A stretch of 64,000 bases of DNA from an uncultured Candidatus Saccharibacteria bacterium (GTDB lineage Bacteria; Patescibacteriota; Minisyncoccia; Phycocordibacterales; PALSA-1337). Positions within the stretch are counted from its first letter, which is position 1; each line of letters begins with the position of its first letter. A program made the position numbers and the translations under genes. This document shows, in pieces, positions 1 through 64,000 of this stretch. The DNA lies in NCBI GenBank assembly GCA_964358005.1, contig CAYHNH010000001.1, positions 11,625 to 75,624 of the forward strand, written 5' to 3'. The notes below the pieces were generated by a model, which saw nothing but the letters and a program-made list of their open reading frames with translations, did no database searches and was not told where the DNA came from.

Positions 1-1
1 C

Positions 2-1144
2 TTGGGTAAAGACATATCCGGCAGAGCTCATTTCAATAACCTTGGGAAGGCGCCCCACATGCTCATTGCCGGAGCCACTGGATCAGGTAAATCGGTGACG
101 ATACACGCTCTCATTACTTCCCTGCTCTATCGCAACTCGCCCGAAAACCTGAAGTTCATAATGATCGATCCGAAGCGTGTGGAACTAACGCTATACAATA
201 AGATCCCTCACCTTCTCACTCCCGTCATAACCGACCCGAAGAAAGCCATCCTCGCTCTAAAATGGGCAGCCAAGGAGATGAGCCGTCGTTATGATCTCCT
301 AGAGAAGAACGCCGTGCGCGACATAGAGTCATACCACAAGACCATCCTGTCCCCGGAACTTGAACGCATAAAGGAGATGGAGTCCAAGGGCAAGCCCACG
401 GACGAAGAAAAGGCCAAGCTTCCGGAGATAATGCCATATATCGTCATCGTGATAGACGAGCTAGCCGACATAATGCAGACCTATCCGAGAGAGCTGGAGT
501 CGGCCATAGTCAGGCTCGCCCAGATGAGCCGTGCTGTGGGCATCCATTTGGTGATTTCGACGCAGAGGCCTTCCGTCAATGTCATAACCGGCCTCATAAA
601 GGCCAATGTGCCGACGCGCATCGCCCTCCAAGTCGCTTCACAGATCGATTCCAGGACAATCCTCGACCAAGCTGGTGCTGAAAAACTCCTAGGAGCCGGT
701 GACATGCTCTATCTTGGCGGCGAAATGTCCAAGCCCATACGTCTGCAGTCAGCTTTCATATCAGAATCAGAGGTCAAGCGGGTGGTCAAGCACTTGGCTG
801 ACGAATACAAGGATGAGATCATGGGCGAAATCAGCCTGACGACACCGGAAGCAGGTTCGAGCGCAGCTTTTGATGCGATAGTTGGCGGAGATTCATTCGA
901 TGAAGAAGACGAGATGTATGAACCAGCGAGAGAAGCAGTCGTGACGGCCGGCAAAGCCTCTACATCCTACATACAGCGAAAACTCGGCGTAGGCTATTCT
1001 CGCGCCGCCAAGCTCATGGACATGCTCGAGGAGCGCGGCGTCATCGGTCCTGCCAACGGCTCCAAGCCTAGGGAGGTTATGGGCGGAAGCTCCGAGGAAT
1101 CTGGAGCCGGGCTGAACACACCATTGCCGGGAGAGACTATATGA
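2..1144 (+). CDS. ftsK: DNA translocase FtsK/SpoIIIE, C-terminal part (5-prime partial, continues upstream of window)
   Basis: Walker A GATGSGKS; motor-domain motifs; C-terminal gamma winged-helix (YIQRKLGVGYSRAAKLMDMLEERGVIGP). No start codon inside window. Confidence 0.9.
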   Translation: MGKDISGRAHFNNLGKAPHMLIAGATGSGKSVTIHALITSLLYRNSPENLKFIMIDPKRVELTLYNKIPHLLTPVITDPKKAILALKWAAKEMSRRYDLLEKNAVRDIESYHKTILSPELERIKEMESKGKPTDEEKAKLPEIMPYIVIVIDELADIMQTYPRELESAIVRLAQMSRAVGIHLVISTQRPSVNVITGLIKANVPTRIALQVASQIDSRTILDQAGAEKLLGAGDMLYLGGEMSKPIRLQSAFISESEVKRVVKHLADEYKDEIMGEISLTTPEAGSSAAFDAIVGGDSFDEEDEMYEPAREAVVTAGKASTSYIQRKLGVGYSRAAKLMDMLEERGVIGPANGSKPREVMGGSSEESGAGLNTPLPGETI

Positions 1145-1506
1145 CGCTGACGCGCACTAGATTCTCTCAGCTTCTCAGAATGGCCGCCCTCGCAGTCGTT
1201 ATCATAGTGATCATCGGCTACGCCATAACGCGTTCGCTCCCCTATTTCCAGGGTCCTGAGATAGCCGTCTTCCAACCTCTTAACGGCTCGACGATATCCT
1301 CCACAACAATGACCCTCATAGGACGAGCACGACGGATAAACTCCCTAAGCATAAATAATCACCCCATCCAGATAGACGAGCAAGGGAATTTTAGGGAGAC
1401 TCTGATAGTCTTCCCGGGCATCAATGTCATCTCCTTGGATGCGACCGATCAGTTCAAGCGCTCTACTCATTCAGAGCTACGCATCCTCGGAACAGAACCC
1501 ATATAA
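1141..1506 (+). CDS. hypothetical single-pass membrane protein
   Basis: ATGA start/stop overlap with ftsK; N-terminal hydrophobic helix (AALAVVIIVIIGYAI); no recognisable family. Confidence 0.45.
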   Translation: MTLTRTRFSQLLRMAALAVVIIVIIGYAITRSLPYFQGPEIAVFQPLNGSTISSTTMTLIGRARRINSLSINNHPIQIDEQGNFRETLIVFPGINVISLDATDQFKRSTHSELRILGTEPI

Positions 1507-1509
1507 TAT

Positions 1510-2082
1510 CTACTTTCCGACTCGCTCCCGATACTCACCAGTCTCGGTATTTATCCTTATGATGTCGCCCTCATTTACGAACAGGGGTGCGCTTATGGTC
1601 GCGCCAGTCTCTAGAGTGACGACCTTCTGACCTCCAGTAGCCGTATCACCCTTTATGCTGGGAGGAGCATCTGTGACTTTTAGCTCCGCCAAGATCGGGA
1701 ACTTGAATCCCATCGGTTGTTCCTTGAAGATGATTTGGGTAACGATCGTATTTGGCTTGAGAAATCGCCCTTGCTGCCCCACCTGTTCTTCTGTGAATTT
1801 GAAGCGTTTCGACGGGTCGGAAACCTCAGAGAAACACCATTCTCCGCGATTGTTATAGAGATATTTCACTTCACGCTCGTCTATCTCGGCCTGCTCTACC
1901 TTGTCGGAAACATGAAATGAATATTCCGTAACCTTTCCTGTAAGAAGGTTTTTTAGCTTAGTCGCGTTCACCGGCTTACGCTGTTGTTTGCGGAAGACAT
2001 GCGCGGAAAGCACCTCATATGGAGCGCCATCGAGGACGATGAACTTCTTTTCGGTTATCTCGCTGTATTCGAGGAGGGCCAT
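1510..2082 (-). CDS. efp: elongation factor P
   Basis: 190 aa; N-terminal KOW-like region and OB domains typical of EF-P (MALLEYSEI...KLKNLLTGKVTEYSF). Confidence 0.93.
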   Translation of the reverse strand: MALLEYSEITEKKFIVLDGAPYEVLSAHVFRKQQRKPVNATKLKNLLTGKVTEYSFHVSDKVEQAEIDEREVKYLYNNRGEWCFSEVSDPSKRFKFTEEQVGQQGRFLKPNTIVTQIIFKEQPMGFKFPILAELKVTDAPPSIKGDTATGGQKVVTLETGATISAPLFVNEGDIIRINTETGEYRERVGK

Positions 2083-2087
2083 GGCGT

Positions 2088-3125
2088 TTATTCGTTGAGC
2101 TTGGCTCTTATCTTGCCTAATATGTCCTTTCGCACATCCTTATTCTCCTTCAGAAACTGACGAGTGGCATCGTAGCCCCGGCCAATGGATTCGCCATTGT
2201 ACTTATAGGACGCCCCAGAATGCTCGAGGATCCCGTACTTCTCGCCAAGCGCTATCATCTCCCCTTCCTGCGATATGCCCTCGTTATACATGAGATCGAA
2301 TTCGGTCTGCTTGAACGGCGCCGCTACCTTGTTCTTGACGACCTTCACGCGGACGCGGCCGCCCATTATCTCCTCCCCTTTCTTTATCTGCGCGATGCGG
2401 CGTATATCCAGCCTCACTGACGCATAGAATTTGAGAGCCTTGCCCCCCGGCGTCGTCTCTGGATTGCCGAACATGACCCCGATCTGCATGCGTATCTGGT
2501 TGATGAAAATTACGACGGTCTTGGACTTCGCTACTATGCTGGTGAGCTTGCGCAAAGCCTGCGACATGAGACGAGCTTGCGTGCCTACGTGATGGGCACC
2601 CATGTCACCTTCGAGCTCGGCCCGCGGAGTAAGAGCCGCGACGGAATCGATCACGATCACATCCATATTGCCGGTTCTCACAAGACTGTCTACGATCTCC
2701 AGGGCCTGCTCGCCGGTGTCAGGCTGAGAGATGAGCAGGTCTTCGATCTTTACACCCAGCTTCTTCGAATAATCAGGGTCCATGGCATGTTCGGCGTCTA
2801 TGTATGCGCACATGCCGCCCTTTTTCTGAGCTTCTGCTATTACATGGAGAGCCAAGGTCGTCTTTCCGGATGATTCTGGACCGAATATCTCGATGATGCG
2901 GCCGCATGGCAGACCGCCTATTCCGAGAGCAGCATCGAGCCCAAGAGAACCCGTAGGGATGGCCCCGACGTTCACCTTGGTTTTATCGCCAAGCCTCATT
3001 ATGGACTCCTCTCCGAATTTCACTCTGATGGCGTCTATTGCGCTGTTTATATTCGTATCTTTGACATGACCATGAGCTGGCGACGCTTTGACCTCTGCCT
3101 TTTCAACAGTTGATCTTTTCGCCAT
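2088..3125 (-). CDS. recA: recombinase RecA
   Basis: 345 aa; Walker [13 protein letters not shown]; RecA core motifs ([28 protein letters not shown]). Confidence 0.97.
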
Positions 3126-3128
3126 ATC

Positions 3129-3332
3129 TTATCGTGCCACATAAGGCAATAGGCCCATAAAGCGCGCGCGCTTCACTGCGGTAGCAAGCTGTCGCTGGAA
3201 CTTGGCTGAGATCTGAGAACGCTTGCGGCTGATCAAACGTCCGTGCGGATTCAGGAATCTGCGCAGTATCTCGGTATCCTTGTAGTCGATATGCTTGATG
3301 TTGTGCTGGCTAAAATAGCATTGTTTTTTCAT
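3129..3332 (-). CDS. rpsR: 30S ribosomal protein S18
   Basis: 67 aa; characteristic S18 sequence (IDYKDTEILRRFLNPHGRLISRKRS); last gene of rpsF-ssb-rpsR order. Confidence 0.93.
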   Translation of the reverse strand: MKKQCYFSQHNIKHIDYKDTEILRRFLNPHGRLISRKRSQISAKFQRQLATAVKRARFMGLLPYVAR

Positions 3333-3350
3333 AGAATTTGGAATTTAAGA

Positions 3351-3809
3351 TTAGAACGGTATGTCGTCAGGATTGATGTCCTCCTGAGGGTACTCAATAG
3401 CTTCTCCGGGGGCGGCATCCTTGCCATCCTTGGTTCCGCCGTCTGCCTTGCCGGCCGAAGCAGTTCCACCTCCCGTTCCGCCCTTCGAGCCAAACTGAAC
3501 GTTGTCCGCGATAATCTCTGTGCGGTATTTCTTGGTATTAGTCGCGGCATCATCCCATGACCTTGTCTGGATACGTCCCTCGATGAGAGCCTGTGCGCCC
3601 TTCTTCAGGTACTGGGCACAGAGCTCGCCCATTCTGGCGAAGACCACTATGTTGTGGAAGTCAGCCTGCTCTTTCTTGTTACCATCCTTATCCTTGAAAT
3701 AACGATTTGTAGCCAGACTGAAACTCGCGACTTTGGTGCCAGAAGGCAGAGCCTTGAGCTCTGGATCCCGGGTTAGATTGCCTATGATGAATACTTTGTT
3801 TAGATACAT
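3351..3809 (-). CDS. ssb: single-stranded DNA-binding protein
   Basis: OB-fold N-terminus (VFIIGNLTRDPEL...), Gly-rich linker, acidic C-terminal tail ending DDIPF. Confidence 0.93.
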   Translation of the reverse strand: MYLNKVFIIGNLTRDPELKALPSGTKVASFSLATNRYFKDKDGNKKEQADFHNIVVFARMGELCAQYLKKGAQALIEGRIQTRSWDDAATNTKKYRTEIIADNVQFGSKGGTGGGTASAGKADGGTKDGKDAAPGEAIEYPQEDINPDDIPF

Positions 3810-3825
3810 GGTTCTTGCTTATAGA

Positions 3826-4302
3826 TTAAACCTCTTTGACCATTTCGTCTATGCTCTTGTCCATCTCCTCTATGGTGGCTGGCGCAGCAGGCGGCTCCTT
3901 CTTGGCTATAGCCTCCGGCTCGCCCACACCGACAGGCCTTCTCACAAATGAAGCAGCGACCACGGGGGCGCGCTTGCCTAGGTAGGTGTTTTCGCGGCTA
4001 GTGGTGATGACTAGCATCCTCAAGACCGATGGGATGATCTCGATTCCCTTCTTGATTGCTTCGATTTTGGCTGATGCGACCTCAAACTTGACCCAGCCGA
4101 AGTCGGCTTCGTCGTATTTATCATACGAGCCTGACACCATCTTTTTGCGCATGGTGTAAGCAAGCTTCTCATTATGAGGAGCCTCTTCTGCGATAATCAC
4201 GCCTCCATTCTTGGTCACGATCTCCTTCACTGCCGAGACTTCAGCCTCGATGCGCTCTTGCGGCAGGCCAGCGAGCAGGTAACCGATCTCATAGACCGAC
4301 AT
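3826..4302 (-). CDS. rpsF: 30S ribosomal protein S6 with ~60-aa C-terminal extension
   Basis: Start moved to MSVYEIGYLL (S6-like N-terminus) instead of the ORF-track start at 4389; rpsF-ssb-rpsR synteny. Confidence 0.85.
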   Translation of the reverse strand: MSVYEIGYLLAGLPQERIEAEVSAVKEIVTKNGGVIIAEEAPHNEKLAYTMRKKMVSGSYDKYDEADFGWVKFEVASAKIEAIKKGIEIIPSVLRMLVITTSRENTYLGKRAPVVAASFVRRPVGVGEPEAIAKKEPPAAPATIEEMDKSIDEMVKEV

Positions 4303-4647
4303 ACGGTCATCTCGAACTGTTTCGTCCATAGGTTTGCGAGCAAGTGATCCCTTGAATGTTCTCGGGAACCCGTCTGTGCGCCATGGCACACGCGTGGGAC
4401 TTGCTCTAAGTTAAATTATTAATACAGTTCGAGGCTATCACTTTTTACCCCCTTGCGCAAGGGTGTGACCAATCTATCATACCGGTGTTAAAATTTTCTT
4501 CAAAAAAAGTTCAAATTTTAATGAATTAATCTTCAATTTTTAATGAACACGCCACTAGCCCTCATTGACCAGGCCGCCGTAGCATGATATCCATATCACT
4601 TGGAAGATCCCCTTCCAGTTCGTTTCAACCCAACATGGAGAAGAACT

Positions 4648-5130
4648 ATGTGCAAAGGAACAGCATGTTCAGATGCCATTATCGCGGCCGTCAGGTCGCT
4701 GCGCCACACCGACATCACCCTGAAGCCGAATACCGCGAGCGGCAAGCGCCTCCGCTGCATCTTCAAGAAGATGCGGCGCTTCAATGAGAACGACGTTCAC
4801 GCCGCCTTCGAATCTCTCCTGAGGAGCGGCGCCATCGTCATCGTCGCCCACGTCCAGGAAGTCGCCCTGTCAGCCAACGGCGAATCGCGGAGGCAGACGG
4901 GCAAGGCAGCCAGGGCCAACGTCAAGGAGCTCCCCGCCGCACGCCTGTTGGCCAAAAAGAGCTGGTTCCTCGACATCGAGGGGCAGCCGGCCGAGCCAGG
5001 CGAAGTCGAAGGCGTCCGACAATTCTTCGGCATGATGGTGTATGTCACCGCGGACGGACTGCCAGAGAAGATCAAGAAAGTCGTGGCATCTCCGATTACG
5101 CCTGCCCCGAGCCTTCTGGCCGTCGCCTAA
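4648..5130 (+). CDS. hypothetical protein in a GC-rich (~60%) segment
   Basis: Start set at MCKGTACSD, preceded by GGAGAAG RBS; followed by a rho-independent terminator; no recognisable family; GC clearly above flanks. Confidence 0.5.
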   Translation: MCKGTACSDAIIAAVRSLRHTDITLKPNTASGKRLRCIFKKMRRFNENDVHAAFESLLRSGAIVIVAHVQEVALSANGESRRQTGKAARANVKELPAARLLAKKSWFLDIEGQPAEPGEVEGVRQFFGMMVYVTADGLPEKIKKVVASPITPAPSLLAVA

Positions 5131-5156
5131 CGACGCCAATCGCCACGATTCTACCC

Positions 5157-5188
5157 TCGCCCGACTCCCACGTCGGGCGATTTTTATT
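5157..5188 (+). terminator. rho-independent terminator after the 4648-5130 gene
   Basis: TCGCCCGAC-tccca-GTCGGGCGA 9-bp stem followed by TTTTTATT. Confidence 0.6.
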
Positions 5189-5193
5189 CCTAC

Positions 5194-6633
5194 TTATTTC
5201 CTCAAGAAAAGCGGGTTCTTGGGCATCTCGTTAGCCTTGACCAGGTCTTTGATGGCCTTAGAGGTCTCCGGCAGGATCGGATTGAGCATCCACCCGATCG
5301 TATAGAGCCTTACGCACAGATCACGGATAACTTCCTGGGCCGCGGCCTTGTCGGTTTTCACCAATTTAAACGGCTCCTTGGACTGGATAAGCTGATCCGC
5401 CTCAGCCACATGGCGCCAGACCACATTGCAGGCTTTCTGGATATTGAAGCTCTCGATGGCATCTTTAAAGTCTTGAGGGATGGTGTTTTCCGGAATCTTC
5501 ACGGGCCCATCCAGATTATCATGCGCCATCTTCATGATACGGCTGGTCAGATTGCCTATACCATTGGCCAGGCCGGCGTTATAAGCTGCCTTGAAGTATG
5601 GCATCGAGAACGGGCTATCCTCAAAAGAAGACAATTCGCGGGCAACATAATACCTAAGAGCCTCCTTGCCATATTCGCGTATGACTTCGAGGGGATCTAC
5701 TGTGTTGCCAAGCGACTTAGACATCTTCACGCCTCCCTCGCCCGTAATGAAACCGTCTATCACGATCGTGCTAGAACCCGGCAGACCGGCGGCCATGAGC
5801 ATGGCCTGCCACATGGCGGACTGCTGACGTAGGTTATCCTTGCCACAATATTGGACAGTATTCTCGGAAGCGACCCACCATTTTTTGAAGTTATCTTCAT
5901 TGTCTGGCCAACCGGTCGCAGAAATATAGTTAACCAGAGCATCGAACCATACGAACATGACCTGGGATTCATCGCCCGGCACAGGTACACCCCAAGGCAT
6001 CTTCGTGGCCAGACGAGAGATGCTAAAGTCATTTAGGCCTGCCTTGACGAAAGACTTGATCTCATTGAAACGAAAGTCCGGCACAACGAAAGATGGATTC
6101 TTGTCATACATTTCGAGCAGACGGCCCTGAAATGCACTGAACTTAAAGAAATAATTTTCTTCCTTGATGATCTCGATCTCCATGAGCGGATGCGTCGGAC
6201 ATCGGCCATCAACTAATTCCGAATCGGTTTTCTCGAGCTCACAGCCGACACAGTACTTGGCCGAATACTCCTTTTTGTATATGAATCCATTTTTATCGAC
6301 GCGACGCCAAAACTCCTGGGCTGCAGCCACATGATGAGGGTCCGTAGTCCTTACAAAGTTTGATTCCTCCAGAATGCCGACAGCCGAGCCGAGCTCTTTG
6401 AACTTTTTCGAAGCCTGATCGCAGTATTCCTGCACAGGGATGCCGAGATCTTTGGCTTTCCTGAATATCTTGAGACCATGTTCGTCAGTACCAGTGTTAA
6501 AGAAGACCTCGAAACCGGAGAGTTTCTTCCAGCGAGCAACGATGTCCGCGCGTATTAGCTCCATGGCAAAACCGACATGCGGCTCGGCATTGACGTATGG
6601 AAGGGTCGAGGTTATATAAAAAGTCTTGCTCAT
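5194..6633 (-). CDS. metG: methionyl-tRNA synthetase (core only; no C-terminal tRNA-binding domain)
   Basis: 479 aa; class I HIGH region (PYVNAEPHVGF), KMSKS (KMSKSLGN), Zn-knuckle CxxC pairs. Confidence 0.95.
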   Translation of the reverse strand: MSKTFYITSTLPYVNAEPHVGFAMELIRADIVARWKKLSGFEVFFNTGTDEHGLKIFRKAKDLGIPVQEYCDQASKKFKELGSAVGILEESNFVRTTDPHHVAAAQEFWRRVDKNGFIYKKEYSAKYCVGCELEKTDSELVDGRCPTHPLMEIEIIKEENYFFKFSAFQGRLLEMYDKNPSFVVPDFRFNEIKSFVKAGLNDFSISRLATKMPWGVPVPGDESQVMFVWFDALVNYISATGWPDNEDNFKKWWVASENTVQYCGKDNLRQQSAMWQAMLMAAGLPGSSTIVIDGFITGEGGVKMSKSLGNTVDPLEVIREYGKEALRYYVARELSSFEDSPFSMPYFKAAYNAGLANGIGNLTSRIMKMAHDNLDGPVKIPENTIPQDFKDAIESFNIQKACNVVWRHVAEADQLIQSKEPFKLVKTDKAAAQEVIRDLCVRLYTIGWMLNPILPETSKAIKDLVKANEMPKNPLFLRK

Positions 6634-7910
6634 GCGTTGAATCTAAGGATAGGCGCTAATGCCTCAGCTTTACTGCGACCGACGAGCGCGAGGTTCAGGC
6701 CTTCATTCACGAAGATCTGCCGAGCCAATCCGCGGACCTGGTCGGCCGTGACCTTATTTATCCTCTCAATATGCTCCTCTGGGCTCTCTACACCACCTTT
6801 CAATATCTCTTCGAGACCCGCAAATTCAGCGCGGGTTTCCGAAGTCTCGAGCTCGAGCATGCTCGTACCAGCTATGTAGTCCTTGGCCTTCTTGAGCTCC
6901 GCGTCCGGTACAAGCTCATCCTTGAGGCACGCGCACGAGGCGAGGATCTCGCGAATAGCCACATCGACTCGTGAATTATCGACTCCGGCAGATATGGTGA
7001 GGTCGCCATGATCGGTGAAGGGGTCATGCGAAGCTCTGATGTAGTAGCATATGCCGAGCTCATCGCGCATCTTGGAGAAAAGGCGCGAGCTCATACCGCC
7101 GCCCAGTATGGTCGACAGGACCTGCATGACAGGGATACGCGGGTCCGCGATCGGGAAAGTGCGGAAAGCGATCACCATGTGCGTCTGATCGGTCTCCTTT
7201 GATTCGACCCTGAGAGCCGGTTCCTTCTGGTCTTCCGTCACCTTAAGTTTGGGTGACTTCTTCGATGACGAGAGTCCCGAGAAAGCCTTCTCGACTTTGG
7301 TGGCCACACTCTTTTCGTCGAATGAGCCAGCGATCATGACTGCCGTGGCAGAACTAACGTAATGAGCATTCCTGTATGTAACAAAAGAATCCCTGTTGAA
7401 TGACCTAATGGTGTCCTCCGTACCTATGACATCCCATCCTGCCGGCTGGTCGCCATGCATGAGAGCAGACAATATGTCATGGACGTGCCTCTGCGGTAGG
7501 TCGCGGTACATCCGGAGCTCTTCGATGATGACGCCTTTCTCTTTTTCTATCTCCTTGGCGTCGAATAACGGATTCAGGTACATGTCAGAGACGACGTCCA
7601 GGACAGTGTCCAGGTGCCTGGAGTCAGCTTTGACCCAATAGCCGGTGACTTCCTGCCCAGTAAAGGCATTGTAGTGCGCGCCCAAGCCATCCAGCTCGCG
7701 CGAGATCTCGCTGGCTTTCGGACGGCGCGGAGTTCCCTTGAACACCATATGCTCCAGGAAATGGGATATGCCATTGGTCTCCTTGGACTCATACTTCGAC
7801 CCGGCCTCGACCATGACGAGGACGGCGACTGACGGGTTGTCAGGCATCGGTATGGTAACCAGCCGTACGCCGTTTCCGAGTATAGTCTTATTGAACTTCA
7901 TACTGCTCAC
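6630..7910 (-). CDS. M16 family zinc peptidase (pitrilysin-like)
   Basis: Inverted zinc motif HFLEHMVFKGT (HxxEH), 426 aa, two-domain M16 architecture. Confidence 0.85.
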   Translation of the reverse strand: MSSMKFNKTILGNGVRLVTIPMPDNPSVAVLVMVEAGSKYESKETNGISHFLEHMVFKGTPRRPKASEISRELDGLGAHYNAFTGQEVTGYWVKADSRHLDTVLDVVSDMYLNPLFDAKEIEKEKGVIIEELRMYRDLPQRHVHDILSALMHGDQPAGWDVIGTEDTIRSFNRDSFVTYRNAHYVSSATAVMIAGSFDEKSVATKVEKAFSGLSSSKKSPKLKVTEDQKEPALRVESKETDQTHMVIAFRTFPIADPRIPVMQVLSTILGGGMSSRLFSKMRDELGICYYIRASHDPFTDHGDLTISAGVDNSRVDVAIREILASCACLKDELVPDAELKKAKDYIAGTSMLELETSETRAEFAGLEEILKGGVESPEEHIERINKVTADQVRGLARQIFVNEGLNLALVGRSKAEALAPILRFNA

Positions 7911-8542
7911 TATAGCTTAATCTCGCCGCCTTCTTCAAGCTTTATGAATTCTATGCCGCTCTGACCGAGGACTTTCTCGGCTAGGATATGCTGGATGCCG
8001 AACCTTATGGCGTCATGGACCGGGAAAGCTAGGCGGGGCTTTAGTGCCAGGGCGTAGTCTATGGCTTCAGATATCTTGACCCAGGGGCCAGCGACAGGCA
8101 GGGCCAGGATATCGACCGGCCTGTTCGGATCCGTTAGCGCATCGCCTGGGTAAAAGAGCTTGTCGGCGATAAAGAAGCCTACATTCGAGGCCTGTGGAAT
8201 AGTACTGTGCATAAGCGCGTGCTTCTCTCCATATGCCTCTAGGGCCACTCCTTTGAGCTCTATTTTGTCTCCATGCTTCATGACACTGTGCTTCACGCCC
8301 TCCTTGGCCAGCATCTCCCCTACGGCGTCATTGGATATCACTGATATATCCGGAGCGCGCTTTATGAGCGCCTTGAGAGACTCTATGTGGAAATGATCCG
8401 GATGCTCGTGAGTTATGAGAACGATATCGGCATGCTTCACCTTGTCGTGCTCCTCGAGACTGTAGATGCCCGGGTCAGTTATGATCCGAGTCTTCCCGAC
8501 ATCAATGAGCATACAGCAGTGCTTGAGTTTCTTGATGTTCAT
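7910..8542 (-). CDS. metallo-beta-lactamase fold hydrolase
   Basis: HEHPDHF metal-binding motif; start set at MNIKKLKHCCMLIDVG to avoid overlap with glyQS. Confidence 0.8.
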   Translation of the reverse strand: MNIKKLKHCCMLIDVGKTRIITDPGIYSLEEHDKVKHADIVLITHEHPDHFHIESLKALIKRAPDISVISNDAVGEMLAKEGVKHSVMKHGDKIELKGVALEAYGEKHALMHSTIPQASNVGFFIADKLFYPGDALTDPNRPVDILALPVAGPWVKISEAIDYALALKPRLAFPVHDAIRFGIQHILAEKVLGQSGIEFIKLEEGGEIKL

Positions 8543-8555
8543 GTGACTCATACAA

Positions 8556-9878
8556 CTAAAGCTTCTTCGACAAAAATGACACCAGATCAGCTTCCAACAC
8601 CCTCTCCTGCTTCCCTGTATCACGATCACGAACAGTCACCCCTGCTGACTTTTCAATAGTATCGAAATCTACAGTGATACAGAACGGCGTGCCTATCTCA
8701 TCCTGACGGCGGTAGCGCTTGCCGATGTTGCCGTTGTCATCGAACTCGACTGCGCCAAATTGTTTCTTGAGTGCCAAGTAAATCTCGCGAGCTTTTTCGA
8801 TCAGCGCAGGCTTATTTTTTAGCAACGGAAAGACCGCTACCTTAACGGGCGCCACCTGAGGGCTTAATCTCAGATAAGTCCTCGCCTCACCTCCCATTTG
8901 ATCCTCGGTATAAGCATCGCAAAGCACAGCCAGAAGAGTGCGATCCAGCCCGAATGAAGGCTCGATGCAATGGGGGATGAAACGCTGCTTTGATTCCTCA
9001 TCGTAATATGACAAGTCTGTCCTACTAAATTCGGAATGCTGTTTAAGATCGAAATCCGTGCGATAAGCCAGGCCGTAAAGCTCTTTTCGTCCGAACGGAA
9101 AATCGAATTCAAAGTCTATCGTACGCTTCGAATAATGAGCGCGTTCGCCATCTGGAACCTCAAGTTCGTGGACCTTAGATCCGGTCAAGCCGACTTGGGC
9201 TATGAAGGCCTTCATTTCAAGGCGAAAATGCTCGAAGGCAGGCTTCCATTCTTCCGGCTTAACGAAATATTCTATCTCCATCTGCTCGAACTCGCGCGAA
9301 CGGAAAAGGAAATCGCGCGGAGCGATCTCATTCCTGAAAGCTTTGCCTATCTGACCCATACCGAACGGTAGCTTAGGGTGAAAGGTGTCGATGATGTTCT
9401 TGAAGTTTACGAACATCCCTTGCGCTGTCTCTGGTCGCAGATACGACACAGAAGAGGCATCCTCGAGAGCGCCCACATGCGTCTTGAACATCATGTTGAA
9501 CTGCCTTGAAGCGCCCAGCTTGCCGCCGCAGTCCGGGCACAGGCCAGGGTCTTCTACCTGGTCGGCGCGGAAACGATGCTTGCACTTCGCGCATTCCACG
9601 AGAGGATCAGAAAAACCGGACACATGACCGCTCGCCTCCCACGTGCGCGGATTCATGAGGATTGCGGCGTCGATCCCGTATACGTCTTCTCTGTCTGTGA
9701 TGAACCTGTGCCACCACAACTTCTTGATGTTATGCTTCAACGCCTCGCCATAGGGCCCATAGTCCCACGTGCCAGCAAGTCCACCATATATCTCCGATCC
9801 CTGGAAAATAAAACCGCGCCTCTTGCACAGAGACACGAGAGAATCCATCAGATCCTGATTTTCAGGGCTTTTTTGCAT
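8556..9878 (-). CDS. glyQS: glycyl-tRNA synthetase, dimeric alpha2 type
   Basis: 440 aa; N-terminal GFIFQGSEIYGGLAGTWDYGPYG typical of class II alpha2 GlyRS; C-terminal anticodon-binding domain. Confidence 0.93.
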   Translation of the reverse strand: MQKSPENQDLMDSLVSLCKRRGFIFQGSEIYGGLAGTWDYGPYGEALKHNIKKLWWHRFITDREDVYGIDAAILMNPRTWEASGHVSGFSDPLVECAKCKHRFRADQVEDPGLCPDCGGKLGASRQFNMMFKTHVGALEDASSVSYLRPETAQGMFVNFKNIIDTFHPKLPFGMGQIGKAFRNEIAPRDFLFRSREFEQMEIEYFVKPEEWKPAFEHFRLEMKAFIAQVGLTGSKVHELEVPDGERAHYSKRTIDFEFDFPFGRKELYGLAYRTDFDLKQHSEFSRTDLSYYDEESKQRFIPHCIEPSFGLDRTLLAVLCDAYTEDQMGGEARTYLRLSPQVAPVKVAVFPLLKNKPALIEKAREIYLALKKQFGAVEFDDNGNIGKRYRRQDEIGTPFCITVDFDTIEKSAGVTVRDRDTGKQERVLEADLVSFLSKKL

Positions 9879-9896
9879 AGGCGCATTTTACTCCAA

Positions 9897-11840
9897 TCAT
9901 CTCCCGGGCGCCACCACTTCGTCGCCCGACCGGAATATAGGGTCGCTGCTAAAGCTCGTCGTGAGATAGCCCTGGTTGCTCTCCACCTTGGACTTCGTCC
10001 ACATATCCTTGCCTGTGAAATAGGCTTGATTGATCAGGATCGGAGCCGTTCCTATCTGATTTACAGAGGGCTCCAACGACACCTGGAACTGCACCTCTCT
10101 CTTCGTGCCCGTCCCTGAAGTGAACGGTTCGACACTACCGACATGCCAAGTCACTACTCCGGTGTTCTTTTCGAATGAGATATTCTCGCCGCTAGGGCTT
10201 ATCTGCCCCGTCCAGCTCACTTGAGGAGGCAGCGTTGCTGTGACGATGGCCTCAGATATGGCGTTCGATGTGTTGTCCACGCTCCAATTGACTGTGTACG
10301 TCGTCTTCTGCTCGGCTACCGGCGGTATCGGACCGGTGTTAGCGATCGGGCCACTGCGAGTGATGCGTCCCTTAAGCGAGGCTGATGTGACCACTTTAAC
10401 CTTTCTGACTATGGATCCTGTATTCAAAAGCACTTTGTTCGAGCTCGTCCGATCGCCCGAAGCCGAGCCTGATATGGTTATCTCTGGATTTAGGATATGC
10501 GTGTCCGAGCCCTGGCTCTCCGACGGCGTTATCGAGAAGCTCAAGGTGCCGCTTCCGCCAGCGGAGAGAGAGGCAAGCTCCGGATTCGTCCTCTGATCCC
10601 AGACTATGTCATTGGTGGAAGACCTGTAATAGCCGGTCCAGGCCGATACGTTGTTCTTGTCATAGGCCGAGCCAGCCAAGTGAGCAGCTATCTCCACATT
10701 CGAGAGGGTCTCGGGCAGATTGTTGGCCCAGCGGAGATTTACGGTCAAGGAGCGTCCGATATTGCCCACATGATCGCCGATGGAAGAGTCGTTATCTATA
10801 TCTATCGCTATCGAGATGAAAGGTTTTTCGATGGTCAGAACCTGCTCGGTCTCCAGGAATGTAGTACCTATCATCGTCGGGTTCGAAGGACTCCTAGCTC
10901 CTACGTTGAAATGGAAGACCTTGAGATCGCTGTCCTCCCCGGTGAGGGCGCCTTTTATGCTTATCTTGCGCTCGCCACCAGGCGGTATGTCGCCGATCGA
11001 CCATACATTGCCGTCCCCAGTGAGAGGTTGCGGCACAGAGCTCTTGAAGACATAGCCGAACGGATATGTCGCGCGCATGATCACATTCTTGACCGTATTT
11101 GTGGAATTGGATTTGATGCTGACATTCATGTCGAAGGTCTGTCCTGATATGGCCTCCTCAAGCGAGGAGACGGACATGACCACAGGAGACGCGTTCACGA
11201 CCACGTCGTAACTGGATTCCTTGGTAAAGACGGAATTCGAGCCAGCTATGCCATATGTGACATCCGCGATTATCTTCTTCTGGAGGTTCTGCTCGCCGAA
11301 GATCACCGCTTCCACAGTCTTGGTGACAGAGCCGCCAGATGGTATGTCGCCCAGCACTTCCCTGTACACCTCGAGAGACTGTGTGGTATCCGTTGGGTCA
11401 GTGGTGCCTGGAGGGAAACGCACAGCCAGATCAGCTGTCTTCAGGGCTACCGTATTCTTATTCCTGACAGTTATGGCGAAGGAGACAGGCGCTCCGCCCG
11501 GAACTGATACAGGTCCGCTGATATCTATCTCGATGTTATTGCCGGAAATGAAATTGGCGCCATTGAAGAATATGTACGCGCCTATGCCGACCGCGGCGAG
11601 GCAGAAAACGACTGAATATATGAGAAGCTTTGTAAAAAAAGACATGCCGTGATGGCCCTCTGCGGAAGCCGCATCCGAGGTAGATCCATCGATCGGTTCC
11701 TTCTCGTGCTCCCAATCGCGCTGAATATCCGAGGCTTCGTTCGTGATGCGGAACTTCCGGCGCGAGCGTATATCCGGGGCGCTCCGGCTATACAAGGATT
11801 GTTTCAAAGACTCGATGCGGTTCTTCTCTTCGGGCATCAT
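9897..11840 (-). CDS. large membrane-anchored protein with ~4-5 repeated beta-rich extracellular domains
   Basis: 647 aa; ~70-aa cytoplasmic N-terminus, one TM helix (LLIYSVVFCLAAVGIGAYIFF), then repeated ~100-aa units with recurring GDIPxGG motif (DUF11/CARDB-like). Confidence 0.7.
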   Translation of the reverse strand: MMPEEKNRIESLKQSLYSRSAPDIRSRRKFRITNEASDIQRDWEHEKEPIDGSTSDAASAEGHHGMSFFTKLLIYSVVFCLAAVGIGAYIFFNGANFISGNNIEIDISGPVSVPGGAPVSFAITVRNKNTVALKTADLAVRFPPGTTDPTDTTQSLEVYREVLGDIPSGGSVTKTVEAVIFGEQNLQKKIIADVTYGIAGSNSVFTKESSYDVVVNASPVVMSVSSLEEAISGQTFDMNVSIKSNSTNTVKNVIMRATYPFGYVFKSSVPQPLTGDGNVWSIGDIPPGGERKISIKGALTGEDSDLKVFHFNVGARSPSNPTMIGTTFLETEQVLTIEKPFISIAIDIDNDSSIGDHVGNIGRSLTVNLRWANNLPETLSNVEIAAHLAGSAYDKNNVSAWTGYYRSSTNDIVWDQRTNPELASLSAGGSGTLSFSITPSESQGSDTHILNPEITISGSASGDRTSSNKVLLNTGSIVRKVKVVTSASLKGRITRSGPIANTGPIPPVAEQKTTYTVNWSVDNTSNAISEAIVTATLPPQVSWTGQISPSGENISFEKNTGVVTWHVGSVEPFTSGTGTKREVQFQVSLEPSVNQIGTAPILINQAYFTGKDMWTKSKVESNQGYLTTSFSSDPIFRSGDEVVAPGR

Positions 11841-11849
11841 TTAATTATA

Positions 11850-12443
11850 CTACAAATGGCTCTCCTTTAAGGCCTTATTGATGTGCTGATTGAGGGCGGC
11901 CCTTTTGACTGCGGCTTGCCCGAGGATTTCCCGAGTGAACTGACCGCGGCCAGCAAATTCGGCCAACGACGAATCGTCACCGATGTATCCCAGAAGGTCC
12001 AGCATCCTGAACACAGATAGCGACTCAAGAGCTCTCATTTCCTCGGCTGACAGGGCTGCGTTGCCCTTCAAAAATGCCGCCAGACTCTCAACAAGGTCGA
12101 ACAGCTCTGGGTGGGGTTCCTCTCCTTGCAACAATCTCCTCAAAAGCAAACTGACCCTGGCCAATATCTCTAAAGAGTCCTTCCCCTCTGCTACTAGCGG
12201 GCCATCTTGTGCGCTGGTCAGCCTCCATAGCTCTTTCCCCCGTACAAGCGAGAATATGCCCAAGGAATAATCCTGCGCAAAGTAGCGCAATTTTGATTTT
12301 TCCAGACGGATACCTTGAGCGACTGCCGATACAAGACCGAAATCCCTGGTGAATATGGATATCATCTTGCCCGCCTCTCCATATGGGCGCGAGTCTATGA
12401 TGAAACCGGGTGTAGTGTGTATGGCGTGCATGCCCCATATCAT
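11850..12443 (-). CDS. recO: DNA repair protein RecO
   Basis: N-terminal OB-fold pattern (GFIIDSRPYGEAGKMISIFTRDFGLVSAVAQGIRLEKSKL), ~195 aa. Confidence 0.85.
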   Translation of the reverse strand: MIWGMHAIHTTPGFIIDSRPYGEAGKMISIFTRDFGLVSAVAQGIRLEKSKLRYFAQDYSLGIFSLVRGKELWRLTSAQDGPLVAEGKDSLEILARVSLLLRRLLQGEEPHPELFDLVESLAAFLKGNAALSAEEMRALESLSVFRMLDLLGYIGDDSSLAEFAGRGQFTREILGQAAVKRAALNQHINKALKESHL

Positions 12444-12522
12444 ACATGGCTGCGACTACCTATGCATTTTGAGACATTTTTTGTCCCAAAACGTATAGGT
12501 ACATGTGAGAACTACTTCTTTG

Positions 12523-15500
12523 TCACGAAAGACCCTTGAGACCGAGTGTGTCGCCCCATTCAATCGCCGAAAGATTGGTCGTAGCTTTTATTTTATCCTC
12601 GTTTTTTTCAATCAAAGCTTTGAGGTCATGGGTCGCTACGAGTACAGCCCTGTCGCCTACCGACAAACCCTTCTCTTTGCGCATATCCTGTATCTTGCGC
12701 AGAAGCTCGCGCAGTTCGCCTTCTTCCTTGAGCTCGGGCGTGAGATTTAGATCGAGAACGGCTTCCTTTTCCTGAGATGCAGCCAAGACAACACTTTTTA
12801 CATTCACTTCATCCTTGATCAGCTCAACCATGTCATGACTCAAGTTGCTGAACTTCGCATCCCTGACCGACAATGAAGCAAGCGGCTGCCTGACATTTAT
12901 CTTGGCCGACATGCGGGCCTCCAGACCTAATGAACAGAATTGTCTGACCAACTCCATATCACTTAATATTTTCTCGTTGACAACACCTGCAACAGGCCAG
13001 CTCTCTAGATGGACACTCTCTAGATGTCCCGCCATTTTTTTGTACAGATCCTCAGCGAAGAACGGTGTAAACGGAGCCATGAGCTTTGCCAAAGTTGTCA
13101 GGACTTCGACCGATGTCAGCAAAGCAAACTGTTTGTCCAAACCCTCGGTTTTGAGACGTTCCCTTGAACGCCTTACATACCACTGTGACAAATCAGCAAC
13201 ATAATCCCGGATTGCTCTAGTTGGTTCAAGCAAAACATATCTATCCAGAGACTCGGTGATCGTATGTACCAATTCATTTGTACGACTCATAATCCACAGA
13301 TCAAGCACATTTTTAGTTTTTTCCTCTGTGAAGCACTCCGTCTTTCCTGAATTCATTTCGTAAAATGAGTAAATATTAGAGACAAGATTGAAGACCTTCT
13401 TCACGATCTCATCCACAGTCTTCTCGTCGAAGTTCTTCGACTCGCCGGCTTCGTTCACCGAATACATCCAGAATCGAAGGGCGTCAGCGCCATACTTATC
13501 CATCATAGCCCACGGATCAATCACGTTGCCGATCGACTTGGACATCTTTTTACCTTCCGCATCACGCATATGTCCGAGGCAGACAACATTCCTAAAGGCC
13601 TTGCCCTTGCCCAAGAGCGCACCTATGGCATGGAGCGTATAGAACCAGCCGCGAGTCTGGTCAATGGCCTCCGATATGAAGTCAGCCGGATATGCCAGTT
13701 TCCTGCCACCAAAAAACTTCTTCGGGAAGGCGAAGGGGTAATGATCCTGAGCGAAAGGCATGGCCCCCGAATCGAACCAGACGTCCATGACCTCCTTAAC
13801 ACGCGACATCTCACCCCCGCAGGAGCAGGCTAGTTTCACCTCGTCTATGAACGGCCGATGCAGATCAAGCTCATACTCGGAGTTGTGTGGCAGGATACTA
13901 AGGTCTAGCTTGCGAGCCTCGGCTTTATGTATGTAGTTGCTAGCTTCGTAGTCGTTAGTCTGTCTGCGGTCGAGTCCTTGCGCGACTGCCATGAGCATCA
14001 TCGAAGGAGAGCCGTGCGATACTATCAATATCTTCTTGCCCTCATATCTCTTTTCCAGGTCGTACAAGAAATCTCCGACGCGCTTTTTCACCTCCACATA
14101 AGTTTCCACGCCATCAGCGTTCGGCTCAAAACGATTGCTGGCCTCTCCCTGCGGGAAGACTTTCAGGAATGAATCCAGATCCTTACCGCTCCAACTGCCG
14201 AATCCTAGCTCGCGCAGGCGGTCATCGAAGGCGACATCTGCTTCCTCCAAACCTATCGTCTTCCGAACGATCTCTGTTGTCTCTCTGGTGCGAACGAACG
14301 GCGAAGACACTATCATGTCGAAACCGACGCTCTTGAGAGACGTAGCTGTCTCGAGAGCGTGAGCCTTGCCCTTTTCAGTCAGATGGAATGGGGCGACAGG
14401 ATCGCTCGTGACTATTTTACCCACGTTATTCCCGGCTTCCCCATGTCGCATTATGTAGTATGTGTTTTTCGGCTTTGCCGAAACATCGGCCACTGATCCT
14501 ACGGTCTTCCGCTCGCCACATTTGTCGCACACCCAGACCGGCAGCGGCGTGCCCCAATAGCGCTCGCGTGAGATCGCCCAGTCCTTGACCTCGCGGAGCC
14601 ATTCGCCAAAACGGCCCTCTTTTATGTGAGCCGGCTCCCAGTTGATGCTCTCATTCTCCCTGACAAGCTCCTTACGTAGGCTCGACATCCTGATGTACCA
14701 GCTGTCGCGCGCAAAATATATGAGCGGCGTCTTACAGCGCCAGCAGAATGGATATGTATGTTCGTATTTCTCCTTGTGAAAAAGCAGCCCGCGACCAGCG
14801 AGATCCTTTATAATCGCCACGTCCGTCGCTTCATCTTTGACAAAAGCTCCAGCTAGGAATCCCGCCTCTTTCTTGAAGGTCCCATCATCATTGACCAGAT
14901 GATATTTCGGCAGTCCTACCTTCGTGCCTAGCTCAAAGTCATCCTGGCCGTACATGACCGCGGTATGCACTATGCCCGTACCGTCGGTCGTCGTGACGAA
15001 GTCAGCCGCATAGACTTTGTAGGCATTCTTAAGCTTCTCCTTTTCAGTACCTGATATGTTGTCGCGCAGGAATGGGTAAAGCGGCTCGTATTGTAATCCG
15101 ACGAGATCGCTACCTTTGAGGTCTCCGTGAACGATTTCTACAGTGTGGCCTTTCAGAACTGTATCCATCCTGGATTTCGCCATGATCAACAATTCTGGAA
15201 TACCATCGATTCGGACAGCGCAATATTCAACGTTCTCTCCAATTGCCAATCCGACGTTTCCAGGTAGCGTCCAAGGAGTCGTCGTCCAGGCCAAGATGTA
15301 GGCTGAGTCACGAGTCACGTAATCTTTTCCGAATTTTTGGCCGGCCTTCAGATGAAACTTCACTGTCACCGCCAGATCCTTCACGTCCGCATAGCCCTGC
15401 GCGAGCTCGTGCGACGACAAACCTGTGCCACAGCGCGGACACCAGGGCACGACTTTGTAGTCCTTATACAAAAGGCCCTTGTCATCGACGGTCTTCACTA

Positions 15501-15975
15501 TATTCCAAAGCGACTCTATGTATTCCGGCTTATAGGTAATGTAGGGATCCTTGAGGTCCACCCAATATCCAATGCGCTTAGTGAAATCCTCCCACTCGCG
15601 CACGTAAGTCCAGACGCTCTCCTTACATTTCTCATTGAAAGCCGCGATGCCATAGCTCTCGATGTCTTTTTTTGACTTAAAGCCGAGCTGTTTTTCTACT
15701 TGGAGCTCGACTGGCAGACCGTGAGTATCCCAGCCGCCTTTCCTACGGACATTGAAACCGCGCATGGTCTTGTAGCGTGGGATGGCATCCTTGAAAGCTC
15801 GGGCCTCGAGATGATGTATGCCCGGTCGGCCGTTGGCCGTCGGCGGGCCCTCATAAAAAACGAATTCTTTTTTTGAATCCTTATTCTTCTCCAGGGATTT
15901 CTCGAAAATTCCTTTGTCATTCCAGAATTTCAGAATCCGCTCTTCCCTGAGCGCGTGTTGGCTCTTTTCTGCCAT
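12523..15975 (-). CDS. ileS: isoleucyl-tRNA synthetase (type 2) with an embedded histidine-phosphatase (PGAM-family) domain
   Basis: 1150 aa; HIGH-type PGIHH, GWDTHGLPVE, CP1 editing TTTPWTLPGN, KMSKSIGN. Residues ~505-690 carry PGAM signatures IMRHGEAGNN, SSPFVRTRETT, LIVSHGSP between the CxxC knuckle (VWVCDKCGE) and DLHRPFIDEV. Confidence 0.93.
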   Translation of the reverse strand: MAEKSQHALREERILKFWNDKGIFEKSLEKNKDSKKEFVFYEGPPTANGRPGIHHLEARAFKDAIPRYKTMRGFNVRRKGGWDTHGLPVELQVEKQLGFKSKKDIESYGIAAFNEKCKESVWTYVREWEDFTKRIGYWVDLKDPYITYKPEYIESLWNIVKTVDDKGLLYKDYKVVPWCPRCGTGLSSHELAQGYADVKDLAVTVKFHLKAGQKFGKDYVTRDSAYILAWTTTPWTLPGNVGLAIGENVEYCAVRIDGIPELLIMAKSRMDTVLKGHTVEIVHGDLKGSDLVGLQYEPLYPFLRDNISGTEKEKLKNAYKVYAADFVTTTDGTGIVHTAVMYGQDDFELGTKVGLPKYHLVNDDGTFKKEAGFLAGAFVKDEATDVAIIKDLAGRGLLFHKEKYEHTYPFCWRCKTPLIYFARDSWYIRMSSLRKELVRENESINWEPAHIKEGRFGEWLREVKDWAISRERYWGTPLPVWVCDKCGERKTVGSVADVSAKPKNTYYIMRHGEAGNNVGKIVTSDPVAPFHLTEKGKAHALETATSLKSVGFDMIVSSPFVRTRETTEIVRKTIGLEEADVAFDDRLRELGFGSWSGKDLDSFLKVFPQGEASNRFEPNADGVETYVEVKKRVGDFLYDLEKRYEGKKILIVSHGSPSMMLMAVAQGLDRRQTNDYEASNYIHKAEARKLDLSILPHNSEYELDLHRPFIDEVKLACSCGGEMSRVKEVMDVWFDSGAMPFAQDHYPFAFPKKFFGGRKLAYPADFISEAIDQTRGWFYTLHAIGALLGKGKAFRNVVCLGHMRDAEGKKMSKSIGNVIDPWAMMDKYGADALRFWMYSVNEAGESKNFDEKTVDEIVKKVFNLVSNIYSFYEMNSGKTECFTEEKTKNVLDLWIMSRTNELVHTITESLDRYVLLEPTRAIRDYVADLSQWYVRRSRERLKTEGLDKQFALLTSVEVLTTLAKLMAPFTPFFAEDLYKKMAGHLESVHLESWPVAGVVNEKILSDMELVRQFCSLGLEARMSAKINVRQPLASLSVRDAKFSNLSHDMVELIKDEVNVKSVVLAASQEKEAVLDLNLTPELKEEGELRELLRKIQDMRKEKGLSVGDRAVLVATHDLKALIEKNEDKIKATTNLSAIEWGDTLGLKGLS

Positions 15976-15996
15976 GATGAGACCTATTCTAGCGCA

Positions 15997-17712
15997 TTAC
16001 ATCCTTTGAGGCACTTTTATGCCGAGGAGCCAAAGGCCTTCGCTCATCGTCTTATAGAAGGCACGAGTCAGCGCGATCCTATACGGAGTCATGGGATCTT
16101 TCTCATCGACGATCTGCGTACCCGCATAAAAACCATTGAAGGCGCCAGCTAGATTTATGAGGTACCCTGCCACCTGTTGCGGCGAGAATTCCTGGGCGGC
16201 GCGGGCGGCAATATCCGGGAATCTGACGAGCAGACGCTCGAGCAAGCCGACTTCCTGAGGCCTCATGGGCGAACCGGACACGGTCGATATGCCTTTTGCC
16301 TTCTCGAGCACAGAATTAGCCCTAACAGTAGAGTACTGTAGATACGGTCCCGAATCGCCTTCGAACGAGATAGAGGCTACCGAGTCAAATATGATGTCAC
16401 TGCCGACAGACGACCGCAAAACCGTGTACTTGATGGCCGCAACAGCGATGATCTCCGCTATCTCTCCCGCTTCTGCCTCGGGATAGTCGCGCTCCTTCAT
16501 CTTCTCGAGCACCATGTCTTTGAGCTCACTGATCAAAGCATCCGCCGTTATGACATTACCCTTCCTCGATGACATCTTGCCGGAAGCGAATCGCATGACA
16601 CCGTGACCCTTGTAAAGCAGCTTCGGGCCATTCTTGGGATCCATCTCGGTCATGACCTTTGCCAGGACCCTGAAATAGTCCTTCTGTTCGTTGGCCGTCA
16701 CAATGATAGACAGATCAGTGTCTGGGTGATGCTCAAACTTGGTCATATTTAAACCGATCTCTTTTGCCTCATAGGTAGGCAAGCCTTTTGAGTTTATAAA
16801 GACTCGAGTGTGGAGGCCATGATCCTCGCCTTTGAACACGACGGCTCCCTCGCTTTCCACGAATACCTTCCCAATGTTCGCCTTTACCAGCTTGAGACCG
16901 ATCGGCGCCATATCGCTTTCATATATAGACTCATCGAAAGATGTCCCGAGCACCTTATAGAGCATGTCGAAGTGCTCGAGGCTCCAGCGTCTACCGGTCT
17001 CTGCAATGCGGACGACTTCCGGATCCGTTTTTTCGTATATAACCTGGTTCAAGGCGTCGATCTCCGACTTTGCCTTGGGATCTTCTTCGTATGTGTTCGT
17101 GCCCTCGACATACATCTTGCCCAGAAAAGCTGTCTTCTCCAGGACGGAGGCGCTTTCGAGAGGCATCTCACTTAGATGTTTCCTGACAGCCCAGACAGAC
17201 TTGGCAATGTGGAGGCCGACATCTGATGGGTAGCACATGCGGACGACTTTTGATCCCGTAAATTCAATCAGACGCGAGAATGATTCCCCGATCGCGTTCG
17301 ACATAATGTGGCCGATATGAAAAACTTTGAAAGTGTTCGGGTCGGTGTACTCGACGATGACCTTCCTCGGCGCTGTCGCCGAGCTTTCCTTCAGAGAACC
17401 GGCCTCCGATATCTGGACGACGCTCTTTGCTATCGCCGCAGACTTTATCTTGAAGTTGATAAAGCCATCACCGGCGATCTCGACGCTTTCCATCCATTCC
17501 GGCCCTGAATCCTTCAAAAATGCGATGATTTTCTCTGCCAAAGACTTCGGCGGCACCTTGAGCTGTTTCGCATATGCCAATGCGGCACTAGTCGAAAAAT
17601 CCCCACGCTCCGGGTTTTCGGGATATTCGAGCGAGATTTTGGCTCCTTTCACTCCCTGGGTCTCCAGAGCGGAAATGATCAGCCGAGTTAAGTCCCCTTT
17701 CATGAAAACCAT
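15997..17712 (-). CDS. argS: arginyl-tRNA synthetase
   Basis: 571 aa; HIGH (FHIGHIMSNAIGESF), degenerate KMSK (KMSSRKGN), C-terminal DALR anticodon-binding domain. Confidence 0.93.
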   Translation of the reverse strand: MVFMKGDLTRLIISALETQGVKGAKISLEYPENPERGDFSTSAALAYAKQLKVPPKSLAEKIIAFLKDSGPEWMESVEIAGDGFINFKIKSAAIAKSVVQISEAGSLKESSATAPRKVIVEYTDPNTFKVFHIGHIMSNAIGESFSRLIEFTGSKVVRMCYPSDVGLHIAKSVWAVRKHLSEMPLESASVLEKTAFLGKMYVEGTNTYEEDPKAKSEIDALNQVIYEKTDPEVVRIAETGRRWSLEHFDMLYKVLGTSFDESIYESDMAPIGLKLVKANIGKVFVESEGAVVFKGEDHGLHTRVFINSKGLPTYEAKEIGLNMTKFEHHPDTDLSIIVTANEQKDYFRVLAKVMTEMDPKNGPKLLYKGHGVMRFASGKMSSRKGNVITADALISELKDMVLEKMKERDYPEAEAGEIAEIIAVAAIKYTVLRSSVGSDIIFDSVASISFEGDSGPYLQYSTVRANSVLEKAKGISTVSGSPMRPQEVGLLERLLVRFPDIAARAAQEFSPQQVAGYLINLAGAFNGFYAGTQIVDEKDPMTPYRIALTRAFYKTMSEGLWLLGIKVPQRM

Positions 17713-17842
17713 TGTAACAGAGCCGCGCCTTGGCCGCCATTTGACTTTTCCATAAAAGTAGTTTAATCTCCTATGCGGCGCGCTCGTTAAGGTGAGTTCG
17801 GCTTACTGAACTGCTCAGTGTTGCCGACACCCGCTCCCCACG

Positions 17843-17930
17843 GTGCTGAGGCTCCCTCCGCTCCAACGCCCACGCCGTGGGGAGCCCGCGCGACATCCAT
17901 CCGGACGTCGCGTTTTTCTTTTACCCAGCT
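17843..17930 (+). ncRNA. GC-rich structured intergenic element: 11-bp perfect-stem hairpin with C-rich 31-nt loop, then a plus-strand terminator
   Basis: GCTCCCCACGG-(tgctgaggctccctccgctccaacgcccacg)-CCGTGGGGAGC, then CGCGAC-atccatccggac-GTCGCG + TTTTTCTTTT. Both flanking genes are on the minus strand. Confidence 0.35.
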
Positions 17931-17942
17931 CTACACATCTGT

Positions 17943-19142
17943 CTATCTGCTTTTCCTCAATATCTGATCTATCCTGTCAGCGATCTTTTTGAAATCCTTC
18001 TCTTTCCTGCCTCTGGTGGTCTCAGCAGCCGTCCCTAGGCGTATACCCGACGGATCCACTGGAGTGCGGCTGTCGAAAGGTATGGTGTTCTTGTTCACGA
18101 TGATGCCGTTCTTCTCCAGAACGTCGCTGGCAACCTTGCCCGGCACCCCACCTGCGCCTTTTTCATTCATGACATCGCTCATCCACGTATCCACCAGTAT
18201 GAGGTGCGAGTCCGTGCCCCCGGATATTATCCTCCAGCCGCGATTCTTCAATTCATCGGCAAGCACATGGGCATTCTTCACAACCTGAGCAGCGTATTTC
18301 TTGAACGCGACGCTATCCGCTTCCTTGAGGGCCACAGCCACGCTGGCGATCGCATTCAAGTGAGGCCCTCCCTGCAATCCGGGGAAGACCGCCTTGTCTA
18401 TCTTCTTGTCGAGCTCACGCGTGTCCTTCTTTGCGAAGATCATCGCCGATCGAGGGCCACGCAAAGTCTTGTGCGTAGTAGTGGTGACGACATCTGCATA
18501 TGGAAATGGGGATGGGTACGCTTCACCGGCCACGAGACCTGCAATGTGAGACATGTCTACCATGAGGATGGCGCCGGCCGCATCGGCTATGCTGCGCAAT
18601 CTTTCCCAGTCGATCCTGCGCGGATACGCGGTATAGCCTGCGACTATGACATTCGGACGTTCCCTCACGGCTAGTTCCAACATCTGGTCGTAATTTATGG
18701 TCTCGGTGACCGAATCTATGCCGTATGGTATCTGCGTCCAAATCTTGCCAGTGAATGAGACCTTGTGGCCATGGGTCAGGTGGCCACCGTGGTCGAGAGA
18801 CATACCCATGATCTTCCCACCTTGCGGGACCAAGGCCGCATACACAGCTAGGTTAGCTGGCGATCCCGAGAGAGGTTGGACATTCACGTGCCATTCGTCT
18901 GCGTTGAGTTTGAACAGCTTGAGGGCCCGCTCTATACAGAGCCTCTCTACCTTATCTACGACTTCATTACCCCCGTAGTAGCGCTTCCCCGCATAGCCCT
19001 CAGCGTACTTGTTCGTGAGCTCAGAGCCGAGAGCCTCCAGTACGTCCTTCGAGACATAGTTCTCGGACGCTATGAGGTTTATGACTTTCTTCTGCCGCTT
19101 CTTCTCCGTCTCTATGAGTTTTTTTATTTGGGTATCTTTCAT
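17943..19142 (-). CDS. glyA: serine hydroxymethyltransferase
   Basis: SHMT motifs (NLIASENYVS, PLP-binding region); start moved to MKDTQIKKLIETEKKRQ. Confidence 0.95.
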   Translation of the reverse strand: MKDTQIKKLIETEKKRQKKVINLIASENYVSKDVLEALGSELTNKYAEGYAGKRYYGGNEVVDKVERLCIERALKLFKLNADEWHVNVQPLSGSPANLAVYAALVPQGGKIMGMSLDHGGHLTHGHKVSFTGKIWTQIPYGIDSVTETINYDQMLELAVRERPNVIVAGYTAYPRRIDWERLRSIADAAGAILMVDMSHIAGLVAGEAYPSPFPYADVVTTTTHKTLRGPRSAMIFAKKDTRELDKKIDKAVFPGLQGGPHLNAIASVAVALKEADSVAFKKYAAQVVKNAHVLADELKNRGWRIISGGTDSHLILVDTWMSDVMNEKGAGGVPGKVASDVLEKNGIIVNKNTIPFDSRTPVDPSGIRLGTAAETTRGRKEKDFKKIADRIDQILRKSR

Positions 19143-19173
19143 TGTTACGGAAATTCTAGCATAAAAAGAAAAG

Positions 19174-19605
19174 CTACTTACCCGTGCTGCCAAATCTGCC
19201 GTGGCCGCGAGACGTTTGCGATAGTTCGGCCGCTTCTTCGAGCTCCGCTATGGCGACCGGGTAGATGACGAGCTGTGCCAGTTTATCCCCCTTGTTTATT
19301 TGGTATGACTCGCTACCAAGATTGACGAGATTGACGTTGTATTCGCCTCTGTATCCGGCATCATATACTCCGCCCATCGTATGGATACCCGCATTCTTGG
19401 GAAGGCTCCCTTTATCCTTCACTATCGCCGCATAGCCTGTCTCGAATTCGAGCGCAAAACCAAGGAAGAATATCCTGCGCTCGCCGGGCTTTAATAAGTA
19501 ATTCTCAATAGAGCAAAGATCCATGCCGACATCCCCTGGGTGCGCGTATTTCGGCAAGACGGCATCTGGCTTCATCTTTTGAATCTTTATCTTCATACTA
19601 GTCAT
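19174..19605 (-). CDS. dut: dUTP diphosphatase
   Basis: 143 aa; dUTPase motifs (AGYDL-like HPGDVGMDL, RSGxxxK-like region, GYRGEY). Confidence 0.93.
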   Translation of the reverse strand: MTSMKIKIQKMKPDAVLPKYAHPGDVGMDLCSIENYLLKPGERRIFFLGFALEFETGYAAIVKDKGSLPKNAGIHTMGGVYDAGYRGEYNVNLVNLGSESYQINKGDKLAQLVIYPVAIAELEEAAELSQTSRGHGRFGSTGK

Positions 19606-19665
19606 CTTATCATGATTGACTTATTCGGGGATAAGAGCATTATATTCCTAGAACCCCTCCCCAAA

Positions 19666-20064
19666 ATGAACCACATCATGATGATAACCGGGATTCATAC
19701 CCCGGAGGTGATTAATGTCCTTTTCGAAAATTTACCCAGGGCGGATGAGCTCATGAGGAAGCAGTGGATCGCTCTAAGCCACATCACCGATGCCCTGAAT
19801 GGCAAGCTTCACGAGCGCGGTATCCACATAACCGCGGCAATGGTGCTCGAAGCACTGAAGACCCTGCACGGCGATCACATGTTCTGGTCGAGCGCCCTCG
19901 AGCATTGCATCGACTCCGGCAATCTGCCCACCAAAATGGGAGCAGAGATCGTTATCCCGGCCGGTGATGCCAACCTGCTAAGGAGTATCATCCTGTGCAA
20001 CGCCATTACAGGCAGGTATGAGGTCCGTGAATTCCTGGCGGACGCCGCACCACCTGGCGAATGA
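19666..20064 (+). CDS. hypothetical protein
   Basis: ORF-track ORF 19540-20064 overlaps the dut start, so an internal start (MNHIMMITG) was chosen; followed by a strong terminator; no family recognised. Confidence 0.4.
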   Translation: MNHIMMITGIHTPEVINVLFENLPRADELMRKQWIALSHITDALNGKLHERGIHITAAMVLEALKTLHGDHMFWSSALEHCIDSGNLPTKMGAEIVIPAGDANLLRSIILCNAITGRYEVREFLADAAPPGE

Positions 20065-20090
20065 ATGCCCCACGCTATGCCCTCGAGCTT

Positions 20091-20122
20091 CCCCGCACCG
20101 ACCCTTCGGTACGGGGTTTTTT
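20091..20122 (+). terminator. rho-independent terminator
   Basis: CCCCGCACCGA-ccct-TCGGTACGGGG (11-bp stem, one mismatch) followed by TTTTTTA. Confidence 0.65.
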
Positions 20123-20578
20123 ATGCGGCGGCAGCTCGCCTTCTTCACTTCCTCAAAAAAACTGAAGGGGTCTTTTTGTGTCGCACAATATTTTCGTCGC
20201 CCAGAAACCCTTGTGGCGTCTATTCAACTAGACAATGCTTTTGGTGACTTGTCCGTGATTTTTTTCGGATTCTGGAAGGATGCCGGGTCTCCTGATGTGA
20301 TTTTGCTCCATATCCACCTTCACTGTCTCCGGTACTATCTCCGGCACCAGGAAATAATTTATTTACACGAACTACTAAACGTGATGGCATAAAGAGTTTC
20401 TCAATCAATTCTTTGAAAATATGGTCAAGAACTATAGACATTTAACGATATTTCATCGTGTCCACCACAAATATACCTAACCACAAAACATCCGGACAAA
20501 CATGTAAATGAAATTTTGGGAGCTGCCGGATAATGTGCTCTCCGCCCACTCCCCCACATCGTAGCCAATTGCAATAAC

Positions 20579-20604
20579 AAAAAAGGCGCCGCACGGAGCG
20601 ACGC
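20579..20604 (-). terminator. rho-independent terminator downstream of the HIT-like gene
   Basis: Minus strand reads AGGCGTCG-ctccgtg-CGGCGCCT followed by TTTTT. Confidence 0.55.
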
Positions 20605-20635
20605 CTAGAGGGTTGGAATCAGCAAGACGATCCAA

Positions 20636-21292
20636 TCAGCAGCGGCCCTCTGTCGTGAGCAGGTTCTCAACGAGCTTGCGCTGTTCGGTCGAGGGAAGCT
20701 TTTGGCAAGCCTCCTCGGGAGAACACCCTGACGACTCTTGGATGTTCCGTAGCACCTCGAAGGCTTCGAGGATGAGCTTCTTCCGTTCGAGGCCAGCCGG
20801 GTCCTTGGCAATCCACGGATGGACGACGCCGGTCCCGTTCGGCACATGGTAGTTGAAGTGGAAGTGCTCTTGGCTCCGCGCGCACCGCAGGGGATTGCCC
20901 CAGCGAGCCACGCAGGCGCCGCCGGTGATGCCGAAATGCACATCGAGAGCTGAGAAAACATTGAACACTTCGATGCGTTCGAGATGCGAAAGTTCAGTGT
21001 AGTGCGTCGCATGCCGTCTCAACGGAATGACGAACTGGTAGTCCTGGTTCGGAAGTTTCGAGATGGGATTATCCCAAACATTCCAAAAACGATTGTCGAT
21101 GCCGGGGATCGGCACATTGAGCTTGGTGTCGATCTGGCAGAATGGGCAGAAGCCTTCCTGGATCTCGTGGACCATGCGCAAGAAATATGGGTAATTCCCT
21201 GCGCTGAAGAGGCGCCAGACCTTGTCGGTCGGGACACCCCGGATAGAGACCGCCGGATAAGCGGGCTCGACACTGACGGATGGAGTTGTCAT
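20636..21292 (-). CDS. HIT-superfamily protein, GalT/Ap4A-phosphorylase-like branch
   Basis: 218 aa; CPFCQ zinc-type motif and HFHFNYHV (HxHxN/Q-type nucleotide-binding motif); divergent from thyA. Confidence 0.65.
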   Translation of the reverse strand: MTTPSVSVEPAYPAVSIRGVPTDKVWRLFSAGNYPYFLRMVHEIQEGFCPFCQIDTKLNVPIPGIDNRFWNVWDNPISKLPNQDYQFVIPLRRHATHYTELSHLERIEVFNVFSALDVHFGITGGACVARWGNPLRCARSQEHFHFNYHVPNGTGVVHPWIAKDPAGLERKKLILEAFEVLRNIQESSGCSPEEACQKLPSTEQRKLVENLLTTEGRC

Positions 21293-21378
21293 TGGAACAA
21301 AATACTCGCAAACCCTACATGCGAATCATTCCACTGTCAACGCTGAAAAAATCCGCGCAGTACGTTATTATTCAGCGC

Positions 21379-22263
21379 ATGAAACCATATGCCGACCGGA
21401 CGCCAGATTCTCAGTATAGAAATCTCCTAGAAAAGATCATGCGCGAAGGCCGACGTACTATGCCGATCCACGGAGAAGAAGCTCGCAGTCTCGTTGGCGT
21501 CCAGATGCGCTTCGATCTCGATAATGGCTTCCCTCTCGTCACAGAGCGCGACCTTACGAAGCTCATGAACGGCGGCCTCTCTGAACATTTCGCGTTCCTC
21601 CATGGTGCCCGCACTCAAGAAGAGCTCGAGAAATGGGGTTGCAAGTGGTGGAAGGATTGGGTGACTCCGGAAAAATGCGCCATCTTCGACCTTCCGCCCG
21701 GCGACCTCGGCCCAGGATCATACGGACCAGCCTGGGCAGCGTTCCCCACAGCCGAAGGTAAGCCTTTCAACCAAATCGTGGAGGTCATGCGCCAGCTCAA
21801 AGAGAAACCATTCCTGCGTACCCACATCATCACGCCGTGGATACCTCAGTATGCCATCCAGCATTCGGGGCTCAAGCGCAAAGTAGTCGTCGCTCCATGC
21901 CACGGATATCTCCACATCTTCGCCTATCCCGAGACAAAAGAGCTTTCCGTCCACCATTTCCAGAGGAGCGGCGATGTACCGACCGGGGTGCCCTTCAACA
22001 TGATCCAGTACGGAGCATTCACTCTCATGGTCGCGCAGTTCATGGGCTACAAAGCCAAGGAGCTCGTGTATACGATCTCAGACGCACACATATATGAACG
22101 TCAGTACCCTTTTGTGGAAGACTTGCTCAAACGCGAACCAAAGAGACTGCCGACTGTTACCCTTAATCCGGACATAAAGGACTTGCTCGACTTCCGTCCT
22201 GAGCACTTCACTCTCACGGATTACGAGCCGCATCCAGCTATGCGCGTCCCGACACCTGTATGA
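21379..22263 (+). CDS. thyA: thymidylate synthase (ThyA family, moderately divergent)
   Basis: Aligns end to end with ThyA: QMRFDLDNGFPLVT, GDLGPGSYGPAW, RTHIITPWIP, catalytic APCHGY, QRSGDVPTGVPFNMIQY (Asn retained), SDAHIY, YEPHP. Start chosen at MKPYADRT; the ORF-track start at 21280 gives a non-ThyA-like extension. Confidence 0.85.
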   Translation: MKPYADRTPDSQYRNLLEKIMREGRRTMPIHGEEARSLVGVQMRFDLDNGFPLVTERDLTKLMNGGLSEHFAFLHGARTQEELEKWGCKWWKDWVTPEKCAIFDLPPGDLGPGSYGPAWAAFPTAEGKPFNQIVEVMRQLKEKPFLRTHIITPWIPQYAIQHSGLKRKVVVAPCHGYLHIFAYPETKELSVHHFQRSGDVPTGVPFNMIQYGAFTLMVAQFMGYKAKELVYTISDAHIYERQYPFVEDLLKREPKRLPTVTLNPDIKDLLDFRPEHFTLTDYEPHPAMRVPTPV

Positions 22264-22712
22264 AGAAATTTGTCGACCCAAATAATACCTCGGCCCGTCC
22301 CGGCGGTGAATACGCGCAAGTCATAAACAAGATCGCAACTGATGGCGTATGTCCGTTTTGCCCTGAACATTTGACTAAATATCACAAAAAGCCCGTCATA
22401 GAGCGGGAAATGTGGGTCGTCACGGATAATATGTATCCATACAAGCCCTCCAAGGTACACAGGCTCATCATCCACAAGGAGCACATCACGCACATAAGCC
22501 AGGTGACTCCTCACGGTTGGCATGTTCTGATGGAGATCCTGACCGAAGAAGTGTCGAAGAATAAGATCGTTGGCGGCTCTCTCATCATGCGCTTCGGCGA
22601 TACCAAATACACCGGCGCCTCGGTCTCTCACCTTCATATGCACATAGTGCAATCCGATCCGGATGATCCGACGTATGACAAGGCTAAGGGGCTTACGATG
22701 AGGATCGGGTAA
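22260..22712 (+). CDS. HIT family hydrolase
   Basis: 150 aa; CPFCPEHL zinc motif and classic histidine triad HLHMHIV; ATGA overlap with the thyA stop (operon). Confidence 0.8.
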   Translation: MKKFVDPNNTSARPGGEYAQVINKIATDGVCPFCPEHLTKYHKKPVIEREMWVVTDNMYPYKPSKVHRLIIHKEHITHISQVTPHGWHVLMEILTEEVSKNKIVGGSLIMRFGDTKYTGASVSHLHMHIVQSDPDDPTYDKAKGLTMRIG

Positions 22713-22715
22713 CTC

Positions 22716-23546
22716 CTATTGAACCATCACGATCTCAACTCCAAAATGCTCCAGGATCTTTTCCGCATCCAGGAGCGAATACCCTTTAGCATAGTAAACC
22801 TTCTTTATTCCAGCCGTGCCTATGAGGCGCGCACAATTCGGGCATGGGAATGTAGTTGAATACAGAGCGCTTCCGCTAAGGTCGATGCCGTCATGGGCAG
22901 CTTTGGCAATGAGTTCAGCCTCTGCGTGAATAGATGTATAAACATCTTGATGCTGGCCAGCGTCAAAGTTGCTGCGGGGGTCGCCGTTGGTGCTCAAATG
23001 AAAGCTTGTGGGCAAGTGATGATTATGAGTCTGCAGGATAGCCTTGCCATCTTTCACCAGGACTGCCGCTATCTGCCTCCACCAATCGTCGCTCTGCTCA
23101 GCCTCCGTAGCCGCCGACGCCATAATTTCCCTGTGGAATTCCTCCTTAGTTATCTTCCTCTTGGGGTCTATCTCATTCTCCTTGAAGGTGATGACGCGAT
23201 TCCACCTAAGGAAGACTTTGACGAACTCGATCTTCTTTCCCGCCAAGCTCTTGGATGCCAGGTCAGCGCAGACCTCATCTTCCGGCATGATCGTGAGATC
23301 GTACTTCCAGTCCTTCAGCTCGAACTGTTCCAAGATGCTGATGTTCCTCTTTGGAAATATCGCGCGCAAGGCCGACAGAGCCTGCACTGGGTCGATGGTC
23401 CTCAAATCGCGCGTGAGGTGCACATACTGCTCTATCAAACTCGTCCCGAATATATATATATCACCCTGATTCTTATCAAAAAAATCCACATAGCCTTTGT
23501 GGATGACCGGCACGAATGCGATGACGGCTGTCTTCGCTGCACTCAT
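22716..23546 (-). CDS. dCMP/cytidine deaminase-family protein with ~150-aa N-terminal extension
   Basis: C-terminal CDA zinc motifs HAEAELIAKAA and TTFPCPNCARLIGTAGIKKVYY (ComEB/dCMP-deaminase-like); N-terminal 150 aa unassigned. Confidence 0.75.
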   Translation of the reverse strand: MSAAKTAVIAFVPVIHKGYVDFFDKNQGDIYIFGTSLIEQYVHLTRDLRTIDPVQALSALRAIFPKRNISILEQFELKDWKYDLTIMPEDEVCADLASKSLAGKKIEFVKVFLRWNRVITFKENEIDPKRKITKEEFHREIMASAATEAEQSDDWWRQIAAVLVKDGKAILQTHNHHLPTSFHLSTNGDPRSNFDAGQHQDVYTSIHAEAELIAKAAHDGIDLSGSALYSTTFPCPNCARLIGTAGIKKVYYAKGYSLLDAEKILEHFGVEIVMVQ

Positions 23547-23548
23547 GG

Positions 23549-24172
23549 CTAGGACTTGCTGCGTATATCCGTAAGGAATTCCTTGGTGAGCTCGGACACC
23601 TTCGTCGCCAATTTCTCCGCGCCCTCGATAGTGAGATTACGGATACGGGCCGAGGTGGTAGTAGTGGCTTGCGGGGGCAAAGTGACTATTTTACTGCAAT
23701 AGTCCACGTATTCATTCGCCATTTTACGGCTAAAGTCGGTCGTGGATTTCGAAACTACTAGAACATCGGGCTTTACGAGACGTATAAGATCGCCGATGTC
23801 GTCCTTTATATTGCGCAGGGTCACTATATCCACATGGCGCAGATGCACCAGCATCTTCAGGCGCTCTTCCTGCGGGACGATAGGCCTCTCTGGGCCCTTG
23901 CGCTTCCTAGTGAGCTCGTCAGAGTCGACGCCGACGATGAGCACGTCGCCCTGCGCCTTCGCGGTCTCGAGATACGCGGCATGACCCTCATGAATGAGAT
24001 CGTAGACGCCCTGGGTGAGCACGACCCTATACCCCATCTGCTTGAAGGTCTTCACTATCTTATCGAGGTCTTTGTAGTTAGGGATGAATCGCTGTTCGAG
24101 ATTCGTGTTCTGGGACAGGAGGCTCTTCACTGTCGTCTTCACGATATTCGGAGTGGGAGCGATCGGGGACAT
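23549..24172 (-). CDS. cytidylyltransferase-like nucleotidyltransferase (HldE domain II / RibL-like)
   Basis: VVLTQGVYDLIHEGHAAYLETAKAQGDVLIVGVDSD...RPIVPQEERLKMLVHLRHVD with HxGH motif; start set at MSPIAPT. Confidence 0.7.
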   Translation of the reverse strand: MSPIAPTPNIVKTTVKSLLSQNTNLEQRFIPNYKDLDKIVKTFKQMGYRVVLTQGVYDLIHEGHAAYLETAKAQGDVLIVGVDSDELTRKRKGPERPIVPQEERLKMLVHLRHVDIVTLRNIKDDIGDLIRLVKPDVLVVSKSTTDFSRKMANEYVDYCSKIVTLPPQATTTTSARIRNLTIEGAEKLATKVSELTKEFLTDIRSKS

Positions 24173-24252
24173 GGAGTGAATTATAATCCTTCGCGAGACG
24201 AACGCAACGATGACATATGCACAGTTTAATAACATAATGTTAGGATGAGGTC

Positions 24253-24786
24253 ATGAATGAGAGCGCCGGACAAAACAATCGACCAAACGTGAGCATCGTC
24301 GTGGCGATAACGGGCAAAAAGGCGGCCATAGGCAACGGCGGCAAGCTTCTCGTCTATATACCCGACGACCTCAAGCGCTTTAAGGCCATTACGCTTGGCC
24401 ACGCCATCATCATGGGCAGGAAGACCTACGAATCAATAGGCCGGTTACTGCCAGGAAGGAAGAATTTCATCGTCACGCGCAATCCATCATTGAATATCCC
24501 CGATGCGGTCATATGCACCGACCTTGATCAGGCCATAGACGAGGCCTGGCGGCACGAATCACAAGGCTCTAATGTGAATAAGGAAATATTCCTCATCGGC
24601 GGCGGCGAGATATACAAGCAGGGCCTTCCACGCGTGAAAAAACTATACCTCACCATCGTCGAAAGCGACCTTGAGGGCGACGTGTTCTTCCCTGACTATT
24701 CCGACTTCAAAAAAGAGACCTTCCGCGAGGAACGCCTCGACGAAAAGACCGGGCTCAAATACAGCTGGATTGATTTGGAGCGCTAG
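24253..24786 (+). CDS. folA: dihydrofolate reductase
   Basis: 177 aa; DHFR pattern (IVVAITGKKAAIGNGGKLLVYIPDDLKRFKAITLGHAIIMGRKTYESI, LIGGGEIY). Confidence 0.9.
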   Translation: MNESAGQNNRPNVSIVVAITGKKAAIGNGGKLLVYIPDDLKRFKAITLGHAIIMGRKTYESIGRLLPGRKNFIVTRNPSLNIPDAVICTDLDQAIDEAWRHESQGSNVNKEIFLIGGGEIYKQGLPRVKKLYLTIVESDLEGDVFFPDYSDFKKETFREERLDEKTGLKYSWIDLER

Positions 24787-26054
24787 AAGCTTTTCCTGCT
24801 CCTCAATATCCGTTCCTCTGGATACCACCTCGTCCGCAATTTGCCAGCCAGGAAGAACGAACCGGTCACAAGTATGCAGTCAGCTGTCTTGGCGGACTTG
24901 ATGGCTTTGTTCAAAGCCTTATCAGGATCGATCTCCACCATCACGCTTGTGCTCCTTTTTTTGAACTTCGTTACTAGCGGCAAGAGGGCTTTTGGGTTCA
25001 CACCTATCCTATCTCCTTCCGCGAATGAGGTGAGGATCATTTTGTCAGCTACTTGGGCTAACGGCTCAAGTATCGCCTTATTATCCTTCTTCAAGTCAGC
25101 TATCCCTGTAACTACGATCAATCGGCCATATGGGAGTCCGCGCAGATTGGATATCGTGCTCGCTATCTTTGCCCTGTTATGCGCCCCGTCCAGTATTATG
25201 ATAGGTCTCTCTTGGATGATCTCGAATCGGCAAGGGAGACGCGTCCTCTTGATACCAAAATCGACAAATTGATGTGATATCCCGATGTGCTCGGCAATCG
25301 CTTTGACCAATGATATGTTGCGCACCCGATGGTCGTCTGCTTTTCCGCTAAAGACGAAAGCAGATTTCTTTTTGCTGCACTCCTCCCTGAAGAGGTCTCT
25401 TATGTCTGACCTTTGTTCCGAGGTGAAGAAAGCGCTCCCTTTCTTGATTATTCCAGCTTTATCAAAAGCAATCTCACCCAGTGTTTTTCCAAGGATCTCC
25501 GTGTGGTCATAGTCGATGTTCGTTATAGCTGTCACGACAGGTTTGGCGACGAAATTCGTGGCATCATATCTGCCGCCCAGACCGACTTCCAGGACTACCC
25601 ATTCGCATTTTTGCCTCTTGAAATACACGAGCGCTATCGCCAGGAATATCTCAAAGGTCGAAGGAGCGCCGAATGGTCCCTTGGCAGCTTTGGCTATGAA
25701 TGGTTTCAGATGTTCCACTATCGAGGCGAACTCCCTAGGCGAAATATACAAATCGCCGATCTTGATCTCCTCTATTGCAGCCGTGCTGTAAGGAGAGGTG
25801 AAGAGGCCGGCTTTCTTGCCTGCCTGGGACAGCACATTCTGAAGCATTGTAGAGACCGTGCCCTTTCCGGCTGTGCCAGTCACATGTATATATTTGAACC
25901 CCCTTCCAGGATCCCCTATGGAATGCAGGAAATAGCGGGTCCTATCCAGAAAAAAAGAAGGGTCCCTCTTTTTGGGACCAAAATTCTTGCGGAACGATGT
26001 ATTAGAAAAGCTCTCTACGAAGGCCAGGCTTTTTCTGTACTGCAAAAAGCTCAT
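24783..26054 (-). CDS. folC: folylpolyglutamate synthase / dihydrofolate synthase
   Basis: Mur-ligase P-loop HVTGTAGKGT; start set at M41 (MSFLQYRKSLAF), whose ATG overlaps the TAA of an upstream small ORF (TAATG). Confidence 0.9.
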   Translation of the reverse strand: MSFLQYRKSLAFVESFSNTSFRKNFGPKKRDPSFFLDRTRYFLHSIGDPGRGFKYIHVTGTAGKGTVSTMLQNVLSQAGKKAGLFTSPYSTAAIEEIKIGDLYISPREFASIVEHLKPFIAKAAKGPFGAPSTFEIFLAIALVYFKRQKCEWVVLEVGLGGRYDATNFVAKPVVTAITNIDYDHTEILGKTLGEIAFDKAGIIKKGSAFFTSEQRSDIRDLFREECSKKKSAFVFSGKADDHRVRNISLVKAIAEHIGISHQFVDFGIKRTRLPCRFEIIQERPIIILDGAHNRAKIASTISNLRGLPYGRLIVVTGIADLKKDNKAILEPLAQVADKMILTSFAEGDRIGVNPKALLPLVTKFKKRSTSVMVEIDPDKALNKAIKSAKTADCILVTGSFFLAGKLRTRWYPEERILRSRKSF

Positions 26055-26212
26055 TAGGCCCTGCCCTTCATCCTCTCCACGCAACACTGGCTGACCTTCT
26101 TGTCGGAGCCACAGGGGCACTTCTCGTCTTTCCTGCAGCATTCGCCGGCAAGTTTCTTTGACCCGCATTTGCATGGAGCATCGAGTCCTTTCATGTCCAT
26201 TACTACTTCCAT
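26054..26212 (-). CDS. small cysteine-rich protein (52 aa) with internal duplication, translationally coupled to folC
   Basis: MEVVMDMKGLDAPCKCGSKKLAGECCRKDEKCPCGSDKKVSQCCVERMKGRA: two copies of C-x-C-G-S-x-K-x5-CC; GGAAG RBS 5 nt before M5; stop TAA overlaps the folC ATG. Below the ORF-track size cutoff. Confidence 0.45.
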   Translation of the reverse strand: MEVVMDMKGLDAPCKCGSKKLAGECCRKDEKCPCGSDKKVSQCCVERMKGRA

Positions 26213-26222
26213 TTGATTGAGA

Positions 26223-26645
26223 TTATTTTACTTCTACACCCATCTGACGAGCCGTTCCCGCAACAACCTTCATGGCAGCCTCTACGTTGTCTGTATTGAG
26301 GTCAGGGATCTTCTTCGTAGCGATATCCTTGAGCTGAGCCTTCGTGAGAGTGCCAACTTTGGCCGTATTGGGCTTGCCTGAACCCTTTTCCTTACCGAGA
26401 GCCTTCAGGATGAGACTAGATGTAGGAGGGGTCTTGAGGACGAAGGAATAGGTGCGATCTTCGTATACTGAAATAACGACAGGGATCATGTCGCCCATCA
26501 TGTTCTTGGTAGCCTCATTGAACTTCTTCGTGAAGTCACCGATGTTAACGCCGGCCTGACCGAGAGTAGGACCGAGTGGTGGGGCTGGGGTTGCCTTTCC
26601 TGCCGGGGCGATGACTTTGACTGTTTTAACTATTTTCTTGGCCAT
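26223..26645 (-). CDS. rplK: 50S ribosomal protein L11
   Basis: 140 aa; L11 sequence ([25 protein letters not shown]). Confidence 0.97.
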
Positions 26646-26666
26646 ATGAATAGATGTGAGATTACC

Positions 26667-27212
26667 TTAAACCTTCTTTACTTGCAAGAAATCGAGCTCT
26701 ACCGGGGTCTCACGGCCGAACATGGATACAAGGACCTTGATCTTGCCACGCTGAGTGTCGACTTCTCCGACCTTGCCCTCGAAGTCCTTGAACGGGCCAT
26801 CTGCCACCTTGACCAGATCGCCAATCGATAGGTCGATCAGGTGCTCTGTCTCGCCTTTGTTCATGCGAGCAAACAACGAATCCACCTCTGCCTTGTCGAG
26901 CGGAACCGGGTGCACTCCCGAACCGACGAAACCGGTCACGCGCGGAGTATTGCGCACGACATACCAAGAATCATCCGTAACGACCATGTCTACGAGGACA
27001 TAGCCTGGGTATATCTTCTCTTCCTCCTCGACGCGCTTGCCACCTTTGACCTTGATCTTCTTTTCGGTCGGCACTATGACAGCGAATATCTTGCCCTCCA
27101 TGCCCAGCGACTCTATGCGCTGTTTCAAGTTGCGCGCGACGGCATTCTCATAGCCAGCGTAAGTGTGGATGGCGTACCAATTTCTCTCACCTGATATCTG
27201 TTGTTTGGTCAT
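26667..27212 (-). CDS. nusG: transcription termination/antitermination factor NusG
   Basis: NGN domain (WYAIHTYAGYENAV) and C-terminal KOW (GDLVKVADGPFKDFEGKVGEVD). Confidence 0.95.
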   Translation of the reverse strand: MTKQQISGERNWYAIHTYAGYENAVARNLKQRIESLGMEGKIFAVIVPTEKKIKVKGGKRVEEEEKIYPGYVLVDMVVTDDSWYVVRNTPRVTGFVGSGVHPVPLDKAEVDSLFARMNKGETEHLIDLSIGDLVKVADGPFKDFEGKVGEVDTQRGKIKVLVSMFGRETPVELDFLQVKKV

Positions 27213-27216
27213 GTGT

Positions 27217-27393
27217 TTAGAAAAGCAAGGTTAGCAGGCGCTCGAATACGAAATCTGAAACACCGAGAAGCACGGCTGTGCCGATAGATACCAGTATTAC
27301 GGCCGCGGTAAAACGGATGGTCTCCTGCTTCGTGGGCCAGTTGACGTGAGCCATTTCAGCTTGTGTTGCCTTGATATATTCGCCAAGTTTCAT
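27217..27393 (-). CDS. secE: preprotein translocase subunit SecE (58 aa)
   Basis: MKLGEYIKATQAEMAHVNWPTKQETIRFTAAVILVSIGTAVLLGVSDFVFERLLTLLF; conserved secE-nusG-rplK order. Below the ORF-track cutoff. Confidence 0.8.
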   Translation of the reverse strand: MKLGEYIKATQAEMAHVNWPTKQETIRFTAAVILVSIGTAVLLGVSDFVFERLLTLLF

Positions 27394-27412
27394 GTTTTTA
27401 CCTAGATTTGTA

Positions 27413-27434
27413 TTAAAAAACCCCGGCTGGGGAT
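27413..27434 (-). terminator. weak hairpin + T-run between the SIMPL gene and secE
   Basis: Minus strand CCCCAGCCGGGG followed by TTTTTT. Confidence 0.4.
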
Positions 27435-27492
27435 TACCAGCTCATAATATACCTCCGATACACCTAAGTCAAATGCAACCTTAAGATGAGCC

Positions 27493-28275
27493 CTACTGTA
27501 TCTCGTAAGTGATGTTCACCGTGCTTGTCACCTTCTGTTCGCCTGTCGGTATCTCGGGAGCAGATTGGGCAACTGCGGCATCCATGCCCTTACCGTACAC
27601 GTTGTACATCGGGCGAGGATAGTTTCCTGAATTCTCGGAGAAGCTGACGATGCGGACGAGCCTCACGCCAAGCTGTTTGGCCAGCACATCTGCCTTTGCC
27701 TTGGCTGCGGCGATTGCCTTGTTGCGGGCATCTGCCTGTACCTTGGTCGGCTCATCCACTGAAAAGGATAGGCTATTCACGTTCTGGACGCCGAGCGAGC
27801 CTATCGAAGTCAGGATCGTGCCAGCTTTCGTCAGGTCGCGGACCTTCACCTCTATGCTCTGGCTCACATCGTAGCCTGTGAGAACGCTCTTTCCGCCCGG
27901 GCAATAAGATCCAGTCGGGCAGACCTGCGTCTGATATTCATACTGAGGGGATATGTTGTACGACTGCGTAGCTATGTCCTTGTCGGCTATTCCCTGGTCG
28001 CGAAGCGCCTTTAACGCCGCATTCGTCTTTGTCGTTGCCTTAGCCTGTGCATCTCCGACTGTCTTGGCTGTCTCTGATACGGTGAAAGTGAATGTCGCTA
28101 TGTCCGGTACGGCAACCACGTTCGAAGAACCTTCGACGTTGATGGTAGAAGTAGTATCCGCGCTTCCAACATATCTGATCTCTTTCATGTGTTGTATCGC
28201 GAGGATCAACACGAAGATGAATAGAATGCCGAGAAGACCCGTAGCAACTGTCCAGAACCTAGATGGGATATTCAT
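27493..28275 (-). CDS. SIMPL/DUF541 domain protein (YggE-like periplasmic protein)
   Basis: 260 aa; N-terminal TM/signal anchor; DUF541-like pattern (VAVPDIATFTFTV...ISPQYEY). Confidence 0.75.
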   Translation of the reverse strand: MNIPSRFWTVATGLLGILFIFVLILAIQHMKEIRYVGSADTTSTINVEGSSNVVAVPDIATFTFTVSETAKTVGDAQAKATTKTNAALKALRDQGIADKDIATQSYNISPQYEYQTQVCPTGSYCPGGKSVLTGYDVSQSIEVKVRDLTKAGTILTSIGSLGVQNVNSLSFSVDEPTKVQADARNKAIAAAKAKADVLAKQLGVRLVRIVSFSENSGNYPRPMYNVYGKGMDAAVAQSAPEIPTGEQKVTSTVNITYEIQ

Positions 28276-28320
28276 ATTATTGATTTTAACTTATTTTTTT
28301 AGCTTATTATGCTCACTAAT

Positions 28321-29193
28321 TTACACTCCCGCGCACAAATCTGCAAGATTTTCAAAAAGAGCTAGGACTGTCATAGGTCCGATACCGCCTGGAACTGGCG
28401 ATATCGCGGAAGCTATGCCCTTCACTGCCTCGAAATCGACGTCGCCGACTAGCTTGGACTCGGCAATCTCGTTCTCAAACTTCTCTCCCGACACGCTGTT
28501 GATCCCGACATCGATAACCACAGCCCCAGGCTTAACGTGGGAAACGCCTATTAAGCCGGGTTTTCCGGCCGCCACTATCAAGACGTCGGCCTTTTTGGTT
28601 TCTGACACGAGATCGGGCGTCTTTGAGTGGCAGATCGTCACGAAAGCACTCTCGTTCAGGCAAAAAGCCGCCAGAGGCTTGCCGACGAGCATCGAACGCC
28701 CCACGACCACGACGTGCTTGCCATATAGCTCAATCTTGTAGTGAGCGAGCAGTTGCTTCACCCCGCGGGTGGTCGCTGGCAGTACGGCATCTACGCGACC
28801 TTCCAACCAACGCTTCACATTGAATGAAGTCAGTCCGTCTACATCTTTCCTGGGTGATATCGCTTCTATGACTGCGTCTTGATCGAGAGCCGTCGGCAAA
28901 GGCAGCTGAACGATGATGCCCTTGATCGATTCATCCTCGTTGCATTCCCAGACTCGGGCGATGAGCTCCTGCTGGGCTATGTTCTCGGCAAGCTTTATGA
29001 GCTGGGTCTTTACCCCCACCTTTTCCCCGAATGACATCTTGGCCTTGATATACGCTGAAGAATCGGGTCTATCGCCCACTTGGATGATGGCAAGAACAGG
29101 CGGCTTTACGAGTCCCTGGATCTTTTTCTGGAGTTCTGGGATCCTCGAATCGCGCACGGATCTACCATCTAAGATGATTGCTGGCATGTTCAT
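28321..29193 (-). CDS. folD: bifunctional methylenetetrahydrofolate dehydrogenase/cyclohydrolase
   Basis: 290 aa; FolD motifs (AIIQVGDRPDSSAYIKAK, GIIVQLPLP, VVVVGRSMLVGKP). Confidence 0.93.
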   Translation of the reverse strand: MNMPAIILDGRSVRDSRIPELQKKIQGLVKPPVLAIIQVGDRPDSSAYIKAKMSFGEKVGVKTQLIKLAENIAQQELIARVWECNEDESIKGIIVQLPLPTALDQDAVIEAISPRKDVDGLTSFNVKRWLEGRVDAVLPATTRGVKQLLAHYKIELYGKHVVVVGRSMLVGKPLAAFCLNESAFVTICHSKTPDLVSETKKADVLIVAAGKPGLIGVSHVKPGAVVIDVGINSVSGEKFENEIAESKLVGDVDFEAVKGIASAISPVPGGIGPMTVLALFENLADLCAGV

Positions 29194-29250
29194 AAGATAT
29201 CACATTTTCCAGTTAAGTTGAGTGCGTTGATGCCGCCGTTTGTAAGCGTG

Positions 29251-29538
29251 GGAGGGTGTCACCCTTCCTTCAGCTCAACTTTTTTTATTTACAATAATAG
29301 AGAAATATTGTGCTAAGTGCTTCTACACCTTTCCTGCCGCACAAACAAGCGAGGAAGCTGCGTCAGTAATTGACTACCAGATAGAAATTTTTCTGCATGA
29401 AACCATGCTTATCGTCTATTGTATATAAAAATAGTAGGCGTACCCGAAGGATAACTCCCCCCCCTCACGCCTTCCGAGCGGTGTTATGCGCCGCGCCGCG
29501 CGACACCACGGTACGACACGCCCTTAATATAATAGAAA
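29251..29538. repeat. ~280-bp non-coding repeat element, copy 1 (inverted partner at 57599-57870)
   Basis: Reverse complement aligns with 57599-57870 at ~85-90% identity (shared blocks ttactgacgcagcttcctcgct, gaagcacttagcacaatatttctctattattgtaaat, ccttcgggtacgcctactatttttatatacaata); no ORF. Confidence 0.75.
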
Positions 29539-29548
29539 ACGCTGAAAA

Positions 29549-30463
29549 CTAAGCTTTCCACCTGGCAAAGATGCCGGCGGGGAGCAGTCGAACCTCCTCG
29601 CCAGCTCCATCAACCTTACCAGCCACGCTAGCCTTACCAGAAAGCCCCTCCTCTATCGCCAGCTCCCCTATCTCTATCTCGCCACCAAACTTCTCTTTGA
29701 GGGGAAACAGGTTATTTTCATACGCCAGCGATGAGTAGCCCGCTGAATAGCCGTTTATGAGAAAGAATAACGGCTCAGGCTTGAGTAACTTCTTGCAATC
29801 CTCGATGAGCGGCAGGAAATCATTCTCGATCTTCCAAAGCTCATTATCAGCGCCGTGCCCGAAGGCTGGCGGATCCATCATGATAGCGTCATACTGGCGG
29901 CCGCGGCGTATCTCGCGTTCGACGAAGAGCCTGGCATCCTCGATAATCCAGCGTATCGGCTTGTCAGAGAGACCTGAAAGCTCCGCATTCTGCCTAGCCC
30001 AGGTCACAGCCGCCTTAGAGCTGTCTATGTGCACAACCTTCGCTCCCACCTGCGCGCAGGCAAGAGAGGCACCGCCTGTATAGCCAAAAAGGTTCAGGAC
30101 CTCGGCGTCCTTTTTGCCCTGTATGAGCGAGCGCATCCAATCCCAATTCGGCAACTGTTCCGGAAAAAGCCCCGTATGCTTGAATGCCGTAGGCTTTATG
30201 ATGAACTTGAGGCCACCGAACTCTATAGGCCAATCAGCCGGCAGCTTATTCCTGAAAGACCACTCGGCCTTTTCGCTATCGCGAGTGAAATATGCATCAG
30301 CCTTTTCCCACTCCGCCTTAGGCAGTCTCCTAGCCCACAGCGCCTGCGGGTCAGGCCGGCTCAATAGGACCTTGCCGAAGCGTTCGAGCTTCTCTCCTTC
30401 GCCGGAATCTATGAGCTCATAGCCTTCGGACGGCGCGGTGATGAGGATGTTAGATGTTTTCAT
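29549..30463 (-). CDS. class I SAM-dependent rRNA methyltransferase (RlmI/YccW-like)
   Basis: SAM-binding LNLFGYTGGASLACA, catalytic IMMDPPAFG. Confidence 0.85.
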   Translation of the reverse strand: MKTSNILITAPSEGYELIDSGEGEKLERFGKVLLSRPDPQALWARRLPKAEWEKADAYFTRDSEKAEWSFRNKLPADWPIEFGGLKFIIKPTAFKHTGLFPEQLPNWDWMRSLIQGKKDAEVLNLFGYTGGASLACAQVGAKVVHIDSSKAAVTWARQNAELSGLSDKPIRWIIEDARLFVEREIRRGRQYDAIMMDPPAFGHGADNELWKIENDFLPLIEDCKKLLKPEPLFFLINGYSAGYSSLAYENNLFPLKEKFGGEIEIGELAIEEGLSGKASVAGKVDGAGEEVRLLPAGIFARWKA

Positions 30464-30938
30464 TTTTTATCAAGATGTTCAGGGCGAACACGAAGAGCAG
30501 GACGGAAGTCAGCGCCGAGCCGAGACAGTACAGACAGTACGAACCCAGGATGAATATCTGCACGTAGGTGAACCAAAGCGACATTAGCAATCCGAGGATG
30601 GTTGCTAGGAGAGTCCATTTCAGAATAGAAAAATGATGAGACTCCGCCGCCTTGCCGATGTGCTTGGCCTCCAAGAATATAAAGGCTCCCAAGGCGATGA
30701 GCAGATAGTAGACAGCTCCGAGAAGAGCCACCGGCATCCCCCAGATGGCAGAGAAGACGCTAGTGAGGACGATATCACAGCCCGCGGTCGTGCATGGGGG
30801 AACGACGCCCCGATAGTGCTCTATGGTGAGGAAGGCCGAATCGGCAAACCCCAGTATCGCGATCACCAAGATCGCTACAACCGAGGCAGTCGAAGCTCTA
30901 TTTAGCGGCCGCTTCAATAGCAGCTTTGAATTGTTCAT
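30450..30938 (-). CDS. vitamin K epoxide reductase (VKOR) family membrane protein
   Basis: 4-5 TM helices, loop cysteines (CTTAGC) and CLYC active-site CxxC in a TM helix. Confidence 0.75.
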   Translation of the reverse strand: MNNSKLLLKRPLNRASTASVVAILVIAILGFADSAFLTIEHYRGVVPPCTTAGCDIVLTSVFSAIWGMPVALLGAVYYLLIALGAFIFLEAKHIGKAAESHHFSILKWTLLATILGLLMSLWFTYVQIFILGSYCLYCLGSALTSVLLFVFALNILIKNENI

Positions 30939-31536
30939 ATCCTTGAGGGCTCTCTATCTCCTTTCCATTCAGGAAGAAGGTCGGCGTCTTGTTGATGCCT
31001 ATCTTCTGGGCTTCATCGCGCTGGGCTGTGACTGCATTCTTGGCGATGTCGCTGTCCATGTCTGACTTGAACTTTTCGACATTCAGACCTATCCGCAACG
31101 CGTAGCCAGCGAATACCTCTCGGGGGTCAGCGAGCTCGCTCCATTGGTCCTGATACGTGAAGAGCAGACCCGACATTTCCCAGAATTTACCTTGCATGGC
31201 GGCCGCCTCAGAGGCTTGAGCCGCCACAAAGGCATTCTTGTGCTGAGGCAAGGGATAATGCCTGTAGATCATGCGTATCGGGATAGTGCTGCTAGCGAGG
31301 ACCTTCTCTACCAGCGGATGGTAGGCACCGCAAGCCGGGCACTGCAGATCGCTGTACTCGATCATGGTCACCGGCGCATCCACGGGGCCACGGCTATGAT
31401 CAGCTGATGAGACGGGCGCTGGGGTCCCTGCCGTACCAGTATTCTGACCCTTTCCCATGGAAGCGATGAGACCCCAGACGATGAGGCCCAGGACGACTAC
31501 GAAGCACCCCCAAAAAATCACTCTTTTGATATTCAT
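30898..31536 (-). CDS. DsbA-like thioredoxin-fold thiol:disulfide oxidoreductase
   Basis: N-terminal signal anchor; CPAC active site (IEYSDLQCPACGAY); overlaps VKOR gene start by 41 nt (operon). Confidence 0.8.
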   Translation of the reverse strand: MNIKRVIFWGCFVVVLGLIVWGLIASMGKGQNTGTAGTPAPVSSADHSRGPVDAPVTMIEYSDLQCPACGAYHPLVEKVLASSTIPIRMIYRHYPLPQHKNAFVAAQASEAAAMQGKFWEMSGLLFTYQDQWSELADPREVFAGYALRIGLNVEKFKSDMDSDIAKNAVTAQRDEAQKIGINKTPTFFLNGKEIESPQGYEQFKAAIEAAAK

Positions 31537-31560
31537 AGAGCCGATTATATAGACTTGAGG

Positions 31561-32607
31561 CTATATAATCAACATAGCATCGCCGAATGAATAGAACCTC
31601 ATGCGATCTCTCACTGCCTGACCATAGAGGTCCTTCCACGATCTCTTTGCTCCCCGCCATTGCAAAAATGCGTCCAGGAGCATGAGGAGAGATGTCCCTG
31701 GTAGATGAAAATTGGTGATAAAGGCATCGGCCACCTTGAACTCATAAGGTGCCCTTATGAACAGGCTAGTCTCCCCATCGAACTGCTGGCCAGCCAGGAT
31801 CCATGGCGCGGCCGATTCGACCAGCCGCAAAGCGGTAGTGCCACAGACCACTACTTTCTTGCCAGAACTTTTGGCGGCACAGAGGAGCTCGGAGCTCTCC
31901 TTGCTCACATGTATCGGCTCCGAATGCAACTTAAAATCCTTTTCCATTTGCGGAGTGACAGGAGAGAATGTCCCGCGCCCAACGTGAAGGGTGACCTTAG
32001 TCGTAGCGATGCCCTTGAGCTCCAACGATCTGAAAACCCTGTCCGTGAAATGCAAAGCGGCAGTAGGAGCGGCTACAGAAGCGGGCCTGGCAGCGAAGGT
32101 GCTCTGATACCTCTCTCGCAATTCATTCTCTGCCATATCAGAATGGATATACGGCGGAAGTGGGGTGCGGCCGTACTTGTCGAAGAGATCCTTGAATTCA
32201 GCGGGAGGGACCAGGAGCTTGAAAGTGAATTCTTCATTGATATGCGAGACCGGCTCCAGGATCGGGTGCCCGATGAGGAAAAGCCCTTCATTTACATTTA
32301 TATTCTTGTTGGGCAGGCCTTTTATCATGGGGCCGCCGTCCCACTCGTTCATCAAGAATAGTACTGCGACTTCGCCGCCAGTCAGCTTGGAAAGCGTGAG
32401 ACGCGCGGGGACGACTTTGGTGTCATTCAGAACAACGACAGATTCGGCGGGTATGTACCTGGCTAGGTTAGCGAAAGTATCTAGGACGATCTCGTCAGTC
32501 TTGGTGCTGTAGACGAATAGACGCGCGCTGTCGCGCGGCTCGGCTGGGGTATTGGCTATGAGCTCTTTTGGCAGTTTGTAGTCGAACATATAGATTGAGT
32601 ATAACAA
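31561..32607 (-). CDS. queA: S-adenosylmethionine:tRNA ribosyltransferase-isomerase
   Basis: 348 aa; QueA N-terminus (FDYKLPKELIANTPAEPRDSARLFVY) and conserved core. Confidence 0.93.
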   Translation of the reverse strand: MLYSIYMFDYKLPKELIANTPAEPRDSARLFVYSTKTDEIVLDTFANLARYIPAESVVVLNDTKVVPARLTLSKLTGGEVAVLFLMNEWDGGPMIKGLPNKNINVNEGLFLIGHPILEPVSHINEEFTFKLLVPPAEFKDLFDKYGRTPLPPYIHSDMAENELRERYQSTFAARPASVAAPTAALHFTDRVFRSLELKGIATTKVTLHVGRGTFSPVTPQMEKDFKLHSEPIHVSKESSELLCAAKSSGKKVVVCGTTALRLVESAAPWILAGQQFDGETSLFIRAPYEFKVADAFITNFHLPGTSLLMLLDAFLQWRGAKRSWKDLYGQAVRDRMRFYSFGDAMLII

Positions 32608-32694
32608 AAAAAATCCCCCTCCCCGCCGCGATTGGCAGCTAAGGGAGAGGGACGTCGTTTCCGGACCAAGGTGCAGTGAAGGTGCCTTCGACTC

Positions 32695-34152
32695 TTACTC
32701 GACAGCGATCTTGGTCGAAGGCCTCAGAGCGAACAGCTTCTTGATGTCGCCGTGGAAAAGGCTCTCACGGAAACTGCCAAAGCCGCTGCTGTCCGAGGAT
32801 TTGTCGGCCAACGACGCGAGAAAGGCGAGCTTGATGGGTGGACCCCATTTGCGAGTGCCGAGCCGCGCGGTGACACTGCAATTGTCGACCATGTAGGCGA
32901 CACCCCGGGCATTCATGAATGGTGTCAGGGAATCGACTGCTTCAATGAGCGACTCGTTCACGATCTCGGTGATCGCATGCCCCTTGGAGCGGAGGACGTC
33001 CATGAGCGCCAGCACCATGCCGGCATACATGCCCGCGGCCAGGGCCAAGTCATCCGACATCGGCACATCAGCACGGTAAAGCTCGCCGCCGAGTTTCCAC
33101 ATGCCCGATGTTTCGATCGAGGGCAGCGCCGCCGCAAGGTTTCGATTCGCCTGGATCACGTCGCGGATCTCATCGCCTGACGAAACGGATTCGTAGATGT
33201 CGAGCGCGAGCTGCCGCGCGGGCAGATAGGCCTTGTTGTAACCGACCTCGAAAATCTGGCGCTCCGAAGGGGTCAAGGATTCGTAGAGCCCTTCCAAGCC
33301 GTTCTTCGAGATGAGCTCGGTCACGGTGCTGGTAAGCCCACGAGCCGACAGGAGGAATGCTTCTTCCTTCGACCTGCCGAGCGAACGGAAATACTCGTAG
33401 AGGGCCTCAGAGAGCGCCCAGATGCCGGCGAGGAGGACATGCCGTTCTCCAGTGAGGTCCGACTTCCATTCGTTCTCGCCGGTGGTGAAGAACGTGACCG
33501 GCGAACCGATCGCGATAGACCAGCCGAGGGCGTAGTCGAGCGCGCAGCCAGTGAGATCCTTCACGACAGCAACGCTGGAATTGATCCCGGCTCCTTCAGT
33601 GTCACGCGACTGATTGTAGAGCCGACGGAGCGAAGGGCCCATGCCTTTCGGCGCGACCAGGATGACGTTGATGTCATCGCGGAGAGAGGCCTGGATCGAA
33701 TCCAAATAGCCGAAGAGGAAACCGTGGGATACGCAGAGCGTCGCTCCCGGCTTCATCATTCCCGTGATCTCCTGCCAGCGCTCGGTTTGAGCATTGTCGT
33801 TGATGAGGAGAACGACCATGTCGGCCGTCGGGATAATCTCAGCGAATGTGCCCAGGGTGCCCTCTTCCTGCCGAAAGCCGGCAAGCCGGGCGACCTGGAA
33901 CTTTTCCGAGTCGTCACGAAGGGCGACGCGCACCATGGCCTTGCTGCCCGCTTCAAGGAGCGAGTCGCGGCCATTTTGCGCCTGAGCCGGAGCCTGTGAA
34001 CCCCAACCGACGACAGCGATCTCGTTCACGCCTTCGAAAGCTGCTGACAAGAGCGGGAATACCTTCCTTCCCCCTCTGAGAAACTGCTCGGGTCCGCTGC
34101 TCAATTGCAGCGTCTCCAAGCCGAATACTGACGATGTGTGTGTTGTTTGCAT
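32695..34152 (-). CDS. ilvC: ketol-acid reductoisomerase, class II (long form)
   Basis: 485 aa; aligns along its length with E. coli-type IlvC (IAVVGWGSQAPAQAQNGRDS, LCVSHGF, VILVAPKGMGPSLR, VKSDLTGERHVLLAG); GC ~62%, above the window average. Confidence 0.9.
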   Translation of the reverse strand: MQTTHTSSVFGLETLQLSSGPEQFLRGGRKVFPLLSAAFEGVNEIAVVGWGSQAPAQAQNGRDSLLEAGSKAMVRVALRDDSEKFQVARLAGFRQEEGTLGTFAEIIPTADMVVLLINDNAQTERWQEITGMMKPGATLCVSHGFLFGYLDSIQASLRDDINVILVAPKGMGPSLRRLYNQSRDTEGAGINSSVAVVKDLTGCALDYALGWSIAIGSPVTFFTTGENEWKSDLTGERHVLLAGIWALSEALYEYFRSLGRSKEEAFLLSARGLTSTVTELISKNGLEGLYESLTPSERQIFEVGYNKAYLPARQLALDIYESVSSGDEIRDVIQANRNLAAALPSIETSGMWKLGGELYRADVPMSDDLALAAGMYAGMVLALMDVLRSKGHAITEIVNESLIEAVDSLTPFMNARGVAYMVDNCSVTARLGTRKWGPPIKLAFLASLADKSSDSSGFGSFRESLFHGDIKKLFALRPSTKIAVE

Positions 34153-34291
34153 GCGAACAAAAAGTCTACTCTAGAGCGAGCCTACTCCTCGTGGAATTTG
34201 ATGTCAATGGACGAGAATGTAACTAAAGGCCCCCTATCCCGTCAGATAAATGCGAATGTAACGCGAGCTTTATAAATTAACTTAATAAACA

Positions 34292-34516
34292 ATGGCAACA
34301 GTTATAAACAATCCAGGCGGCGGTGACAGCGAGGGCGTGGGTGTCGGCATGATAGTCGGCATAATCTTGGCAGTACTAGTGATCGCCCTTCTGGTCATAT
34401 ATGGCATACCGACGATCAGAGACGAGCAAGCAACGCCGCAACAGCCGGAAACGAATATAAACGTAACCATACCTAACCCGACAAGCGGCACGAACAGCAA
34501 CGGAACAGGTAATTAA
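34292..34516 (+). CDS. possible small membrane protein (74 aa)
   Basis: One TM helix (MIVGIILAVLVIALLVIYGI), AT-rich upstream region; no RBS; weak call. Confidence 0.3.
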   Translation: MATVINNPGGGDSEGVGVGMIVGIILAVLVIALLVIYGIPTIRDEQATPQQPETNINVTIPNPTSGTNSNGTGN

Positions 34517-34586
34517 TCACCTAAAAAATATAAAACGCCCGGCGGGATGCAGAGCGTGTATCGGGACAGAGTAGAACAGATGGAAA

Positions 34587-35231
34587 TCAGACGCGGACAA
34601 TGGTCTGGGCGAGCCTCCTGGCTCCCCGGGTCTTGTTCTTATTCCCTGGATGGTCCCATGAGAACATGATCTGTTTCTTTTTCCAGACACGACCCAGCGC
34701 GCCGCGACCGACATCGAGCCAGTCAGGGAACCAAGTCTCAGTATCTACATCGAGGAACTCCTTCCTCGCAAAATAGTAGAGACCTGCCACAAGAGCATAT
34801 CCTCGCATGTCCATATATACGTCCGACGACGCTCGGAGATCGATGAGCCGCTTGTTCATCGTGTCGAGATTCGGCATGGGTGAATCCTCGATGAAGCCCA
34901 GCGATGGCCCGCCAGCCGCTTCACGGCCGCAATAGTGCCGAGTTGCGACGCCTCCCCACACGTCCAGACAGTCCATGCGCAGGAGCTTCTCGAGAGCCGC
35001 GACAGCCTCCTGTGTCGAGACCGTGCCCGGATCGAAAACCGGCATGGAAAATCGCCAGGGCAAGGCCTCCGGCGAAGGGATTACGAAGTATTTACCCAGA
35101 TCAAGGCGGATGGAAAAGAAGTCTAAGGTGTATTTTTCCGCCTGTTCGAGCCATTGGCTCATGTTTAGCGAGTCCGTCTGCAGCATGGGAACTGTGTTCC
35201 CGTCTTCACTGACAAGATCATGTGCGATCAT
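34587..35231 (-). CDS. hypothetical protein (GC-rich)
   Basis: 214-aa ORF, no family recognised. Confidence 0.5.
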   Translation of the reverse strand: MIAHDLVSEDGNTVPMLQTDSLNMSQWLEQAEKYTLDFFSIRLDLGKYFVIPSPEALPWRFSMPVFDPGTVSTQEAVAALEKLLRMDCLDVWGGVATRHYCGREAAGGPSLGFIEDSPMPNLDTMNKRLIDLRASSDVYMDMRGYALVAGLYYFARKEFLDVDTETWFPDWLDVGRGALGRVWKKKQIMFSWDHPGNKNKTRGARRLAQTIVRV

Positions 35232-35305
35232 AGGATGTATAGGTTGAATTGGAAAGGTGCTATGGCAAAACTACATTCTAAACGTGCCGGGGACACATAT
35301 CTTAC

Positions 35306-35381
35306 TGGGGTGCCTAATGGGATTTGAACCCATGCTGCGGCTTTCACAGAGCCGAGTGCTAACCGTTACACCATAGGCACC
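35306..35381 (-). tRNA. tRNA-His (anticodon GTG), encoded G-1 and CCA
   Basis: Cloverleaf: acceptor GTGCCTA/TAGGCAC, anticodon arm CGGCT-CTGTGAA-AGCCG, T-arm ATGGG-TTCAAAT-CCCAT, extra 5-prime G pairing with C73, 3-prime CCA encoded. Confidence 0.9.
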
Positions 35382-35411
35382 ATATAACCGCTAAAATTCT
35401 ATTTTTTGGAG

Positions 35412-35969
35412 CTAAGAATAGGTCGGCGGTTTCTCCTTTATACCAGATTTATGGTTACTTAGTCGAGCAAGCGCGTACAGCAAAGACGAAAGCCTGTTCA
35501 AAAAAGCCAGCGTAGCGGGGCCAACCTTGATCTCGCCAGTCTCGGTTCCGCCTACCACCCGCCGCTCCAGCTTGCGCGCCAGAGTACGGGAGACGTCGAA
35601 AAGCGCCGCCAGCTCCGTACCGCCAGAGATGAAGAAGGTCTTTATGGGCGGCATCTCTTTTTCCATCGCATCGATCCAGGTCTCCATGAGCGTAACCTTC
35701 TCCTGCCCCACACGCTTGTCTGCCCCCGCGAGCTCTGCCTGCACCGAAAAGAGAGAATCCTGGATCCACCAGACGATGTCGGCGGGAGCCTTCCCTTCAA
35801 CAGACCATGCGACAGAGGCCGCTTTGATCTTCGCCAAACCAAGAAAAGAGTTCAGCTCATCCGATGCGCCGAGCGACTCCGTCTGGCAGGAGCTCTTGGA
35901 TTTCCTCTCGCCCGGACCAGACTTGAAGTCCTTGGTCGTTCCGGCATCGCCTTTTCGCGTGTATAGCAT
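35412..35969 (-). CDS. PduO-type ATP:cob(I)alamin adenosyltransferase family protein
   Basis: Start set at MLYTRKGDAGTT (family N-terminus); the longer ORF-track start would overlap the tRNA-Arg gene. Confidence 0.8.
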   Translation of the reverse strand: MLYTRKGDAGTTKDFKSGPGERKSKSSCQTESLGASDELNSFLGLAKIKAASVAWSVEGKAPADIVWWIQDSLFSVQAELAGADKRVGQEKVTLMETWIDAMEKEMPPIKTFFISGGTELAALFDVSRTLARKLERRVVGGTETGEIKVGPATLAFLNRLSSLLYALARLSNHKSGIKEKPPTYS

Positions 35970-35989
35970 AGGCTGATTATAGACTATTG

Positions 35990-36061
35990 TGCTCCCACCA
36001 GGAATCGAACCTGGACCGCAGGCTTCGGAGGCTTGCGTTCTATCCATTAAACTATGGGAGC
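35990..36061 (-). tRNA. tRNA-Arg (anticodon CCG)
   Basis: Acceptor GCTCCCA/TGGGAGC, anticodon loop CTCCGAA, T-arm CCAGG-TTCGATT-CCTGG; one A-C mismatch in anticodon stem; CCA not encoded. Confidence 0.85.
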
Positions 36062-36147
36062 GAGCGAGGAACAAAAGGACAAGCTAGCTTGTCATGATAT
36101 CGTCTCAGTCTTTTTTTAACTAGTGCCAAATAAGAAGGTGTGATTGG

Positions 36148-36705
36148 TTACCAGCCGCCACACGAACCACTACCAACACAATAACCTCGATTGGAATCCT
36201 GACAGCCATTATTGTTGTTATAGAAGCTGCCATCTAGATCTGACCGAAGGGCGGCATTATCAGATTCCAGATATACGGCCAAACGATAATTTTGCCCATC
36301 GCTACAACCAGTAGGATAACCCGGGTAATACGTCACCCCTCCATCGTTGAGGTCATTCGGTGTCATTTGCAGTGGGTCTTGGGGGACCTTGCCGATAACT
36401 GGAACGTAGTTGGTTATCGAAAATCCGCAGTTAGTGCCCGTCTCTAGGCATTGAGAAAAATAATACCAGTGACCCTCCCATGTCGGATGGCCGGGAGATT
36501 GTGGATATTTACCCGTCTGTTGGCGGAACATTTCCAACGCAGTTTCTATTGTTCTCATATCTGCAATGCGGCGCGCATCTCTTGATTTAGCCCTGGCCCC
36601 ATTGATCGATGGCATAATGAGGCTGGCCAACATCCCTATAATCGCCACCACGACCAGAAGCTCTATCAAAGTAAATCCTGGCTGCTTATAGGATGAATGC
36701 TTCAT
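36148..36705 (-). CDS. type IV pilin / pseudopilin
   Basis: Prepilin leader + N-methylation motif KQPGFTLIELLVVVAIIGMLA; C-terminal Cys-rich region. Confidence 0.85.
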   Translation of the reverse strand: MKHSSYKQPGFTLIELLVVVAIIGMLASLIMPSINGARAKSRDARRIADMRTIETALEMFRQQTGKYPQSPGHPTWEGHWYYFSQCLETGTNCGFSITNYVPVIGKVPQDPLQMTPNDLNDGGVTYYPGYPTGCSDGQNYRLAVYLESDNAALRSDLDGSFYNNNNGCQDSNRGYCVGSGSCGGW

Positions 36706-36962
36706 GGATTGCTTAGTTGGTATGGCGTGGGAGGAGGGGGTGTCAACTTTGTACCAAAGGTCCTGCCGAGGTTTACAATTGCAAAGATTGCCATCGCAAC
36801 TATCGCTATAACCACTAGTAATCCTGCAGACTGTTCTGTTTTTATAAGCCCCCCAGAGTAATTGACAATCGCCATAAGGAGCTTCGACCGTGAACTGTCC
36901 TTGATCTGTCTTGTCAGGACCGGCCTGTCCTGATCAAACTGTATTCCATGTTGCATTTCCAT
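36702..36962 (-). CDS. hypothetical small membrane protein
   Basis: 86 aa, TM helix (LLVVIAIVAMAIFAIV), stop overlaps pilin start (ATGA). Confidence 0.4.
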   Translation of the reverse strand: MEMQHGIQFDQDRPVLTRQIKDSSRSKLLMAIVNYSGGLIKTEQSAGLLVVIAIVAMAIFAIVNLGRTFGTKLTPPPPTPYQLSNP

Positions 36963-37023
36963 AACAAGATGTTACTAGTATATACCTACCAACACTAATG
37001 AGGAATCGGCCAATTTTTCTCTG

Positions 37024-37107
37024 TGCGCGGGAGAGGACTCGAACCTCCATGCCCTAATGGGCGCTACCACCTCAAGGTAGTGCGTCTACCAATTTCGCCA
37101 CCCGCGC
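37024..37107 (-). tRNA. tRNA-Leu (anticodon GAG)
   Basis: Acceptor GCGCGGG/CCCGCGC, anticodon arm CTACC-TTGAGGT-GGTAG, long variable arm, T-arm GAGG-TTCGAGT-CCTC. Confidence 0.9.
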
Positions 37108-37193
37108 GTTCTCGAACCCGACCATCATAGCTGAAAAGCCTGCGGTTTTCAATAAAAACAAAACCGGTCTCAGCCGGCTTGTCGTCTCTCTTA

Positions 37194-37634
37194 TTATTTC
37201 TTTGCCTCTTCTTTTGGAGTCTCGGCCGCGGCTTCCGCAGTGGCGGCAACAACTGGAACGACCTCCTCTTCGTATTTGGCGTCCATGATGCGGCGCATCT
37301 GGTGACGTATCTCCTTGGCTGCCTTGCGGCGTATGAAATACAGCTTAGCGCGGCGGACTTTCGAGCGGCGAACCATCTCGACTTCATCTATCATCGGAGA
37401 ATACAGCGGGAATATCCTTTCGACACCGACACCGTCCACTACCTTGCGTACAGTGAAAGTAGCGCCTGCTTCGGCTCCATGCTTCCTAGCGAGGACGATG
37501 CCCTCGAAGGCCTGGAGGCGGAATTTGCCCTTGGCCTCCTCGATCTTCTGCCAGACACGGACAGTATCGCCCGGACGGATGTCGATCTTCGAGCGGTGGT
37601 CTATATTCGCCGGTGTGATTACCTTGGTCGCCAT
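37194..37634 (-). CDS. rplS: 50S ribosomal protein L19
   Basis: 146 aa; L19 signature ([38 protein letters not shown]). Confidence 0.95.
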
Positions 37635-37668
37635 AGTGGAGCTAACTTATCATATATCCCCCAAAGAT

Positions 37669-38445
37669 TCAAGAATTGACCGGCTTTTCGATACCCAGAG
37701 CCGTGATGGCCGACTGGAAATCATCCGGCAGGGGCGCTATCACCTTTATCCTCTTGCCATTCGGGCTATTGAACTCTATAGAACCAGAATGCAGCGCTAG
37801 TCTTTCGAAGCCTAGGGCCTGCGGCCTGGTCGGCGCATACATCGAGTCCGAGACTATCGGATGCTGTGTCGCGAGCATGTGGACGCGTATCTGATGGGTG
37901 CGACCAGTCTTGGGCTCCGCCTGGATGAGCGAGAATTTCTCAGCCTTCCCGCCTACCTCGGCCTTCCCTGTCCAGAGCTTTGTCCAATACGTCTCAGCCT
38001 CGCGTGTCTCACCCCTGGTGCCACGCTGTGCCGACCACAAAGGAAAGTTCTTGCCGCTCCTGCCGATCGGCCTTTTTATAGTACCAAAATCCTCTGCCAT
38101 CTCGCCCCAAACAAAGGTCAGGTATTTCTTCGAGACTGTCCTGCCCTGGAACTGCTCCTTCAGGAAGGCGTGCGCTTCGGGCGTCTTGGCTATGAGGAGA
38201 ACGCCTGATGTGTCCTTATCCAGGCGATGCACGATCCCAGGGCGCTGTAATATCTCGCCCTCCGGCGTGCGTTGCAACTCGCCCACTTCCATGGCTTGCG
38301 GATACTTCTTTACGATCCAGTCAGTGACAAACGAACCCTCATTGCGACCGTCCGGGTGCACCATGAGACCAGCAGGCTTGTTGATGGCCACACAATCATC
38401 GTCCTCGTACAGGACAGCGATTTTGGAGATGAGGTCGTTGCTCAT
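37669..38445 (-). CDS. RluA-family pseudouridine synthase
   Basis: Catalytic HRLDKDTSG motif; 258 aa. Confidence 0.9.
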   Translation of the reverse strand: MSNDLISKIAVLYEDDDCVAINKPAGLMVHPDGRNEGSFVTDWIVKKYPQAMEVGELQRTPEGEILQRPGIVHRLDKDTSGVLLIAKTPEAHAFLKEQFQGRTVSKKYLTFVWGEMAEDFGTIKRPIGRSGKNFPLWSAQRGTRGETREAETYWTKLWTGKAEVGGKAEKFSLIQAEPKTGRTHQIRVHMLATQHPIVSDSMYAPTRPQALGFERLALHSGSIEFNSPNGKRIKVIAPLPDDFQSAITALGIEKPVNS

Positions 38446-38508
38446 GCCTTGAATATACGCTAATGTTTAGGAAATTCCTAGGAATTTGCCTCGAGTGAGG
38501 GGCGTTAC

Positions 38509-38581
38509 GCGCGATTAGCTCAGTTGGTAGAGCAATCCCTTTACACGGGAAAGGTCGCAGGTTCGAGTCCTGCATCGCGCA
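38509..38581 (+). tRNA. tRNA-Val (anticodon TAC)
   Basis: Acceptor GCGCGAT/ATCGCGC, anticodon loop TTTACAC, T-arm GCAGG-TTCGAGT-CCTGC. Confidence 0.9.
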
Positions 38582-38632
38582 CAAATGGATGTGGCCTAGA
38601 ATCGTACGATTGCAATCGGATTGCAAGACACG

Positions 38633-38658
38633 AAAAAACCCGCCGGAGCGGGTCTTTT
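38633..38658. terminator. bidirectional rho-independent terminator (tRNA-Val on +, membrane-protein gene on -)
   Basis: AAAAAA-CCCGCCGGAGCGGG-TCTTTT: hairpin flanked by A-run and T-run. Confidence 0.6.
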
Positions 38659-38686
38659 CGAAGCGTCGGATGAGATCCGACAGCTA

Positions 38687-39049
38687 TTACATCTGCGGCG
38701 CAGCCGAAGAGGAGTTCTTCGAAGTGAAACCGAGGACAGCGACGACGACACCGACGATCAGATAGAACCAATTCGTGGTCTGGTCAGTAGCGAAGATCGC
38801 TCCGAGAATGAAGTTCGACTGGAAGAAGCCGAGGATAGCCAAAACAACATAGACGATACCGACGGTCTTCAGAGCGTTGGCGGCAGCCGGCTTTCCTGCG
38901 AGAGCAAGAAGAACTATACCGACGACTACGTGGACGAGGCTCGAGAGCCAGTCAGCGGCGATGAAGCCGATAGAAGGCTGTGCGAAGAATCCCCACACGC
39001 CAGCGATGATAAAGATGACGCCAAATACCCAAGCTGATGTCTTTGCCAT
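38687..39049 (-). CDS. hypothetical 4-TM membrane protein
   Basis: 120 aa, four hydrophobic helices. Confidence 0.6.
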   Translation of the reverse strand: MAKTSAWVFGVIFIIAGVWGFFAQPSIGFIAADWLSSLVHVVVGIVLLALAGKPAAANALKTVGIVYVVLAILGFFQSNFILGAIFATDQTTNWFYLIVGVVVAVLGFTSKNSSSAAPQM

Positions 39050-39192
39050 AGTATTGCTAATATTTTAGTTAATAATTGCTAATGGTTAATAAATAACCTA
39101 AAACAATTCTAACACATAAAATAGGCCGTCAATGTCAAGTAATTCACAGCCCATAAAGCCTGTTTACACAGATAAAAGCCCGAATTCTAGTG

Positions 39193-39264
39193 TCCCCTCG
39201 GTAGGAATCGAACCTACATCTACGGCTTAGAAGTCCGCAGCTCTATCCATTGAGCTACGAGGGG
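39193..39264 (-). tRNA. tRNA-Arg (anticodon TCT)
   Basis: Acceptor CCCCTCG/CGAGGGG, D-stem GCTC/GAGC, anticodon loop CTTCTAA, T-arm GTAGG-TTCGATT-CCTAC; anticodon stem has one A-G mismatch and a G-U pair. Confidence 0.8.
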
Positions 39265-39276
39265 AGTTTTAAACAA

Positions 39277-39624
39277 CTACGGTAGGGACGGATCGCTGGG
39301 CGCATCATAATTAGCCCTTATGCGCTCGCGCCTTTTAGTCATATCCTCGAATGACGTCAGTGCCCTCACGAGAGCAGCCTCGTCAAAGACGACAGGTGGC
39401 TTTACGGGGACAGACTCATTGGCCCCGAGGGTAGCCCCAGTGCCAAGATACACTGACACGCCACCTGCGACAAGCGCAGCTGCCAGGATAAGGGCCAAGA
39501 CCAAGATCATGACCCAGTCCAGGAATGGATCGCTGGATAACTGATGCGCGAGGCTGCCCTTTGGAACCGGTCTCTTGCGGCTTTGCTCGTCCACCTTGTT
39601 GGTTTTTGATCGGAAGATGTTCAT
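39277..39624 (-). CDS. hypothetical membrane protein
   Basis: 115 aa, one TM helix; ATGA overlap with upstream pilO-like gene. Confidence 0.45.
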   Translation of the reverse strand: MNIFRSKTNKVDEQSRKRPVPKGSLAHQLSSDPFLDWVMILVLALILAAALVAGGVSVYLGTGATLGANESVPVKPPVVFDEAALVRALTSFEDMTKRRERIRANYDAPSDPSLP

Positions 39625-40175
39625 ATCTTTTGGAGGGTCGCTATGGAGATATCGAAGGTAAGGCTCCAGCGGCTGGCGCTCTTACCCGTCTCTCCGGCTT
39701 CAATCAATCCAATACTGACATTCTTGATGCTCTTCTGGTAAGAGAGAGTCTCGAAAAGCTCCAGAGCCTTCATGACTTGCCTCCACTCGCCTTTCACCAT
39801 GACTACCGAAGTGACCTTGCCTATGCGGTCTTTAACGTCTCCCGGACTGGATTTTATGGAAGAAAGCTCTACAGATGAGCCCGAATCATCTTCGATGGAC
39901 TCCATTGCCAGTATGGCATCAACGGCATTCTCAGCTGGGACGAAGAATGATAGTAGCTGTTCACGCTTAGAAGAAGAATCCTCATATAGCCTGACTACCT
40001 CTTTGCCTTGGGCCCGAGCTGCCTGGCTGGCCATGACGAGTTTCCGGGCATCCAATGTTTCCTTTACTAGGTCTGCGGTCGTTCCATACATGTAGGCATA
40101 CAGCCCTGTCGAGACCAGGAATGCTAGGACAGAGAAAGCGACCACGGTCGATTGTATGGAGTGTTTTTTCATCAT
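39621..40175 (-). CDS. PilO-like type IV pilus assembly protein
   Basis: N-terminal TM + coiled-coil + C-terminal domain; position after pilM/pilN-like genes. Confidence 0.5.
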   Translation of the reverse strand: MMKKHSIQSTVVAFSVLAFLVSTGLYAYMYGTTADLVKETLDARKLVMASQAARAQGKEVVRLYEDSSSKREQLLSFFVPAENAVDAILAMESIEDDSGSSVELSSIKSSPGDVKDRIGKVTSVVMVKGEWRQVMKALELFETLSYQKSIKNVSIGLIEAGETGKSASRWSLTFDISIATLQKI

Positions 40176-40711
40176 GGCAACTGTTTAACAAAACGTAGGT
40201 CGAAAGATGGGTTGATATTCCTTGCAAGCTGGTCTATAGGGATGTCCACCTTTGTGCCGGGCATGAGGACCTCTAATCTACCCTTGAGCATTATGAGCTC
40301 AGCCCGGGTCGGGGCCGTCCCCTTGATGGATATGCTGATGCTCTTGGCGTCAGGCCTATCTAGCTTGAAGGATAATATTTCGACAGCGCCTCGCACTGAA
40401 ACTAAGGATCGCACTACGTCAGAATAAGCGGTTGGCACACCAACAGAGAGGGCGGCGAGCAGTTTACCGTCTGCCGCTAGCCGGCCCTTTATGTCCGAGA
40501 TGTCTCTGTCTGCCTGGGTCTCCTTGATTTCATTGATGGAGCCCTGTGCGGCACCGCTGTAAAACTGTCCGCGGATAAATGCCGGGAACATGGCCACCAC
40601 CCCTACGATCATGGACACACTAAAAGCAAAAAGTGCCACGGCTAGCACCCTCAGCACATATTCGCGGTGCAATCTTTTTCTGTCTTTGAATGGTATAAGG
40701 GTGTGCTGCAT
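40172..40711 (-). CDS. PilN-like type IV pilus assembly protein
   Basis: Start set at MQHTLIPFKDRKRLHREY so it follows the pilM stop; single TM then periplasmic domain. Confidence 0.5.
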   Translation of the reverse strand: MQHTLIPFKDRKRLHREYVLRVLAVALFAFSVSMIVGVVAMFPAFIRGQFYSGAAQGSINEIKETQADRDISDIKGRLAADGKLLAALSVGVPTAYSDVVRSLVSVRGAVEILSFKLDRPDAKSISISIKGTAPTRAELIMLKGRLEVLMPGTKVDIPIDQLARNINPSFDLRFVKQLP

Positions 40712-40715
40712 ATGT

Positions 40716-41696
40716 TTAGGCTGAACGAGGAGTATCGAAAGCCAAGCCAGCCGCAACTGCATATTCGAGCGACTCTGCACGCGATATCGGCGGTATGTAC
40801 TTCTCCAGATTGGTCGCATTACACCAGACATCAGCGATCCTCACAGTTAGGGCGCCGCCGGCCATGCTGTTGAACAAAGGCTCCAGCTTTTCTGCATCTT
40901 TGCTTATGAGTAACAGTTCCTCAACGTCTTTGCCGGTGCCACGAGAGAGCCAATAGGCGCGCACCCGGTCTATCTCCCTCCCGAAATCGAGCGCGGTTGC
41001 AGTATTAGAACGATCCTGAAGCGCCGCGCTTCCCCAGGAAGAAGTCAGGGTGAAATGGATGACATTGCCGCTCACTAGATACATTCCTGTCTTCTTCGAC
41101 ATCACATGTATGAGCAGTCTGGTCTTATCCGATCCTGATGGAATGACGGCTCTAGCCAGAGCTTTTGGTGCTGTCTCGAATGAGATCGGCCGCAGCCCCG
41201 CGCTCTCTAGGAGAGACATGTAATGCTCGATATAGGTCCTCGGGACGACAGACACGCTGGCGCGGAGCGATCCTCCAGTAGCCGCATTCGGCAGAAGGTC
41301 GAAGTAGAAGACGGCATCCGCTCCAGAAAGGGGCACATTCTCCTCCAGTTTGAATTCTATGTTCTGCTCGATGGTCTTCTGATCAGTCGATGGCACATCA
41401 GTCTGAAAAAGGTAGGCTTTCTCTTCCGGGACCGACACTTTGACGTCCTTGAGAGAATTCTTCTTGCCGAAATCCCTGAGCCTTGAGATGAATTCCGACT
41501 CGTCCTTGATATCTCCTCCGGTCAAAAGCCCCGCTGGAATGTCAGTCCTGCCATAGGAGCTAACGTGGCGTGTGCCGCCGAACCCAGAATAGGATATTGC
41601 GCTTATACCATCATCTGAGATATCCAGACCGGCATGCGGCATGAGCATGAATTTGGGAGGAGGAAATAACCTGAAGAACGGCAAGGAAGAACGCAT
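40716..41696 (-). CDS. pilM: PilM-like type IV pilus assembly ATPase (actin-like fold)
   Basis: 326 aa; N-terminal AGLDISDDGISAISYS actin-fold phosphate-1 motif. Confidence 0.6.
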   Translation of the reverse strand: MRSSLPFFRLFPPPKFMLMPHAGLDISDDGISAISYSGFGGTRHVSSYGRTDIPAGLLTGGDIKDESEFISRLRDFGKKNSLKDVKVSVPEEKAYLFQTDVPSTDQKTIEQNIEFKLEENVPLSGADAVFYFDLLPNAATGGSLRASVSVVPRTYIEHYMSLLESAGLRPISFETAPKALARAVIPSGSDKTRLLIHVMSKKTGMYLVSGNVIHFTLTSSWGSAALQDRSNTATALDFGREIDRVRAYWLSRGTGKDVEELLLISKDAEKLEPLFNSMAGGALTVRIADVWCNATNLEKYIPPISRAESLEYAVAAGLAFDTPRSA

Positions 41697-41716
41697 GGCA
41701 CAATTGTAACAGAATG

Positions 41717-42325
41717 CTATTCTTTTCGCTTTCTGAATATCTCACGGAGTGCCGGCAAGGCGGATAGAACTATGATTACGCCGATGGCAGGCAGGAGGTA
41801 ACGATCCGGGTCAGGGATTATATTCCCAAATGCATAGCCGAGGCCTATAACTGAAACTGTCCAGAGAAGGCCGCCGACCACATTATAGATAAGGAAAGTC
41901 CGGTAGTTCATATTGCCTATGCCGGCCACGATCGGCGCGAATGTCCTGACGATCGGTAGGAATCTGGCCAGGATTATGGTCCGTACACCGTATTTCTCAT
42001 AGAAATGCTGGGCCCTGGCGATGTTTTTCTTGTGGAAAATGACGGAATCCTCTTTTACGAACAAGGACGGACCTACTTTTTTGCCGAAAAAATATCCGAC
42101 ATTGTCGCCTAGCACCGCGGCGACGAAGACTCCGAACATGAGCCACACGATCGGCAGATAGCCCTTGGAAGCCAGGAGGCCAGCGGTGAAGAGGAGTGAA
42201 TCTCCAGGAAGGAAAAAACCGAAAAAGAAGCCCGTCTCTACGAAAACGATGGCGATGATGCCCAACAGACCGAATGTCGAGATGATGGCCTGCGGATTTG
42301 AGATGAAGTCGATCAAAGTTTGCAT
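41717..42325 (-). CDS. DedA-family membrane protein
   Basis: DedA signature region (FLPGDSLLFTAGLLA), ~200 aa, multiple TM helices. Confidence 0.85.
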   Translation of the reverse strand: MQTLIDFISNPQAIISTFGLLGIIAIVFVETGFFFGFFLPGDSLLFTAGLLASKGYLPIVWLMFGVFVAAVLGDNVGYFFGKKVGPSLFVKEDSVIFHKKNIARAQHFYEKYGVRTIILARFLPIVRTFAPIVAGIGNMNYRTFLIYNVVGGLLWTVSVIGLGYAFGNIIPDPDRYLLPAIGVIIVLSALPALREIFRKRKE

Positions 42326-42336
42326 ATATTATTGGA

Positions 42337-42666
42337 TTATTTTGCCAGTGTGCCGGGCCTTATGGATGCATTCGGCTCGAGCAGAGAAAAATTTCCTTCT
42401 TCATCCGATATAGCGAAGAGCATGCCGTTGCTTTCGAGTCCTCTGATGACGCGCGGCTCCAGATTGGTCACGAACATGCAAGTCCTACCCACGAGGACAG
42501 AAGTATCCGGAAAATACGCCGATATTCCCGATACGATCTGTCTCGGCGAAGCCTCTGCGAAGTCGACAGATAGCCTAAGGAGCTTATCCGTGTCAGGGAT
42601 CTTTTCGGCGGAGAGTATCTTCCCGGCCTTTATCTCGACTTTTTTGAATTCTTCGTGATTTATCAT
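42337..42666 (-). CDS. stand-alone tRNA-binding protein (Trbp111/CsaA, MetRS-C-terminal-like OB fold)
   Basis: 109 aa; MetRS C-terminal/EMAP-II-like sequence (FKKVEIKAGKILSAEKIPDTDKLLRLSVDF). Confidence 0.8.
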   Translation of the reverse strand: MINHEEFKKVEIKAGKILSAEKIPDTDKLLRLSVDFAEASPRQIVSGISAYFPDTSVLVGRTCMFVTNLEPRVIRGLESNGMLFAISDEEGNFSLLEPNASIRPGTLAK

Positions 42667-43052
42667 TTGTTTTCTCTTCCTTTCCTGTCGAGGAAGCTCT
42701 GGAGTATCAGGGCGGCCGCCGAAGCGTCGATCTTGTCATGCCTGCCCTGTTCCCTTTCGGCCTGTTGTGAAGTCATGAATTCGAGCTCAAGGTATGTAAT
42801 ATAGCCTTTTTTATCCAGTTCATCCTTCAATTCTAGGATGTCCGGCAGGATCTTGTTCGCGGTCATATCATATTTGCGCGACTCTCCTATGACTATCCCT
42901 TTGGCCTCATTGTCGGCCACCAGCTTCTCGATTTCCTTGATCAGTTCGGGCGTATTCAGAATGACGGACAGCGGCATCGCGAATTTCTCCGCTTCATCCG
43001 AAAGCGCCACGCCGACGCGCTTGGAGCCATAATCGATGCCTAGATATCGCAT
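42663..43052 (-). CDS. ruvX: Holliday-junction resolvase-like protein YqgF/RuvX
   Basis: MRYLGIDYGSKRVGVALSD N-terminus; 129 aa. Confidence 0.9.
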   Translation of the reverse strand: MRYLGIDYGSKRVGVALSDEAEKFAMPLSVILNTPELIKEIEKLVADNEAKGIVIGESRKYDMTANKILPDILELKDELDKKGYITYLELEFMTSQQAEREQGRHDKIDASAAALILQSFLDRKGRENK

Positions 43053-43075
43053 CCGGATACAATATCACAAAATCA

Positions 43076-43104
43076 TTGCCGAGCCACGATTTTTGCCTTA
43101 TGAT
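43076..43104 (+). promoter_or_regulatory. sigma70-like promoter for tRNA-Ser
   Basis: TTGCCG-17 nt-TATGAT, ending 8 nt before the tRNA 5-prime end. Confidence 0.5.
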
Positions 43105-43112
43105 GGCCGGAC

Positions 43113-43202
43113 GGATGGGTGGCTGAGTGGTTTAAGGCAACAGTCTTGAAAACTGTCGTGCTCGCAAGGGCACCGTGAGTTCGAATCTCACCCCATCCGC
43201 CA
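43113..43202 (+). tRNA. tRNA-Ser (anticodon TGA), CCA encoded
   Basis: Acceptor GGATGGG/CCCATCC, anticodon arm ACAGT-CTTGAAA-ACTGT, long variable arm, T-arm GTGAG-TTCGAAT-CTCAC, discriminator G + CCA. Confidence 0.92.
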
Positions 43203-43261
43203 TATAAAACAATGCCCCATCTTGCTGGGGCTGGTGGGACTAAGAAAACAAGTCCTGCGAT

Positions 43262-43525
43262 TCAGAGGAGTGTGCACATCACGCACCCTTCTGGAAATGG
43301 GCAGTGGCTGCAATGCCTCCGCGGCTGTCCTGTGAACTTGCGTCTCCGTTTGCTTGGTGAAGCATCATGAACGGTCACATCTCGCTCGGAATGCTTGGTC
43401 ATACGAGGTTTGTCAGTAATAGATGGCATAAGGACCACCCTTCCCGACGCGACGGCACGATTAGCTTCCTCGGTGTCCCTCTTTTGCATCATCTCTTTTA
43501 CTTCTTTTTGCGTGTACATCGGCAT
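43262..43525 (-). CDS. hypothetical basic protein with C-terminal Cys cluster
   Basis: 87-aa ORF divergent from the LuxR-type regulator gene. Confidence 0.35.
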   Translation of the reverse strand: MPMYTQKEVKEMMQKRDTEEANRAVASGRVVLMPSITDKPRMTKHSERDVTVHDASPSKRRRKFTGQPRRHCSHCPFPEGCVMCTLL

Positions 43526-43600
43526 ACCTGCCTCCTTTTTAGTTGATGGTTTCCTGACACAAAACTAACAAACAACTGTAAACGTGTCCAGGTTTTCAGT

Positions 43601-43753
43601 CACCACCCTTTACTATTGTAAAGGGTGGTTCGAAGGGAGGGGTTGTCCGGCAGGCGGGAGGCAGGAAGGTGTCGGTCCACGCACCTATAACATCTTTGTT
43701 ATAGGCTTTTTACGTAAAACGACGAGATTTCCCTATAACATATATGTTATAGG
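43601..43753. promoter_or_regulatory. three perfect palindromes in the divergent intergenic region upstream of the tandem-LuxR regulator
   Basis: 43601-43628 ACCACCCTTTAC-tatt-GTAAAGGGTGGT; 43684-43705 CCTATAAC-atcttt-GTTATAGG; 43732-43753 CCTATAAC-atatat-GTTATAGG (centres 48 bp apart). A TTGACA-16-TAGACT promoter follows at 43813-43840. Confidence 0.5.
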
Positions 43754-43868
43754 TCAACGGAACTAACCCCTCTATCTGGCAAGCCGCCTGATTCGGAACT
43801 CTCGAACCCCGATTGACACTTTGCCACGCATAAGTAGACTCCCCCTTCAGAGAAATCCCCCTCATTTT

Positions 43869-44387
43869 ATGAATAGTCCTCACTCATATCGTCCTTTGAC
43901 AGACATGGAAATCAAAGTTCTCGGGTTGTTGGCAAGGGGCTACCTGATAAAGGAAGTCGCCGGAATCTTCAAGAGAAGCAAGAATAGCGTCAATGACACT
44001 ATGGCTCGAACACGCAAAAAATTGTTCGTTCCATCGTATATCAATAGCCAGACCATCCTACCGCTGCTCGCACTGCATACTGATCGGCTTGAGCGCATTC
44101 CCGAGATACCTGCGGAGCTCACTCACCGTCGGATCTGCATACTTCGCCATGTCACCTCCGGCTTGACGCAGGCTCAAACGGCAAAAGCGCTGGGGCTGTC
44201 CCGCGTCACCATCGAAAGACACATGGCAAAGATACGCTCAATCGTCGCTCGGGAACTGTGCCTCGATAATGTAAACAACGTCGAGCTCACTCACTACGCT
44301 ATAGCTCGTGGAATCACGCCTATCAAAAAGTCATATGTCGGGCTCTTCTCCAACAAGATTCCCTTTCCCTGCGCCGCCTCCGGGTAG
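43869..44387 (+). CDS. transcriptional regulator with two tandem LuxR/GerE-type HTH domains
   Basis: Two HTH regions: LTDMEIKVLGLLARGYLIKEVAGIFKRSKNSVNDTMARTRKKL and ICILRHVTSGLTQAQTAKALGLSRVTIERHMAKIRSIV; start set downstream of the predicted promoter. Confidence 0.7.
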   Translation: MNSPHSYRPLTDMEIKVLGLLARGYLIKEVAGIFKRSKNSVNDTMARTRKKLFVPSYINSQTILPLLALHTDRLERIPEIPAELTHRRICILRHVTSGLTQAQTAKALGLSRVTIERHMAKIRSIVARELCLDNVNNVELTHYAIARGITPIKKSYVGLFSNKIPFPCAASG

Positions 44388-44433
44388 GCGCTTTTTTGTT
44401 CACAGCAGAGAGCAGGCCTCGAAGCGCCATATC

Positions 44434-44508
44434 CGCTTCGCTCATATATCAACTGCGCTCGGACGCAACGCCAGCAAGCTGTCATGCATCCTCGCTTGTT
44501 GCTATAAT
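44434..44508 (+). promoter_or_regulatory. conserved ~75-bp promoter module, copy A (copy B at 58796-58870), extended -10 TGcTATAAT
   Basis: cgcttcgctcatatatcaactgcgctcggacgcaacgccagcaagctgtcatgcatcctcgcttgttgctataat; ~87% identical to the pilB upstream sequence. TATAAT ends 6 nt before the ATG at 44515 (leaderless or very short leader). Confidence 0.55.
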
Positions 44509-44514
44509 ATTCCC

Positions 44515-44979
44515 ATGGCCACTGAAGCTCTCATCTCCTGGACAGCCCCGACGCATGTACATACGGAAAAAAGACCCGACTGGTATTGGGCTGTCGGCAT
44601 AATCACGCTCGCTCTAGCGGCGGTCGCTTTCATTTTCGGCGAGATCATCACCGGCATATTCGTCATAGTCGCGGCCGTGGCCCTCGTCCTACACACGTCA
44701 CATCCACCGCAAGAGATAACCTATGAGATAAACGATCGAGGCATCCTTTTGAATGACATCTTATACCCGTTCGTGAGCCTAGACTCGTTCTGGATACCGC
44801 ATGACGAGAACCAGCCGAAGATCCTGGTCAAATCCCGCAAGCTCATCGCGCCGCTCATGATCATCCACATAGACGAAGTGGATCCCGAAGAAGTCCGTAA
44901 GATCCTCCTGAAATACATAGCCGAGACCGAACACCGCGAGCCCGTCCTGAAGAAGCTCCTGGAGTGGTTGGGGTTCTAA
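44515..44979 (+). CDS. hypothetical 2-TM membrane protein
   Basis: 154 aa; start immediately after the shared promoter module; hydrophobic helices (WYWAVGIITLALAAVAFIF, ITGIFVIVAAVALVL). Confidence 0.6.
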   Translation: MATEALISWTAPTHVHTEKRPDWYWAVGIITLALAAVAFIFGEIITGIFVIVAAVALVLHTSHPPQEITYEINDRGILLNDILYPFVSLDSFWIPHDENQPKILVKSRKLIAPLMIIHIDEVDPEEVRKILLKYIAETEHREPVLKKLLEWLGF

Positions 44980-45089
44980 GCACTCAAAACAACGCTAACC
45001 GACGTACCTCAATCAAAAAATATCGATAAGCACTAACACTCTTGCGTTTGTGTCATAGACTGATAATATGACTACAGAAAGGAGCCCCC

Positions 45090-45347
45090 GTGAAAATAAC
45101 ATCGTCTTTGCTGAATTCATTACCTCGTTTGTGGGATTGGCTGGATCGCTGGCTATGCCGCTCATTGCCTGGATCCGTCCGTTTTCTTTGGGCAAGACTA
45201 TGGGTCAGGCAGGATGAATTTCACCCTTCCCTCGACCTCCATGCAGAATATGCCGCCCACTTGGAGCCGGAAAAACTCGCCTCCTACCAGCACAATCTGA
45301 CGCGACGCAGAAACCTTGCCCACGAGCGTGACTTAGCGACAATCTAA
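45090..45347 (+). CDS. hypothetical small protein (GTG start), Trp/Arg/Leu-rich
   Basis: GGAG RBS 5 nt upstream of GTG; rho-independent terminator follows. Confidence 0.45.
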   Translation: MKITSSLLNSLPRLWDWLDRWLCRSLPGSVRFLWARLWVRQDEFHPSLDLHAEYAAHLEPEKLASYQHNLTRRRNLAHERDLATI

Positions 45348-45353
45348 AGCCCG

Positions 45354-45387
45354 ACCGCCATAGTTCAGGTCCTCCGGCGGTTTTTTT
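45354..45387 (+). terminator. rho-independent terminator
   Basis: ACCGCC-(16-nt loop)-GGCGGT followed by TTTTTTT. Confidence 0.6.
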
Positions 45388-45422
45388 GTATGTTTCAGTC
45401 ATCTCTATATCTCCCGCAAATA

Positions 45423-45452
45423 GAAAATGCCGGAAATAAATCCGGCATTTTC
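45423..45452. terminator. bidirectional hairpin terminator next to the tRNA-Arg(GCG) 3-prime end
   Basis: AAAATGCCGGA-aataaa-TCCGGCATTTT: palindromic stem flanked by A- and T-runs. Confidence 0.5.
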
Positions 45453-45460
45453 TGTTTGGG

Positions 45461-45532
45461 TGCCCCCGAGAGGAATCGAACCTCTATTGCAGGATCCGCA
45501 ATCCTGCGTCCTATCCGTTGAACGACGAGGGC
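45461..45532 (-). tRNA. tRNA-Arg (anticodon GCG as read)
   Basis: Acceptor GCCCTCG/CGGGGGC (one G-U), anticodon arm CAGGA-TTGCGGA-TCCTG, T-arm AGAGG-TTCGATT-CCTCT; U33 and purine-37 in place. Confidence 0.75.
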
Positions 45533-45537
45533 AGAAA

Positions 45538-45801
45538 CTATCCGAGCTTCGCTAGAGAAGCCGCCGCACGAGACTTGAGCCTGGCGGCCGCGTTGTCCTT
45601 GATGAAACCGGTCTTTGCGGCCTTGTCGAGATCCTGATAGAGATCAGGTAAGAGCTTCGCCGCCCCAGCCTTGTCTTTGGCTGTTACCAGCTTGCGAAAC
45701 GTATTGAGAGTGCCATCGACCTCCTTCTTGCGGCGAATATTGAAAACGCGCTTGCGCTTGGAAGCTCGGAGGGCTTTCTTGGCTGAAGATGTTATCGGCA
45801 T
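45538..45801 (-). CDS. rpsT: 30S ribosomal protein S20
   Basis: 87 aa; S20-like basic helical protein (MPITSSAKKALRASKRKRVFNIRRK). Confidence 0.93.
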   Translation of the reverse strand: MPITSSAKKALRASKRKRVFNIRRKKEVDGTLNTFRKLVTAKDKAGAAKLLPDLYQDLDKAAKTGFIKDNAAARLKSRAAASLAKLG

Positions 45802-45902
45802 GAATGTACGGAGAAAATTATCACATCATGCGTGAAAAGGCAACTCGGTTAGGGATTGACAGCCCATTTTCTGCGAGTACTCTGTAAACAGAATTACCTA
45901 TT

Positions 45903-46415
45903 ATGAGCTCAACACAAATCGCATCCACCACGGCAGTATCTGCATCCATATCACAGGGTATGATACTCGCCGCCATGAGACGAGAAGTCCCAAGTTTTAA
46001 ACTGCCGCCACTGGAGGAAAGGTCTGGCCAGTTCGTCACATCGCCCATTCAGGAGATCGGGATACGCGCGATCCTCCCGAGGATCTGCATGCACGGCTTC
46101 GGAGCCTTTGACGGGCCATGCACATTGTTCTTGCACAACGGTGGGAGGGGCGACATGATGAGCGGCCCAAGCTGGAGTGTCGGACCCGGCGACCATGAGT
46201 CTCTGCTTCTGAAGATCAGATTTGTCGCAGAAAACTCTAACGCAGTCATCGCCTTACCCTATTTCGAGGCGCCGGGTCGCTCGCCGGACGGATTCGAACC
46301 ACATTTGAATCTCCTGTGGATCCTTGCGGCAACGAGCCGCGACTTGATTTCCTCCATGTCCGAGCCGATAATCCGTCTATTGCTCCGAGAGAGATCGCCG
46401 TTTGCCAGAATGTGA
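45903..46415 (+). CDS. hypothetical protein (alternatively non-coding structured region)
   Basis: 170-codon ORF unlikely by chance at ~55% GC, but no RBS, unusual composition, overlapping ORFs on the opposite strand. Confidence 0.3.
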   Translation: MSSTQIASTTAVSASISQGMILAAMRREVPSFKLPPLEERSGQFVTSPIQEIGIRAILPRICMHGFGAFDGPCTLFLHNGGRGDMMSGPSWSVGPGDHESLLLKIRFVAENSNAVIALPYFEAPGRSPDGFEPHLNLLWILAATSRDLISSMSEPIIRLLLRERSPFARM

Positions 46416-46510
46416 TGTGAGGACCTGTTGGATACTCAAGAATCGCGACCGATGCAGTTTTTGCAGGAGTCGCGTTTTTTATTAACGAGTAAAGGTGCTA
46501 TTATCGGCCT

Positions 46511-47089
46511 ATGATTTCTCGTATTTCTGGCAAATTGGAGGAGGTGGGCAACAACCATTTGGTCGTAGACGTAAATGGTATTGGCTATAAGACATTCGTG
46601 ACCTCGGACACTCTGCACAACCTAAAACCGGGATTGTCAGTGAAGTTTTTCACCCACTTGGCCGTGCGGGAGAACGCGCAGGATCTTTATGGGTTCCTGA
46701 AAAAATCCGACCTAGAATTCTTCGAACTACTCATAACAGTCTCGGGCATCGGTCCAAAGTCGGCCCTCAATATACTCTCTCTAGCTTCGAGCGAGACCCT
46801 CTCCGGCGCCATACGCACCGGCTCTACCGCGCATCTCATCAAGATCTCCGGCATAGGCAAGAAGACTGCCGAGAAGATAGTCATGGAATTGAAGGACAAG
46901 ATGGAAACGATGCATAGCTATGCGTCAGGCCCAATGGGCGCCGGCATGGCCAGCGATATCGATGCCATCGAGGCCCTCCGCGCGCTCGGCTATGATGCCG
47001 AAGAATCCCGAGAAGCTCTGAAGAAGGTCGGTAAGGATGTATCTGATGTGGGCGAGAAGGTAAAGGCGGCCTTGAAAGTCCTCTCTTAA
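46511..47089 (+). CDS. ruvA: Holliday junction DNA helicase subunit RuvA
   Basis: OB domain I (MISRISGKLEEV...VDVNGIGYKTFV), HhH domain II (GIGPKSALNILS), C-terminal domain III (IEALRALGYDAEESREALKKV). Confidence 0.93.
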   Translation: MISRISGKLEEVGNNHLVVDVNGIGYKTFVTSDTLHNLKPGLSVKFFTHLAVRENAQDLYGFLKKSDLEFFELLITVSGIGPKSALNILSLASSETLSGAIRTGSTAHLIKISGIGKKTAEKIVMELKDKMETMHSYASGPMGAGMASDIDAIEALRALGYDAEESREALKKVGKDVSDVGEKVKAALKVLS

Positions 47090-47198
47090 GTCTGTGGATA
47101 GCCTCGTAGACAATTAACATGTACCTGTTACTGTATATGCAGACCTGCTACTAACTCGGATCTCCTTCCGGAGAATTGAGGACCCACAGGCGCACAAA

Positions 47199-47753
47199 AT
47201 GAAAAACTGGAGTTACCATCACCCATGGCGCTTCGCGGGGCTATTGCTAGCCCTCGCTGCAGCCGCTCCGATCGCAGTCGCGATCGACAGCGCTGTGAAC
47301 CAAGCCCCCGACGGCAAGAACCTCATGATCGCCGCGGCGCCCGACACGTCATGTCCGACGTCGGCTGCGCTCGAGCCGATCAGCGTTACGGCGGAAACCA
47401 CGGCCACCCTCGCCATCGCTTCGGCGAAGAGTGACCGCAGCATCACGACGATTACGGGCGCGATTGATGGCATCGCCAATGAAGGAGGTGCTGCGCTCGG
47501 CGCGGAGCAGACTGCGTGTGTCGTCAACGACTTGCGCGCCACGTCCTCCGGCACCAGCGTCAACGGCACTACGAGCAATATCACGCTCAGCTCGAACGCC
47601 TTCTCCGCCACCGTCATCGCCACCGCATCGTCCACCGCGGGCAGTCCCATCAACACCGTTCGGTTCACGAACGGCCCCAACTTCGCCGGCGCCACCAACG
47701 CACCGACGAACAACCGCTCCCTCCTCGACCAGGAGGTGAACGAAATTGTCTGA
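47199..47753 (+). CDS. hypothetical secreted Ala/Thr/Ser/Gly-rich protein in a ~65% GC island
   Basis: Signal peptide (RFAGLLLALAAAAPIAVAI), low-complexity remainder; strong plus-strand terminator downstream. High GC creates long ORFs on both strands, so strand is not fully certain. Confidence 0.45.
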   Translation: MKNWSYHHPWRFAGLLLALAAAAPIAVAIDSAVNQAPDGKNLMIAAAPDTSCPTSAALEPISVTAETTATLAIASAKSDRSITTITGAIDGIANEGGAALGAEQTACVVNDLRATSSGTSVNGTTSNITLSSNAFSATVIATASSTAGSPINTVRFTNGPNFAGATNAPTNNRSLLDQEVNEIV

Positions 47754-47778
47754 CCGGGCCACTCGGAAGAGGGCCCAA

Positions 47779-47810
47779 CGCTCTGCGACCTTCGCAGAGC
47801 GGTTTTTATT
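47779..47810 (+). terminator. rho-independent terminator
   Basis: CGCTCTGCG-acctt-CGCAGAGCG 9-bp stem followed by GTTTTTATTT. Confidence 0.65.
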
Positions 47811-47857
47811 TAATAGGGATAATTCATTTTATATAACAGCTAGCAAATAGCCCCAAA

Positions 47858-49120
47858 ATGGGCCATACTAATGCCATGCTCGACGAAACGCTCATAAGGA
47901 TAAAACGATTAATACCGGCCTCCATTTTCAGCTTTTTTCAGCCAGCATATCACTGGACTCTGTCATTTCTGGCTGCTCTCGTATACGGCTTCCCTTCCAA
48001 AAAGATAAATGTCATTGCTGTCACCGGCACCAAGGGCAAAAGTTCCACTACAGAGATATTGAACGCTATATTAGAGAAGGCAGGCCATAGGACCGCCCTT
48101 TCGAACACAATCCGTTTCAAGATTGGCGATGAGTCGCACAGGAATCTGTTCAAGATGAGCATGCCGGGGAGGTTTTCGATGCAGAAGCTCATCAGGCAAG
48201 CGGTCAACGACCACTGTGAATACTTTATATGCGAGATGACTTCTCAGGGCTCTCTCCTCCACCGCCATAAATTCATTGACATAAATATTTTAATATTCAC
48301 TAATCTATCGCCAGAGCACATAGAGGCACATGGATCATACGAAAATTATGCCAAAGCCAAACTAGATATCGCAAAAAGCCTAGAAAATTCGCGCAAAAGA
48401 GAGACGACCATCATCGTGAATGCCGATGACAAGGAGAGCGCACGATTTTTATCCTTTAATGTCAATAAAAAAATACCGTACAGTCTGAAGGACGCCTCCC
48501 GGCCTCTATACGAAACAAAACTGCCCGGCATATTCAACCAGTACAACATCCTGGCCGCCGCGACTTGTGCAAAGAACGAGGGCGTCCCAGACAATGTCAT
48601 CGCCGAAGCTATCACAGAGTTCCGGCACATCCCCGGCCGCGTCGAGAAGATCGAAGCAGGACAGGACTTCACGGTGATAGTCGACTATGCCCACACCGCC
48701 GACTCTCTGGAAAAGCTTTACAAAATATTCGATGGGAAGAGGAGGGTCGCCGTCCTCGGCGGCACAGGCGGCGGGCGCGACACTTCAAAGCGCGCGATCA
48801 TGGGCGCCCTGGCCGACAAATACTGCGACCTGATCATCCTCACGAACGAAGACCCCTACGATGAGGATCCGCAGAAGATAATAGACGATGTAGCGAAAGG
48901 CATTATCACAAAAAAGCCTCTCATCATCATGGATCGCCGACTGGCCATACGCGAAGCCATCCGTCAGGCCAAGCCAGGCGATGTCGTCCTCATCACTGGA
49001 AAAGGCACCGACCCGTTTATCATGGGGCCGCTAGGCACAAAGGTCCCCTGGAGCGACGCCGACATCGCGCGCGAGGAGCTTATTGCGGCGAGGAATATAT
49101 CCTATTCAACGTCTCGATAG
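47858..49120 (+). CDS. murE: Mur ligase, MurE-like, with a very short N-terminal region
   Basis: P-loop VIAVTGTKGKSSTT at residue ~57; central and C-terminal domains align with MurE (IVDYAHTADSLEKL, VLGGTGGGRDTSKR, LTNEDPYDEDP, GDVVLITGKG); only ~50 aa precede the P-loop. Confidence 0.7.
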   Translation: MGHTNAMLDETLIRIKRLIPASIFSFFQPAYHWTLSFLAALVYGFPSKKINVIAVTGTKGKSSTTEILNAILEKAGHRTALSNTIRFKIGDESHRNLFKMSMPGRFSMQKLIRQAVNDHCEYFICEMTSQGSLLHRHKFIDINILIFTNLSPEHIEAHGSYENYAKAKLDIAKSLENSRKRETTIIVNADDKESARFLSFNVNKKIPYSLKDASRPLYETKLPGIFNQYNILAAATCAKNEGVPDNVIAEAITEFRHIPGRVEKIEAGQDFTVIVDYAHTADSLEKLYKIFDGKRRVAVLGGTGGGRDTSKRAIMGALADKYCDLIILTNEDPYDEDPQKIIDDVAKGIITKKPLIIMDRRLAIREAIRQAKPGDVVLITGKGTDPFIMGPLGTKVPWSDADIAREELIAARNISYSTSR

Positions 49121-50342
49121 TCCTTGGACCAGCCACATCCTTTTCATCATCTATACCGAACTTCTGCTGGAAGGCCTTGAGAGCCGACTTGGTGCATAGA
49201 CCGAGCTTGCCCGTGCGAGGACATTCATTCGGAGTCGAGCCTGGCGGCGGATACACCCCGTCTAATATGAGGGCCGTCTGGAGAGCAAAAACGTCCTGTG
49301 GGGAGTCATCTTTACCATCGAGCGGCTCCGTCCACCTATATGGCAGAGTCAGAGTATCGAAAGACTTGCTCACGGCATACAAATTCGGCGTATCGAAAAA
49401 ATCCAGAAGACCCAGATAGGTCTCATAGGCTATCTCCTTGAGATATAGCGGCCGGAGCTTCGGATCGTTGAGCTGCGGCTCGTATATGTAGGCGAACTCT
49501 ATGAGCATGCTGGCGGCATCGACGGAATTGTATGAGCCTATGGCAATAAGATCCTGTTCTTCGACGATGCCAGCCCTCTCGCCCGGAAGATTCGAGACCG
49601 GATTGTATTTCGCCAGGCGCTTGTAGACCGTGTTGGCTATAGCCTTGGTCGTAGTGCTGTTGAAATACTGTTGTTCTGGTACATATATCGAGAAGCCTGT
49701 GTACTTGCCCGGGTTAGGTCCGTTCTTCCTGGGGTAATCATTGAAGTGTATGTGAACAGCTATGTCTATATCGTTCTCGTTGACCCATTTGTTGATGCCG
49801 TGTAGACGGAGGCCTATCGTCGGATTGACCGTATTGTGATACACGGCCGGCACGACCGATGATAGCCCCCCGACCTCGACAAGCTTCTTCACCGCGTCCC
49901 TGTTAGCCTTCTGCCATTCTATTATTTCCGTCCATCCTGCCTTGAAGTAATTCGCGAACTCTGGAGACCAGGCGGCCTTGTTCCTGGTCGTGAACACTTC
50001 ATATCGGTCATTGCTCTTGAAAAAACCCATTAGGTTCTCGGCAACCTCGACATTGAGGTAGCGCTCTTTGAGATCCTTGTATTCGGCCCCTCCGTAGGCG
50101 GGCTCGTGGCCAGGCACTATGAGCACGCGGATCTTCTTGTTGCCGGGAATATTCGCCAGCGCGTAATCAGACTTCAACTGTTCCACAGTCACCGGCTTGC
50201 GGGCGAGAATGACAGCGGCGATCTGTTCCCCGACCGAGCCTATCGCCGAAAGTATAGTGTCAGTGGCCGCCGGGTAATTCACGCCGAACCATGGCGCTAC
50301 GAAGATAGCCAGAATGACAAGAACGGCGACATAGTAGCGCAT
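49080..50342 (-). CDS. N-acetylmuramoyl-L-alanine amidase (Amidase_3-like) with C-terminal peptidoglycan-binding domain
   Basis: Signal anchor; VLIVPGHEPAYGGAEY and IAVHIHFNDYP metal-binding regions; C-terminal PG_binding_1-like repeat; 41-nt convergent overlap with murE-like gene. Confidence 0.75.
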   Translation of the reverse strand: MRYYVAVLVILAIFVAPWFGVNYPAATDTILSAIGSVGEQIAAVILARKPVTVEQLKSDYALANIPGNKKIRVLIVPGHEPAYGGAEYKDLKERYLNVEVAENLMGFFKSNDRYEVFTTRNKAAWSPEFANYFKAGWTEIIEWQKANRDAVKKLVEVGGLSSVVPAVYHNTVNPTIGLRLHGINKWVNENDIDIAVHIHFNDYPRKNGPNPGKYTGFSIYVPEQQYFNSTTTKAIANTVYKRLAKYNPVSNLPGERAGIVEEQDLIAIGSYNSVDAASMLIEFAYIYEPQLNDPKLRPLYLKEIAYETYLGLLDFFDTPNLYAVSKSFDTLTLPYRWTEPLDGKDDSPQDVFALQTALILDGVYPPPGSTPNECPRTGKLGLCTKSALKAFQQKFGIDDEKDVAGPRTIETLNRIYSSPQ

Positions 50343-50369
50343 ATGTGTTAGATTTTAGCACATCTAAAT

Positions 50370-51314
50370 ATGCCCGAGCTCCCGGAAGTACAAACGACAG
50401 TGAACGGCTTGAATGCGAATATCCGCGGCCTAAAGATTCTGGATGTTTGGACTGACTATGACAGCAAGTTCTATCGCGGCAAGGACTCGATAAAGGATCC
50501 GGCCTATTTCAGGCATTTCAAAAAGGCGGTTACAGGAGCGACCATAGAGAAAGTCGACCGGATAGCTAAAAATATCCTGATCAGCATCAAAAAAGGCTCC
50601 GTGGGGAGCGTCATCCTGATCCACATGAAGATGACCGGGCACATAATGATCGGAAAGTACGCATTCGATCCGGCCGGAAAGATGGGTACATGGAAACCTG
50701 CCCCCGGCGAGCGAGCCTCCCTCTCCGATCCGTATAATCGCTTCATCCATTTCGTCATCTCGCTGTCGAACAAGAAGCACGTAGTACTGTCCGACACTCG
50801 TAAATTCGCCAAGGTCACGCTCATCCCGGAATCAGAATTGTCTAGGACCGTCCATCTCGCGGACATCGGGCCTGATCCAATGGATAAAAAGTTCACTCTC
50901 GGACTTTTCAAAGAGCGCCTCAGCAGCCGACCGACAGGCAGGATAAAGAATGTGCTCATGGACCCGACGGTCATCGCCGGCGTCGGGAATATCTACAGCG
51001 ACGAAGCCCTCTGGCGAGCCGGCATCCATCCCGAGGAACCAACTCAGAACATCCCGGACATCAGTCTGAAGATCTTGTACAAGTCTCTGCTCGCAGTCCT
51101 CGTGAAAGGCATAGATTTTGGCGGCGATTCGATGTCTGATTATAGGAACACCGATGGCGAGCGCGGCAAATTCCAAGAACACCACAAAGTCTACCAGCGC
51201 CGCGGCGAGAGATGCAGTAAGCCCCGCTGCAAGGGCACCGTCATCCGTAAGATGGTCGGCGGCCGTAGCGCGCATTTCTGCGATGAGCACCAGAAGTTGC
51301 TCGTTAACCGTTAG
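50370..51314 (+). CDS. mutM: formamidopyrimidine-DNA glycosylase (Fpg/Nei family)
   Basis: N-terminal MPELPEV catalytic motif, H2TH region, C-terminal zinc finger (CSKPRCKGTVIRKMVGGRSAHFCDEHQ). Confidence 0.9.
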   Translation: MPELPEVQTTVNGLNANIRGLKILDVWTDYDSKFYRGKDSIKDPAYFRHFKKAVTGATIEKVDRIAKNILISIKKGSVGSVILIHMKMTGHIMIGKYAFDPAGKMGTWKPAPGERASLSDPYNRFIHFVISLSNKKHVVLSDTRKFAKVTLIPESELSRTVHLADIGPDPMDKKFTLGLFKERLSSRPTGRIKNVLMDPTVIAGVGNIYSDEALWRAGIHPEEPTQNIPDISLKILYKSLLAVLVKGIDFGGDSMSDYRNTDGERGKFQEHHKVYQRRGERCSKPRCKGTVIRKMVGGRSAHFCDEHQKLLVNR

Positions 51315-52216
51315 AATTCTTTCAGCCTGGCTTTTGTCTTGTTTAGAATACCCAAAAAGGCCGGGTTCCCAGGTTTTTTCGTCACCTCGGCGATAGCCGA
51401 CTCCAGAGCCTCCTTGGCAGTTTTTATTGCCATCTCATAAAGTTCCGCCGCTTTTTCGTTCTGTGATATTTTCTGAAGAACGGCCAAGACCCCGTTCCAG
51501 TTATCCTCAAGCTGAGCCGGGGTGCTGTCTATATGCCATCGTAAGATATAACCGTCGCCGTCAAACGGCTCAGTGAGCATTAGATCTTCCGCATCTCTGT
51601 ACTCCCTCAAATACCCTGCTCTCGCGACAGTAAGATATTTCTCAAGCTTGGAGACCGACTGGGACAGGGACATATAGCTCTGGCTCCCGAGATGCTTGTA
51701 TTCATCTACGATCGTAGAGAGGTTGCCCATGAGCTCAAGAACTCGGTCATCTTGCACTGAGTCGAGATCATATTCCTTTTGGAACTGCTCAGTGACCGAG
51801 GCCATGACCTTCTCTAGCCCTGCCGCCTGGCCCTTAGTCAAAGTCTGCGGTTCGAGCGCCTGAAGATAGGCGACAAATTTCGATCCATTTGCAATGTCCA
51901 CTCGGAGTTCCTTCACCCGAAGGCCGCCTGAATCGTCACCGATCATCATGTTGGTGTCGGCTGACGCCAAAGCTAGACCTGTCGCCTCCAGGATAGGCTT
52001 AGCTTCTTCCTTCAATTCCTCCAGAGTGAGCAGACTGTCGGCTTTTTGTTCATCCAGATCCATGCCAGCACTCTCGTTAGGCAAGCCCTTGAGAAAGGCC
52101 AGGCCCGCCATTCTGCCGGCGCTAAACCTCTCGTTATAAGAAGCGACGAGCTCCATCAGTTTGCCTGTATCGATCTTTGACAGCCAAGCCTCTTTTCCGG
52201 GAGTTGTTTCGCTCAT
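51311..52216 (-). CDS. hypothetical protein
   Basis: ~300 aa, no family recognised; start set at MSETTPGKEAW. Confidence 0.5.
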   Translation of the reverse strand: MSETTPGKEAWLSKIDTGKLMELVASYNERFSAGRMAGLAFLKGLPNESAGMDLDEQKADSLLTLEELKEEAKPILEATGLALASADTNMMIGDDSGGLRVKELRVDIANGSKFVAYLQALEPQTLTKGQAAGLEKVMASVTEQFQKEYDLDSVQDDRVLELMGNLSTIVDEYKHLGSQSYMSLSQSVSKLEKYLTVARAGYLREYRDAEDLMLTEPFDGDGYILRWHIDSTPAQLEDNWNGVLAVLQKISQNEKAAELYEMAIKTAKEALESAIAEVTKKPGNPAFLGILNKTKARLKEF

Positions 52217-52232
52217 GGCTTGATTATAACAC

Positions 52233-52712
52233 CTATCGATCAATGACCCTGTACAAAAAAATTCCCGCGGCAACAGAGACATTCAGGGATTCCTTTTTAC
52301 CTTTTAATGGAATTTCCGCTATCACATCTGAAGCTTTTAATAGGCCTCCCGAGACCCCACCGATCTCCGAACCTAAAATGATCAGGGTCTTATCGCTCAC
52401 CTCCACTTTTTTATAGTCAGTCGACGCTCTAGCCTGCTCCAAGGCTAATATCTCAAAGCTCTCTTTTTTGAGCTTCTTTATCAGGTCTATTCCATTTCCA
52501 GCGACATGCTCCCACAGGACCATCCCCTCCGCGCCAAGCGCTACTTTCGCAAAATCCGTGCGTTTGCGGCCAAAACGGTCAACCGGCGTCGGCGTCGTAC
52601 CCAGACAATATATCCTAGAAATACCTAGTGTTTCAGCCGTTCTGAAGATGGAGCCGACGTTGTGTACGCTCCTTATATTATCTAGCAGTAGTCGTACGTC
52701 TCGCTTCATCAT
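52233..52712 (-). CDS. SpoU-family tRNA/rRNA 2-prime-O-methyltransferase (TrmL/TrmH-like)
   Basis: 159 aa; SPOUT motifs (LLLDNIRSVHNVGSIFRTAE, LIILGSEIGGVS, LNVSVAAGIFLYRV). Confidence 0.85.
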   Translation of the reverse strand: MMKRDVRLLLDNIRSVHNVGSIFRTAETLGISRIYCLGTTPTPVDRFGRKRTDFAKVALGAEGMVLWEHVAGNGIDLIKKLKKESFEILALEQARASTDYKKVEVSDKTLIILGSEIGGVSGGLLKASDVIAEIPLKGKKESLNVSVAAGIFLYRVIDR

Positions 52713-52718
52713 ATACTT

Positions 52719-53108
52719 ATGACATTATCATATAAATCAATCAGCATGCTCTCTCTATTTCCAACACTGCTCTCATGGGAAGAATTGGCCCCTTTGCTCA
52801 TCCGCCTCGTTCTCGGCGCTATTTTCATTTATTGGAGCTACAAAAGGCTTAGCGACAAGTCGGGCTCCGGAAGGTCTAAGGCTATCGGTGCTGTCGACGG
52901 CATCCTGGCCGTCCTGCTAGTCATCGGTCTCTGGACACAGCTTGCGGCTATCATCGTGGCCATAGACCTCATCGTGCGCATAATAAAGAAAGTGACAGAG
53001 AAGGCTTTCCTGACACAGGGCGTGAATTACTACCTAGTGCTCCTAGTCCTCGCCATATCGCTCATAGTGAGCGGCGCGGGCTGGGTAGCATTCGACCTCG
53101 GGCTATAA
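52719..53108 (+). CDS. DoxX-family membrane protein
   Basis: 129 aa, 4 TM helices, DoxX-like N-terminus (LIRLVLGAIFIYWSYKRL). Confidence 0.65.
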   Translation: MTLSYKSISMLSLFPTLLSWEELAPLLIRLVLGAIFIYWSYKRLSDKSGSGRSKAIGAVDGILAVLLVIGLWTQLAAIIVAIDLIVRIIKKVTEKAFLTQGVNYYLVLLVLAISLIVSGAGWVAFDLGL

Positions 53109-53119
53109 TACACACTCAT

Positions 53120-53422
53120 ATGATGAACCCACACAGCCAGTCCGAATCAGCCCGCTTGATAGCGGAGCTCAAAGCAGAGATCGCGAAAGATCAGACAGAG
53201 ATAACGCTCGAGACGCCAAAGCTGAGGAGGATCGAACAAGAGATCGCCAAAGAAGAGGCTGAACTGGCCAAGAAAAAACAGGAGCTAGACAGAAAGAAGG
53301 TCGAGGGACTTCACGAACATCAGCATATTGATCAATTGAAAGCGGACCTGGCTCACAGTCAGCGTGAGTTCGCAGACCTCGGCAGGCAGATACAGCAGAT
53401 GGGATTCGGTAAGGCTGCTTAG
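53120..53422 (+). CDS. hypothetical coiled-coil protein
   Basis: 100 aa, heptad-rich, Glu/Lys-rich. Confidence 0.5.
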   Translation: MMNPHSQSESARLIAELKAEIAKDQTEITLETPKLRRIEQEIAKEEAELAKKKQELDRKKVEGLHEHQHIDQLKADLAHSQREFADLGRQIQQMGFGKAA

Positions 53423-53441
53423 CGCATTTAGATCCTGCCGT

Positions 53442-53660
53442 TCATCTTGTTCCCTTCATCCTAACCAGCTCTACAAGGGCAGACAAGATAAAAACAGCTT
53501 GTAAAACCGAGAATATGACATTCTCGATGCTGATACTGTAAACAAACAACAGGACGCCTCCGATGACAAAAAGGATGTCCTGTTTTTTCTCTATCTTCAC
53601 CCAGATAGCCATGGAGATGATGATCAAACCGATTATCCCTAGAATTGTTGGCGTGTCCAT
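53442..53660 (-). CDS. possible small 2-TM membrane protein
   Basis: 72 aa, two hydrophobic helices. Confidence 0.35.
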   Translation of the reverse strand: MDTPTILGIIGLIIISMAIWVKIEKKQDILFVIGGVLLFVYSISIENVIFSVLQAVFILSALVELVRMKGTR

Positions 53661-53672
53661 ATCTGAAGAATA

Positions 53673-54320
53673 TCACGACTTAGCTCTCCGAGAGGACAGC
53701 CAGTGATGATGTAGGATTATGTAAAGGCAGACGCTCAAAGCCGCATCGAAAAGACACCAGACAGACGCCGCTGTCGTCCACGATATCGCGAGAGTCGCGC
53801 CAGCGAGCAGTAAGGCCAGAACACCCAGAACCTGGAAAGCCCTCTTGCTTGAAACCAGAAGACCGCCGACTGTCGCGGTCATATAGAAGACAAAATCCAG
53901 GCGCCAATAGAATGGTCCTGGTGGATTGTAGAAGATGTGCTGGCCAATCACTTGGACATCAAGAGGTACGGTAAACAGCTTGTATGTGAACCATGCGGCT
54001 ACCAATGCGCCGAGCCAGACAAAAAACCTGATGATGTGCCTTCGGGGTCGATCGATCAGATAAACGATGAGAGGTATGAGCACCGGCCACACGATGAGAG
54101 CAAAGAAAAGGAATCCGTACGCTGCCGAGCGGCAAACCAACCCTTGATCGAGATACATCCATTGGATACCCTCTATCGCCTGCTGGATTGCGAAAAGCAG
54201 CGGCACAGCTGCCAATATCTTTTGTCTCTTCGGGGCTATCGCAAGAGATGTCGCCCCGACAACAGCCAGCCCGGCACTAGCCGCAAAACTTACTGACATG
54301 GACATGCACATGCCGAACAT
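53673..54320 (-). CDS. hypothetical polytopic membrane protein
   Basis: 6-7 predicted TM helices; start trimmed to an internal Met so it does not overlap tRNA-Lys. Confidence 0.5.
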   Translation of the reverse strand: MFGMCMSMSVSFAASAGLAVVGATSLAIAPKRQKILAAVPLLFAIQQAIEGIQWMYLDQGLVCRSAAYGFLFFALIVWPVLIPLIVYLIDRPRRHIIRFFVWLGALVAAWFTYKLFTVPLDVQVIGQHIFYNPPGPFYWRLDFVFYMTATVGGLLVSSKRAFQVLGVLALLLAGATLAISWTTAASVWCLFDAALSVCLYIILHHHWLSSRRAKS

Positions 54321-54338
54321 TATACAACACCGAATTTG

Positions 54339-54411
54339 TGCGCCCAGTTGGAGTCGAACCAACGACCCACTCCTTAAAAGGGAGTTGCTCTACCAGCTGA
54401 GCTATGGGCGC
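54339..54411 (-). tRNA. tRNA-Lys (anticodon TTT)
   Basis: Acceptor GCGCCCA/TGGGCGC, anticodon arm ACTCC-CTTTTAA-GGAGT, T-arm GTTGG-TTCGACT-CCAAC. Confidence 0.92.
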
Positions 54412-54498
54412 GAGTGAGGGGCAAGCCGGGAAGTCCTACTTCTCGGCTTGGACCGAACGAAGCGCCTATATCGAAGATATGGGCGCAACGCAATCTGT

Positions 54499-55125
54499 CT
54501 ATTTTGAAAGAATCAGCCGTTCGATACCCAGCTCCAGATCAACTAGGCCACGGTGACCGTCATGGTACAAGGTGACGAGCTCCCTAGCAAGTTTCTTCGC
54601 CCCGATCGTCTTGGCCTTCCAGAAGAGCATGCCTATGATGGCCTCGGATTCCGTCCCGCTGTCCACCGCTTGCCTATATAGAGACCAGGCCTTGAATGAA
54701 TCTCCCTTCGCCACGGCATCGCCCAGAGCGAAGACATTAGGCGCTCCCGGGCCGAATGCCGGGGCTTTCGGCTTCTCGCAAGCCACCGTTTTGTCGGCGC
54801 TCTTGTCGACGGCCTTCTTGAGCTCGGCATTGAGCTTGCCTTCCAAGACGATGAAGATATTCGCCGATTCCTGCATCGCTCCCATGAGGCTGGCCAGCTC
54901 TTCTTTGGCCTCGGCGTTCTCGGTGACACGATCCAGGAAGACTATGTATTTGCTAGAGAATAATCCCTGACCACCGAGATGGCCCTCGATCATGGATCTA
55001 TTCCAAGCGTCGGCCTCGATCCTTTCGTAGGATGCATCAGGCTTCTTTGTACGCAACGAATCCACCAAGGAGCGGGCTTTAACTCCAGCCTGAGCCACAT
55101 CAGTTCCATGAAAGACGTAGAGCAT
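54499..55125 (-). CDS. hypothetical protein, possibly DNA polymerase III delta (HolA) N-terminal-domain-like
   Basis: 208 aa immediately downstream of polA (2-nt gap); N-terminal pattern MLYVFHGTD...IVFLDR resembles the HolA N-domain; weak. Confidence 0.35.
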   Translation of the reverse strand: MLYVFHGTDVAQAGVKARSLVDSLRTKKPDASYERIEADAWNRSMIEGHLGGQGLFSSKYIVFLDRVTENAEAKEELASLMGAMQESANIFIVLEGKLNAELKKAVDKSADKTVACEKPKAPAFGPGAPNVFALGDAVAKGDSFKAWSLYRQAVDSGTESEAIIGMLFWKAKTIGAKKLARELVTLYHDGHRGLVDLELGIERLILSK

Positions 55126-55126
55126 A

Positions 55127-57580
55127 CTATGATTTTAACTCCCCCCAGTCTTTGCCGATAGAGCCCTTTGCTTCGAGCACGACGCCGTGGGTCAGCTTCG
55201 GGTCGATGATCGACCTCATGATCTTTTCGATGTCCTTGATAACCTTGTCCTCCTTGCCTTTCTTTATCTCATAGAGGAGCTCGTCATGGACCTGGAGCAA
55301 GGGATAGACATCTTTTTCCAGCTTTTCCTTGGCAATGTATTCCTGGACTCGCACCATCGCCAGCTTGATGACATCGGCTTCTGTTCCCTGTATCGGCGCG
55401 TTGATGGCCATCCTCTCCGCAGATGCACGAATAAAAGGTATCTTGGACTTTATCCCGTCGAAATAGCGGCGGCGACCGAAGAACGTCTCCGTGTAACCTC
55501 TGCGTGCCGTCTCCGCTTTGACTTCATCCAGATATTTAGCCAGCGTCGAGAATGTCTCGAAGTAATCATTGTAGAACCTCTGGGCCTCGTCACGGCTGGT
55601 GCACAGGTTTTGTTTCAAGGCCAGAACTCCCATGCCGTAGAGGATGCCGAAGTTGATGACCTTGGCTCGTCGGCGCATCTCATGATCGACTTTATCCGGA
55701 GCCACCTTGAAGACGGCAGCTGCGACAGCCCGGTGGACATCTTCTCCTCTCTTAAATATGTCTATCAGCTTCTCGTCGCCGGAAAGGAACGCGGCGATAC
55801 GCAGTTCGACTTGAGAATAGTCGAGACCAGCTAGGACGAAGCCGTCATCAGAGATAAACGCCTTGCGTATGGCGCGTCCGAGCTCGGTGCGCATCGGGAT
55901 ATTTTGCAAGCCGGGATTCTTCGTGGCCATGCGGCCGGTGACTGCGCCATTCTGGATGAATGTCGTGTGCAGGCGGTCATTCTTGTCCAAAAGCGGTGGG
56001 ATAGCGTCTATGTAGGTTCCGAGCAACTTCTGCAGTTCGCGATATTCGAATATAAGGGGAATTATCTCGTGCGAACCCCGCATCTTTTCTAGCTCCGATT
56101 CTCGGGTCGACCGCGCGCCTCCGGCAGTTTTCTTCATGTTCTTAGCGCCGAGGCCGAGCTTGTCGAACAATATACCGCCTAGCTGTTTCGGCGAATTTAT
56201 GTTGAACTCGATACCCGCCAGGGTGTATATCTTCTTCTCCAGTATAGCCACCGTCGCGTGATAATCTTTGGACAATTTTGCAAGGAGCAACCGGTCGATC
56301 TTGATCCCACGCTCGCTCATCTTATGGAGTATCGGTATGAGCGGCAGCTCTATCTCATCATATATTTTTTTGACCTGGCGCTTCTCGAGCTCCTCATAAA
56401 TAAGTTTTTTTGCTGTCTCATAATCTTCCGTGTTACCGAAATTGAGCGCATCTTCGAGCTTCGGGTCAGTCAGGTTGGAATTGACGAGCGACAGCGCGAC
56501 TAGCGTCTTCTCCAGATCTGACTGATCTATGCCGTTTCCGAAAAGAGACCCGCCTTCTGGGGCAATCTTCTTCGGGTCGGCCTTAGAAACCGGCTTTTCC
56601 TTCTCGACTAGCGGCTTGCCTTCGAGGACTTGCTTCAACCTCTGCGGCAAAGTCCGGAATTCGAGCTCATTCCAGAGCGCCGTGATCTTGTGTATGTCCA
56701 CCCCTTCCTTGAATGTCTTCTCCGGCAGTTGGAACTCGACGGGCACATCTTTCCTGATCGTCGCGAGCATCTTGCTGAACTCTGCCTCTTCCTTGTTCTC
56801 TTTGAGTAGAGCGACTATGCGCGCCTTTATTCCGGCTTTCTCAAATCTATCTTCGTGGCCGGCTTCGAGCTCTTTGTACATATCCTCGATCGTGCCGAAT
56901 GTCTGGATGAGGGTCGTCGCAGTCTTGTCGCCTATGCCCTTCACTCCGGGAATATTGTCAGATGGATCGCCGCAGAGCCCCTTGTAGTCAGGGATCAGTT
57001 CTGGGCCAAAACCATAGCGGGTATTCACGGCCTTCTCGTCATACATGATCGTGTCGCTGATGCCTTTCTTCAGGGTGTAGACCTTCACGTGCCCGTCATG
57101 GATGAGTTGCATCGTATCCATATCACCTGATGCGATGATGATATCCATGTCCGTGCGGCCCTTCAGTTGCTCGACGATCGTCCCGAGAACGTCGTCTGCC
57201 TCGAAGCCCTGCTTGTCGTATATGGGTATGTTAAAAGCAGAGAATACATCGCGCGAACGAGACATCTGGGCGATCAGAGCATCTTCGGCCTTCTTGCGTT
57301 GGGCTTTGTATTCCTTGAACACATCATGCCTGTGCGTCGGGCCTTTCACGTCATAACAGGCTACGACATAGTCGGGCTTGAGGTCGGCCACTATCTTGAG
57401 GAGCATGGTGGAGACGCCATAGAGCGCTCCTGTCGGCTCGCCTTTCGCAGTCGAGAAATCAGGCAGGGCGTGATAGGCGCGATGAAGAATAGCGTGGGCG
57501 TCGAGCAGTATTAGGCGTTTAAGCGGCTCTTTCATGAGGTTATTCGTGGGGTCCTTCATGCGACCCTTCACGTGGTCCAT
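55127..57580 (-). CDS. polA: DNA polymerase I (5-prime nuclease + polymerase domains)
   Basis: 817 aa; N-terminal 5-3 exonuclease domain, polymerase motif A (DYSQVELRIAAFLSGDE), motif B (RRRAKVINFGILYG), motif C (LQVHDELLYE). Confidence 0.95.
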   Translation of the reverse strand: MDHVKGRMKDPTNNLMKEPLKRLILLDAHAILHRAYHALPDFSTAKGEPTGALYGVSTMLLKIVADLKPDYVVACYDVKGPTHRHDVFKEYKAQRKKAEDALIAQMSRSRDVFSAFNIPIYDKQGFEADDVLGTIVEQLKGRTDMDIIIASGDMDTMQLIHDGHVKVYTLKKGISDTIMYDEKAVNTRYGFGPELIPDYKGLCGDPSDNIPGVKGIGDKTATTLIQTFGTIEDMYKELEAGHEDRFEKAGIKARIVALLKENKEEAEFSKMLATIRKDVPVEFQLPEKTFKEGVDIHKITALWNELEFRTLPQRLKQVLEGKPLVEKEKPVSKADPKKIAPEGGSLFGNGIDQSDLEKTLVALSLVNSNLTDPKLEDALNFGNTEDYETAKKLIYEELEKRQVKKIYDEIELPLIPILHKMSERGIKIDRLLLAKLSKDYHATVAILEKKIYTLAGIEFNINSPKQLGGILFDKLGLGAKNMKKTAGGARSTRESELEKMRGSHEIIPLIFEYRELQKLLGTYIDAIPPLLDKNDRLHTTFIQNGAVTGRMATKNPGLQNIPMRTELGRAIRKAFISDDGFVLAGLDYSQVELRIAAFLSGDEKLIDIFKRGEDVHRAVAAAVFKVAPDKVDHEMRRRAKVINFGILYGMGVLALKQNLCTSRDEAQRFYNDYFETFSTLAKYLDEVKAETARRGYTETFFGRRRYFDGIKSKIPFIRASAERMAINAPIQGTEADVIKLAMVRVQEYIAKEKLEKDVYPLLQVHDELLYEIKKGKEDKVIKDIEKIMRSIIDPKLTHGVVLEAKGSIGKDWGELKS

Positions 57581-57598
57581 TGTATATCATGCAACTTT

Positions 57599-57870
57599 TT
57601 ATTTCAGCGCCCTCTATTAAGGGGATGACATATAACGCCGCTCGGGGGGCGTGGGGGGGTTATCCTTCGGGTACGCCTACTATTTTTATATACAATAAAC
57701 GATAAATGTGATGCCATGCAGAAAAATTCTACCTCTAACCTGATTTACTGACGCAGCTTCCTCGCTCGTTTGTGCAGTAGGAAAGGTATAGAAGCACTTA
57801 GCACAATATTTCTCTATTATTGTAAATGAAAAAAGTTGGGCTGAAGGAAGTGTGACGCCTTCCTCCCTCC
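57599..57870. repeat. ~280-bp non-coding repeat element, copy 2 (inverted relative to copy 1 at 29251-29538)
   Basis: Reverse-complement match to copy 1 (~85-90% identity); copy 1 has an extra ~35-bp GC-rich insert near one end. Contains CC-UUCG-GG tetraloop-like hairpin on the plus strand. Confidence 0.75.
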
Positions 57871-57934
57871 CCCCTCTAATTTCAAGCCTCAACTGCGTGC
57901 GTGCGACAACATCGGGGCAACAACATCTGCGCTC

Positions 57935-58411
57935 TCAATTTAATTGTATTGTGTACACCCCCTCTCTGATCTCGGATCTCAACCAGCCGCCACCAGAGAA
58001 ATCCGCCTGCCCGAGCCCCACATTTTCTGGCCACTCGATCATCACCAGATTATGCGGATCAGCCACGACATCCTCGAACCTCAAAGCCTCCAGATCTTCA
58101 CGCTTCTCTAGCCTATACGCATCTATATGGACCAGTCTCTTGAAAATATCGTCCCTAGTCTCATAGATCTTCATGATGACAAAAGTCGGACTAGTGACGA
58201 TCTCCTCGATCCCGAGCTCCTTCGCCACCGCCTTCACAAAGGCCGTCTTGCCTGCCCCCAGGTGGCCGCTTAGGCCCGCCACAAAAGCTCCGCCTGTTTC
58301 GCTGGCAGTCACCCGCCCTTCTGACACCTGCGCCAGCCATTCAGCGGCTATGCTGGCCGTATCTTCAAGCGAACGCGACTCCATGTATTTCATGAGCGAA
58401 TCATACATCAT
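57935..58411 (-). CDS. tsaE: tRNA threonylcarbamoyladenosine biosynthesis protein TsaE (YjeE ATPase)
   Basis: Walker A GHLGAGKTAFVK and TsaE pattern (IVTSPTFVIMKIYE); start set at MMYDSLMKYMES; the longer ORF-track N-terminus lies in a different gene region. Confidence 0.85.
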   Translation of the reverse strand: MMYDSLMKYMESRSLEDTASIAAEWLAQVSEGRVTASETGGAFVAGLSGHLGAGKTAFVKAVAKELGIEEIVTSPTFVIMKIYETRDDIFKRLVHIDAYRLEKREDLEALRFEDVVADPHNLVMIEWPENVGLGQADFSGGGWLRSEIREGVYTIQLN

Positions 58412-58431
58412 GGCCTTAAAAACAAAAAACC

Positions 58432-58458
58432 GCGGGGTCGAACCGCGGCAGTAACAGA
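58432..58458 (-). terminator. rho-independent terminator after the small lipoprotein gene
   Basis: Minus strand CCGCGG-ttcgacc-CCGCGG followed by TTTTTTGTTTTT. Confidence 0.55.
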
Positions 58459-58475
58459 TCCAAGCTCGGAGCAGA

Positions 58476-58733
58476 TCAGCGGCGTGAGTGGCGCGCTGGC
58501 TGATGATGCGGGCTCCCGCCGTGATGGCCACGGTAGCCATTGCCCCCGAAGTAGGTAGGCCACCAGTAGTAGCCGCTGTAACCCGACCAGTATCCCGAGT
58601 AAGACGGCGCGTAATAACCTTGATACACCGGCACCGGAATGATGACGCGGTATCCGCCGCCCGGGTAGACCACACAGCCACCGAGCACGAACATTGCAAT
58701 GAGCAAGCAAACTCGAACAGCATTAGTTTTCAT
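58476..58733 (-). CDS. small Gly/Tyr/Trp-rich putative lipoprotein (85 aa)
   Basis: Signal peptide + lipobox (MKTNAVRVCLLIAMFVLGGC) then YSGYWSGYSGYYWWPTYFGGNGYRGHHGG; candidate TTGCGC-17-TATAAC promoter upstream; terminator downstream. Confidence 0.5.
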   Translation of the reverse strand: MKTNAVRVCLLIAMFVLGGCVVYPGGGYRVIIPVPVYQGYYAPSYSGYWSGYSGYYWWPTYFGGNGYRGHHGGSPHHQPARHSRR

Positions 58734-58795
58734 AGAGGGAATTCAATCTTGTTATACACCCGCCCTATATATGGCGCAAGTGCCTCTGGTATATT

Positions 58796-58870
58796 CGCTT
58801 CGCTCATATATCAACTGCGCTCGGACGTTGCGCCAGCAAGCTGTTGCACGTCCTCGCTTGTTGCTATAAT
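58796..58870 (+). promoter_or_regulatory. conserved ~75-bp promoter module, copy B (upstream of pilB), extended -10 TGcTATAAT
   Basis: cgcttcgctcatatatcaactgcgctcggacgttgcgccagcaagctgttgcacgtcctcgcttgttgctataat; -10 ends 13 nt before the pilB ATG. Confidence 0.55.
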
Positions 58871-58883
58871 CAAACCGACATTC

Positions 58884-60557
58884 ATGACCATTCATTTCGA
58901 CGAGGACAAACAGAACCAGAAGCTCAACGATCTCATACACCGTGAGGAAGAGGACCTCGTACAGCTCCTATCAGGAAAATACGGCATAGACTATGTGAAC
59001 CTACAGCTCTCGAACGTCAACACCGACGCCTTGCGCCTCATAGACGAAAAGACCGCCCGCGAGGTCAAAGTCGCGGCCTATGCCCTGCAGGACAAGAAGG
59101 TCAAGATAGGCGCCCGCAACCCAGACGACCCCAAGGTAAAGGCCCTCGTCGACGACCTCACCTCCAAGAGTTATAAACCGGAGATATCTATAGTCTCCAC
59201 TCAGAGCCTAGAGAAAGCCTGGAAGGCCTACAAGGACCTCTCCTTCGCCTACGAATCCCGCGGTGGCTCTCTCGAGATAGCGAGCGATGAGATAGCGAAC
59301 ATCATAAGCACCGCGCAGAGCCTCCCTGTCATCGTCTCCATTCTGGAAAATACGCTCAAAGGCAATAAGATGTACCGCGTATCGCGCATCCTGGAAACCA
59401 TGCTGGCCGGCGCACTGGCCATCGATGCCTCAGACGTGCACCTTGAGCCAGAGGAAGAATACATACGCCTCCGCTACCGCCTCGATGGCGTGCTCCATGA
59501 AGTCATCCGTTTCGACACGGAGACATATAACCTCGTCTTGTCCCGAATCAAGCTCATCTCGGGAATGAAGCTGAACATAAAGAAGGATTCCCAGGATGGT
59601 CGTTTCAGCATCCATCTTCCCATCGGAGAGATCGAGGTTCGCGTCTCCATCCTGCCCGGGGCGTATAACGAATCCATCGTGATGAGGCTCCTCAATCCGA
59701 AGTCCATAAATGTTCCCCTGGAGAGCCTCGGCATCCCGCCGAAACTCCTAGACATTCTCCTCAAGGAGATGAACAGACCAGACGGCATGATCCTGACTAC
59801 TGGTCCTACAGGATCCGGAAAGACGACCACCTTGTATGCATTCTTGAAAAAAGTGCACAGCCCCGACGTGAAGATCATAACCATCGAAGATCCCATCGAA
59901 TATCATCTGCCCGGTATAGTGCAGACCCAGGTCAACGACAAAGGATACAACTTCGTCGAGGGCCTCCGCGCTGCCGTCCGTCAGGATCCGGACATCATAA
60001 TGATCGGTGAGATTCGAGACGGCGAGACGGCGGCCATCGCCGTCAATTCCGCGCTCACTGGCCACCTAGTCTTCTCCACATTGCACACCAATGACGCCGC
60101 CGGAACATTCCCCCGTCTCATAGATCTGGGCGTCAGTCAGACTATCATTCCGTCAGCCTTACGCGTCTCTATGGCTCAGCGCCTCGTCAGGAAATTGTGT
60201 CCCGTCTGCAGGAAAGAAGCCCCGGTAGAAGGAGCCATCTTGGCGGAGATCCAGAAAACTCTCGACACCATAGAGGACAAGGCCCTTGTTACGACAGGTC
60301 CCATGAAGATGTGGCTGCCTGTCGGATGCGAGAAATGCAACAAGACCGGCTACAAAGGCCGTGTAGGCATATATGAAGCCATATTAATGAACCAAAATAT
60401 CGAGAAAGCAGTCCAGACGGGCTCGAGCGACCGCGAGATCTGGCAGGCTGCGATAGGACAAGGCCTGCTCACCATGAAACAGGACGGTGTATTGAAAGTG
60501 CTTTCAGGAATTACTTCTATCGAGGAGCTCGAGCGCGTAATTGCAGTTGGTGATTAG
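58884..60557 (+). CDS. pilB: type IV pilus assembly ATPase PilB (GspE family)
   Basis: Start set at MTIHFDEDKQ downstream of the promoter module; N-terminal GSPII-like domain, Walker A TTGPTGSGKTTTL, Walker B/His box, CxxC...CxxC tetracysteine motif. Confidence 0.9.
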   Translation: MTIHFDEDKQNQKLNDLIHREEEDLVQLLSGKYGIDYVNLQLSNVNTDALRLIDEKTAREVKVAAYALQDKKVKIGARNPDDPKVKALVDDLTSKSYKPEISIVSTQSLEKAWKAYKDLSFAYESRGGSLEIASDEIANIISTAQSLPVIVSILENTLKGNKMYRVSRILETMLAGALAIDASDVHLEPEEEYIRLRYRLDGVLHEVIRFDTETYNLVLSRIKLISGMKLNIKKDSQDGRFSIHLPIGEIEVRVSILPGAYNESIVMRLLNPKSINVPLESLGIPPKLLDILLKEMNRPDGMILTTGPTGSGKTTTLYAFLKKVHSPDVKIITIEDPIEYHLPGIVQTQVNDKGYNFVEGLRAAVRQDPDIIMIGEIRDGETAAIAVNSALTGHLVFSTLHTNDAAGTFPRLIDLGVSQTIIPSALRVSMAQRLVRKLCPVCRKEAPVEGAILAEIQKTLDTIEDKALVTTGPMKMWLPVGCEKCNKTGYKGRVGIYEAILMNQNIEKAVQTGSSDREIWQAAIGQGLLTMKQDGVLKVLSGITSIEELERVIAVGD

Positions 60558-60843
60558 TTGTGTTCTAACTAAAATATCCCCAAAAAGCAATTGCATTTTA
60601 GGGGGCAGTAAGTAGGATGAATTCAGAAGAGGAATCGAGCGCGTAAATCTCTAAGCAAAATCTCTCGGCGTGACGCCAAGAGCGAGGTAAAGTCCCGAGG
60701 ATAATTTCAGTAAGCGACACCGAAGCGTCGGAACCAACATGTCCTTAGCACTTTACCCAAACCTCGGAAGGCCTTTGCTTAGAGGTTTTCGGGCTCGAAC
60801 GAACTGTATGTAGTCACGGAAAGTCTAGCATAAAGATATAGAT

Positions 60844-61854
60844 ATGTCAAGAACCGCTCAAAAGCCCAAAACCGAGGAAAAGGAGGCTGGCTTCCTTGAT
60901 CAAACCCTGCGGCCGGACCATTGGGACGAATACATAGGCCAGAAGAACATAAAAGATAACCTCCACATCCTCCTTCGAGCTGCCAAGGAACGCAATCATC
61001 CACCCGAGCATATCCTATTCTACGGCCCTCCTGGGCTGGGAAAGACGACTCTCGCCCATCTCATAGCCAAGGAAACGGGTTCGCAGATGAAGGTGACCTC
61101 GGGGCCAGCCATCATGAAAGTCGGCGATCTGGCCTCGGTCCTTACCAACCTCTCACCTGGGGACATCCTGTTCATAGACGAGGTGCACCGCCTGAACAAA
61201 GCGATCGAAGAAGTGCTCTACCCCGCCATGGAATCCGGCAAGCTCGACATCATCATTGGCAAAGGCCCATCAGCGCGAACGATCCAGCTAGACCTCCCCC
61301 CATTTACGCTCATAGCCGCAACGACGAGAGTGGCGATGATCTCTTCCCCGCTTAGATCGCGCTTTTCCGGAGGGGTATTTAAGCTCGAATTCTACTCTGA
61401 TAAAGAGATCGGCGACATTGTCCGCAGATCATCAAAGATCCTGGGTGTCTCTATAGATGATGACGCTGTAAATGAGATTGCCTGTCGCTCCAGGTTCACA
61501 CCTCGCACCGCCAACTACCACTTGAAGCGCTGTCGTGATTACGCACAGATAAATAAGACTGACTTGACGAAGGGCTCCGTCGACAAGGCCCTTGCTATGC
61601 TGGGAGTGGACTCGCTCGGGCTCACATCGGCAGACAGAGACATCCTCAAGACTTTGATACACAAATTCGGCGGCGGACCTGTGGGTCTAAGCACCATCGC
61701 TGCTGCCCTCTCGGAGGAACAGGCCACAATAGATGAAGTATACGAACCTTATTTGATCCAACTCGGTCTGCTCGAGAGGACGCCGCGAGGAAGGACGGTC
61801 ACAGACAAGGCCTATGCTCATCTGGGCGAGAAAGGCGCGGCGAAGCTTTTATAA
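60844..61854 (+). CDS. ruvB: Holliday junction DNA helicase RuvB
   Basis: AAA+ Walker [12 protein letters not shown], RuvB N-terminus ([19 protein letters not shown]), sensor and winged-helix regions. Confidence 0.95.
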
Positions 61855-61867
61855 GGACGGACAAAAA

Positions 61868-61925
61868 AAGACGGAGGAGAGTCAGGGCGCTTGCGGCGCT
61901 CTTTCTCTTCTCCGTCCTCGAGTCC
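61868..61925 (-). terminator. long hairpin + T-run terminator for the lipoprotein gene
   Basis: Minus strand GACGGAGAAGAGA...TCTCCTCCGTC followed by TTTTTTT. Confidence 0.5.
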
Positions 61926-61944
61926 CGCGCGCCGAGGCGTGAGA

Positions 61945-62616
61945 CTATGGCTTGGCAGGAGTGCTGATCGGGCCTAGGACCGGCGCGCTGACGATGCTCC
62001 GCTTAGGGAGCGGGATCATGGGATCAGGTCCGGGAACCCCAGGAGTGACCGGGGTCCCCCCGTGAATGGAACACTGCACCTGACCCGGATACCAGGTGAT
62101 GGGCTGCTTGATGTAGCCCTTGCAATCCCCATTGTCATCAATGATGAGGACGTAGACATCGGTCTGCGGCCCCATCCCGGGATCATTCAACTGATAGCTG
62201 CCACCAGGAGAGACTGACGCGATGCCAAACTCCACTTTGTCTTCATCGATCGAAGCGATCACGCCGTCTCCAATCTGGAAGACCAGTCGCTCCAGCCGTT
62301 GGTTGATGAAGAGCACGCTTCCTCCGGAGGTTTTGACGCCTTCAGCAGGCCGCGGCAGGAGCAGGTTGTTGAAGACCGACCACTCCTTGAGGGGCGGACG
62401 ATCCGTCATCCGCACCTTGACGAGGTTGCCGATGCGCGTGCTGATGGGCGGCAGCTTCGGCGCCGGATTGGCCGGTGGGGTCACGACGCTAACCGGGGGT
62501 GCTGGGGGCGGAGGCGGCGGAACATTCGAGGAGTTGCGCCGAGGCAGGAGCGAACAGCCAGTCGAAGCCACGAGGACTCCGACGGCGATGAGGACACTGA
62601 CGAGTTTCGAGTGCAT
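61945..62616 (-). CDS. hypothetical lipoprotein with Pro-rich linker
   Basis: Signal peptide + lipobox (MHSKLVSVLIAVGVLVASTGC), PPPPPPAPPVSVVTPPANP linker, C-terminal beta-rich domain; GC-rich. Confidence 0.55.
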   Translation of the reverse strand: MHSKLVSVLIAVGVLVASTGCSLLPRRNSSNVPPPPPPAPPVSVVTPPANPAPKLPPISTRIGNLVKVRMTDRPPLKEWSVFNNLLLPRPAEGVKTSGGSVLFINQRLERLVFQIGDGVIASIDEDKVEFGIASVSPGGSYQLNDPGMGPQTDVYVLIIDDNGDCKGYIKQPITWYPGQVQCSIHGGTPVTPGVPGPDPMIPLPKRSIVSAPVLGPISTPAKP

Positions 62617-62743
62617 AGGGAAAACTTTTCGGTTTGAAATGTGCGACACACTGACGTTTGCGACGTTACCACGACTTTAATGTGTAGTCAACCCTGTGTT
62701 GTAATGCGTGAGACAGCTCCGTCGCCTGGTGTATAATTGCTTC

Positions 62744-63274
62744 ATGTCAGGACACAATAAATTCTCAAAGATAAAGCATATCAAGGCCAAGAATGACGCC
62801 CAGAAGAGCAAGTCGTACGGAAAACTAGTGCGCCTCATCACCATGGAGGCAAAGAAAGCCGGTGGCAACCTCAACTCCCCTGGCTTGGTGACAGCCATCG
62901 AAAAAGCCCGCGAGGAGAATATGCCCAACGACACCATTGATCGTGCCGTAAAAAAGGCGACCACAGATAACAGCGCGGCGATGGAGTCCGTCGTGTACGA
63001 AGCATATGGTCCAGGCGGCATAGCCATCCTCATCGAGGCGCTCACGGATAACAGGAACAAGGCGGCACAAGAGATAAAGCACATCCTATCCATGCATGAT
63101 ATCGCCCTAGCGGCGCCAGGCAGCGCTTCCTGGGCCTTTCAGAAAGAAGGCACCGGATGGAAGCCGACCTCGACTATGCCGCTCGAGGATGCCGACGTCG
63201 AGAAACTCTCTGCCCTCGTTGCCGCCCTTGAGGAGAACGATGAGATCCAAGAGGTTTTTACAAACACCGAATAA
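62744..63274 (+). CDS. yebC: YebC/PmpR-family transcriptional regulator (short form)
   Basis: MSGHNKFSKIKHIKAKNDAQKSK N-terminus typical of YebC; directly upstream of ruvC. Confidence 0.85.
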   Translation: MSGHNKFSKIKHIKAKNDAQKSKSYGKLVRLITMEAKKAGGNLNSPGLVTAIEKAREENMPNDTIDRAVKKATTDNSAAMESVVYEAYGPGGIAILIEALTDNRNKAAQEIKHILSMHDIALAAPGSASWAFQKEGTGWKPTSTMPLEDADVEKLSALVAALEENDEIQEVFTNTE

Positions 63275-63747
63275 TGAGGATCATCGGCATCGACCCTGGC
63301 TATGACCGTCTGGGCATAGCCGTCATAGAAAAACCAAAAAAAGGCAAGGAGGTCCTGTTGTATTCTGACTGTTTCAAAACCCCGGCAAAAGACACTATCT
63401 ACTCAAGGCTACATTCCATAGGGCAAGAGATAGCTCGAGTGCTGGATGAATTCAAGCCTGATGAGCTCGCTATCGAAAACCTTTTTATAACCAAGAATCA
63501 AAAAACGGCCATGCGAGTAGCCGAAGCCCGCGGGATCATCATCTATGAGGCCGAGAGGCGAGATTTAACGATAAAAGAGTACACACCGATGCAAATAAAG
63601 CTGGCTGTGACCGGTGATGGCACGAGCGATAAGCTGCGCATGACCAAGATGGTGAGACTGCTCATAGAGGTGCCTGACAAACAGATGATCGACGACGAAT
63701 ACGACGCCATTGCCATAGCGCTGGCGCATTCTGCGATGAGGCACTGA
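63274..63747 (+). CDS. ruvC: crossover junction endodeoxyribonuclease RuvC
   Basis: MRIIGIDPGYDRLGIAVIE N-terminus (RNase H-like fold), 157 aa. Confidence 0.9.
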   Translation: MRIIGIDPGYDRLGIAVIEKPKKGKEVLLYSDCFKTPAKDTIYSRLHSIGQEIARVLDEFKPDELAIENLFITKNQKTAMRVAEARGIIIYEAERRDLTIKEYTPMQIKLAVTGDGTSDKLRMTKMVRLLIEVPDKQMIDDEYDAIAIALAHSAMRH

Positions 63748-63837
63748 ATTATCCCCAGCGCCAACTTGTTGCAAAAAATCCCTGCCCCTGTTACAAAATA
63801 GGACAATTAGCAATTAAAGGGGGAGCATGCCGCATAC

Positions 63838-64000
63838 AAAAAAACCCAAACCAATAGTGAAGGACGAGATCGAGGAAATTGTCCCAGCCAAGATAAAAAA
63901 GGAATTCGACCTGGAGGGTCATGAGATATTTCCGGCTGACAAGGTCGTCGAGGAGGTAGAGACACTGGAAGAAACTGCCGAAGGTGAGGAGGCCGAGGAG
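63838..64000 (+). CDS. hypothetical acidic protein (3-prime partial, continues beyond window)
   Basis: GGGGGAG RBS 4 nt before ATG; Glu/Lys-rich N-terminus. Confidence 0.4.

Follow-up and report, generated by a model that had tools for sequence, protein, structure and literature searches.

Few known enzymes are as conserved as the aminoacyl-tRNA synthetases. The closest described relatives of the protein that we discuss here are the type-2 isoleucyl-tRNA synthetase (IleRS2) of Priestia megaterium (8C8U, 8C8V, and 8C8W) and the IleRS of Thermus thermophilus (1ILE), in which a Rossmann core is followed by a CP1 editing domain, an anticodon-binding domain, and a DUF5915-type C-terminus. An IleRS that bears an extra enzymatic domain has a precedent in NF040702 (isoleucine--tRNA ligase, N-acetyltransferase domain-containing), and a His_Phos_1 domain that is joined to a nucleic-acid enzyme has a precedent in PRK07238 (bifunctional RNase H/acid phosphatase). 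The described His_Phos_1 enzymes that come closest to our case are PhoE/YhfR of Geobacillus stearothermophilus (1EBB/1H2E), a broad-specificity phosphatase, and iPSP1 of Hydrogenobacter thermophilus (4IJ5/4IJ6), a novel-type phosphoserine phosphatase. Foreign enzyme domains that are catalytically intact and are nested in the catalytic core of a synthetase are, to our knowledge, very unusual.

The 64-kb stretch of DNA that we analyzed (the window) encodes an IleS that shares the complete domain order of these IleRS enzymes. Unlike P. megaterium IleRS2, it has about 200 extra residues that separate the two halves of its second Cys4 knuckle, and these are predicted to form an independent phosphatase fold. 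Both precedents are matched only partially: NF040702 at 304 bits (cut-off 1999), with an extra domain that is His_Phos_1 and not GNAT, and PRK07238 at 73-76 bits (cut-off 326). The initial annotation of the window had remarked that no synthetase with a phosphatase of the phosphoglycerate mutase type was known. This appears to be right for the literature, as full-text searches that included recent papers on IleRS evolution found no description of an aminoacyl-tRNA synthetase with such a domain, but it is not right for genomes, as the architecture is common in the ultra-small CPR bacteria. Newly seen here are that the same phosphatase is encoded separately beside an insert-less ileS in sister lineages and that it recurs in valyl-tRNA synthetase (ValRS). 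These two observations are also the strongest clue to its function.

The host synthetase

We predict from sequence comparisons that the reading frame that houses the domain (Table 1) encodes a working, housekeeping type-2 IleRS, and it is the only IleRS-like reading frame in the window. The TIGR00392 ileS profile matches the protein as a whole at 873.8 bits (cut-off 621.4), in two stretches that flank the insert, and Pfam finds tRNA-synt_1, which is split in two by the insert, along with Anticodon_1 and DUF5915. The top sequence match in the PDB is the GVHH mutant of P. megaterium IleRS2 (8c8w, E = 2.5e-247). Similarly, the top Foldseek match of the full-length AlphaFold2 model (pLDDT 89.8, pTM 0.81) is P. 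megaterium IleRS2 8c8v (E = 1.6e-83, TMt 0.77).

The hallmarks of the IleRS core, namely GXHH, KMSKS, the WTTTPWT motif in CP1, and both Cys4 knuckles, are all conserved among the homologues. GXHH and KMSKS are each conserved across 119 homologues; within KMSKS, K810, M811, and K813 never vary, and conservation is at least 90% at both S812 and S814. The conservation of WTTTPWT, which we take to be the marker of the CP1 editing site, is consistent with that site being intact. The G/AXHH form of the HIGH signature is a functional natural variant in a subset of IleRS2 and is tied to mupirocin hyper-resistance (PMC10485003). The models for the mupirocin-resistance enzymes MupA and MupB (NF000257/NF000258) are not reached by our protein, which scores 795 and 782 bits against cut-offs of 1900.

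Table 1. Positions of the features discussed in the text, numbered along the window
Feature	Position	Strand	Basis or conservation
ileS, type-2 isoleucyl-tRNA synthetase, 1150 aa, houses nested phosphatase	12523..15975	-	ORF, TIGR00392, Pfam
Inserted module, aa 498-696, complete His_Phos_1 domain and short linkers	13888..14484	-	alignment to 8c8u/8c8w
Pfam His_Phos_1 (PF00300) match, aa 507-680	13936..14457	-	profile match
R510-H511-G512, RHG motif with nucleophilic histidine	14440..14448	-	100% invariant in 120 homologues
R562, second phosphate-binding arginine, SSPFVRTRET box	14290..14292	-	invariant
E589, putative proton donor, LRELGFG	14209..14211	-	invariant
H654, second catalytic histidine, IVSHG	14014..14016	-	invariant
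G52-I-H-H55, non-canonical GXHH version of class I HIGH signature	15811..15822	-	sequence
KMSKS loop, aa 810-814	13534..13548	-	sequence
WTTTPWT motif, CP1 region of IleRS core, aa 230-236	15268..15288	-	invariant in 119 sequences
C483-x-x-C486, first half of insert-flanking Cys4 knuckle	14518..14529	-	each Cys 99% conserved in homologues
C717-x-C719, second half of Cys4 knuckle	13819..13827	-	each Cys 99% conserved in homologues
argS, arginyl-tRNA synthetase, directly upstream of ileS	15997..17712	-	Pfam tRNA-synt_1d, DALR_1, Arg_tRNA_synt_N
recO, directly downstream of ileS, syntenic marker	11850..12443	-	Pfam RecO_N
DUF11/CLIPPER-type large protein, syntenic marker	9897..11840	-	Pfam DUF11

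A phosphatase nested in the catalytic domain

The catalytic domain houses an entire PhoE/iPSP-like histidine phosphatase of about 190 amino acids at the tip of its second Cys4 hairpin. IleS residues 497 and 697 pair with residues 473 and 480 of the 8c8u/8c8w chain, and about 200 residues replace a linker of about 6 residues in this nearest solved IleRS2. The insert is flanked by C483/C486 on one side and C717/C719 on the other and precedes the DVWFDSG strand, in a segment that is presumably the CP3 of the structural literature on IleRS and ValRS. The initial annotation had assigned the domain to 13908-14463 (residues 505-689 of IleS), and its description of the reading frame was accurate: the frame does contain IMRHGEAGNN, SSPFVRTRETT, LIVSHGSP, PVWVCDKCGE, and DLHRPFIDEV, and ordinary IleS does have only a short linker here, if P. 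megaterium IleRS2 is the guide. Its placement of the domain just before KMSKS was imprecise, as the insert ends at about residue 696 and KMSKS follows 114 residues later.

Pfam's PF00300 profile matches the insert with 111.1 bits (E = 6.9e-32) in the whole protein and with 116.4 bits (E = 1.7e-33) in the excised segment, against a gathering threshold of 21.7 bits, and is covered at positions 2-173 of 194. AlphaFold2 predicts with high confidence that the insert is a fold of its own (pLDDT 93-98 inside the full-length model and 94.2 when modeled alone).

We infer from the pattern of conservation that the inserted phosphatase is catalytically active. R510, H511, G512, N517, R562, E589, and H654 do not vary among 120 homologues, while the overall identity of the inserts is just 38-53%. 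In an alignment with PhoE (1EBB), E589 falls in the LRE-x-x-x-G motif. In a survey of 275 domains, R-H was present in all of them and RH[GA] in 273. The catalytic set is also unchanged in the standalone, tandem, and ValRS copies that we describe below, with other positions down to 31-53% identity. This bears on the idea that the insert is a pseudo-enzyme that is kept for folding, tRNA contact, or recruitment of a partner. In class Ia synthetases, large insertions in this region often help to handle tRNA, and the tandem copies could be spacers. On the other hand, pseudo-enzymes normally lose their catalytic residues, and here these residues are invariant while the rest of the domain diverges, so we consider a non-catalytic module to be highly improbable.

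Which phosphatase the insert resembles

The initial annotation had placed the domain in the phosphoglycerate mutase family. It does have the His_Phos_1 fold and all of the catalytic residues, but both its sequence and its predicted structure suggest a phosphatase of the PhoE/iPSP type and not a true mutase. The best sequence matches of the insert are PhoE (1EBB/1H2E) and iPSP1 (4IJ5), with E = 3e-13 and 1.6e-11. In structure, it is most similar to iPSP1, PhoE, GpgP, TIGAR, and CobC (TM about 0.77, with an rmsd of 2.4-2.5 Å for iPSP1 and PhoE; in the fold search, 4IJ6, 1H2E, 4PZ9, 3DCY, and 6E4B had TM of 0.73-0.78). True mutases were placed below the phosphatases. Like PhoE and iPSP1, the insert has about 190-210 residues and the R-H-G/R/E/H set; unlike them, it is nested inside another enzyme instead of being free, and the identity is 23-27%.

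We therefore reject a glycolytic, cofactor-dependent mutase (dPGM): the fold search prefers phosphatases, the excised segment is below the curated cut-offs (23 versus 81.7 bits for TIGR01258 and 85 versus 225 for NF038349, dPGM_arch), and in a genome with a ValRS fusion (L081), a separate gene for the cofactor-independent PGM adjoins the fusion gene. The segment also fell short of the cut-offs for CobC (TIGR03162, 77 versus 162.9 bits), PspA (NF045917, 60.7 versus 350), GpmB (NF002901, 56.1 versus 261), phosphoserine phosphatase 1 (NF009994, 51.1 versus 277), and SixA (TIGR00249, 38.7 versus 74.5). The insert is under the cut-off of each characterized equivalog that we tested, so no known enzyme can serve as a guide to its substrate specificity.

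These similarities raise the possibility that the domain is an unrelated passenger, that is, a general metabolic phosphatase (for phosphoserine or a sugar phosphate, for example, or with broad specificity) that sits in a surface loop where insertions are tolerated, in an essential gene with high expression. Nothing would be gained but co-expression or compaction of the genome, with no biochemical link to aminoacylation. The nearest structures (iPSP1, PhoE, and GpgP) are indeed phosphatases of small metabolites, and the domain has a median pI of 6.4, close to neutral, which is not what we would expect of an RNA binder. The evidence that makes us regard a passenger as unlikely comes from the hosts and the neighboring genes, to which we return below.

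Spread among relatives

PF00300 is present in all 120 of the closest IleS homologues (59-100% identity, from many sources). When we scanned a single genome for each species, we found at least 456 matches that encode a relative of the inserted domain, and in the best 80 of these loci, the domain is inside a long IleS reading frame in every case, with a length of about 1100-1290 amino acids wherever it is not cut by the end of a contig or a run of N. (An apparently split ileS in one genome, L062, is such a run of N.) So the phosphatase-bearing IleS is not rare; it is the standard form in a large clade of CPR bacteria (Paceibacteria/Parcubacteria). The initial annotation had proposed an in-frame fusion as opposed to a frameshift or a neighboring gene, and the presence of the same architecture in independent assemblies and of PF00300 throughout the homologues confirms this.

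We gave some thought to whether the insert could be an artefact or a selfish element, such as an assembly chimera, a frameshifted neighbor, or an intein-like mobile insertion. There is a conserved "PHN" at the C-terminal junction that superficially resembles the end of an intein, and the distribution in ValRS is patchy. But the same architecture is found in hundreds of independent assemblies, which excludes an assembly join, and the profile has no break in composition. The insert has no flanking repeats, and the 13-nt repeats nearby look like chance matches. As for an intein, the residue after H697-N698 is variable (it is S in just 24% of sequences), the counterpart of H697 in P. megaterium IleRS2 is an ordinary residue, the N-terminal junction has neither Cys nor Ser, and a Pfam scan of the protein found no intein or homing-endonuclease family. 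We see almost no chance that explanations of this kind are correct. Also, a six-frame search of the window found no other His_Phos_1 gene.

A separate gene between argS and ileS

The fused gene lies in a conserved block. Upstream of the fused ileS is argS in 49 of 60 loci, and downstream of it is recO in 66 of 70. In sister lineages, the order is argS, a standalone gene for the phosphatase, an ileS without the insert, recO, and the DUF11 gene, with reading frames that abut or overlap (L084, L086-L088, and L093). The window has the gene order of this block, with the phosphatase inside ileS. More broadly, argS is upstream of the standalone gene in L083-L088, L091, and L093, and recO and then the DUF11 gene are downstream in L084, L086, L088, and L093; in L091, the phosphatase gene follows argS, and ileS is convergent, on the opposite strand.

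The standalone homologues (183-204 aa) are colinear with the insert from end to end. Those that we compared most closely (P0154 in L084, P0170 in L086, and a 183-aa gene of Cand. Portnoybacteria, L093) have the same catalytic residues and are 31-40% identical to the insert, from K-N-x-Y-[YF]-x-x-RHG to AE-x-R-x-L. Unlike the insert, they are separate polypeptides, and the IleS of these genomes (909-993 aa) lacks the domain. In a neighbor-joining tree (the only kind that we built for fused and separate forms, with 200 resamplings), the two separate-gene lineages are each beside a fused representative (in 84% and 74% of the resamplings), and the separate genes are never monophyletic. A domain tree of the inserts and the standalone copies was star-like and poorly resolved, and its "solo" class included gene fragments, so we use it only qualitatively.

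The association is frequent but not obligatory: one standalone homologue (P0215) has an unrelated gene neighborhood, which would suit a passenger, and two loci with an insert-less ileS have no phosphatase gene nearby. Nevertheless, a domain that is fused to a protein in some genomes and encoded separately in others is Rosetta-stone evidence, which indicates (but does not prove) that the phosphatase and the synthetase are functional partners. Adjacency and fusion point to a link without proving that the two share a biochemical step. The position of the standalone gene in several lineages, next to ileS or immediately after argS, also argues against a passenger.

Copies in valyl-tRNA synthetase and at other sites

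Among the best 150 representatives, the multi-domain hosts that we could identify were all IleRS or ValRS, although this survey started from an IleRS query and is therefore biased. In the ValRS of some CPR bacteria (for example P0278, with 1140 aa, from GCA_964396295.1), the same kind of module is in the catalytic domain at either of two sites. Site A is inside the CxxC...CxxC hairpin, between PVWY and DTWFSSG, and is equivalent to the site in IleRS; site B, which is the more common in ValRS, is right after STLGWP. Also, some IleRS have tandem arrays of two to four copies, or copies at a second site. Altogether the module has at least four different insertion sites across IleRS and ValRS, and in both synthetases it falls in the latter half of the Rossmann fold.

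Whereas the IleRS clade of the window is uniformly fused, the module in ValRS is patchy among relatives whose flanking core is near-identical. Because it comes and goes among such close relatives, it must be dispensable in ValRS, which is compatible with a passenger. On the other hand, a passenger would not be expected to have only IleRS and ValRS as its identified hosts or to have entered these two synthetases at so many different sites. Furthermore, all of the fusions that we saw are internal. As the reading frames abut, read-through would easily yield an N-terminal fusion, and we saw none, which argues that the placement matters.

The location of the module also invites the idea that it is a built-in protein phosphatase that reverses an inhibitory phosphorylation of the synthetase, for example of a serine in the KMSKS loop. 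Toxin kinases of the HipA/HipT type inhibit other class I synthetases by phosphorylation, and the His_Phos_1 superfamily includes the protein phosphatases PGAM5, STS-1, and SixA. Both hosts belong to class I and have a conserved KMSKS, the module is in the same half of the Rossmann fold in both, and a patchy, accessory distribution would suit an arms race. However, we found no evidence of a cognate kinase, the score for the SixA model is well under its cut-off, the structures that match best belong to metabolite phosphatases that have a cap subdomain, and the standalone form is a soluble protein of normal enzyme size. We consider this idea to be very unlikely.

Another idea is that the phosphatase heals tRNA ends, by removing a 2'-, 3'-, or other terminal phosphate at the acceptor end or from released nucleotides so that damaged tRNA can be recharged. 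The initial annotation had suggested a tRNA 3'-phosphate as one possible target, along with a mis-activated intermediate and a nucleotide alarmone. The hosts and the gene neighbors (IleRS, ValRS, and ArgRS) are all class I synthetases that handle tRNA, and the active site is suited to terminal phosphomonoesters. But the domain is not basic, we found no similarity to known RNA-end phosphatases, and the enzymes that are closest in structure have small metabolites as substrates. Also, the tandem arrays and the variable sites give no hint of a fixed geometry relative to A76. So this idea seems quite unlikely, if somewhat less so than a protein phosphatase.

Possible role and implications

Considering all of this, we think it likely that the protein is a conserved bifunctional one, which combines a type-2 IleRS with a probably active accessory phosphomonoesterase that is tied to class Ia synthetases. 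We infer an accessory role of this kind and not a glycolytic mutase or an unrelated passenger. As part of the same polypeptide or of a tightly packed gene cluster, the phosphatase would be co-expressed and co-located with the synthetase. Our best guess is that its substrate would be a small phosphorylated compound, either a metabolite or a nucleotide, that is generated at aminoacylation or interferes with it; alternatively, the substrate may be a phosphorylated tRNA end or a phosphorylated loop of the synthetase.

A more specific proposal is that the phosphatase of CPR bacteria is dedicated to the upkeep of class Ia synthetases and acts directly on the translation machinery, encoded either within IleRS and ValRS or by a gene between argS and ileS. 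It might, for example, clear a phosphorylated tRNA end or a phosphorylated inhibitor at the active site, or it might undo the phosphorylation of a synthetase by a toxin kinase. We offer this tentatively, as we consider it to be clearly less likely than not. If it is true, then it would be a previously unrecognized layer of maintenance or defense of aminoacylation.

There are also practical consequences. Fused IleS proteins have been in public databases, with automatic annotations, since about 2015-16. Because of the insert of about 200 amino acids, the NCBI pipeline names them merely "class I tRNA ligase family protein," so metabolic reconstructions of CPR bacteria may wrongly call IleRS missing from these genomes. 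They may also mistake the embedded domain for a phosphoglycerate mutase.

In a large clade of CPR bacteria, the nesting of the phosphatase has become fixed; it has also recurred independently in ValRS, and it alternates with a standalone gene that is linked to ileS in an operon. If the phosphatase acts on tRNA, on a by-product or inhibitor of aminoacylation, or on the synthetase itself, then it would be a new accessory step of translation in organisms with minimal genomes.

A phosphatase nested within isoleucyl-tRNA synthetase

A complete His_Phos_1 enzyme is nested within the isoleucyl-tRNA synthetase (IleRS), and this fusion is conserved. The initial annotation had proposed an embedded histidine phosphatase in IleS, and all of the strings that it quoted are present within the minus-strand ORF 12523..15975. 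Across the whole protein, the Pfam matches are to tRNA-synt_1 (split into two stretches), Anticodon_1, and DUF5915, and, between the two tRNA-synt_1 stretches, to His_Phos_1 (PF00300; residues 507-680, E = 6.9e-32). The excised insert (residues 498-696) hits PF00300 with E = 1.7e-33 and 116 bits (the gathering score is 21.7), which confirms the proposed domain. The protein also scores 873.8 bits against the NCBIfam ileS equivalog, whose cut-off is 621.4.

Residues 497 and 697 align to residues 473 and 480 of the IleRS2 chain of Priestia megaterium, which is the nearest solved enzyme, so about 200 residues replace about six. The insert is flanked by C483-x-x-C486 and C717-x-C719, and each of these cysteines is kept in 99% of homologues. 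The initial annotation's placement of it just before KMSKS was loose, as that motif (residues 810-814) lies 114 residues past the end of the insert. There is no break in composition across the gene, and there are no flanking repeats of note around the insert. In an AlphaFold2 model of the whole protein (mean pLDDT 89.8, pTM 0.81), blocks of the insert score 93-98, and the best structure match of the model is IleRS2 (8c8v, E = 1.6e-83).

The same architecture is widespread. PF00300 is also present in all 120 of the best database relatives (59-100% identity, 1115-1239 amino acids), which go by names such as Candidatus Taylorbacteria, Paceibacterota, Parcubacteria, and Patescibacteria. We also scanned one genome per GTDB species with a profile of the insert, and at least 456 stretches encode a relative. 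In the best 80 of these loci (among the names are Taylor-, Nomura-, Campbell-, and Vogelbacteria, Paceibacteria, and Minisyncoccia), the domain always lies within a single long ORF, of about 1100-1290 amino acids except where the contig ends or a run of N interrupts it. The recurrence of this architecture across both sets excludes an assembly artefact, and the initial reading of a genuine fusion holds up. The 120 relatives were drawn from NCBI, JGI, ENA, and Logan assemblies. At one locus (L062, around 3990-4000), a fused ileS seems to be split at the insert boundary, but this is a run of 10 N and not biology. Finally, an exhaustive search with the insert alone against 1.84 billion cluster representatives gave 11,992 relatives. 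In the top 150, the longer proteins are mostly IleRS, either complete or truncated where a contig ends, in which the domain occupies the same site, and their IleRS flanks are down to 35-45% identical to the window's IleS, so the fused architecture is old.

Both parts of the protein appear to be functional

The catalytic residues of the nested phosphatase are conserved. R510, H511, G512, N517, R562, E589, E624, R632, and H654 are 100% invariant in 120 homologues, across which the overall identity of the insert is just 38-53%. RH[GA] is kept in 273 of the 275 domains examined, a set that includes copies from valyl-tRNA synthetase (ValRS) as well as tandem and standalone copies, and R-H is kept in the other two. 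By sequence, the nearest solved relatives are PhoE/YhfR (1EBB/1H2E, E = 3e-13) and the novel-type phosphoserine phosphatase iPSP1 (4IJ5). These are also among the top structural matches: a model of the insert alone (AlphaFold2, pLDDT 94.2) matches iPSP1, PhoE, mycobacterial glucosyl-3-phosphoglycerate phosphatase, TIGAR, and CobC with TM scores of about 0.77. Of the phosphoglycerate-mutase family that was originally assigned, the superfamily stands but the mutase does not: true mutases rank below the phosphatases in the structure matches, and the insert does not reach the curated cut-offs for dPGM or archaeal dPGM. Nor does it reach those for CobC, PspA, GpmB, or SixA, so it can be assigned to the superfamily but to no family with a known substrate. 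Judging from these sequences and models, the insert looks like a phosphatase rather than a mutase and appears to be catalytically active. Its charge is near neutral (median pI of 6.4 for 105 inserts from IleRS), which offers no hint of general RNA binding.

The IleRS portion also looks fully functional. KMSKS, the WTTTPWT motif of CP1 (which we take to mark the editing site), and both Cys4 knuckles are conserved. This is the sole ileS-like ORF in the 64-kb window, and it is surrounded by housekeeping genes (argS, glyA, recO, another aminoacyl-tRNA synthetase, and metG). In place of the HIGH signature it has GIHH, which is nearly invariant across the fused clade. G/AXHH is a natural and catalytically competent variant of IleRS2 that causes hyper-resistance to mupirocin (Brkic et al., PMC10485003); with GXHH, the Ki is up to about 1000-fold higher (PMC10485003). 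The top PDB sequence match is the GVHH mutant from that study (8c8w), which is consistent with GIHH. The near-invariance of GIHH suggests that the fused IleRS of CPR bacteria, the ultra-small bacteria that include this lineage, are intrinsically hyper-resistant to mupirocin.

The same phosphatase as a separate gene

The most informative result is that the insert and a gene next to ileS in other genomes are a fused/separate pair. Standalone proteins of 183-204 amino acids from the search of representatives are colinear with the insert, at 31-40% identity, from the first conserved residues (K-N-x-Y-[YF]-x-x-RHG) to the last (AE-x-R-x-L). As they align end to end, the insert is a whole gene product. 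We looked up the genomic context of seven of the standalone genes, and five are directly downstream of argS (P0154, P0164, P0170, P0173, and P0209). At loci L084/L085 and L086-L088, the standalone gene is followed by ileS (931-961 amino acids) without the insert, then recO and a DUF11/CLIPPER protein. At another locus (L091, a metagenomic contig), ileS adjoins the phosphatase but is convergent with it; this insert-less ileS (2682-5609, minus strand) is called as two genes (554 and 412 amino acids), which could be a real split of the gene or the result of a frameshift or sequencing error. One of the seven (P0215) has an unrelated neighbourhood, and another is on a contig too short to give any context.

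Starting instead from an insert-less IleS, we found the order argS, phosphatase (183 amino acids), ileS, recO, CLIPPER, and class II synthetase in Candidatus Portnoybacteria (L093). The phosphatase and ileS ORFs abut or overlap (at 5570/5572 in L084, whose phosphatase spans 5001-5570, and at 3519/3501 in L093). The window's order matches the L093 block exactly, except that the phosphatase is within ileS instead of preceding it. Among the best 80 fused loci, argS is immediately upstream in 49 of 60 and recO is downstream in 66 of 70.

The insert-less state itself is, from these sequences, stable: none of the best 120 relatives of the L084 IleS (61-100% identity, from Portnoy-, Kuenen-, and Pacebacteria) contains PF00300. 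At two further insert-less loci, there is no phosphatase near ileS. In a ValRS-rooted tree of IleRS cores, which is a distance (NJ) tree of few taxa and does not give the direction of fusion or fission, the two "separate" lineages were monophyletic in 0 of 200 resamplings, and each sat next to a fused sequence (84% and 74% of the 200). This suggests that there was more than one transition between the fused and separate states. Although loss of the stop codon between abutting ORFs would yield an N-terminal fusion, all of the fusions that we saw are internal and none are N-terminal, which suggests that the placement of the phosphatase within the structure of the synthetase matters.

We also note some features of the window (Table). 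Four synthetase genes (metG-like, class II, ileS, and argS) are clustered on the same strand, within 13 kb, interleaved with genes for an M16 peptidase, a protein with a metallo-beta-lactamase fold, the DUF11 protein, and recO. The part of this block from argS to the class II synthetase is kept in L093 and other distantly related CPR bacteria. Because CPR organisms usually lack amino acid biosynthesis, it is unexpected that the window encodes ketol-acid reductoisomerase, an enzyme of isoleucine and valine biosynthesis. Eight tRNA genes (His, three Arg, Leu, Val, Ser, and Lys) are spread over 19 kb (35306-54411), and there is no tRNA-Ile gene in the window.

Table. Coordinates of features in the window
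Feature	Position	Strand	Details
metG-like gene	5194-6633	-	479 aa
Class II aminoacyl-tRNA synthetase	8556-9878	-	HGTP anticodon domain
DUF11 protein	9897-11840	-	
recO	11850-12443	-	
ileS with nested phosphatase	12523-15975	-	1150-aa ORF
GIHH	15811-15822	-	Non-canonical class I HIGH signature, aa 52-55
argS	15997-17712	-	
Ketol-acid reductoisomerase	32695-34152	-	485 aa; KARI_N and two KARI_C stretches

Valyl-tRNA synthetases and extra copies

The phosphatase module recurs in ValRS of CPR bacteria, with two among the best 150 representatives. P0278 is a full-length ValRS fusion of 1140 amino acids (L081, 3001-6423). A gene for cofactor-independent phosphoglycerate mutase adjoins it, so, in that genome at least, glycolysis can do without the insert. 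We examined 122 ValRS sequences, mostly the closest relatives of P0278 (P0279-P0397, with Magasanikbacteria-like names), and 34 contain the domain; the others lack it and are typically 860-1000 amino acids. The core that flanks the insertion sites is near-identical in sequences with and without the domain, and this patchy presence implies recent gain or loss. One site (A) is within the CxxC...CxxC hairpin between PVWY and DTWFSSG and is the counterpart of the IleRS site, while the other (B) is immediately after STLGWP.

In some IleRS, the main site contains two or three copies in tandem, and in P0177 and P0184 a second copy separates the catalytic domain from the anticodon-binding domain. A fragment of one ValRS contains four, of which three are in tandem. 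The IleRS and ValRS with two to four copies include P0122, P0148, P0151, P0168, P0177, P0184, and P0201; there are also standalone two-domain tandems (P0183, P0207, and P0218). RHG is kept in those copies of P0122 that we read by eye.

Discussion

We infer that the nested domain is probably an active phosphomonoesterase whose function would be tied to class Ia synthetases. Alternatively, it could be a passenger enzyme with no such tie, given that its presence in ValRS is patchy, one standalone copy is in an unrelated context, the fold resembles metabolite phosphatases, and the domain's charge is neutral. We think that this is unlikely, because every host identified among the best 150 representatives is IleRS or ValRS, insertion has occurred at no fewer than four sites across these two enzymes, the standalone gene is adjacent in the operon, and none of the fusions that we saw are end to end. 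We have three candidate roles, ranked in order but each with low confidence: the phosphatase may act at the aminoacylation site on a metabolite or nucleotide that is phosphorylated, it may act on tRNA with a phosphorylated end, or it may reverse the phosphorylation of the synthetase.

The initial annotation knew of no synthetase with such a phosphatase. Fused sequences are in fact widespread, have been public for years, and have their domains detected by automatic pipelines, but in full-text searches of the literature we found no description of a phosphatase nested in IleRS or ValRS. PMC10485003 and another recent paper on the evolution and structure of IleRS mention neither a phosphatase nor CPR enzymes. 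The two component families are familiar ones, as are synthetases with extra domains; for example, NCBIfam has a model for IleRS with GNAT. Nevertheless, we expect that specialists will be fairly surprised that an essential synthetase has a catalytically intact foreign enzyme within its Rossmann core, and that this nesting is fixed in a large clade.

JGI labels one of the ValRS fusions "valyl-tRNA synthetase/broad specificity phosphatase PhoE." NCBI's pipeline gives the fused proteins the name "class I tRNA ligase family protein" but calls their insert-less relatives "isoleucine--tRNA ligase," so the insert appears to break the automatic naming of IleRS. Genomes with the fused protein could thus seem to be missing IleRS. 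The role of the nested phosphatase is immediately testable.

Follow-up and report, generated by a model that had tools for sequence, protein, structure and literature searches.

Two intergenic spacers of the window, the 64,000-nt stretch of DNA analysed here, contain inverted copies of a non-coding repeat. Judging from its sequence features, we give about an even chance to the view that this repeat is an old, decayed MITE-like (non-autonomous) element residing in a Taylorbacteria-like CPR genome. The copies are members of a small insertion family, non-coding, AT-rich and imperfectly palindromic, that entered at least three unrelated gene junctions and did so in either orientation. The original spread may have been driven by a transposase acting in trans and recognising the ~50-nt arms, and any present-day effect would be a by-product of hairpin-forming arms on read-through transcripts rather than the activity of a dedicated RNA gene. 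As to the host, the closest match of the PolA protein (79%) is annotated as Candidatus Taylorbacteria, the other matches belong to Minisyncoccia/Paceibacterota, and the exact FolD protein is found on Hainich groundwater contigs (well H41, 0.1 um fraction). The source is therefore a member of the CPR.

An inverted repeat pair in two gene spacers

The initial annotation had described an inverted pair about 28 kb apart, and this pair is real: positions 29251-29461 and 57653-57863 align in reverse complement. An inverted-repeat search of the window returned repeat arms of 119 nt with 92% identity (29251-29369/57745-57863) and of 76 nt with 89% identity (29386-29461/57653-57728), and blastn gave 86% identity over 241 nt. 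The three conserved blocks quoted in the annotation each occur exactly twice in the window with up to three mismatches, against a chance expectation of 0.00-0.01. For this reason, the match does not reduce to low-complexity A/T tracts, an outcome for which the annotation had allowed.

The flanking genes had been called correctly, as the Pfam assignments of folD (28321-29193), the SAM methyltransferase (29549-30463), polA (55127-57580) and tsaE (57935-58723), all on the minus strand, indicate. Weaker homology widens the pair to about 29210-29548 and 57601-57945. If orientation A is defined as the plus strand of copy 1, which equals the minus strand of copy 2, the full segment of copy 1 (29210..29548, +) fills the methyltransferase-folD spacer and runs antisense to both neighbours. 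That of copy 2 (57601..57945, -) takes up the spacer from tsaE to polA and points the same way as both genes; its initial 13 nt overlap the last four codons of tsaE. The opposite orientations of the copies with respect to folD and polA, as noticed previously, are thereby borne out.

The identity between the two copies is patchy, with runs of 22-39 identical bases beside patches that cannot be aligned. Gene conversion between the copies might have produced this pattern, and is proposed because the window also codes for RecA, RecO and RuvAB.

Architecture of the palindromic unit

Every copy is an imperfect palindrome with a unit of about 230-250 nt, whereas the long form represented by copies 1 and 2 measures about 340 bp. 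The unit that copy 1 has in common with the third copy described below (about 246 nt, a family-level extent set by the limits of homology with that copy) corresponds to 29236..29481 (+), and the unit of copy 2 to 57636..57874 (-). The left arm of copy 1 (29252..29301, +; profile match of 49.7 bits) is composed, in this order, of a G-run, GTCAC, CCTTCC, a T-run and ATTTACAATAATAG, and it is here that the hairpin and T-run of the initial annotation belong. The right arm (29412..29461, -; 51.2 bits) is the reverse complement of the left-arm consensus and contains CTATTGTATATAAAAATAGTAGGCGTACCCGAAGGATAAC followed by a C-run. Between them, the central region (29302..29411, +) consists of about 110 nt in which conserved blocks are broken by two divergent patches (29370-29385 and 29401-29409). 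The equivalent arms of copy 2 are located at 57813..57862 (left, -; 47.1 bits) and 57653..57702 (right, +; 52.4 bits).

The arms comprise ~50 nt with 33 of 50 positions identical (66%), and are longer and more degenerate than typical terminal inverted repeats (TIRs), with exact termini undefined. Their consensus displays a G-run, GTYAY, CCTTC, about 12 variable bases, a T-rich run and TACAATA, and in its 50-nt form reads GGGGNGTYAYCCTTC...ACTWTTTTTATWTACAATA. Local alignment of each arm with the reverse complement of its partner gave a score of 47 in copy 1 (shuffled sequences, 22 +/- 4 with a maximum of 37), 40 in copy 2 (20 +/- 4, maximum of 33) and 37 in the third copy, so that the similarity lies above all 300 shuffles in each of the three copies. 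The element also matches its own reverse complement in nhmmer searches (34 and 23 bits), and the arms of copy 2 constitute the strongest local inverted repeat of the whole window. The core has a GC content of 37%, against 52% for the window. A block of 35 nt is invariant in all three copies, although the third is only ~80% identical overall.

A third copy and the size of the family

The initial annotation had considered a local duplication as the alternative to a dispersed repeat. A search of a metagenome collection with a 20-mer invariant between the copies matched only two contigs, one of which (L005) corresponds to copy 2. The other (L004), a different contig of the same metagenome, contains at positions 1829-2054 a further copy that is about 80% identical. 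This brings the total to three, the additional one being at an unrelated locus. Copy 3 is inserted between a class-I methyltransferase gene and a glycosyltransferase-like gene, with orientation A co-directional with both. It has only the palindromic unit in common with copies 1 and 2, and its flanks are different. Copies are thus present in both orientations relative to the neighbouring genes.

Broader searches extended the family no further. A scan of contigs from one genome per species gave no further copy, only a random Streptomyces match; a 16-mer search of viral contigs returned random matches only; and no copy was found by blastn in plasmid and phage collections. Profiles of the element and of its arms, run over the window and about 140 kb of sequence from relatives, detected neither further copies nor solo arms. 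A weak profile match at 48421-48512 was discarded as an extra copy, as it falls inside a Mur ligase gene and is probably due to chance. Given the few copies across the collections searched, the family is small.

The homology between copies 1 and 2 exceeds the palindromic unit by 25-60 nt on either side, and takes in 13 nt that correspond to the last four codons of tsaE. The score of this outer-flank homology was reached by 0 of 500 shuffles on the left and by 2 of 500 on the right. By contrast with this similarity between copies, the outer left flank compared with the reverse-complemented outer right flank gives a chance-level score (reached by 42/500 and 367/500 shuffles). An outer TIR pair with a 'TA' duplication, which was considered for the 340-nt long form, was accordingly rejected. 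Because the homology overruns the unit and the flanks have no inverted relation to each other, the pair resembles a duplicate of the copy 2 locus, flanks included, or a longer subfamily. Clean transposition of a TIR-bounded unit, whether by cut-and-paste or copy-and-paste, would not lead to such an overrun, which speaks against the MITE-like reading.

The same feature would suit a non-mobile segmental duplication, in which the palindrome-bearing tsaE-polA spacer and its flanks were copied once, inverted, into the methyltransferase-folD junction by replication template switching or illegitimate recombination, without transposition. Besides the homology beyond the unit on both sides, the native appearance of the tsaE codons concerned (IQIK* in the relative L021 and IQLN* in the window, at the same protein length), the lack of a clear target-site duplication, the outer flanks without TIR and the low copy number are in line with such an event. 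We nevertheless regard it as rather unlikely, since copy 3 at its unrelated locus has only the palindromic unit in common with the others, within other flanks. A single duplication leaves the origin of the unit at the tsaE-polA and glycosyltransferase junctions unaccounted for, junctions which in the relatives are compact or free of the element.

Empty sites in relatives and age of the insertions

A comparison with related contigs reveals the sites without the element. The distance from the methyltransferase stop codon to the folD start is 29 nt in L007, L008 and L009 (FolD identity of ~75%), against ~355 nt here. The tsaE and polA genes overlap by 4 nt in L020 and are separated by 63 nt in L021 and by 179 nt in a third relative, compared with 354 nt here. 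The relative L023 has no element upstream of its glycosyltransferase gene, and presents the same ATGCTAGCAT box. Since L007, L008 and L009 at the first window site and L020 and L021 at the second are devoid of the element, the two window copies are lineage-specific insertions. The 63-nt spacer of L021 was also considered as an empty-site version of the outer flanks of copy 2, and was dismissed because the two are no more alike than expected by chance.

In a sister species (FolD 92%, glycosyltransferase 83%; Logan runs SRR22216451 and SRR22216446), the folD and glycosyltransferase sites are both occupied by the element, which is seen at L006:1-25 and L024:1-30, respectively. The insertions at these sites consequently predate the split of the two species, and they are old and now fixed. 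In the orthologous copies the inner arm is about 80-90% conserved, the GC-rich outer parts are unalignable, and a 26-nt stretch that is invariant within the window's genome shows 5 changes. Replicate assemblies displayed no within-species insertion polymorphism, and the same-site copies of the sister species give no sign of recent mobility, a point that weighs against a MITE-like element.

The contigs L002 and L026 (ERR3858121; the species of the window), L006 (SRR22216451) and L024 (SRR22216446) all end inside the element. These four independent short-read contigs stop beside the A/T runs of the arms, as repeats break short-read assemblies. The element is a systematic assembly breakpoint in these CPR genomes.

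Insertion between stop codons and promoter-like boxes

In all three cases, the element is placed downstream of one gene's stop codon and upstream of the extended -10 box of the next gene. For folD, the native extended -10-like box TGTGATATCTT (29194..29204, -) directly precedes the ATG at 29193 and is conserved in L006 and L008/L009. The corresponding box of polA, TGATATACAAT (57579..57589, -), has homologous counterparts in L020 (CTGATACAATG) and L021 (TGTACAAT), and that of the glycosyltransferase gene downstream of copy 3 reads TGCTAGCAT. In the three genes, this TGnTAnnnT box lies just 5' of the start codon and immediately downstream of the insert, and is kept in relatives. Insertion in the strip between stop codon and -10 box means that folD, polA and the glycosyltransferase gene kept their own promoters, and we infer that this placement explains the tolerance of insertions beside essential genes.

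Extended -10 boxes of the TGnTAnnnT type are found in this lineage 0-20 nt before the start codon and are conserved across relatives, which implies very short leaders or leaderless mRNAs. Further promoter-like boxes were located at L008:9985-9997, L020:9982-9992, L021:2077-2086 and about position 5980 of L023. Two start codons among the flanking genes deserve revision. An N-terminal alignment places the polA start probably at the second ATG (57559 rather than 57580). The ORF-based start of tsaE (57935-58723) is probably too far upstream: 262 aa are listed, and TsaE aligns with homologues of 145-166 aa, which puts the real start about 100 codons downstream.

Hallmarks of mobility

Prokaryotic MITEs are shorter than 500 bp, AT-rich and intergenic, have TIRs, yield stable stem-loop transcripts and are bounded by direct repeats that fade with age (PMC10969869). 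The element resembles them in several respects. Its length is below about 500 bp and it contains no transposase gene; its inverted-repeat arms score above all 300 shuffles in 3/3 copies; its core is AT-rich (37% vs 52% GC); and it is intergenic with a predicted stable stem-loop (z of -3.3 and -3.4). Copies are dispersed over three unrelated loci, although in low number, and vary in presence or absence between related genomes. The dispersed MITE-like repeat put forward in the initial annotation thus remains the best-supported reading, in view of the third copy, the empty sites and the palindromic, AT-rich, non-coding character of the unit. Two traits that define MITEs, target-site duplications and a partner transposase, lack proof.

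No convincing target-site duplication was found at any of the three copies. The heptamer ATACAAT flanks the copy 2 insert and has a single occurrence in L020, but was rejected as a duplication: its left occurrence consists of native tsaE codons and its right occurrence of the polA -10 box. The C-terminus of TsaE reads YTIQLN* here and YMIQIK* in L021, at the same length, and it is because the L021 protein ends in IQIK*, like the IQLN* of the window, that the left ATACAAT is considered native. At copy 1, TTTCCA comprises only 6 bp and is ambiguous, and there is nothing clear at copy 3. Regarding a source of transposase, none of the 47 window ORFs scanned (0/47) has a transposase or integrase domain. 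No partner insertion sequence (IS) sharing the arms was detected, there being no further arm matches in about 200 kb (window and relatives) and none in phage, plasmid and viral collections. Together with the number of copies, limited to three, and with arms of about 50 nt at 66% identity, compared with the 4-30 bp typical of MITEs, these results temper the MITE-like interpretation, as does the homology of copies 1 and 2 past the arms.

Coding capacity, transcription signals and RNA structure

The initial annotation had reported that neither copy has an ORF. Short ORFs of 51, 68 and 41 aa do exist, but none of the frames stays open throughout the three copies, so that the statement is loosely correct. 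The 68-aa ORF of copy 2 had no meaningful match in a phmmer search of 1.8 billion representative proteins. A small basic peptide (..VYKNSRRTRRITPP..) was considered, as its frame runs without a stop through the invariant block of every copy, and was rejected because it has no start codon in copy 3 and diverges completely after the C-run.

No promoter or terminator-like sites were called in the region of either copy, and neither a sigma-70-like site nor a TGnTAnnnT box was seen inside the element. The only scan hit, CTGAAA-17-TACAAT, was discarded as an internal promoter, since it combines the end of the element with the native -10 of polA. The hairpin followed by a T-run described previously is present in part: the GGGAGGG/CCCTTCC hairpin and the T-run are both there, but the T-run starts 11 nt past the stem, which does not agree with an intrinsic terminator, and the terminator scan of both regions was empty.

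These results bear on the proposal that the copies are structured non-coding RNA genes or cis-acting RNA modules, such as a long hairpin sRNA, a 6S-like rod, or an RNase III or terminator module, transcribed in orientation B (the minus strand of copy 1). The fold of copy 1 is more stable than those of shuffled sequences on both strands (z of -3.3 and -3.4), as any palindrome would be. In the consensus fold of orientation B, the arms pair with each other to form a stem with about 45 base pairs. Where the arms differ by transitions, the resulting G-U pairs favour orientation B over orientation A by 14 to 3, a count in which the copies are not independent; per copy the bias is 5:1 or 6:0 and not significant. 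The 35-nt block invariant in 3/3 copies and a C(UUCG)G tetraloop motif in orientation B are further points consistent with a structured RNA. Against these, Rfam 15 matched only tRNAs in the window at the gathering score and, at E<=10, two noise matches of 14-15 bits, with no family among them. The covariation term is about zero (+1.24 and -0.08 kcal/mol), with one compensatory pair per fold of 59-64 pairs, a comparison of three sequences with little variation. Relative to the flanking genes, orientation B reads sense in copy 1 but antisense in copies 2 and 3, which speaks against any co-transcribed role shared by the copies, and the element has no internal promoter or terminator-like site nor the TGnTAnnnT box used by the neighbouring genes. 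The 'invariant' block, moreover, carries 5 changes over 26 nt when compared with the sister species, and orthologous copies cannot be aligned in their outer arms. The RNA gene that had been offered as an option in the initial annotation therefore received no positive support from Rfam, covariation, transcription signals or orientation, and we consider this interpretation distinctly unlikely.

Some of the same features are compatible with selection. In this scenario, the element might be a CPR-specific, orientation-independent palindromic cassette selected at the stop-codon/promoter boundary of housekeeping genes, where it might serve as a transcriptional insulator, a processing hairpin or a small RNA. 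In the latter case, the divergent central patch (29370-29385 vs 57729-57744) might confer copy-specific specificity. The invariant 35-nt block, the persistence at orthologous sites of the sister species and the bias of G-U pairs towards one strand fit such a cassette without demonstrating it, and we hold its probability to be low.

Arrangement of the 28-kb block

Inverted copies of this length could, as suggested in the initial annotation, allow the 28-kb block between them (29.5-57.6 kb) to invert by recombination, in this case RecA-dependent. Inverted stretches of about 210 bp that are about 90% identical suffice for homologous recombination, and RecA, RecO, RuvA and RuvB are encoded in the window, so that gene conversion or rare inversion is possible; after an inversion, both downstream promoters would remain with their genes. 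The gene order, however, matches that of relatives. In a 70.9-kb contig of a relative, polA and folD keep the order seen here and share one strand. The order and strand of the tsaE-polA and methyltransferase-folD pairs are unchanged, and both adjacencies are ancestral. Contigs of two replicate assemblies span each junction in the configuration of the window, and no contig with a recombinant junction was found. An inversion would also leave about 28 kb, in which most genes are on the minus strand, running counter to the predominant direction of the genes. Recombinational inversion is therefore unsupported, and we judge it highly improbable that the pair plays this part.

Other features of the window

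An 80-bp direct repeat with 89% identity occurs at 44429-44508 and 58791-58870 and ends in GCTTGTTGCTATAAT, a perfect extended -10. Its copies lie 6-13 nt before the ATGs of two plus-strand genes, one of unknown function (44516) and one for a T2SSE/PilB-like ATPase (about 58884), and the repeat looks like a duplicated promoter module. An unrelated, second palindromic intergenic element is positioned between the stop codon of the T2SSE ATPase gene (60557) and the start of ruvB (60844), with 25-nt arms (60635-60659/60774-60798) that are 88% complementary and separated by 114 nt. Two near-identical palindromic sites, CCTATAACAT..ATGTTATAGG, 26 nt apart at 43683-43705 and 43732-43754, precede the gene of an HTH/LuxR-type regulator (43821-44387) and look like operators.

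The isoleucyl-tRNA synthetase (12523-15975, -; 1150 aa) contains a histidine-phosphatase domain (His_Phos_1, residues 507-680) inserted inside its class-I catalytic core; in a relative, this domain is a separate gene of 248 aa. Two non-coding stretches are long for a compact genome. The first (43053-43820, 768 nt) includes a tRNA-Ser and several inverted repeats, and the second (44980-45902, 923 nt) ends near a tRNA-Arg.

Discussion

A MITE-like element is the reading to which we return, and its closest functional analogues are the Correia and ERIC elements. Like the Correia elements of Neisseria (CREE/NEMIS), the element is a short palindrome located just upstream of genes in either orientation. 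When transcribed by read-through, Correia elements are able to fold into hairpins, and they are known to invert or to promote inversion (PMC10969869). They differ in having 26-bp TIRs, a TA duplication, more than 100 copies, demonstrated promoters, an IHF site and RNase III cleavage, traits not seen in the present element, and have no sequence similarity to it. The ERIC/IRU elements of enterobacteria are likewise imperfect palindromes in transcribed intergenic spacers, often just past a stop codon and in either orientation, and are conserved at orthologous sites of related species. ERIC, however, measures 127 bp and is found in tens to hundreds of copies in Gammaproteobacteria; the element here is twice as long and shows no sequence similarity to it. 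SPRITE, RUP and BOX of Streptococcus pneumoniae are small interspersed non-coding repeats with terminator-like hairpins (PMC3049150), but belong to another phylum and differ in sequence; in the present element, the hairpin and T-run lie 11 nt apart and fail the terminator scan.

A literature search found no description of MITE-like repeats in CPR/Patescibacteria. The genomes of these bacteria are tiny and tightly packed, and the element has separated tsaE from polA and the methyltransferase gene from folD, pairs that overlap or nearly touch in relatives. The survival of the downstream promoters shows where these genomes tolerate insertions, and the element is a practical reason for the breaks of short-read assemblies at these points. 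Should it prove functional, it would represent a regulatory module specific to the lineage; for now, it is a repeat of a common kind found in an unusual host.

Follow-up and report, generated by a model that had tools for sequence, protein, structure and literature searches.

The two canonical copies and their surroundings

In the 64-kb stretch of DNA that was analysed as a whole (the window), two genes on the plus strand, one coding for a two-TM protein of 154 aa and the other for the T2SSE ATPase PilB, are each preceded by one copy of a short repeat (Table 1). A repeat search followed by alignment showed the copies, at 44429-44508 and 58791-58870, to be 89% identical over 80 nt and to lie in the same, plus-strand orientation, in agreement with the initial annotation. 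The window contains the 19-mer CCTCGCTTGTTGCTATAAT and the 32-mer CGCTTCGCTCATATATCAACTGCGCTCGGACG exactly two times each, where 0.01 and 0.00 occurrences, respectively, would be expected by chance. Both copies end at the 3' side in TGCTATAAT, an extended -10 sequence. One of the differences between them had been described as a local inversion (caa versus ttg); reading of the sequence identifies it instead as half of a set of compensatory changes in a hairpin stem, where the C-G pair and the C.A mismatch of copy A correspond to T-A and C-G, respectively, in copy B. The 154-aa protein has a weak match to DUF5673, and its length is conserved across Paceibacterota. A genomic island bounded by the two copies as direct repeats was rejected, as the intervening 14 kb carries ruvA, a Mur ligase, polA, holA, tsaE and tRNAs in a synteny conserved in relatives. 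The host genome also tolerates other palindromic insertions, and an E-value scan of a second, separate palindromic repeat against Rfam returned nothing.

Leaderless promoter use is inferred from the sequence of the window as a whole, where 29 of the 71 ORFs have TAnnnT ending 6-7 nt ahead of an in-frame start, compared with about 5 at other offsets. The extended form of this arrangement (TGnTAnnnT with the start about 6-7 nt on) is seen in copy A as TGCTATAAT + 6 nt + ATG, and in copy B the spacing is 13 nt. Orthologous promoters free of the element keep TGYTATAAT + 6 nt + ATG in unchanged register. The enrichment at 6-7 nt and the retention of the box at empty orthologous sites together support, by inference, both the earlier reading of TGCTATAAT as an extended -10 and a common use of leaderless starts in this genome. 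A sigma-54 promoter was rejected as there is no GG-N10-GC, and so was a conserved -35 box, the position of which was seen on reading the sequence to fall inside a variable strand of the hairpin. The extended -10 and the 6-7-nt rule would allow reliable start-codon calls in these genomes.

Table 1. Repeat copies, their parts and adjoining features in the window
Feature	Position	Strand	Remark
GerE/LuxR-type two-HTH ORF	43869-44387	+	Context only, outside the element
Intrinsic terminator of that ORF	44375-44396	+	Context only, outside the element
Copy A, whole element	44423-44508	+	Covariance model, 82 bits
Copy A, B1 relic	44423-44431	+	AGCGCCATA
Copy A, loop	44432-44444	+	TCCGCTTCGCTCA
Copy A, B2	44445-44453	+	TATATCAAC
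Copy A, left arm	44454-44464	+	TGCGCTCGGAC
Copy A, variable hairpin	44465-44488	+	
Copy A, right arm	44489-44497	+	TCCTCGCTT
Copy A, B3	44498-44508	+	GTTGCTATAAT; -10 hexamer 44503-44508
154-aa two-TM protein gene	44515-44979	+	ATG at 44515, 6 nt past the -10 hexamer of copy A; predicted leaderless
85-aa lipoprotein-like ORF	58476-58733	-	Signal peptide ending LGGC; context only; divergent, upstream of copy B
Copy B, whole element	58785-58870	+	Covariance model, 90 bits
Copy B, B1	58785-58793	+	TCTGGTATA
Copy B, loop	58794-58806	+	
Copy B, B2	58807-58815	+	
Copy B, left arm	58816-58826	+	
Copy B, variable hairpin	58827-58850	+	
Copy B, right arm	58851-58859	+	
Copy B, B3	58860-58870	+	-10 hexamer 58865-58870
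pilB (T2SSE ATPase)	58884-60557	+	ATG at 58884, 13 nt past the -10 of copy B; no Shine-Dalgarno
Diverged member, holA-tRNA-Lys spacer	54412-54486	-	Motif scan; fills the spacer; orthologous copies in L030-L032
tRNA-Lys member, B1	54486-54478	-	GCGCCCATA
tRNA-Lys member, B2	54470-54462	-	TATAGGCGC
tRNA-Lys member, left arm		-	TTCGTTCGGTC
tRNA-Lys member, hairpin	54450-54422	-	
tRNA-Lys member, right arm	54421-54412	-	CCCCTCACTC
Partial member upstream of tRNA-Arg(ccg)	36062-36093	-	No recognisable B1, B2 or left arm
tRNA-Arg(ccg) member, hairpin	36093-36078	-	GACAAGCTAGCTTGTC
tRNA-Arg(ccg) member, right arm	36070-36063	-	Exact 8-mer TCCTCGCT; then 1 nt, then tRNA nucleotide 1 (36061)

Architecture and distribution of the repeat

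Read 5' to 3' on the strand of the downstream gene, the unit of roughly 75-95 nt comprises a box B1, a short loop (TCGCTTCGCTCA, or of the GGATGACC type), an inverted box B2, a conserved left arm (NGCGCTCGGAC), a central hairpin of 24-33 nt and free sequence, a conserved right arm (TCCTCGCTT) and a box B3. The last coincides with the functional sequence starting at that point, namely the extended -10 GTTGCTATAAT in copies A and B and tRNA nucleotides 1-9 elsewhere. B2 and B3 are inverted boxes of 9 nt, B2 being internal, with the loop to its left and the foot of the hairpin directly 3' of it, and B3 being partly or wholly target sequence (tRNA in two cases). They pair at 6-9 of the nine positions in all 15 copies, and three positions covary fully among the GTTGC, GGGCC and GCGCC types; across these copies B1 matches B3 as a direct repeat at 5-9 of nine positions, and B1 pairs with B2 at 4-8 of nine. 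In copy B, the TGGTATATT of B1 itself resembles an extended -10. The hairpin is paired in 94% of cells (slid controls, 40-55%), with double changes in 11 of 17 pairs. Its mismatches on the sense strand are mostly C.A, corresponding to G.T on the complement, and folding is better for the complement in 14 of 19 copies, equal in four and worse in one, an asymmetry that favours the strand opposite to that of an IS608-like reading. That the right arm and GCTCGGA are invariant among most copies partly reflects ascertainment, because both were required by the search patterns, and the boundaries of the element are ambiguous because TGCTATA is common to target and element.

Overall we found 15 distinct full or near-full copies at unrelated loci of Paceibacterota, Saccharibacteria and unclassified CPR contigs. 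The genes downstream of copies are mutually unrelated, coding for Ddl, a T4SS-coupling-like ATPase, SodA, CorA, Bro-N, PrsW, PrgI, a transglycosylase, a response regulator, Pgk, tRNA-Ala and tRNA-Lys, and those upstream are housekeeping genes, including ones for UvrC-like, flavoprotein, S41 peptidase, PBP2, ComEC-like, L25, KH and S16 proteins. Co-oriented upstream genes end 95-99 nt before the -10 and the element fills the whole gap between such genes, so that the unit there constitutes a 3' UTR or spacer. Four copies found by the right arm alone (L001, L002, L003, L006) also bear the conserved left arm and B2, and solo right arms are kept at promoters in four other cases (L004, L008, L009, L020). 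Arms and B2 are conserved across phyla, though the hairpin is AT-rich in Saccharibacteria and GC-rich in the window. The motif scan recovers copies of the family, with about 0.05 hits in each shuffled window. In the window itself the covariance model detects copies A and B only and the looser motif scan adds the tRNA-Lys copy, which is too diverged from the canonical copies for the model; the total is two canonical and two diverged copies in the 64 kb. At the loci read in one contig of 305 kb there are two full copies, two solo or diverged right-arm copies and one tRNA-linked copy, and the density in the DNA examined is about one copy per 20-70 kb.

Among the neighbouring genes examined, no transposase or recombinase adjoins any copy, and none of the best 25 of the 75 Pfam families matching ORFs of the window is a transposase, recombinase or integrase, Y1 HUH enzymes (TnpA or RAYT) included. 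A parent insertion sequence was likewise rejected, the upstream genes all being housekeeping genes and none a transposase. With respect to carriage by phages or plasmids, a scan of viral contigs gave one chance match lacking both hairpin and TATA box. Of the Rfam covariance models only those of tRNAs reach the gathering threshold, and copy B yields nothing relevant at E-values up to 10. CPR/Patescibacteria genomes are highly streamlined and, to our knowledge, their non-coding features are almost unstudied; we found no description of the element in the literature on CPR promoters, leaderless starts, MITEs or attC, nor by sequence string.

The tRNA-linked members extend this picture. The tRNA-Lys member abuts nucleotide 1 of the tRNA at 54411, its B3 being tRNA nucleotides 1-9, and since no -10 separates the hairpin from tRNA nucleotide 1, transcription must pass through tRNA-linked copies. 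The tRNA-Lys member is orthologous in relatives with 72-75% holA identity, where B1 and B2 have changed along with the acceptor stem of the tRNA (A7 versus T7). Comparison of these sequences points to long residence with in-situ upkeep of the pairing, for which function or template-switch correction of quasi-palindromes are both possible causes. The orthology and the tracking of the tRNA change by B1 and B2 speak against mobility of the unit, and the retargeting of both B2 and B3 to the tRNA 5' end would not be easily explained if B2 were a guide.

At orthologous sites the element is variably present. Upstream of the 154-aa gene it occurs in the window and in the relative L025 and as a decayed copy in L033, and three empty sites (L026, L027, L028) have only TGYTATAAT + 6 nt + ATG. 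The pilB promoter lacks it in L022-L024 (82-84% PilB identity), and that of a 95% relative (L020) retains only a right-arm stump, TCCTCACTTGCCGCTATAAT. In L025, B1 (TGCTCTAT) lies 9 nt past a tRNA-Ser, and in L026 and L027 the -10 box TGTTATAAT lies 13-16 nt past the same tRNA, a spacing that fits B1 being the old promoter box. The 154-aa protein of L025 is 96% identical to that of the window, and the L025 element and copy A are alike at all but 2 of 77 nt, as against about 90% identity over a BLAST block of 550 bp reaching from the element through the gene. A plain 9-bp target-site duplication with B3 wholly target was rejected for the canonical copies, the B3 of which (..TTGTTGC) is unlike the empty sites (aagTGT, aagTGC) and matches B2. 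Such a duplication does fit the tRNA-linked copies, and the boundary stays ambiguous.

Origin of the repeat and competing explanations

Copies A and B are best explained as paralogous copies of a small non-coding dispersed hairpin repeat of Patescibacteria: the unit is short and non-coding, occurs at several unrelated loci and shows presence/absence polymorphism at orthologous sites. We favour, while giving it slightly less than an even chance, the reading that the repeat is or once was mobile, that it was probably handled as single-stranded DNA, and that it inserts at a ...CTATA box which it rebuilds, the old leaderless promoter continuing to work. An enzyme supplied in trans would recognise the folded single strand of the unit, which would integrate just 3' of a ...(G/C)C-TATA box, ending in a copy of that box. 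As the element ends in a copy of its target, the old box would stay behind as B1, with the -10 or the tRNA 5' end rebuilt in the same register, and loss between the direct repeats B1 and B3 would restore a simple promoter. The genes for PilB and the 154-aa protein would then still be transcribed from a pre-existing, ordinary extended -10 promoter, and the conserved ~60 bp upstream would be the recognition structure of the element itself. That enzymes of the IS200/IS605 class specifically are responsible appears doubtful. A stronger form is, if anything, a little more doubtful still, namely that this is a minimal self-targeting single-stranded DNA element whose internal guide of 5-9 nt, B2, pairs with a chromosomal box (an extended -10 or tRNA nucleotides 1-9), inserts behind it and ends in a copy of it, with scarless excision. 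Under such guidance essential promoters and tRNAs would be rebuilt seamlessly because the element ends in a copy of its box; it would be a promoter-homing, potentially reprogrammable element able to live with almost no spare intergenic DNA, and insertion guided by base pairing of B2 would make it a very small, naturally retargetable system. If the mobile reading is true, the repeat, settling on -10 boxes and tRNA 5' ends and leaving them intact, would show how selfish or domesticated DNA can persist where intergenic space amounts to tens of bases, and it would mark recent genome change between close lineages.

The foremost rival, though itself rather unlikely, is a structured RNA leader or switch, in which the unit is transcribed from B1 (TGGTATATT or TGCTATATT, extended-10-like) or by upstream read-through and acts in RNA, its copies having spread by duplication and then adapted locally. 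B2 would have B1 (giving hairpin P1) and B3 (the tRNA 5' end or the region before the AUG) as alternative partners, to control processing, folding or translation. In line with it, tRNA-linked copies are necessarily transcribed through, the mutually exclusive B1:B2 and B2:B3 pairings both track local sequence down to the acceptor-stem change, internal loops of the arms are conserved, the L025 element is closer to copy A than is the block reaching from it through the gene, and the unit forms a 3' UTR or spacer behind co-oriented upstream genes. However, the sense hairpins carry C.A where the antisense has G.U, with the sense strand less stable in 14-17 of 17-19 copies, and the better fold of the complement speaks for single-stranded DNA rather than for an RNA leader in sense orientation. 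No co-oriented gene lies upstream in copy B and other divergent contexts; B3, as a -10, lies upstream of the predicted leaderless start and is thus absent from that mRNA; no Rfam family matches; and coming and going between close relatives at housekeeping genes would be unusual for a needed regulator. Transcription is also central to the improbable proposal of a terminator-plus-promoter insulator, a compact form of punctuation where the genome leaves hardly any room between genes, in which the hairpin, with an A-rich box on its left and a T-rich one (TTGTTGCT) on its right, would halt transcription arriving from either side and TGCTATAAT would restart it. The element does occupy the entire gap between co-oriented genes, its hairpin is free in sequence and conserved in structure as is typical of terminators, its right flank has 5 T in 8 nt and its architecture is nearly symmetric on both strands. 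Yet the terminator scan does not call it; the pattern of an intrinsic terminator, a GC-rich stem with a T run straight after it, is not seen, the 3' flank being TCGCTTGTTGC; a separate canonical terminator (GC stem + TTTTTT) already stands 30 nt upstream of copy A, tRNA-linked copies need read-through for tRNA production, and the repetition of B3 by B1 and the cross-phylum conservation of the arms are left unexplained.

According to the initial annotation the conserved ~50 bp probably bind an activator, with the adjacent LuxR-type protein as candidate cognate factor, suggesting a small pilus/surface regulon including pilB. We now consider the arms being an operator or activator site, with the GerE/LuxR protein as candidate factor, to be slightly less probable even than the insulator. 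The two arms are strongly conserved and inverted around position -40, right arms persist alone at the promoters named above, and mobile elements can carry factor-binding sites, as do Correia elements, which carry IHF sites (PMC2649163). But the centre of the palindrome covaries and is not conserved as a sequence-specific site would be. Search for more copies did yield further ones at gene starts, but the targets (ddl, corA, tRNAs and others) are functionally unrelated, even including tRNA genes with the right arm abutting nucleotide 1. The GerE/LuxR gene is missing in L025, which bears the copy A element, so its adjacency to copy A is incidental, and no GerE-type gene was seen among the neighbouring genes examined at any other copy. 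As the element comes and goes between close relatives, being absent from orthologous promoters, and sits at unrelated gene starts, housekeeping genes and tRNAs in other genomes among them, it does not serve to control a pilus regulon; for annotation, upstream sequence common to two promoters is here no sign of co-regulation. Least probable of all, in our estimate, is a solitary attC-like site of the integron type, recombined as a folded bottom strand, with B2 as R'' (..CAAC), the left arm as L'', the hairpin as variable terminal structure, the right arm as L' and B3 as R' (GTTG..). Single attC sites outside integrons are known as SALINs (10.1101/2022.09.11.507474). The core of 66-70 nt, AAC...GTT in the canonical copies, extra unpaired bases on the R''-L'' side, a variable centre, the better-folding bottom strand and, at about half of the loci, the orientation of an attC behind the upstream ORF all agree with this. 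Against it, tRNA-linked copies carry GGCGC...GCGCC or GGCCC...GGGCC in place of the AAC...GTT triplets of R'' and R'; the sites are solitary rather than arrayed, with no integrase among the genes adjoining copies or the best 25 of the 75 window Pfam families; a B1-B2 'cassette' would span only 3-13 nt; the genes around are core housekeeping genes whose synteny is conserved; and the pairing of B2 is better with B3 than with B1, whereas cassette insertion at a secondary site predicts the opposite.

Comparison with known systems

With the extended -10 (TGnTATAAT) leaderless promoters of Actinobacteria and Deinococcus the module shares TGCTATAAT and the start codon 6-7 nt on in copy A, a layout common among other genes of the window, but such promoters cover only its last 9-11 nt and leave the ~65 nt upstream unexplained. 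It resembles attC sites and SALINs in being an imperfect palindrome of 60-70 nt whose outer boxes are conserved (AAC...GTT, canonical copies), whose unpaired spacer is asymmetric and whose apex varies, and in folding preferentially as the bottom strand (10.1101/2022.09.11.507474). It differs in that its boxes change with the local downstream sequence, its arm sequence, unlike that of attC sites, is conserved across phyla, and it is solitary, without integrase, at the starts of core genes.

IS200/IS605 elements and their non-autonomous derivatives, and REP/RAYT systems, have in common with the unit a subterminal imperfect hairpin, the structure of which is conserved here too, and a B2-like sequence at its foot complementary to upstream (B1) and downstream (B3) sites, as well as, under the proposed mechanism, insertion beside a specific short sequence without disrupting it, potentially seamless excision and an implied strand-specific folding (PMC3201880, PMC5934647, PMC8266576). 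In IS608 the cleavage sites are paired by guides situated 5' of the foot of the hairpin (PMC3201880, PMC5934647), and the order at an IS200/IS605 end (cleavage site, guide just 5' of the hairpin foot, hairpin, second cleavage site) matches the arrangement here, with B2 as a putative guide. In contrast to IS200/IS605, there is one recognition hairpin rather than two ends, complementarity extends over 5-9 nt rather than 4, and the distance from the foot to the downstream box is 1-2 nt instead of about 10; no Y1/HUH transposase was found beside any copy, folding is better on the opposite strand, and the tRNA-Lys copy is evolutionarily stable. Correia elements (CREE) of Neisseria and bacterial MITEs are similarly short, non-coding and dispersed, with a long hairpin, presence/absence among strains, a location in promoter regions and TATA-bearing ends that form or keep a -10 (PMC2649163). 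Unlike these, the element appears to lack classic terminal inverted repeats at its true ends and a TA duplication, would insert in exact register with a pre-existing -10 or tRNA 5' end, has an internal box complementary to its flanking boxes and a central hairpin that is free in sequence yet covarying, and is found at low copy number in CPR bacteria.

The repeated module and its promoter context

The window carries an 80-nt sequence in two plus-strand copies, detected in a repeat search and 89% identical by alignment, whose long exact sub-strings occur twice each against a chance expectation of 0.01 or less. The initial annotation had recognized both modules, one before a membrane-protein gene and one before pilB, and its placement of an extended -10 near each ATG also holds: TGCTATAAT forms the 3' end of copy A and of copy B. 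Copy A is preceded by a GerE/LuxR-type ORF carrying its own terminator, copy B by a divergent 85-aa lipoprotein-like ORF. The copies were ruled out as island boundaries because the intervening 14 kb is core DNA (ruvA, Mur ligase, holA, polA, tsaE, tRNAs). The best named protein matches are in Paceibacterota, near 'Candidatus Taylorbacteria', and a Hainich groundwater contig (L019) equals the window sequence across the ~145 nt compared around copy B. The exact product of the 154-aa gene is not among the database matches, the best of which is 96% identical. The longest ORF in its frame, of 223 aa, runs through the whole element; the 171-179 aa annotations of homologues (database proteins P0123, P0147, P0181) are probably similar start-codon over-calls.

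In 29 genes (71 ORFs, window) the gap from the end of a TAnnnT hexamer to an in-frame ATG or GTG is 6 or 7 nt, against ~5 genes at other offsets. This layout, often following TGn and devoid of a Shine-Dalgarno sequence, is seen in ~40% of the window's ORFs (minus-strand examples at 58405, 57584, 54324, 52228 and 41708), and leaderless expression, judged from sequence, seems to predominate in this genome. The tRNA-Ser and tRNA-Leu genes have a -10 only 8-16 nt upstream. As CCTCGCTTGTTGC is missing from most such leaderless-type promoters, the module is an ordinary extended -10 promoter with something extra.

Features in the window and parts of the element
Feature	Position	Strand	Description
Copy A	44429-44508	+	
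154-aa two-TM protein, first ATG	44515	+	6 nt downstream of copy A's TGCTATAAT
Longest ORF in that frame	44308-44979	+	GTG at 44308
Copy B	58791-58870	+	
pilB (T2SSE, E = 3e-117), ATG	58884	+	13 nt downstream of copy B's TGCTATAAT
tRNA-Lys-linked copy	54412-54486	-	B1 GCGCCCATA, B2 TATAGGCGC, B3 = tRNA nucleotides 1-9
Partial copy upstream of tRNA-Arg(ccg)			right arm TCCTCGCT + C + tRNA
Segment from tRNA-Ser(tga) to copy A	43203-44428		~1.2 kb
Second repeat family	29251-29461	-	
Second repeat family	57653-57863	+	
B1	first	downstream gene's strand	e.g. GTTGCTATA
Loop	between B1 and B2		TCGCTTCGCTCA, or GGATGACC type
B2	inverted box		TATAGCAAC
Left arm	after B2		NGCGCTCGGAC
Hairpin	between arms		24-33 nt
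Right arm	after hairpin		TCCTCGCTT
B3	last		GTTGCTATAAT

Distribution and folding of the element

Searching 185,579 species genomes for the 19-mer CCTCGCTTGTTGCTATAAT recovered seven CPR loci (four on one 305-kb Paceibacterota contig and one each in another Paceibacterota, a Saccharibacteria MAG and an unclassified MAG), along with two matches consistent with chance, and the pattern GCTCGGA-N24-30-CTCGCTTGTTGCTAT added ten loci from metagenomes. The near-invariance of the right arm and GCTCGGA in most copies is imposed by these search patterns; both diverge in copies found otherwise (loci L014b, L020, L033 and the tRNA-linked ones). The same left arm, (G/T)GCGCTCGGA, and inverted box, TATAGCAAC, are also present in four loci found via the right arm alone (L001, L002, L003, L006), despite a centre that is rich in AT in Saccharibacteria and in GC in the window. 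The hexamer lies 6-7 nt from the ATG in 11 of 17 distinct cases, and the downstream genes are unrelated, encoding D-Ala-D-Ala ligase, a T4SS-coupling-like ATPase, Fe/Mn SOD, CorA, Bro-N, PrsW, PrgI, a transglycosylase, a response regulator and phosphoglycerate kinase. Upstream genes are housekeeping; co-oriented ones end 95-99 nt before the hexamer, so that the element fills the entire spacer. At L016:561-673, two tandem left modules (GTTGCTATAT-GGAGGACC-ACATATCGA, then TGCTATAT-TCGCTCCGCTCA-TATACCAAC) are followed by only one hairpin and right arm, a layout that looks like the insertion of a unit into the box of a previous one. Loci L012 and L001 show right-arm fragments (CTTGTTGC, GTTGC) immediately left of B1.

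RNAalifold predicted 17 pairs from 12 copies, seven with compensatory changes. In the covariance-model alignment of 15 distinct copies, 94% of cells are paired and 11 of the 17 pairs show double changes, values reached by no shuffle, with slid controls at 40-55% pairing. What had been read as a local inversion between copies A and B belongs to this hairpin covariation. The arms retain conserved unpaired bases (CTC opposite T; N opposite TT), and most mismatches in the hairpin are C.A when read on the gene-sense strand and G.T when read on the complement. Taken by itself, the variable hairpin is more stable as the complement in 14 copies, equally stable in four and less stable in one with RNA parameters (16, two and one with DNA parameters); once the arms are added, the complement is the more stable strand in 17 of 17. 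Not every copy is independent, and loops account for the small differences, yet all six large differences favor the complement.

tRNA-linked copies and orthologous sites

The covariance model detected a diverged copy (L014:1230-1322, on the 305-kb contig mentioned above) whose right arm (TCCTCGCT + A) runs directly into nucleotide 1 of a tRNA-Ala; here B3 is the tRNA 5' end, GGGCCTATA, B1 is the identical 9-mer and B2, TGAGGCCC, is the complement of B3. The window shows this layout too, upstream of its tRNA-Lys, and has a partial copy before tRNA-Arg(ccg); a motif scan recovers all of these, with ~0.05 matches per shuffled window. Across 15 copies B2 pairs with B3 at 6-9 of 9 positions, three of which covary fully among GTTGC, GGGCC and GCGCC types, and B1 equals B3 at 5-9 of 9. 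In tRNA-linked copies B3's TATA/CATA cannot serve as the -10 of the tRNA concerned, and the sites therefore share a sequence, (G/C)C-YATA, rather than a function. The P1 loop ATATGGATGACCATAT, between B1 and B2, is common to L031 (tRNA-linked) and L011 (canonical), which ties the two kinds of member together. Sequence comparison shows the tRNA-Lys copy to be old: it occupies the corresponding position in relatives with 72-75% holA identity, where its arms have drifted, its covarying hairpins differ, and its B1 and B2 follow tRNA position 7 (A in the window, T in locus L032). In the holA-tRNA-Lys spacer of Taylorbacteria GCA_026395095 (L030:2140-2330), ~12 nt are missing from the 5' part of the tRNA-Lys that follows the element, which reads GCG|GTGGTAGAGC in place of GCGCCCATAGCTCAGCTGGTAGAGC, and two tandem GCGCCCATATC copies lie upstream; ARAGORN found no tRNA at this locus, which could reflect a pseudogene, assembly collapse across repeated boxes or element-caused rearrangement.

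At pilB the synteny polA-tsaE | pilB-ruvB is conserved, and in L022-L024 (PilB identity 82-84%) the spacer measures 34-42 nt or the promoter differs, with no element. A 95% relative (L020) has the same flanks and only cttcatttaaTCCTCACTTGCCGCTATAAT, a right-arm stump, being 60 nt shorter and keeping the 13 nt to the ATG seen in copy B. Orthologues of the 154-aa gene in L026, L027 and L028 (81%, 77% and 73% identity) have just TGTTATAAT or TGCTATAAT plus 6 nt and the ATG, the box in L026 and L027 lying 13-16 nt after a tRNA-Ser. In L033 (71%) a short copy is present in decayed form. The element is complete in L025 (96%), where 2 of 77 nt differ from copy A; B1 of L025 (TGCTCTAT) stands at the ancestral -10 position beside tRNA-Ser, with the element and a fresh -10 downstream. 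L025 lacks the 1.2-kb segment with the GerE/LuxR gene, and thus the adjacency of this regulator to copy A, from which a cognate factor had been proposed, is incidental. The segment (an 87-aa minus-strand ORF and the two-HTH GerE/LuxR ORF) is, from this alignment, a lineage-specific insertion or deletion beside a tRNA gene: L025 is ~90% identical in the adjoining block, its tRNA-Ser lies 14 nt from the element, and homology resumes exactly at the element's left edge (44430).

The window also holds a second repeat family of two inverted non-coding copies (~210-250 nt, 89-92% identical), each folding into one long imperfect hairpin (z about -3.2, both strands) and having no Rfam match. Its copy between tsaE and polA is absent from L023 and L024, where these genes abut. 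The repeat unit contains TTCCTCGCT(C/T)GTTTG, close to the main element's right arm.

Possible origins and known systems

We tentatively favor, with nearly as much confidence as doubt, a dispersed hairpin repeat that is or was mobile. Such an element would integrate directly behind a ...CTATA box and end in a copy of it, so that pilB and the 154-aa gene would keep using an ordinary extended -10 promoter. This would explain why the register relative to the start codon is fixed, why empty sites are clean, why a relic box (B1) is present, why targets are unrelated yet paralogues in one genome are alike, and how such DNA persists where spare spacer is almost absent. Against it, no enzyme was found among the genes beside the copies, the tRNA-Lys copy is stable with its boxes maintained in place, and the better-folding strand is opposite to the IS608-like expectation. 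Such maintenance of the boxes would call either for a function or for quasi-palindrome correction by template switching.

A structured RNA leader or switch appears unlikely. The complement folds better than the sense strand, an asymmetry in predicted stability that argues against a sense-strand leader and for a structure of one DNA strand. We consider a terminator-promoter punctuation unit distinctly unlikely and the operator of a transcription factor improbable, the GerE protein itself being a very unlikely ligand. An attC-like site (for attC and SALIN properties see 10.1101/2022.09.11.507474) is highly improbable, as the AAC/GTT triplets fail in tRNA-linked copies and the context fails too.

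No Rfam family matches the element, and neither literature on CPR promoters, leaderless starts, MITEs and attC nor a sequence-string search gave a description of it; we classify it as a palindromic dispersed repeat, a known kind. It is unusual in sitting exactly on -10 boxes and tRNA 5' ends and in having three locally matched boxes. In IS200/IS605 ends, guides pair with cleavage sites (PMC3201880, PMC5934647), and the element has the same order of site, guide by the hairpin foot, hairpin and site; unlike in IS608-like elements, the better-folding strand is the opposite one. For its promoter-forming ends the closest analogue is provided by the Correia elements (PMC2649163).
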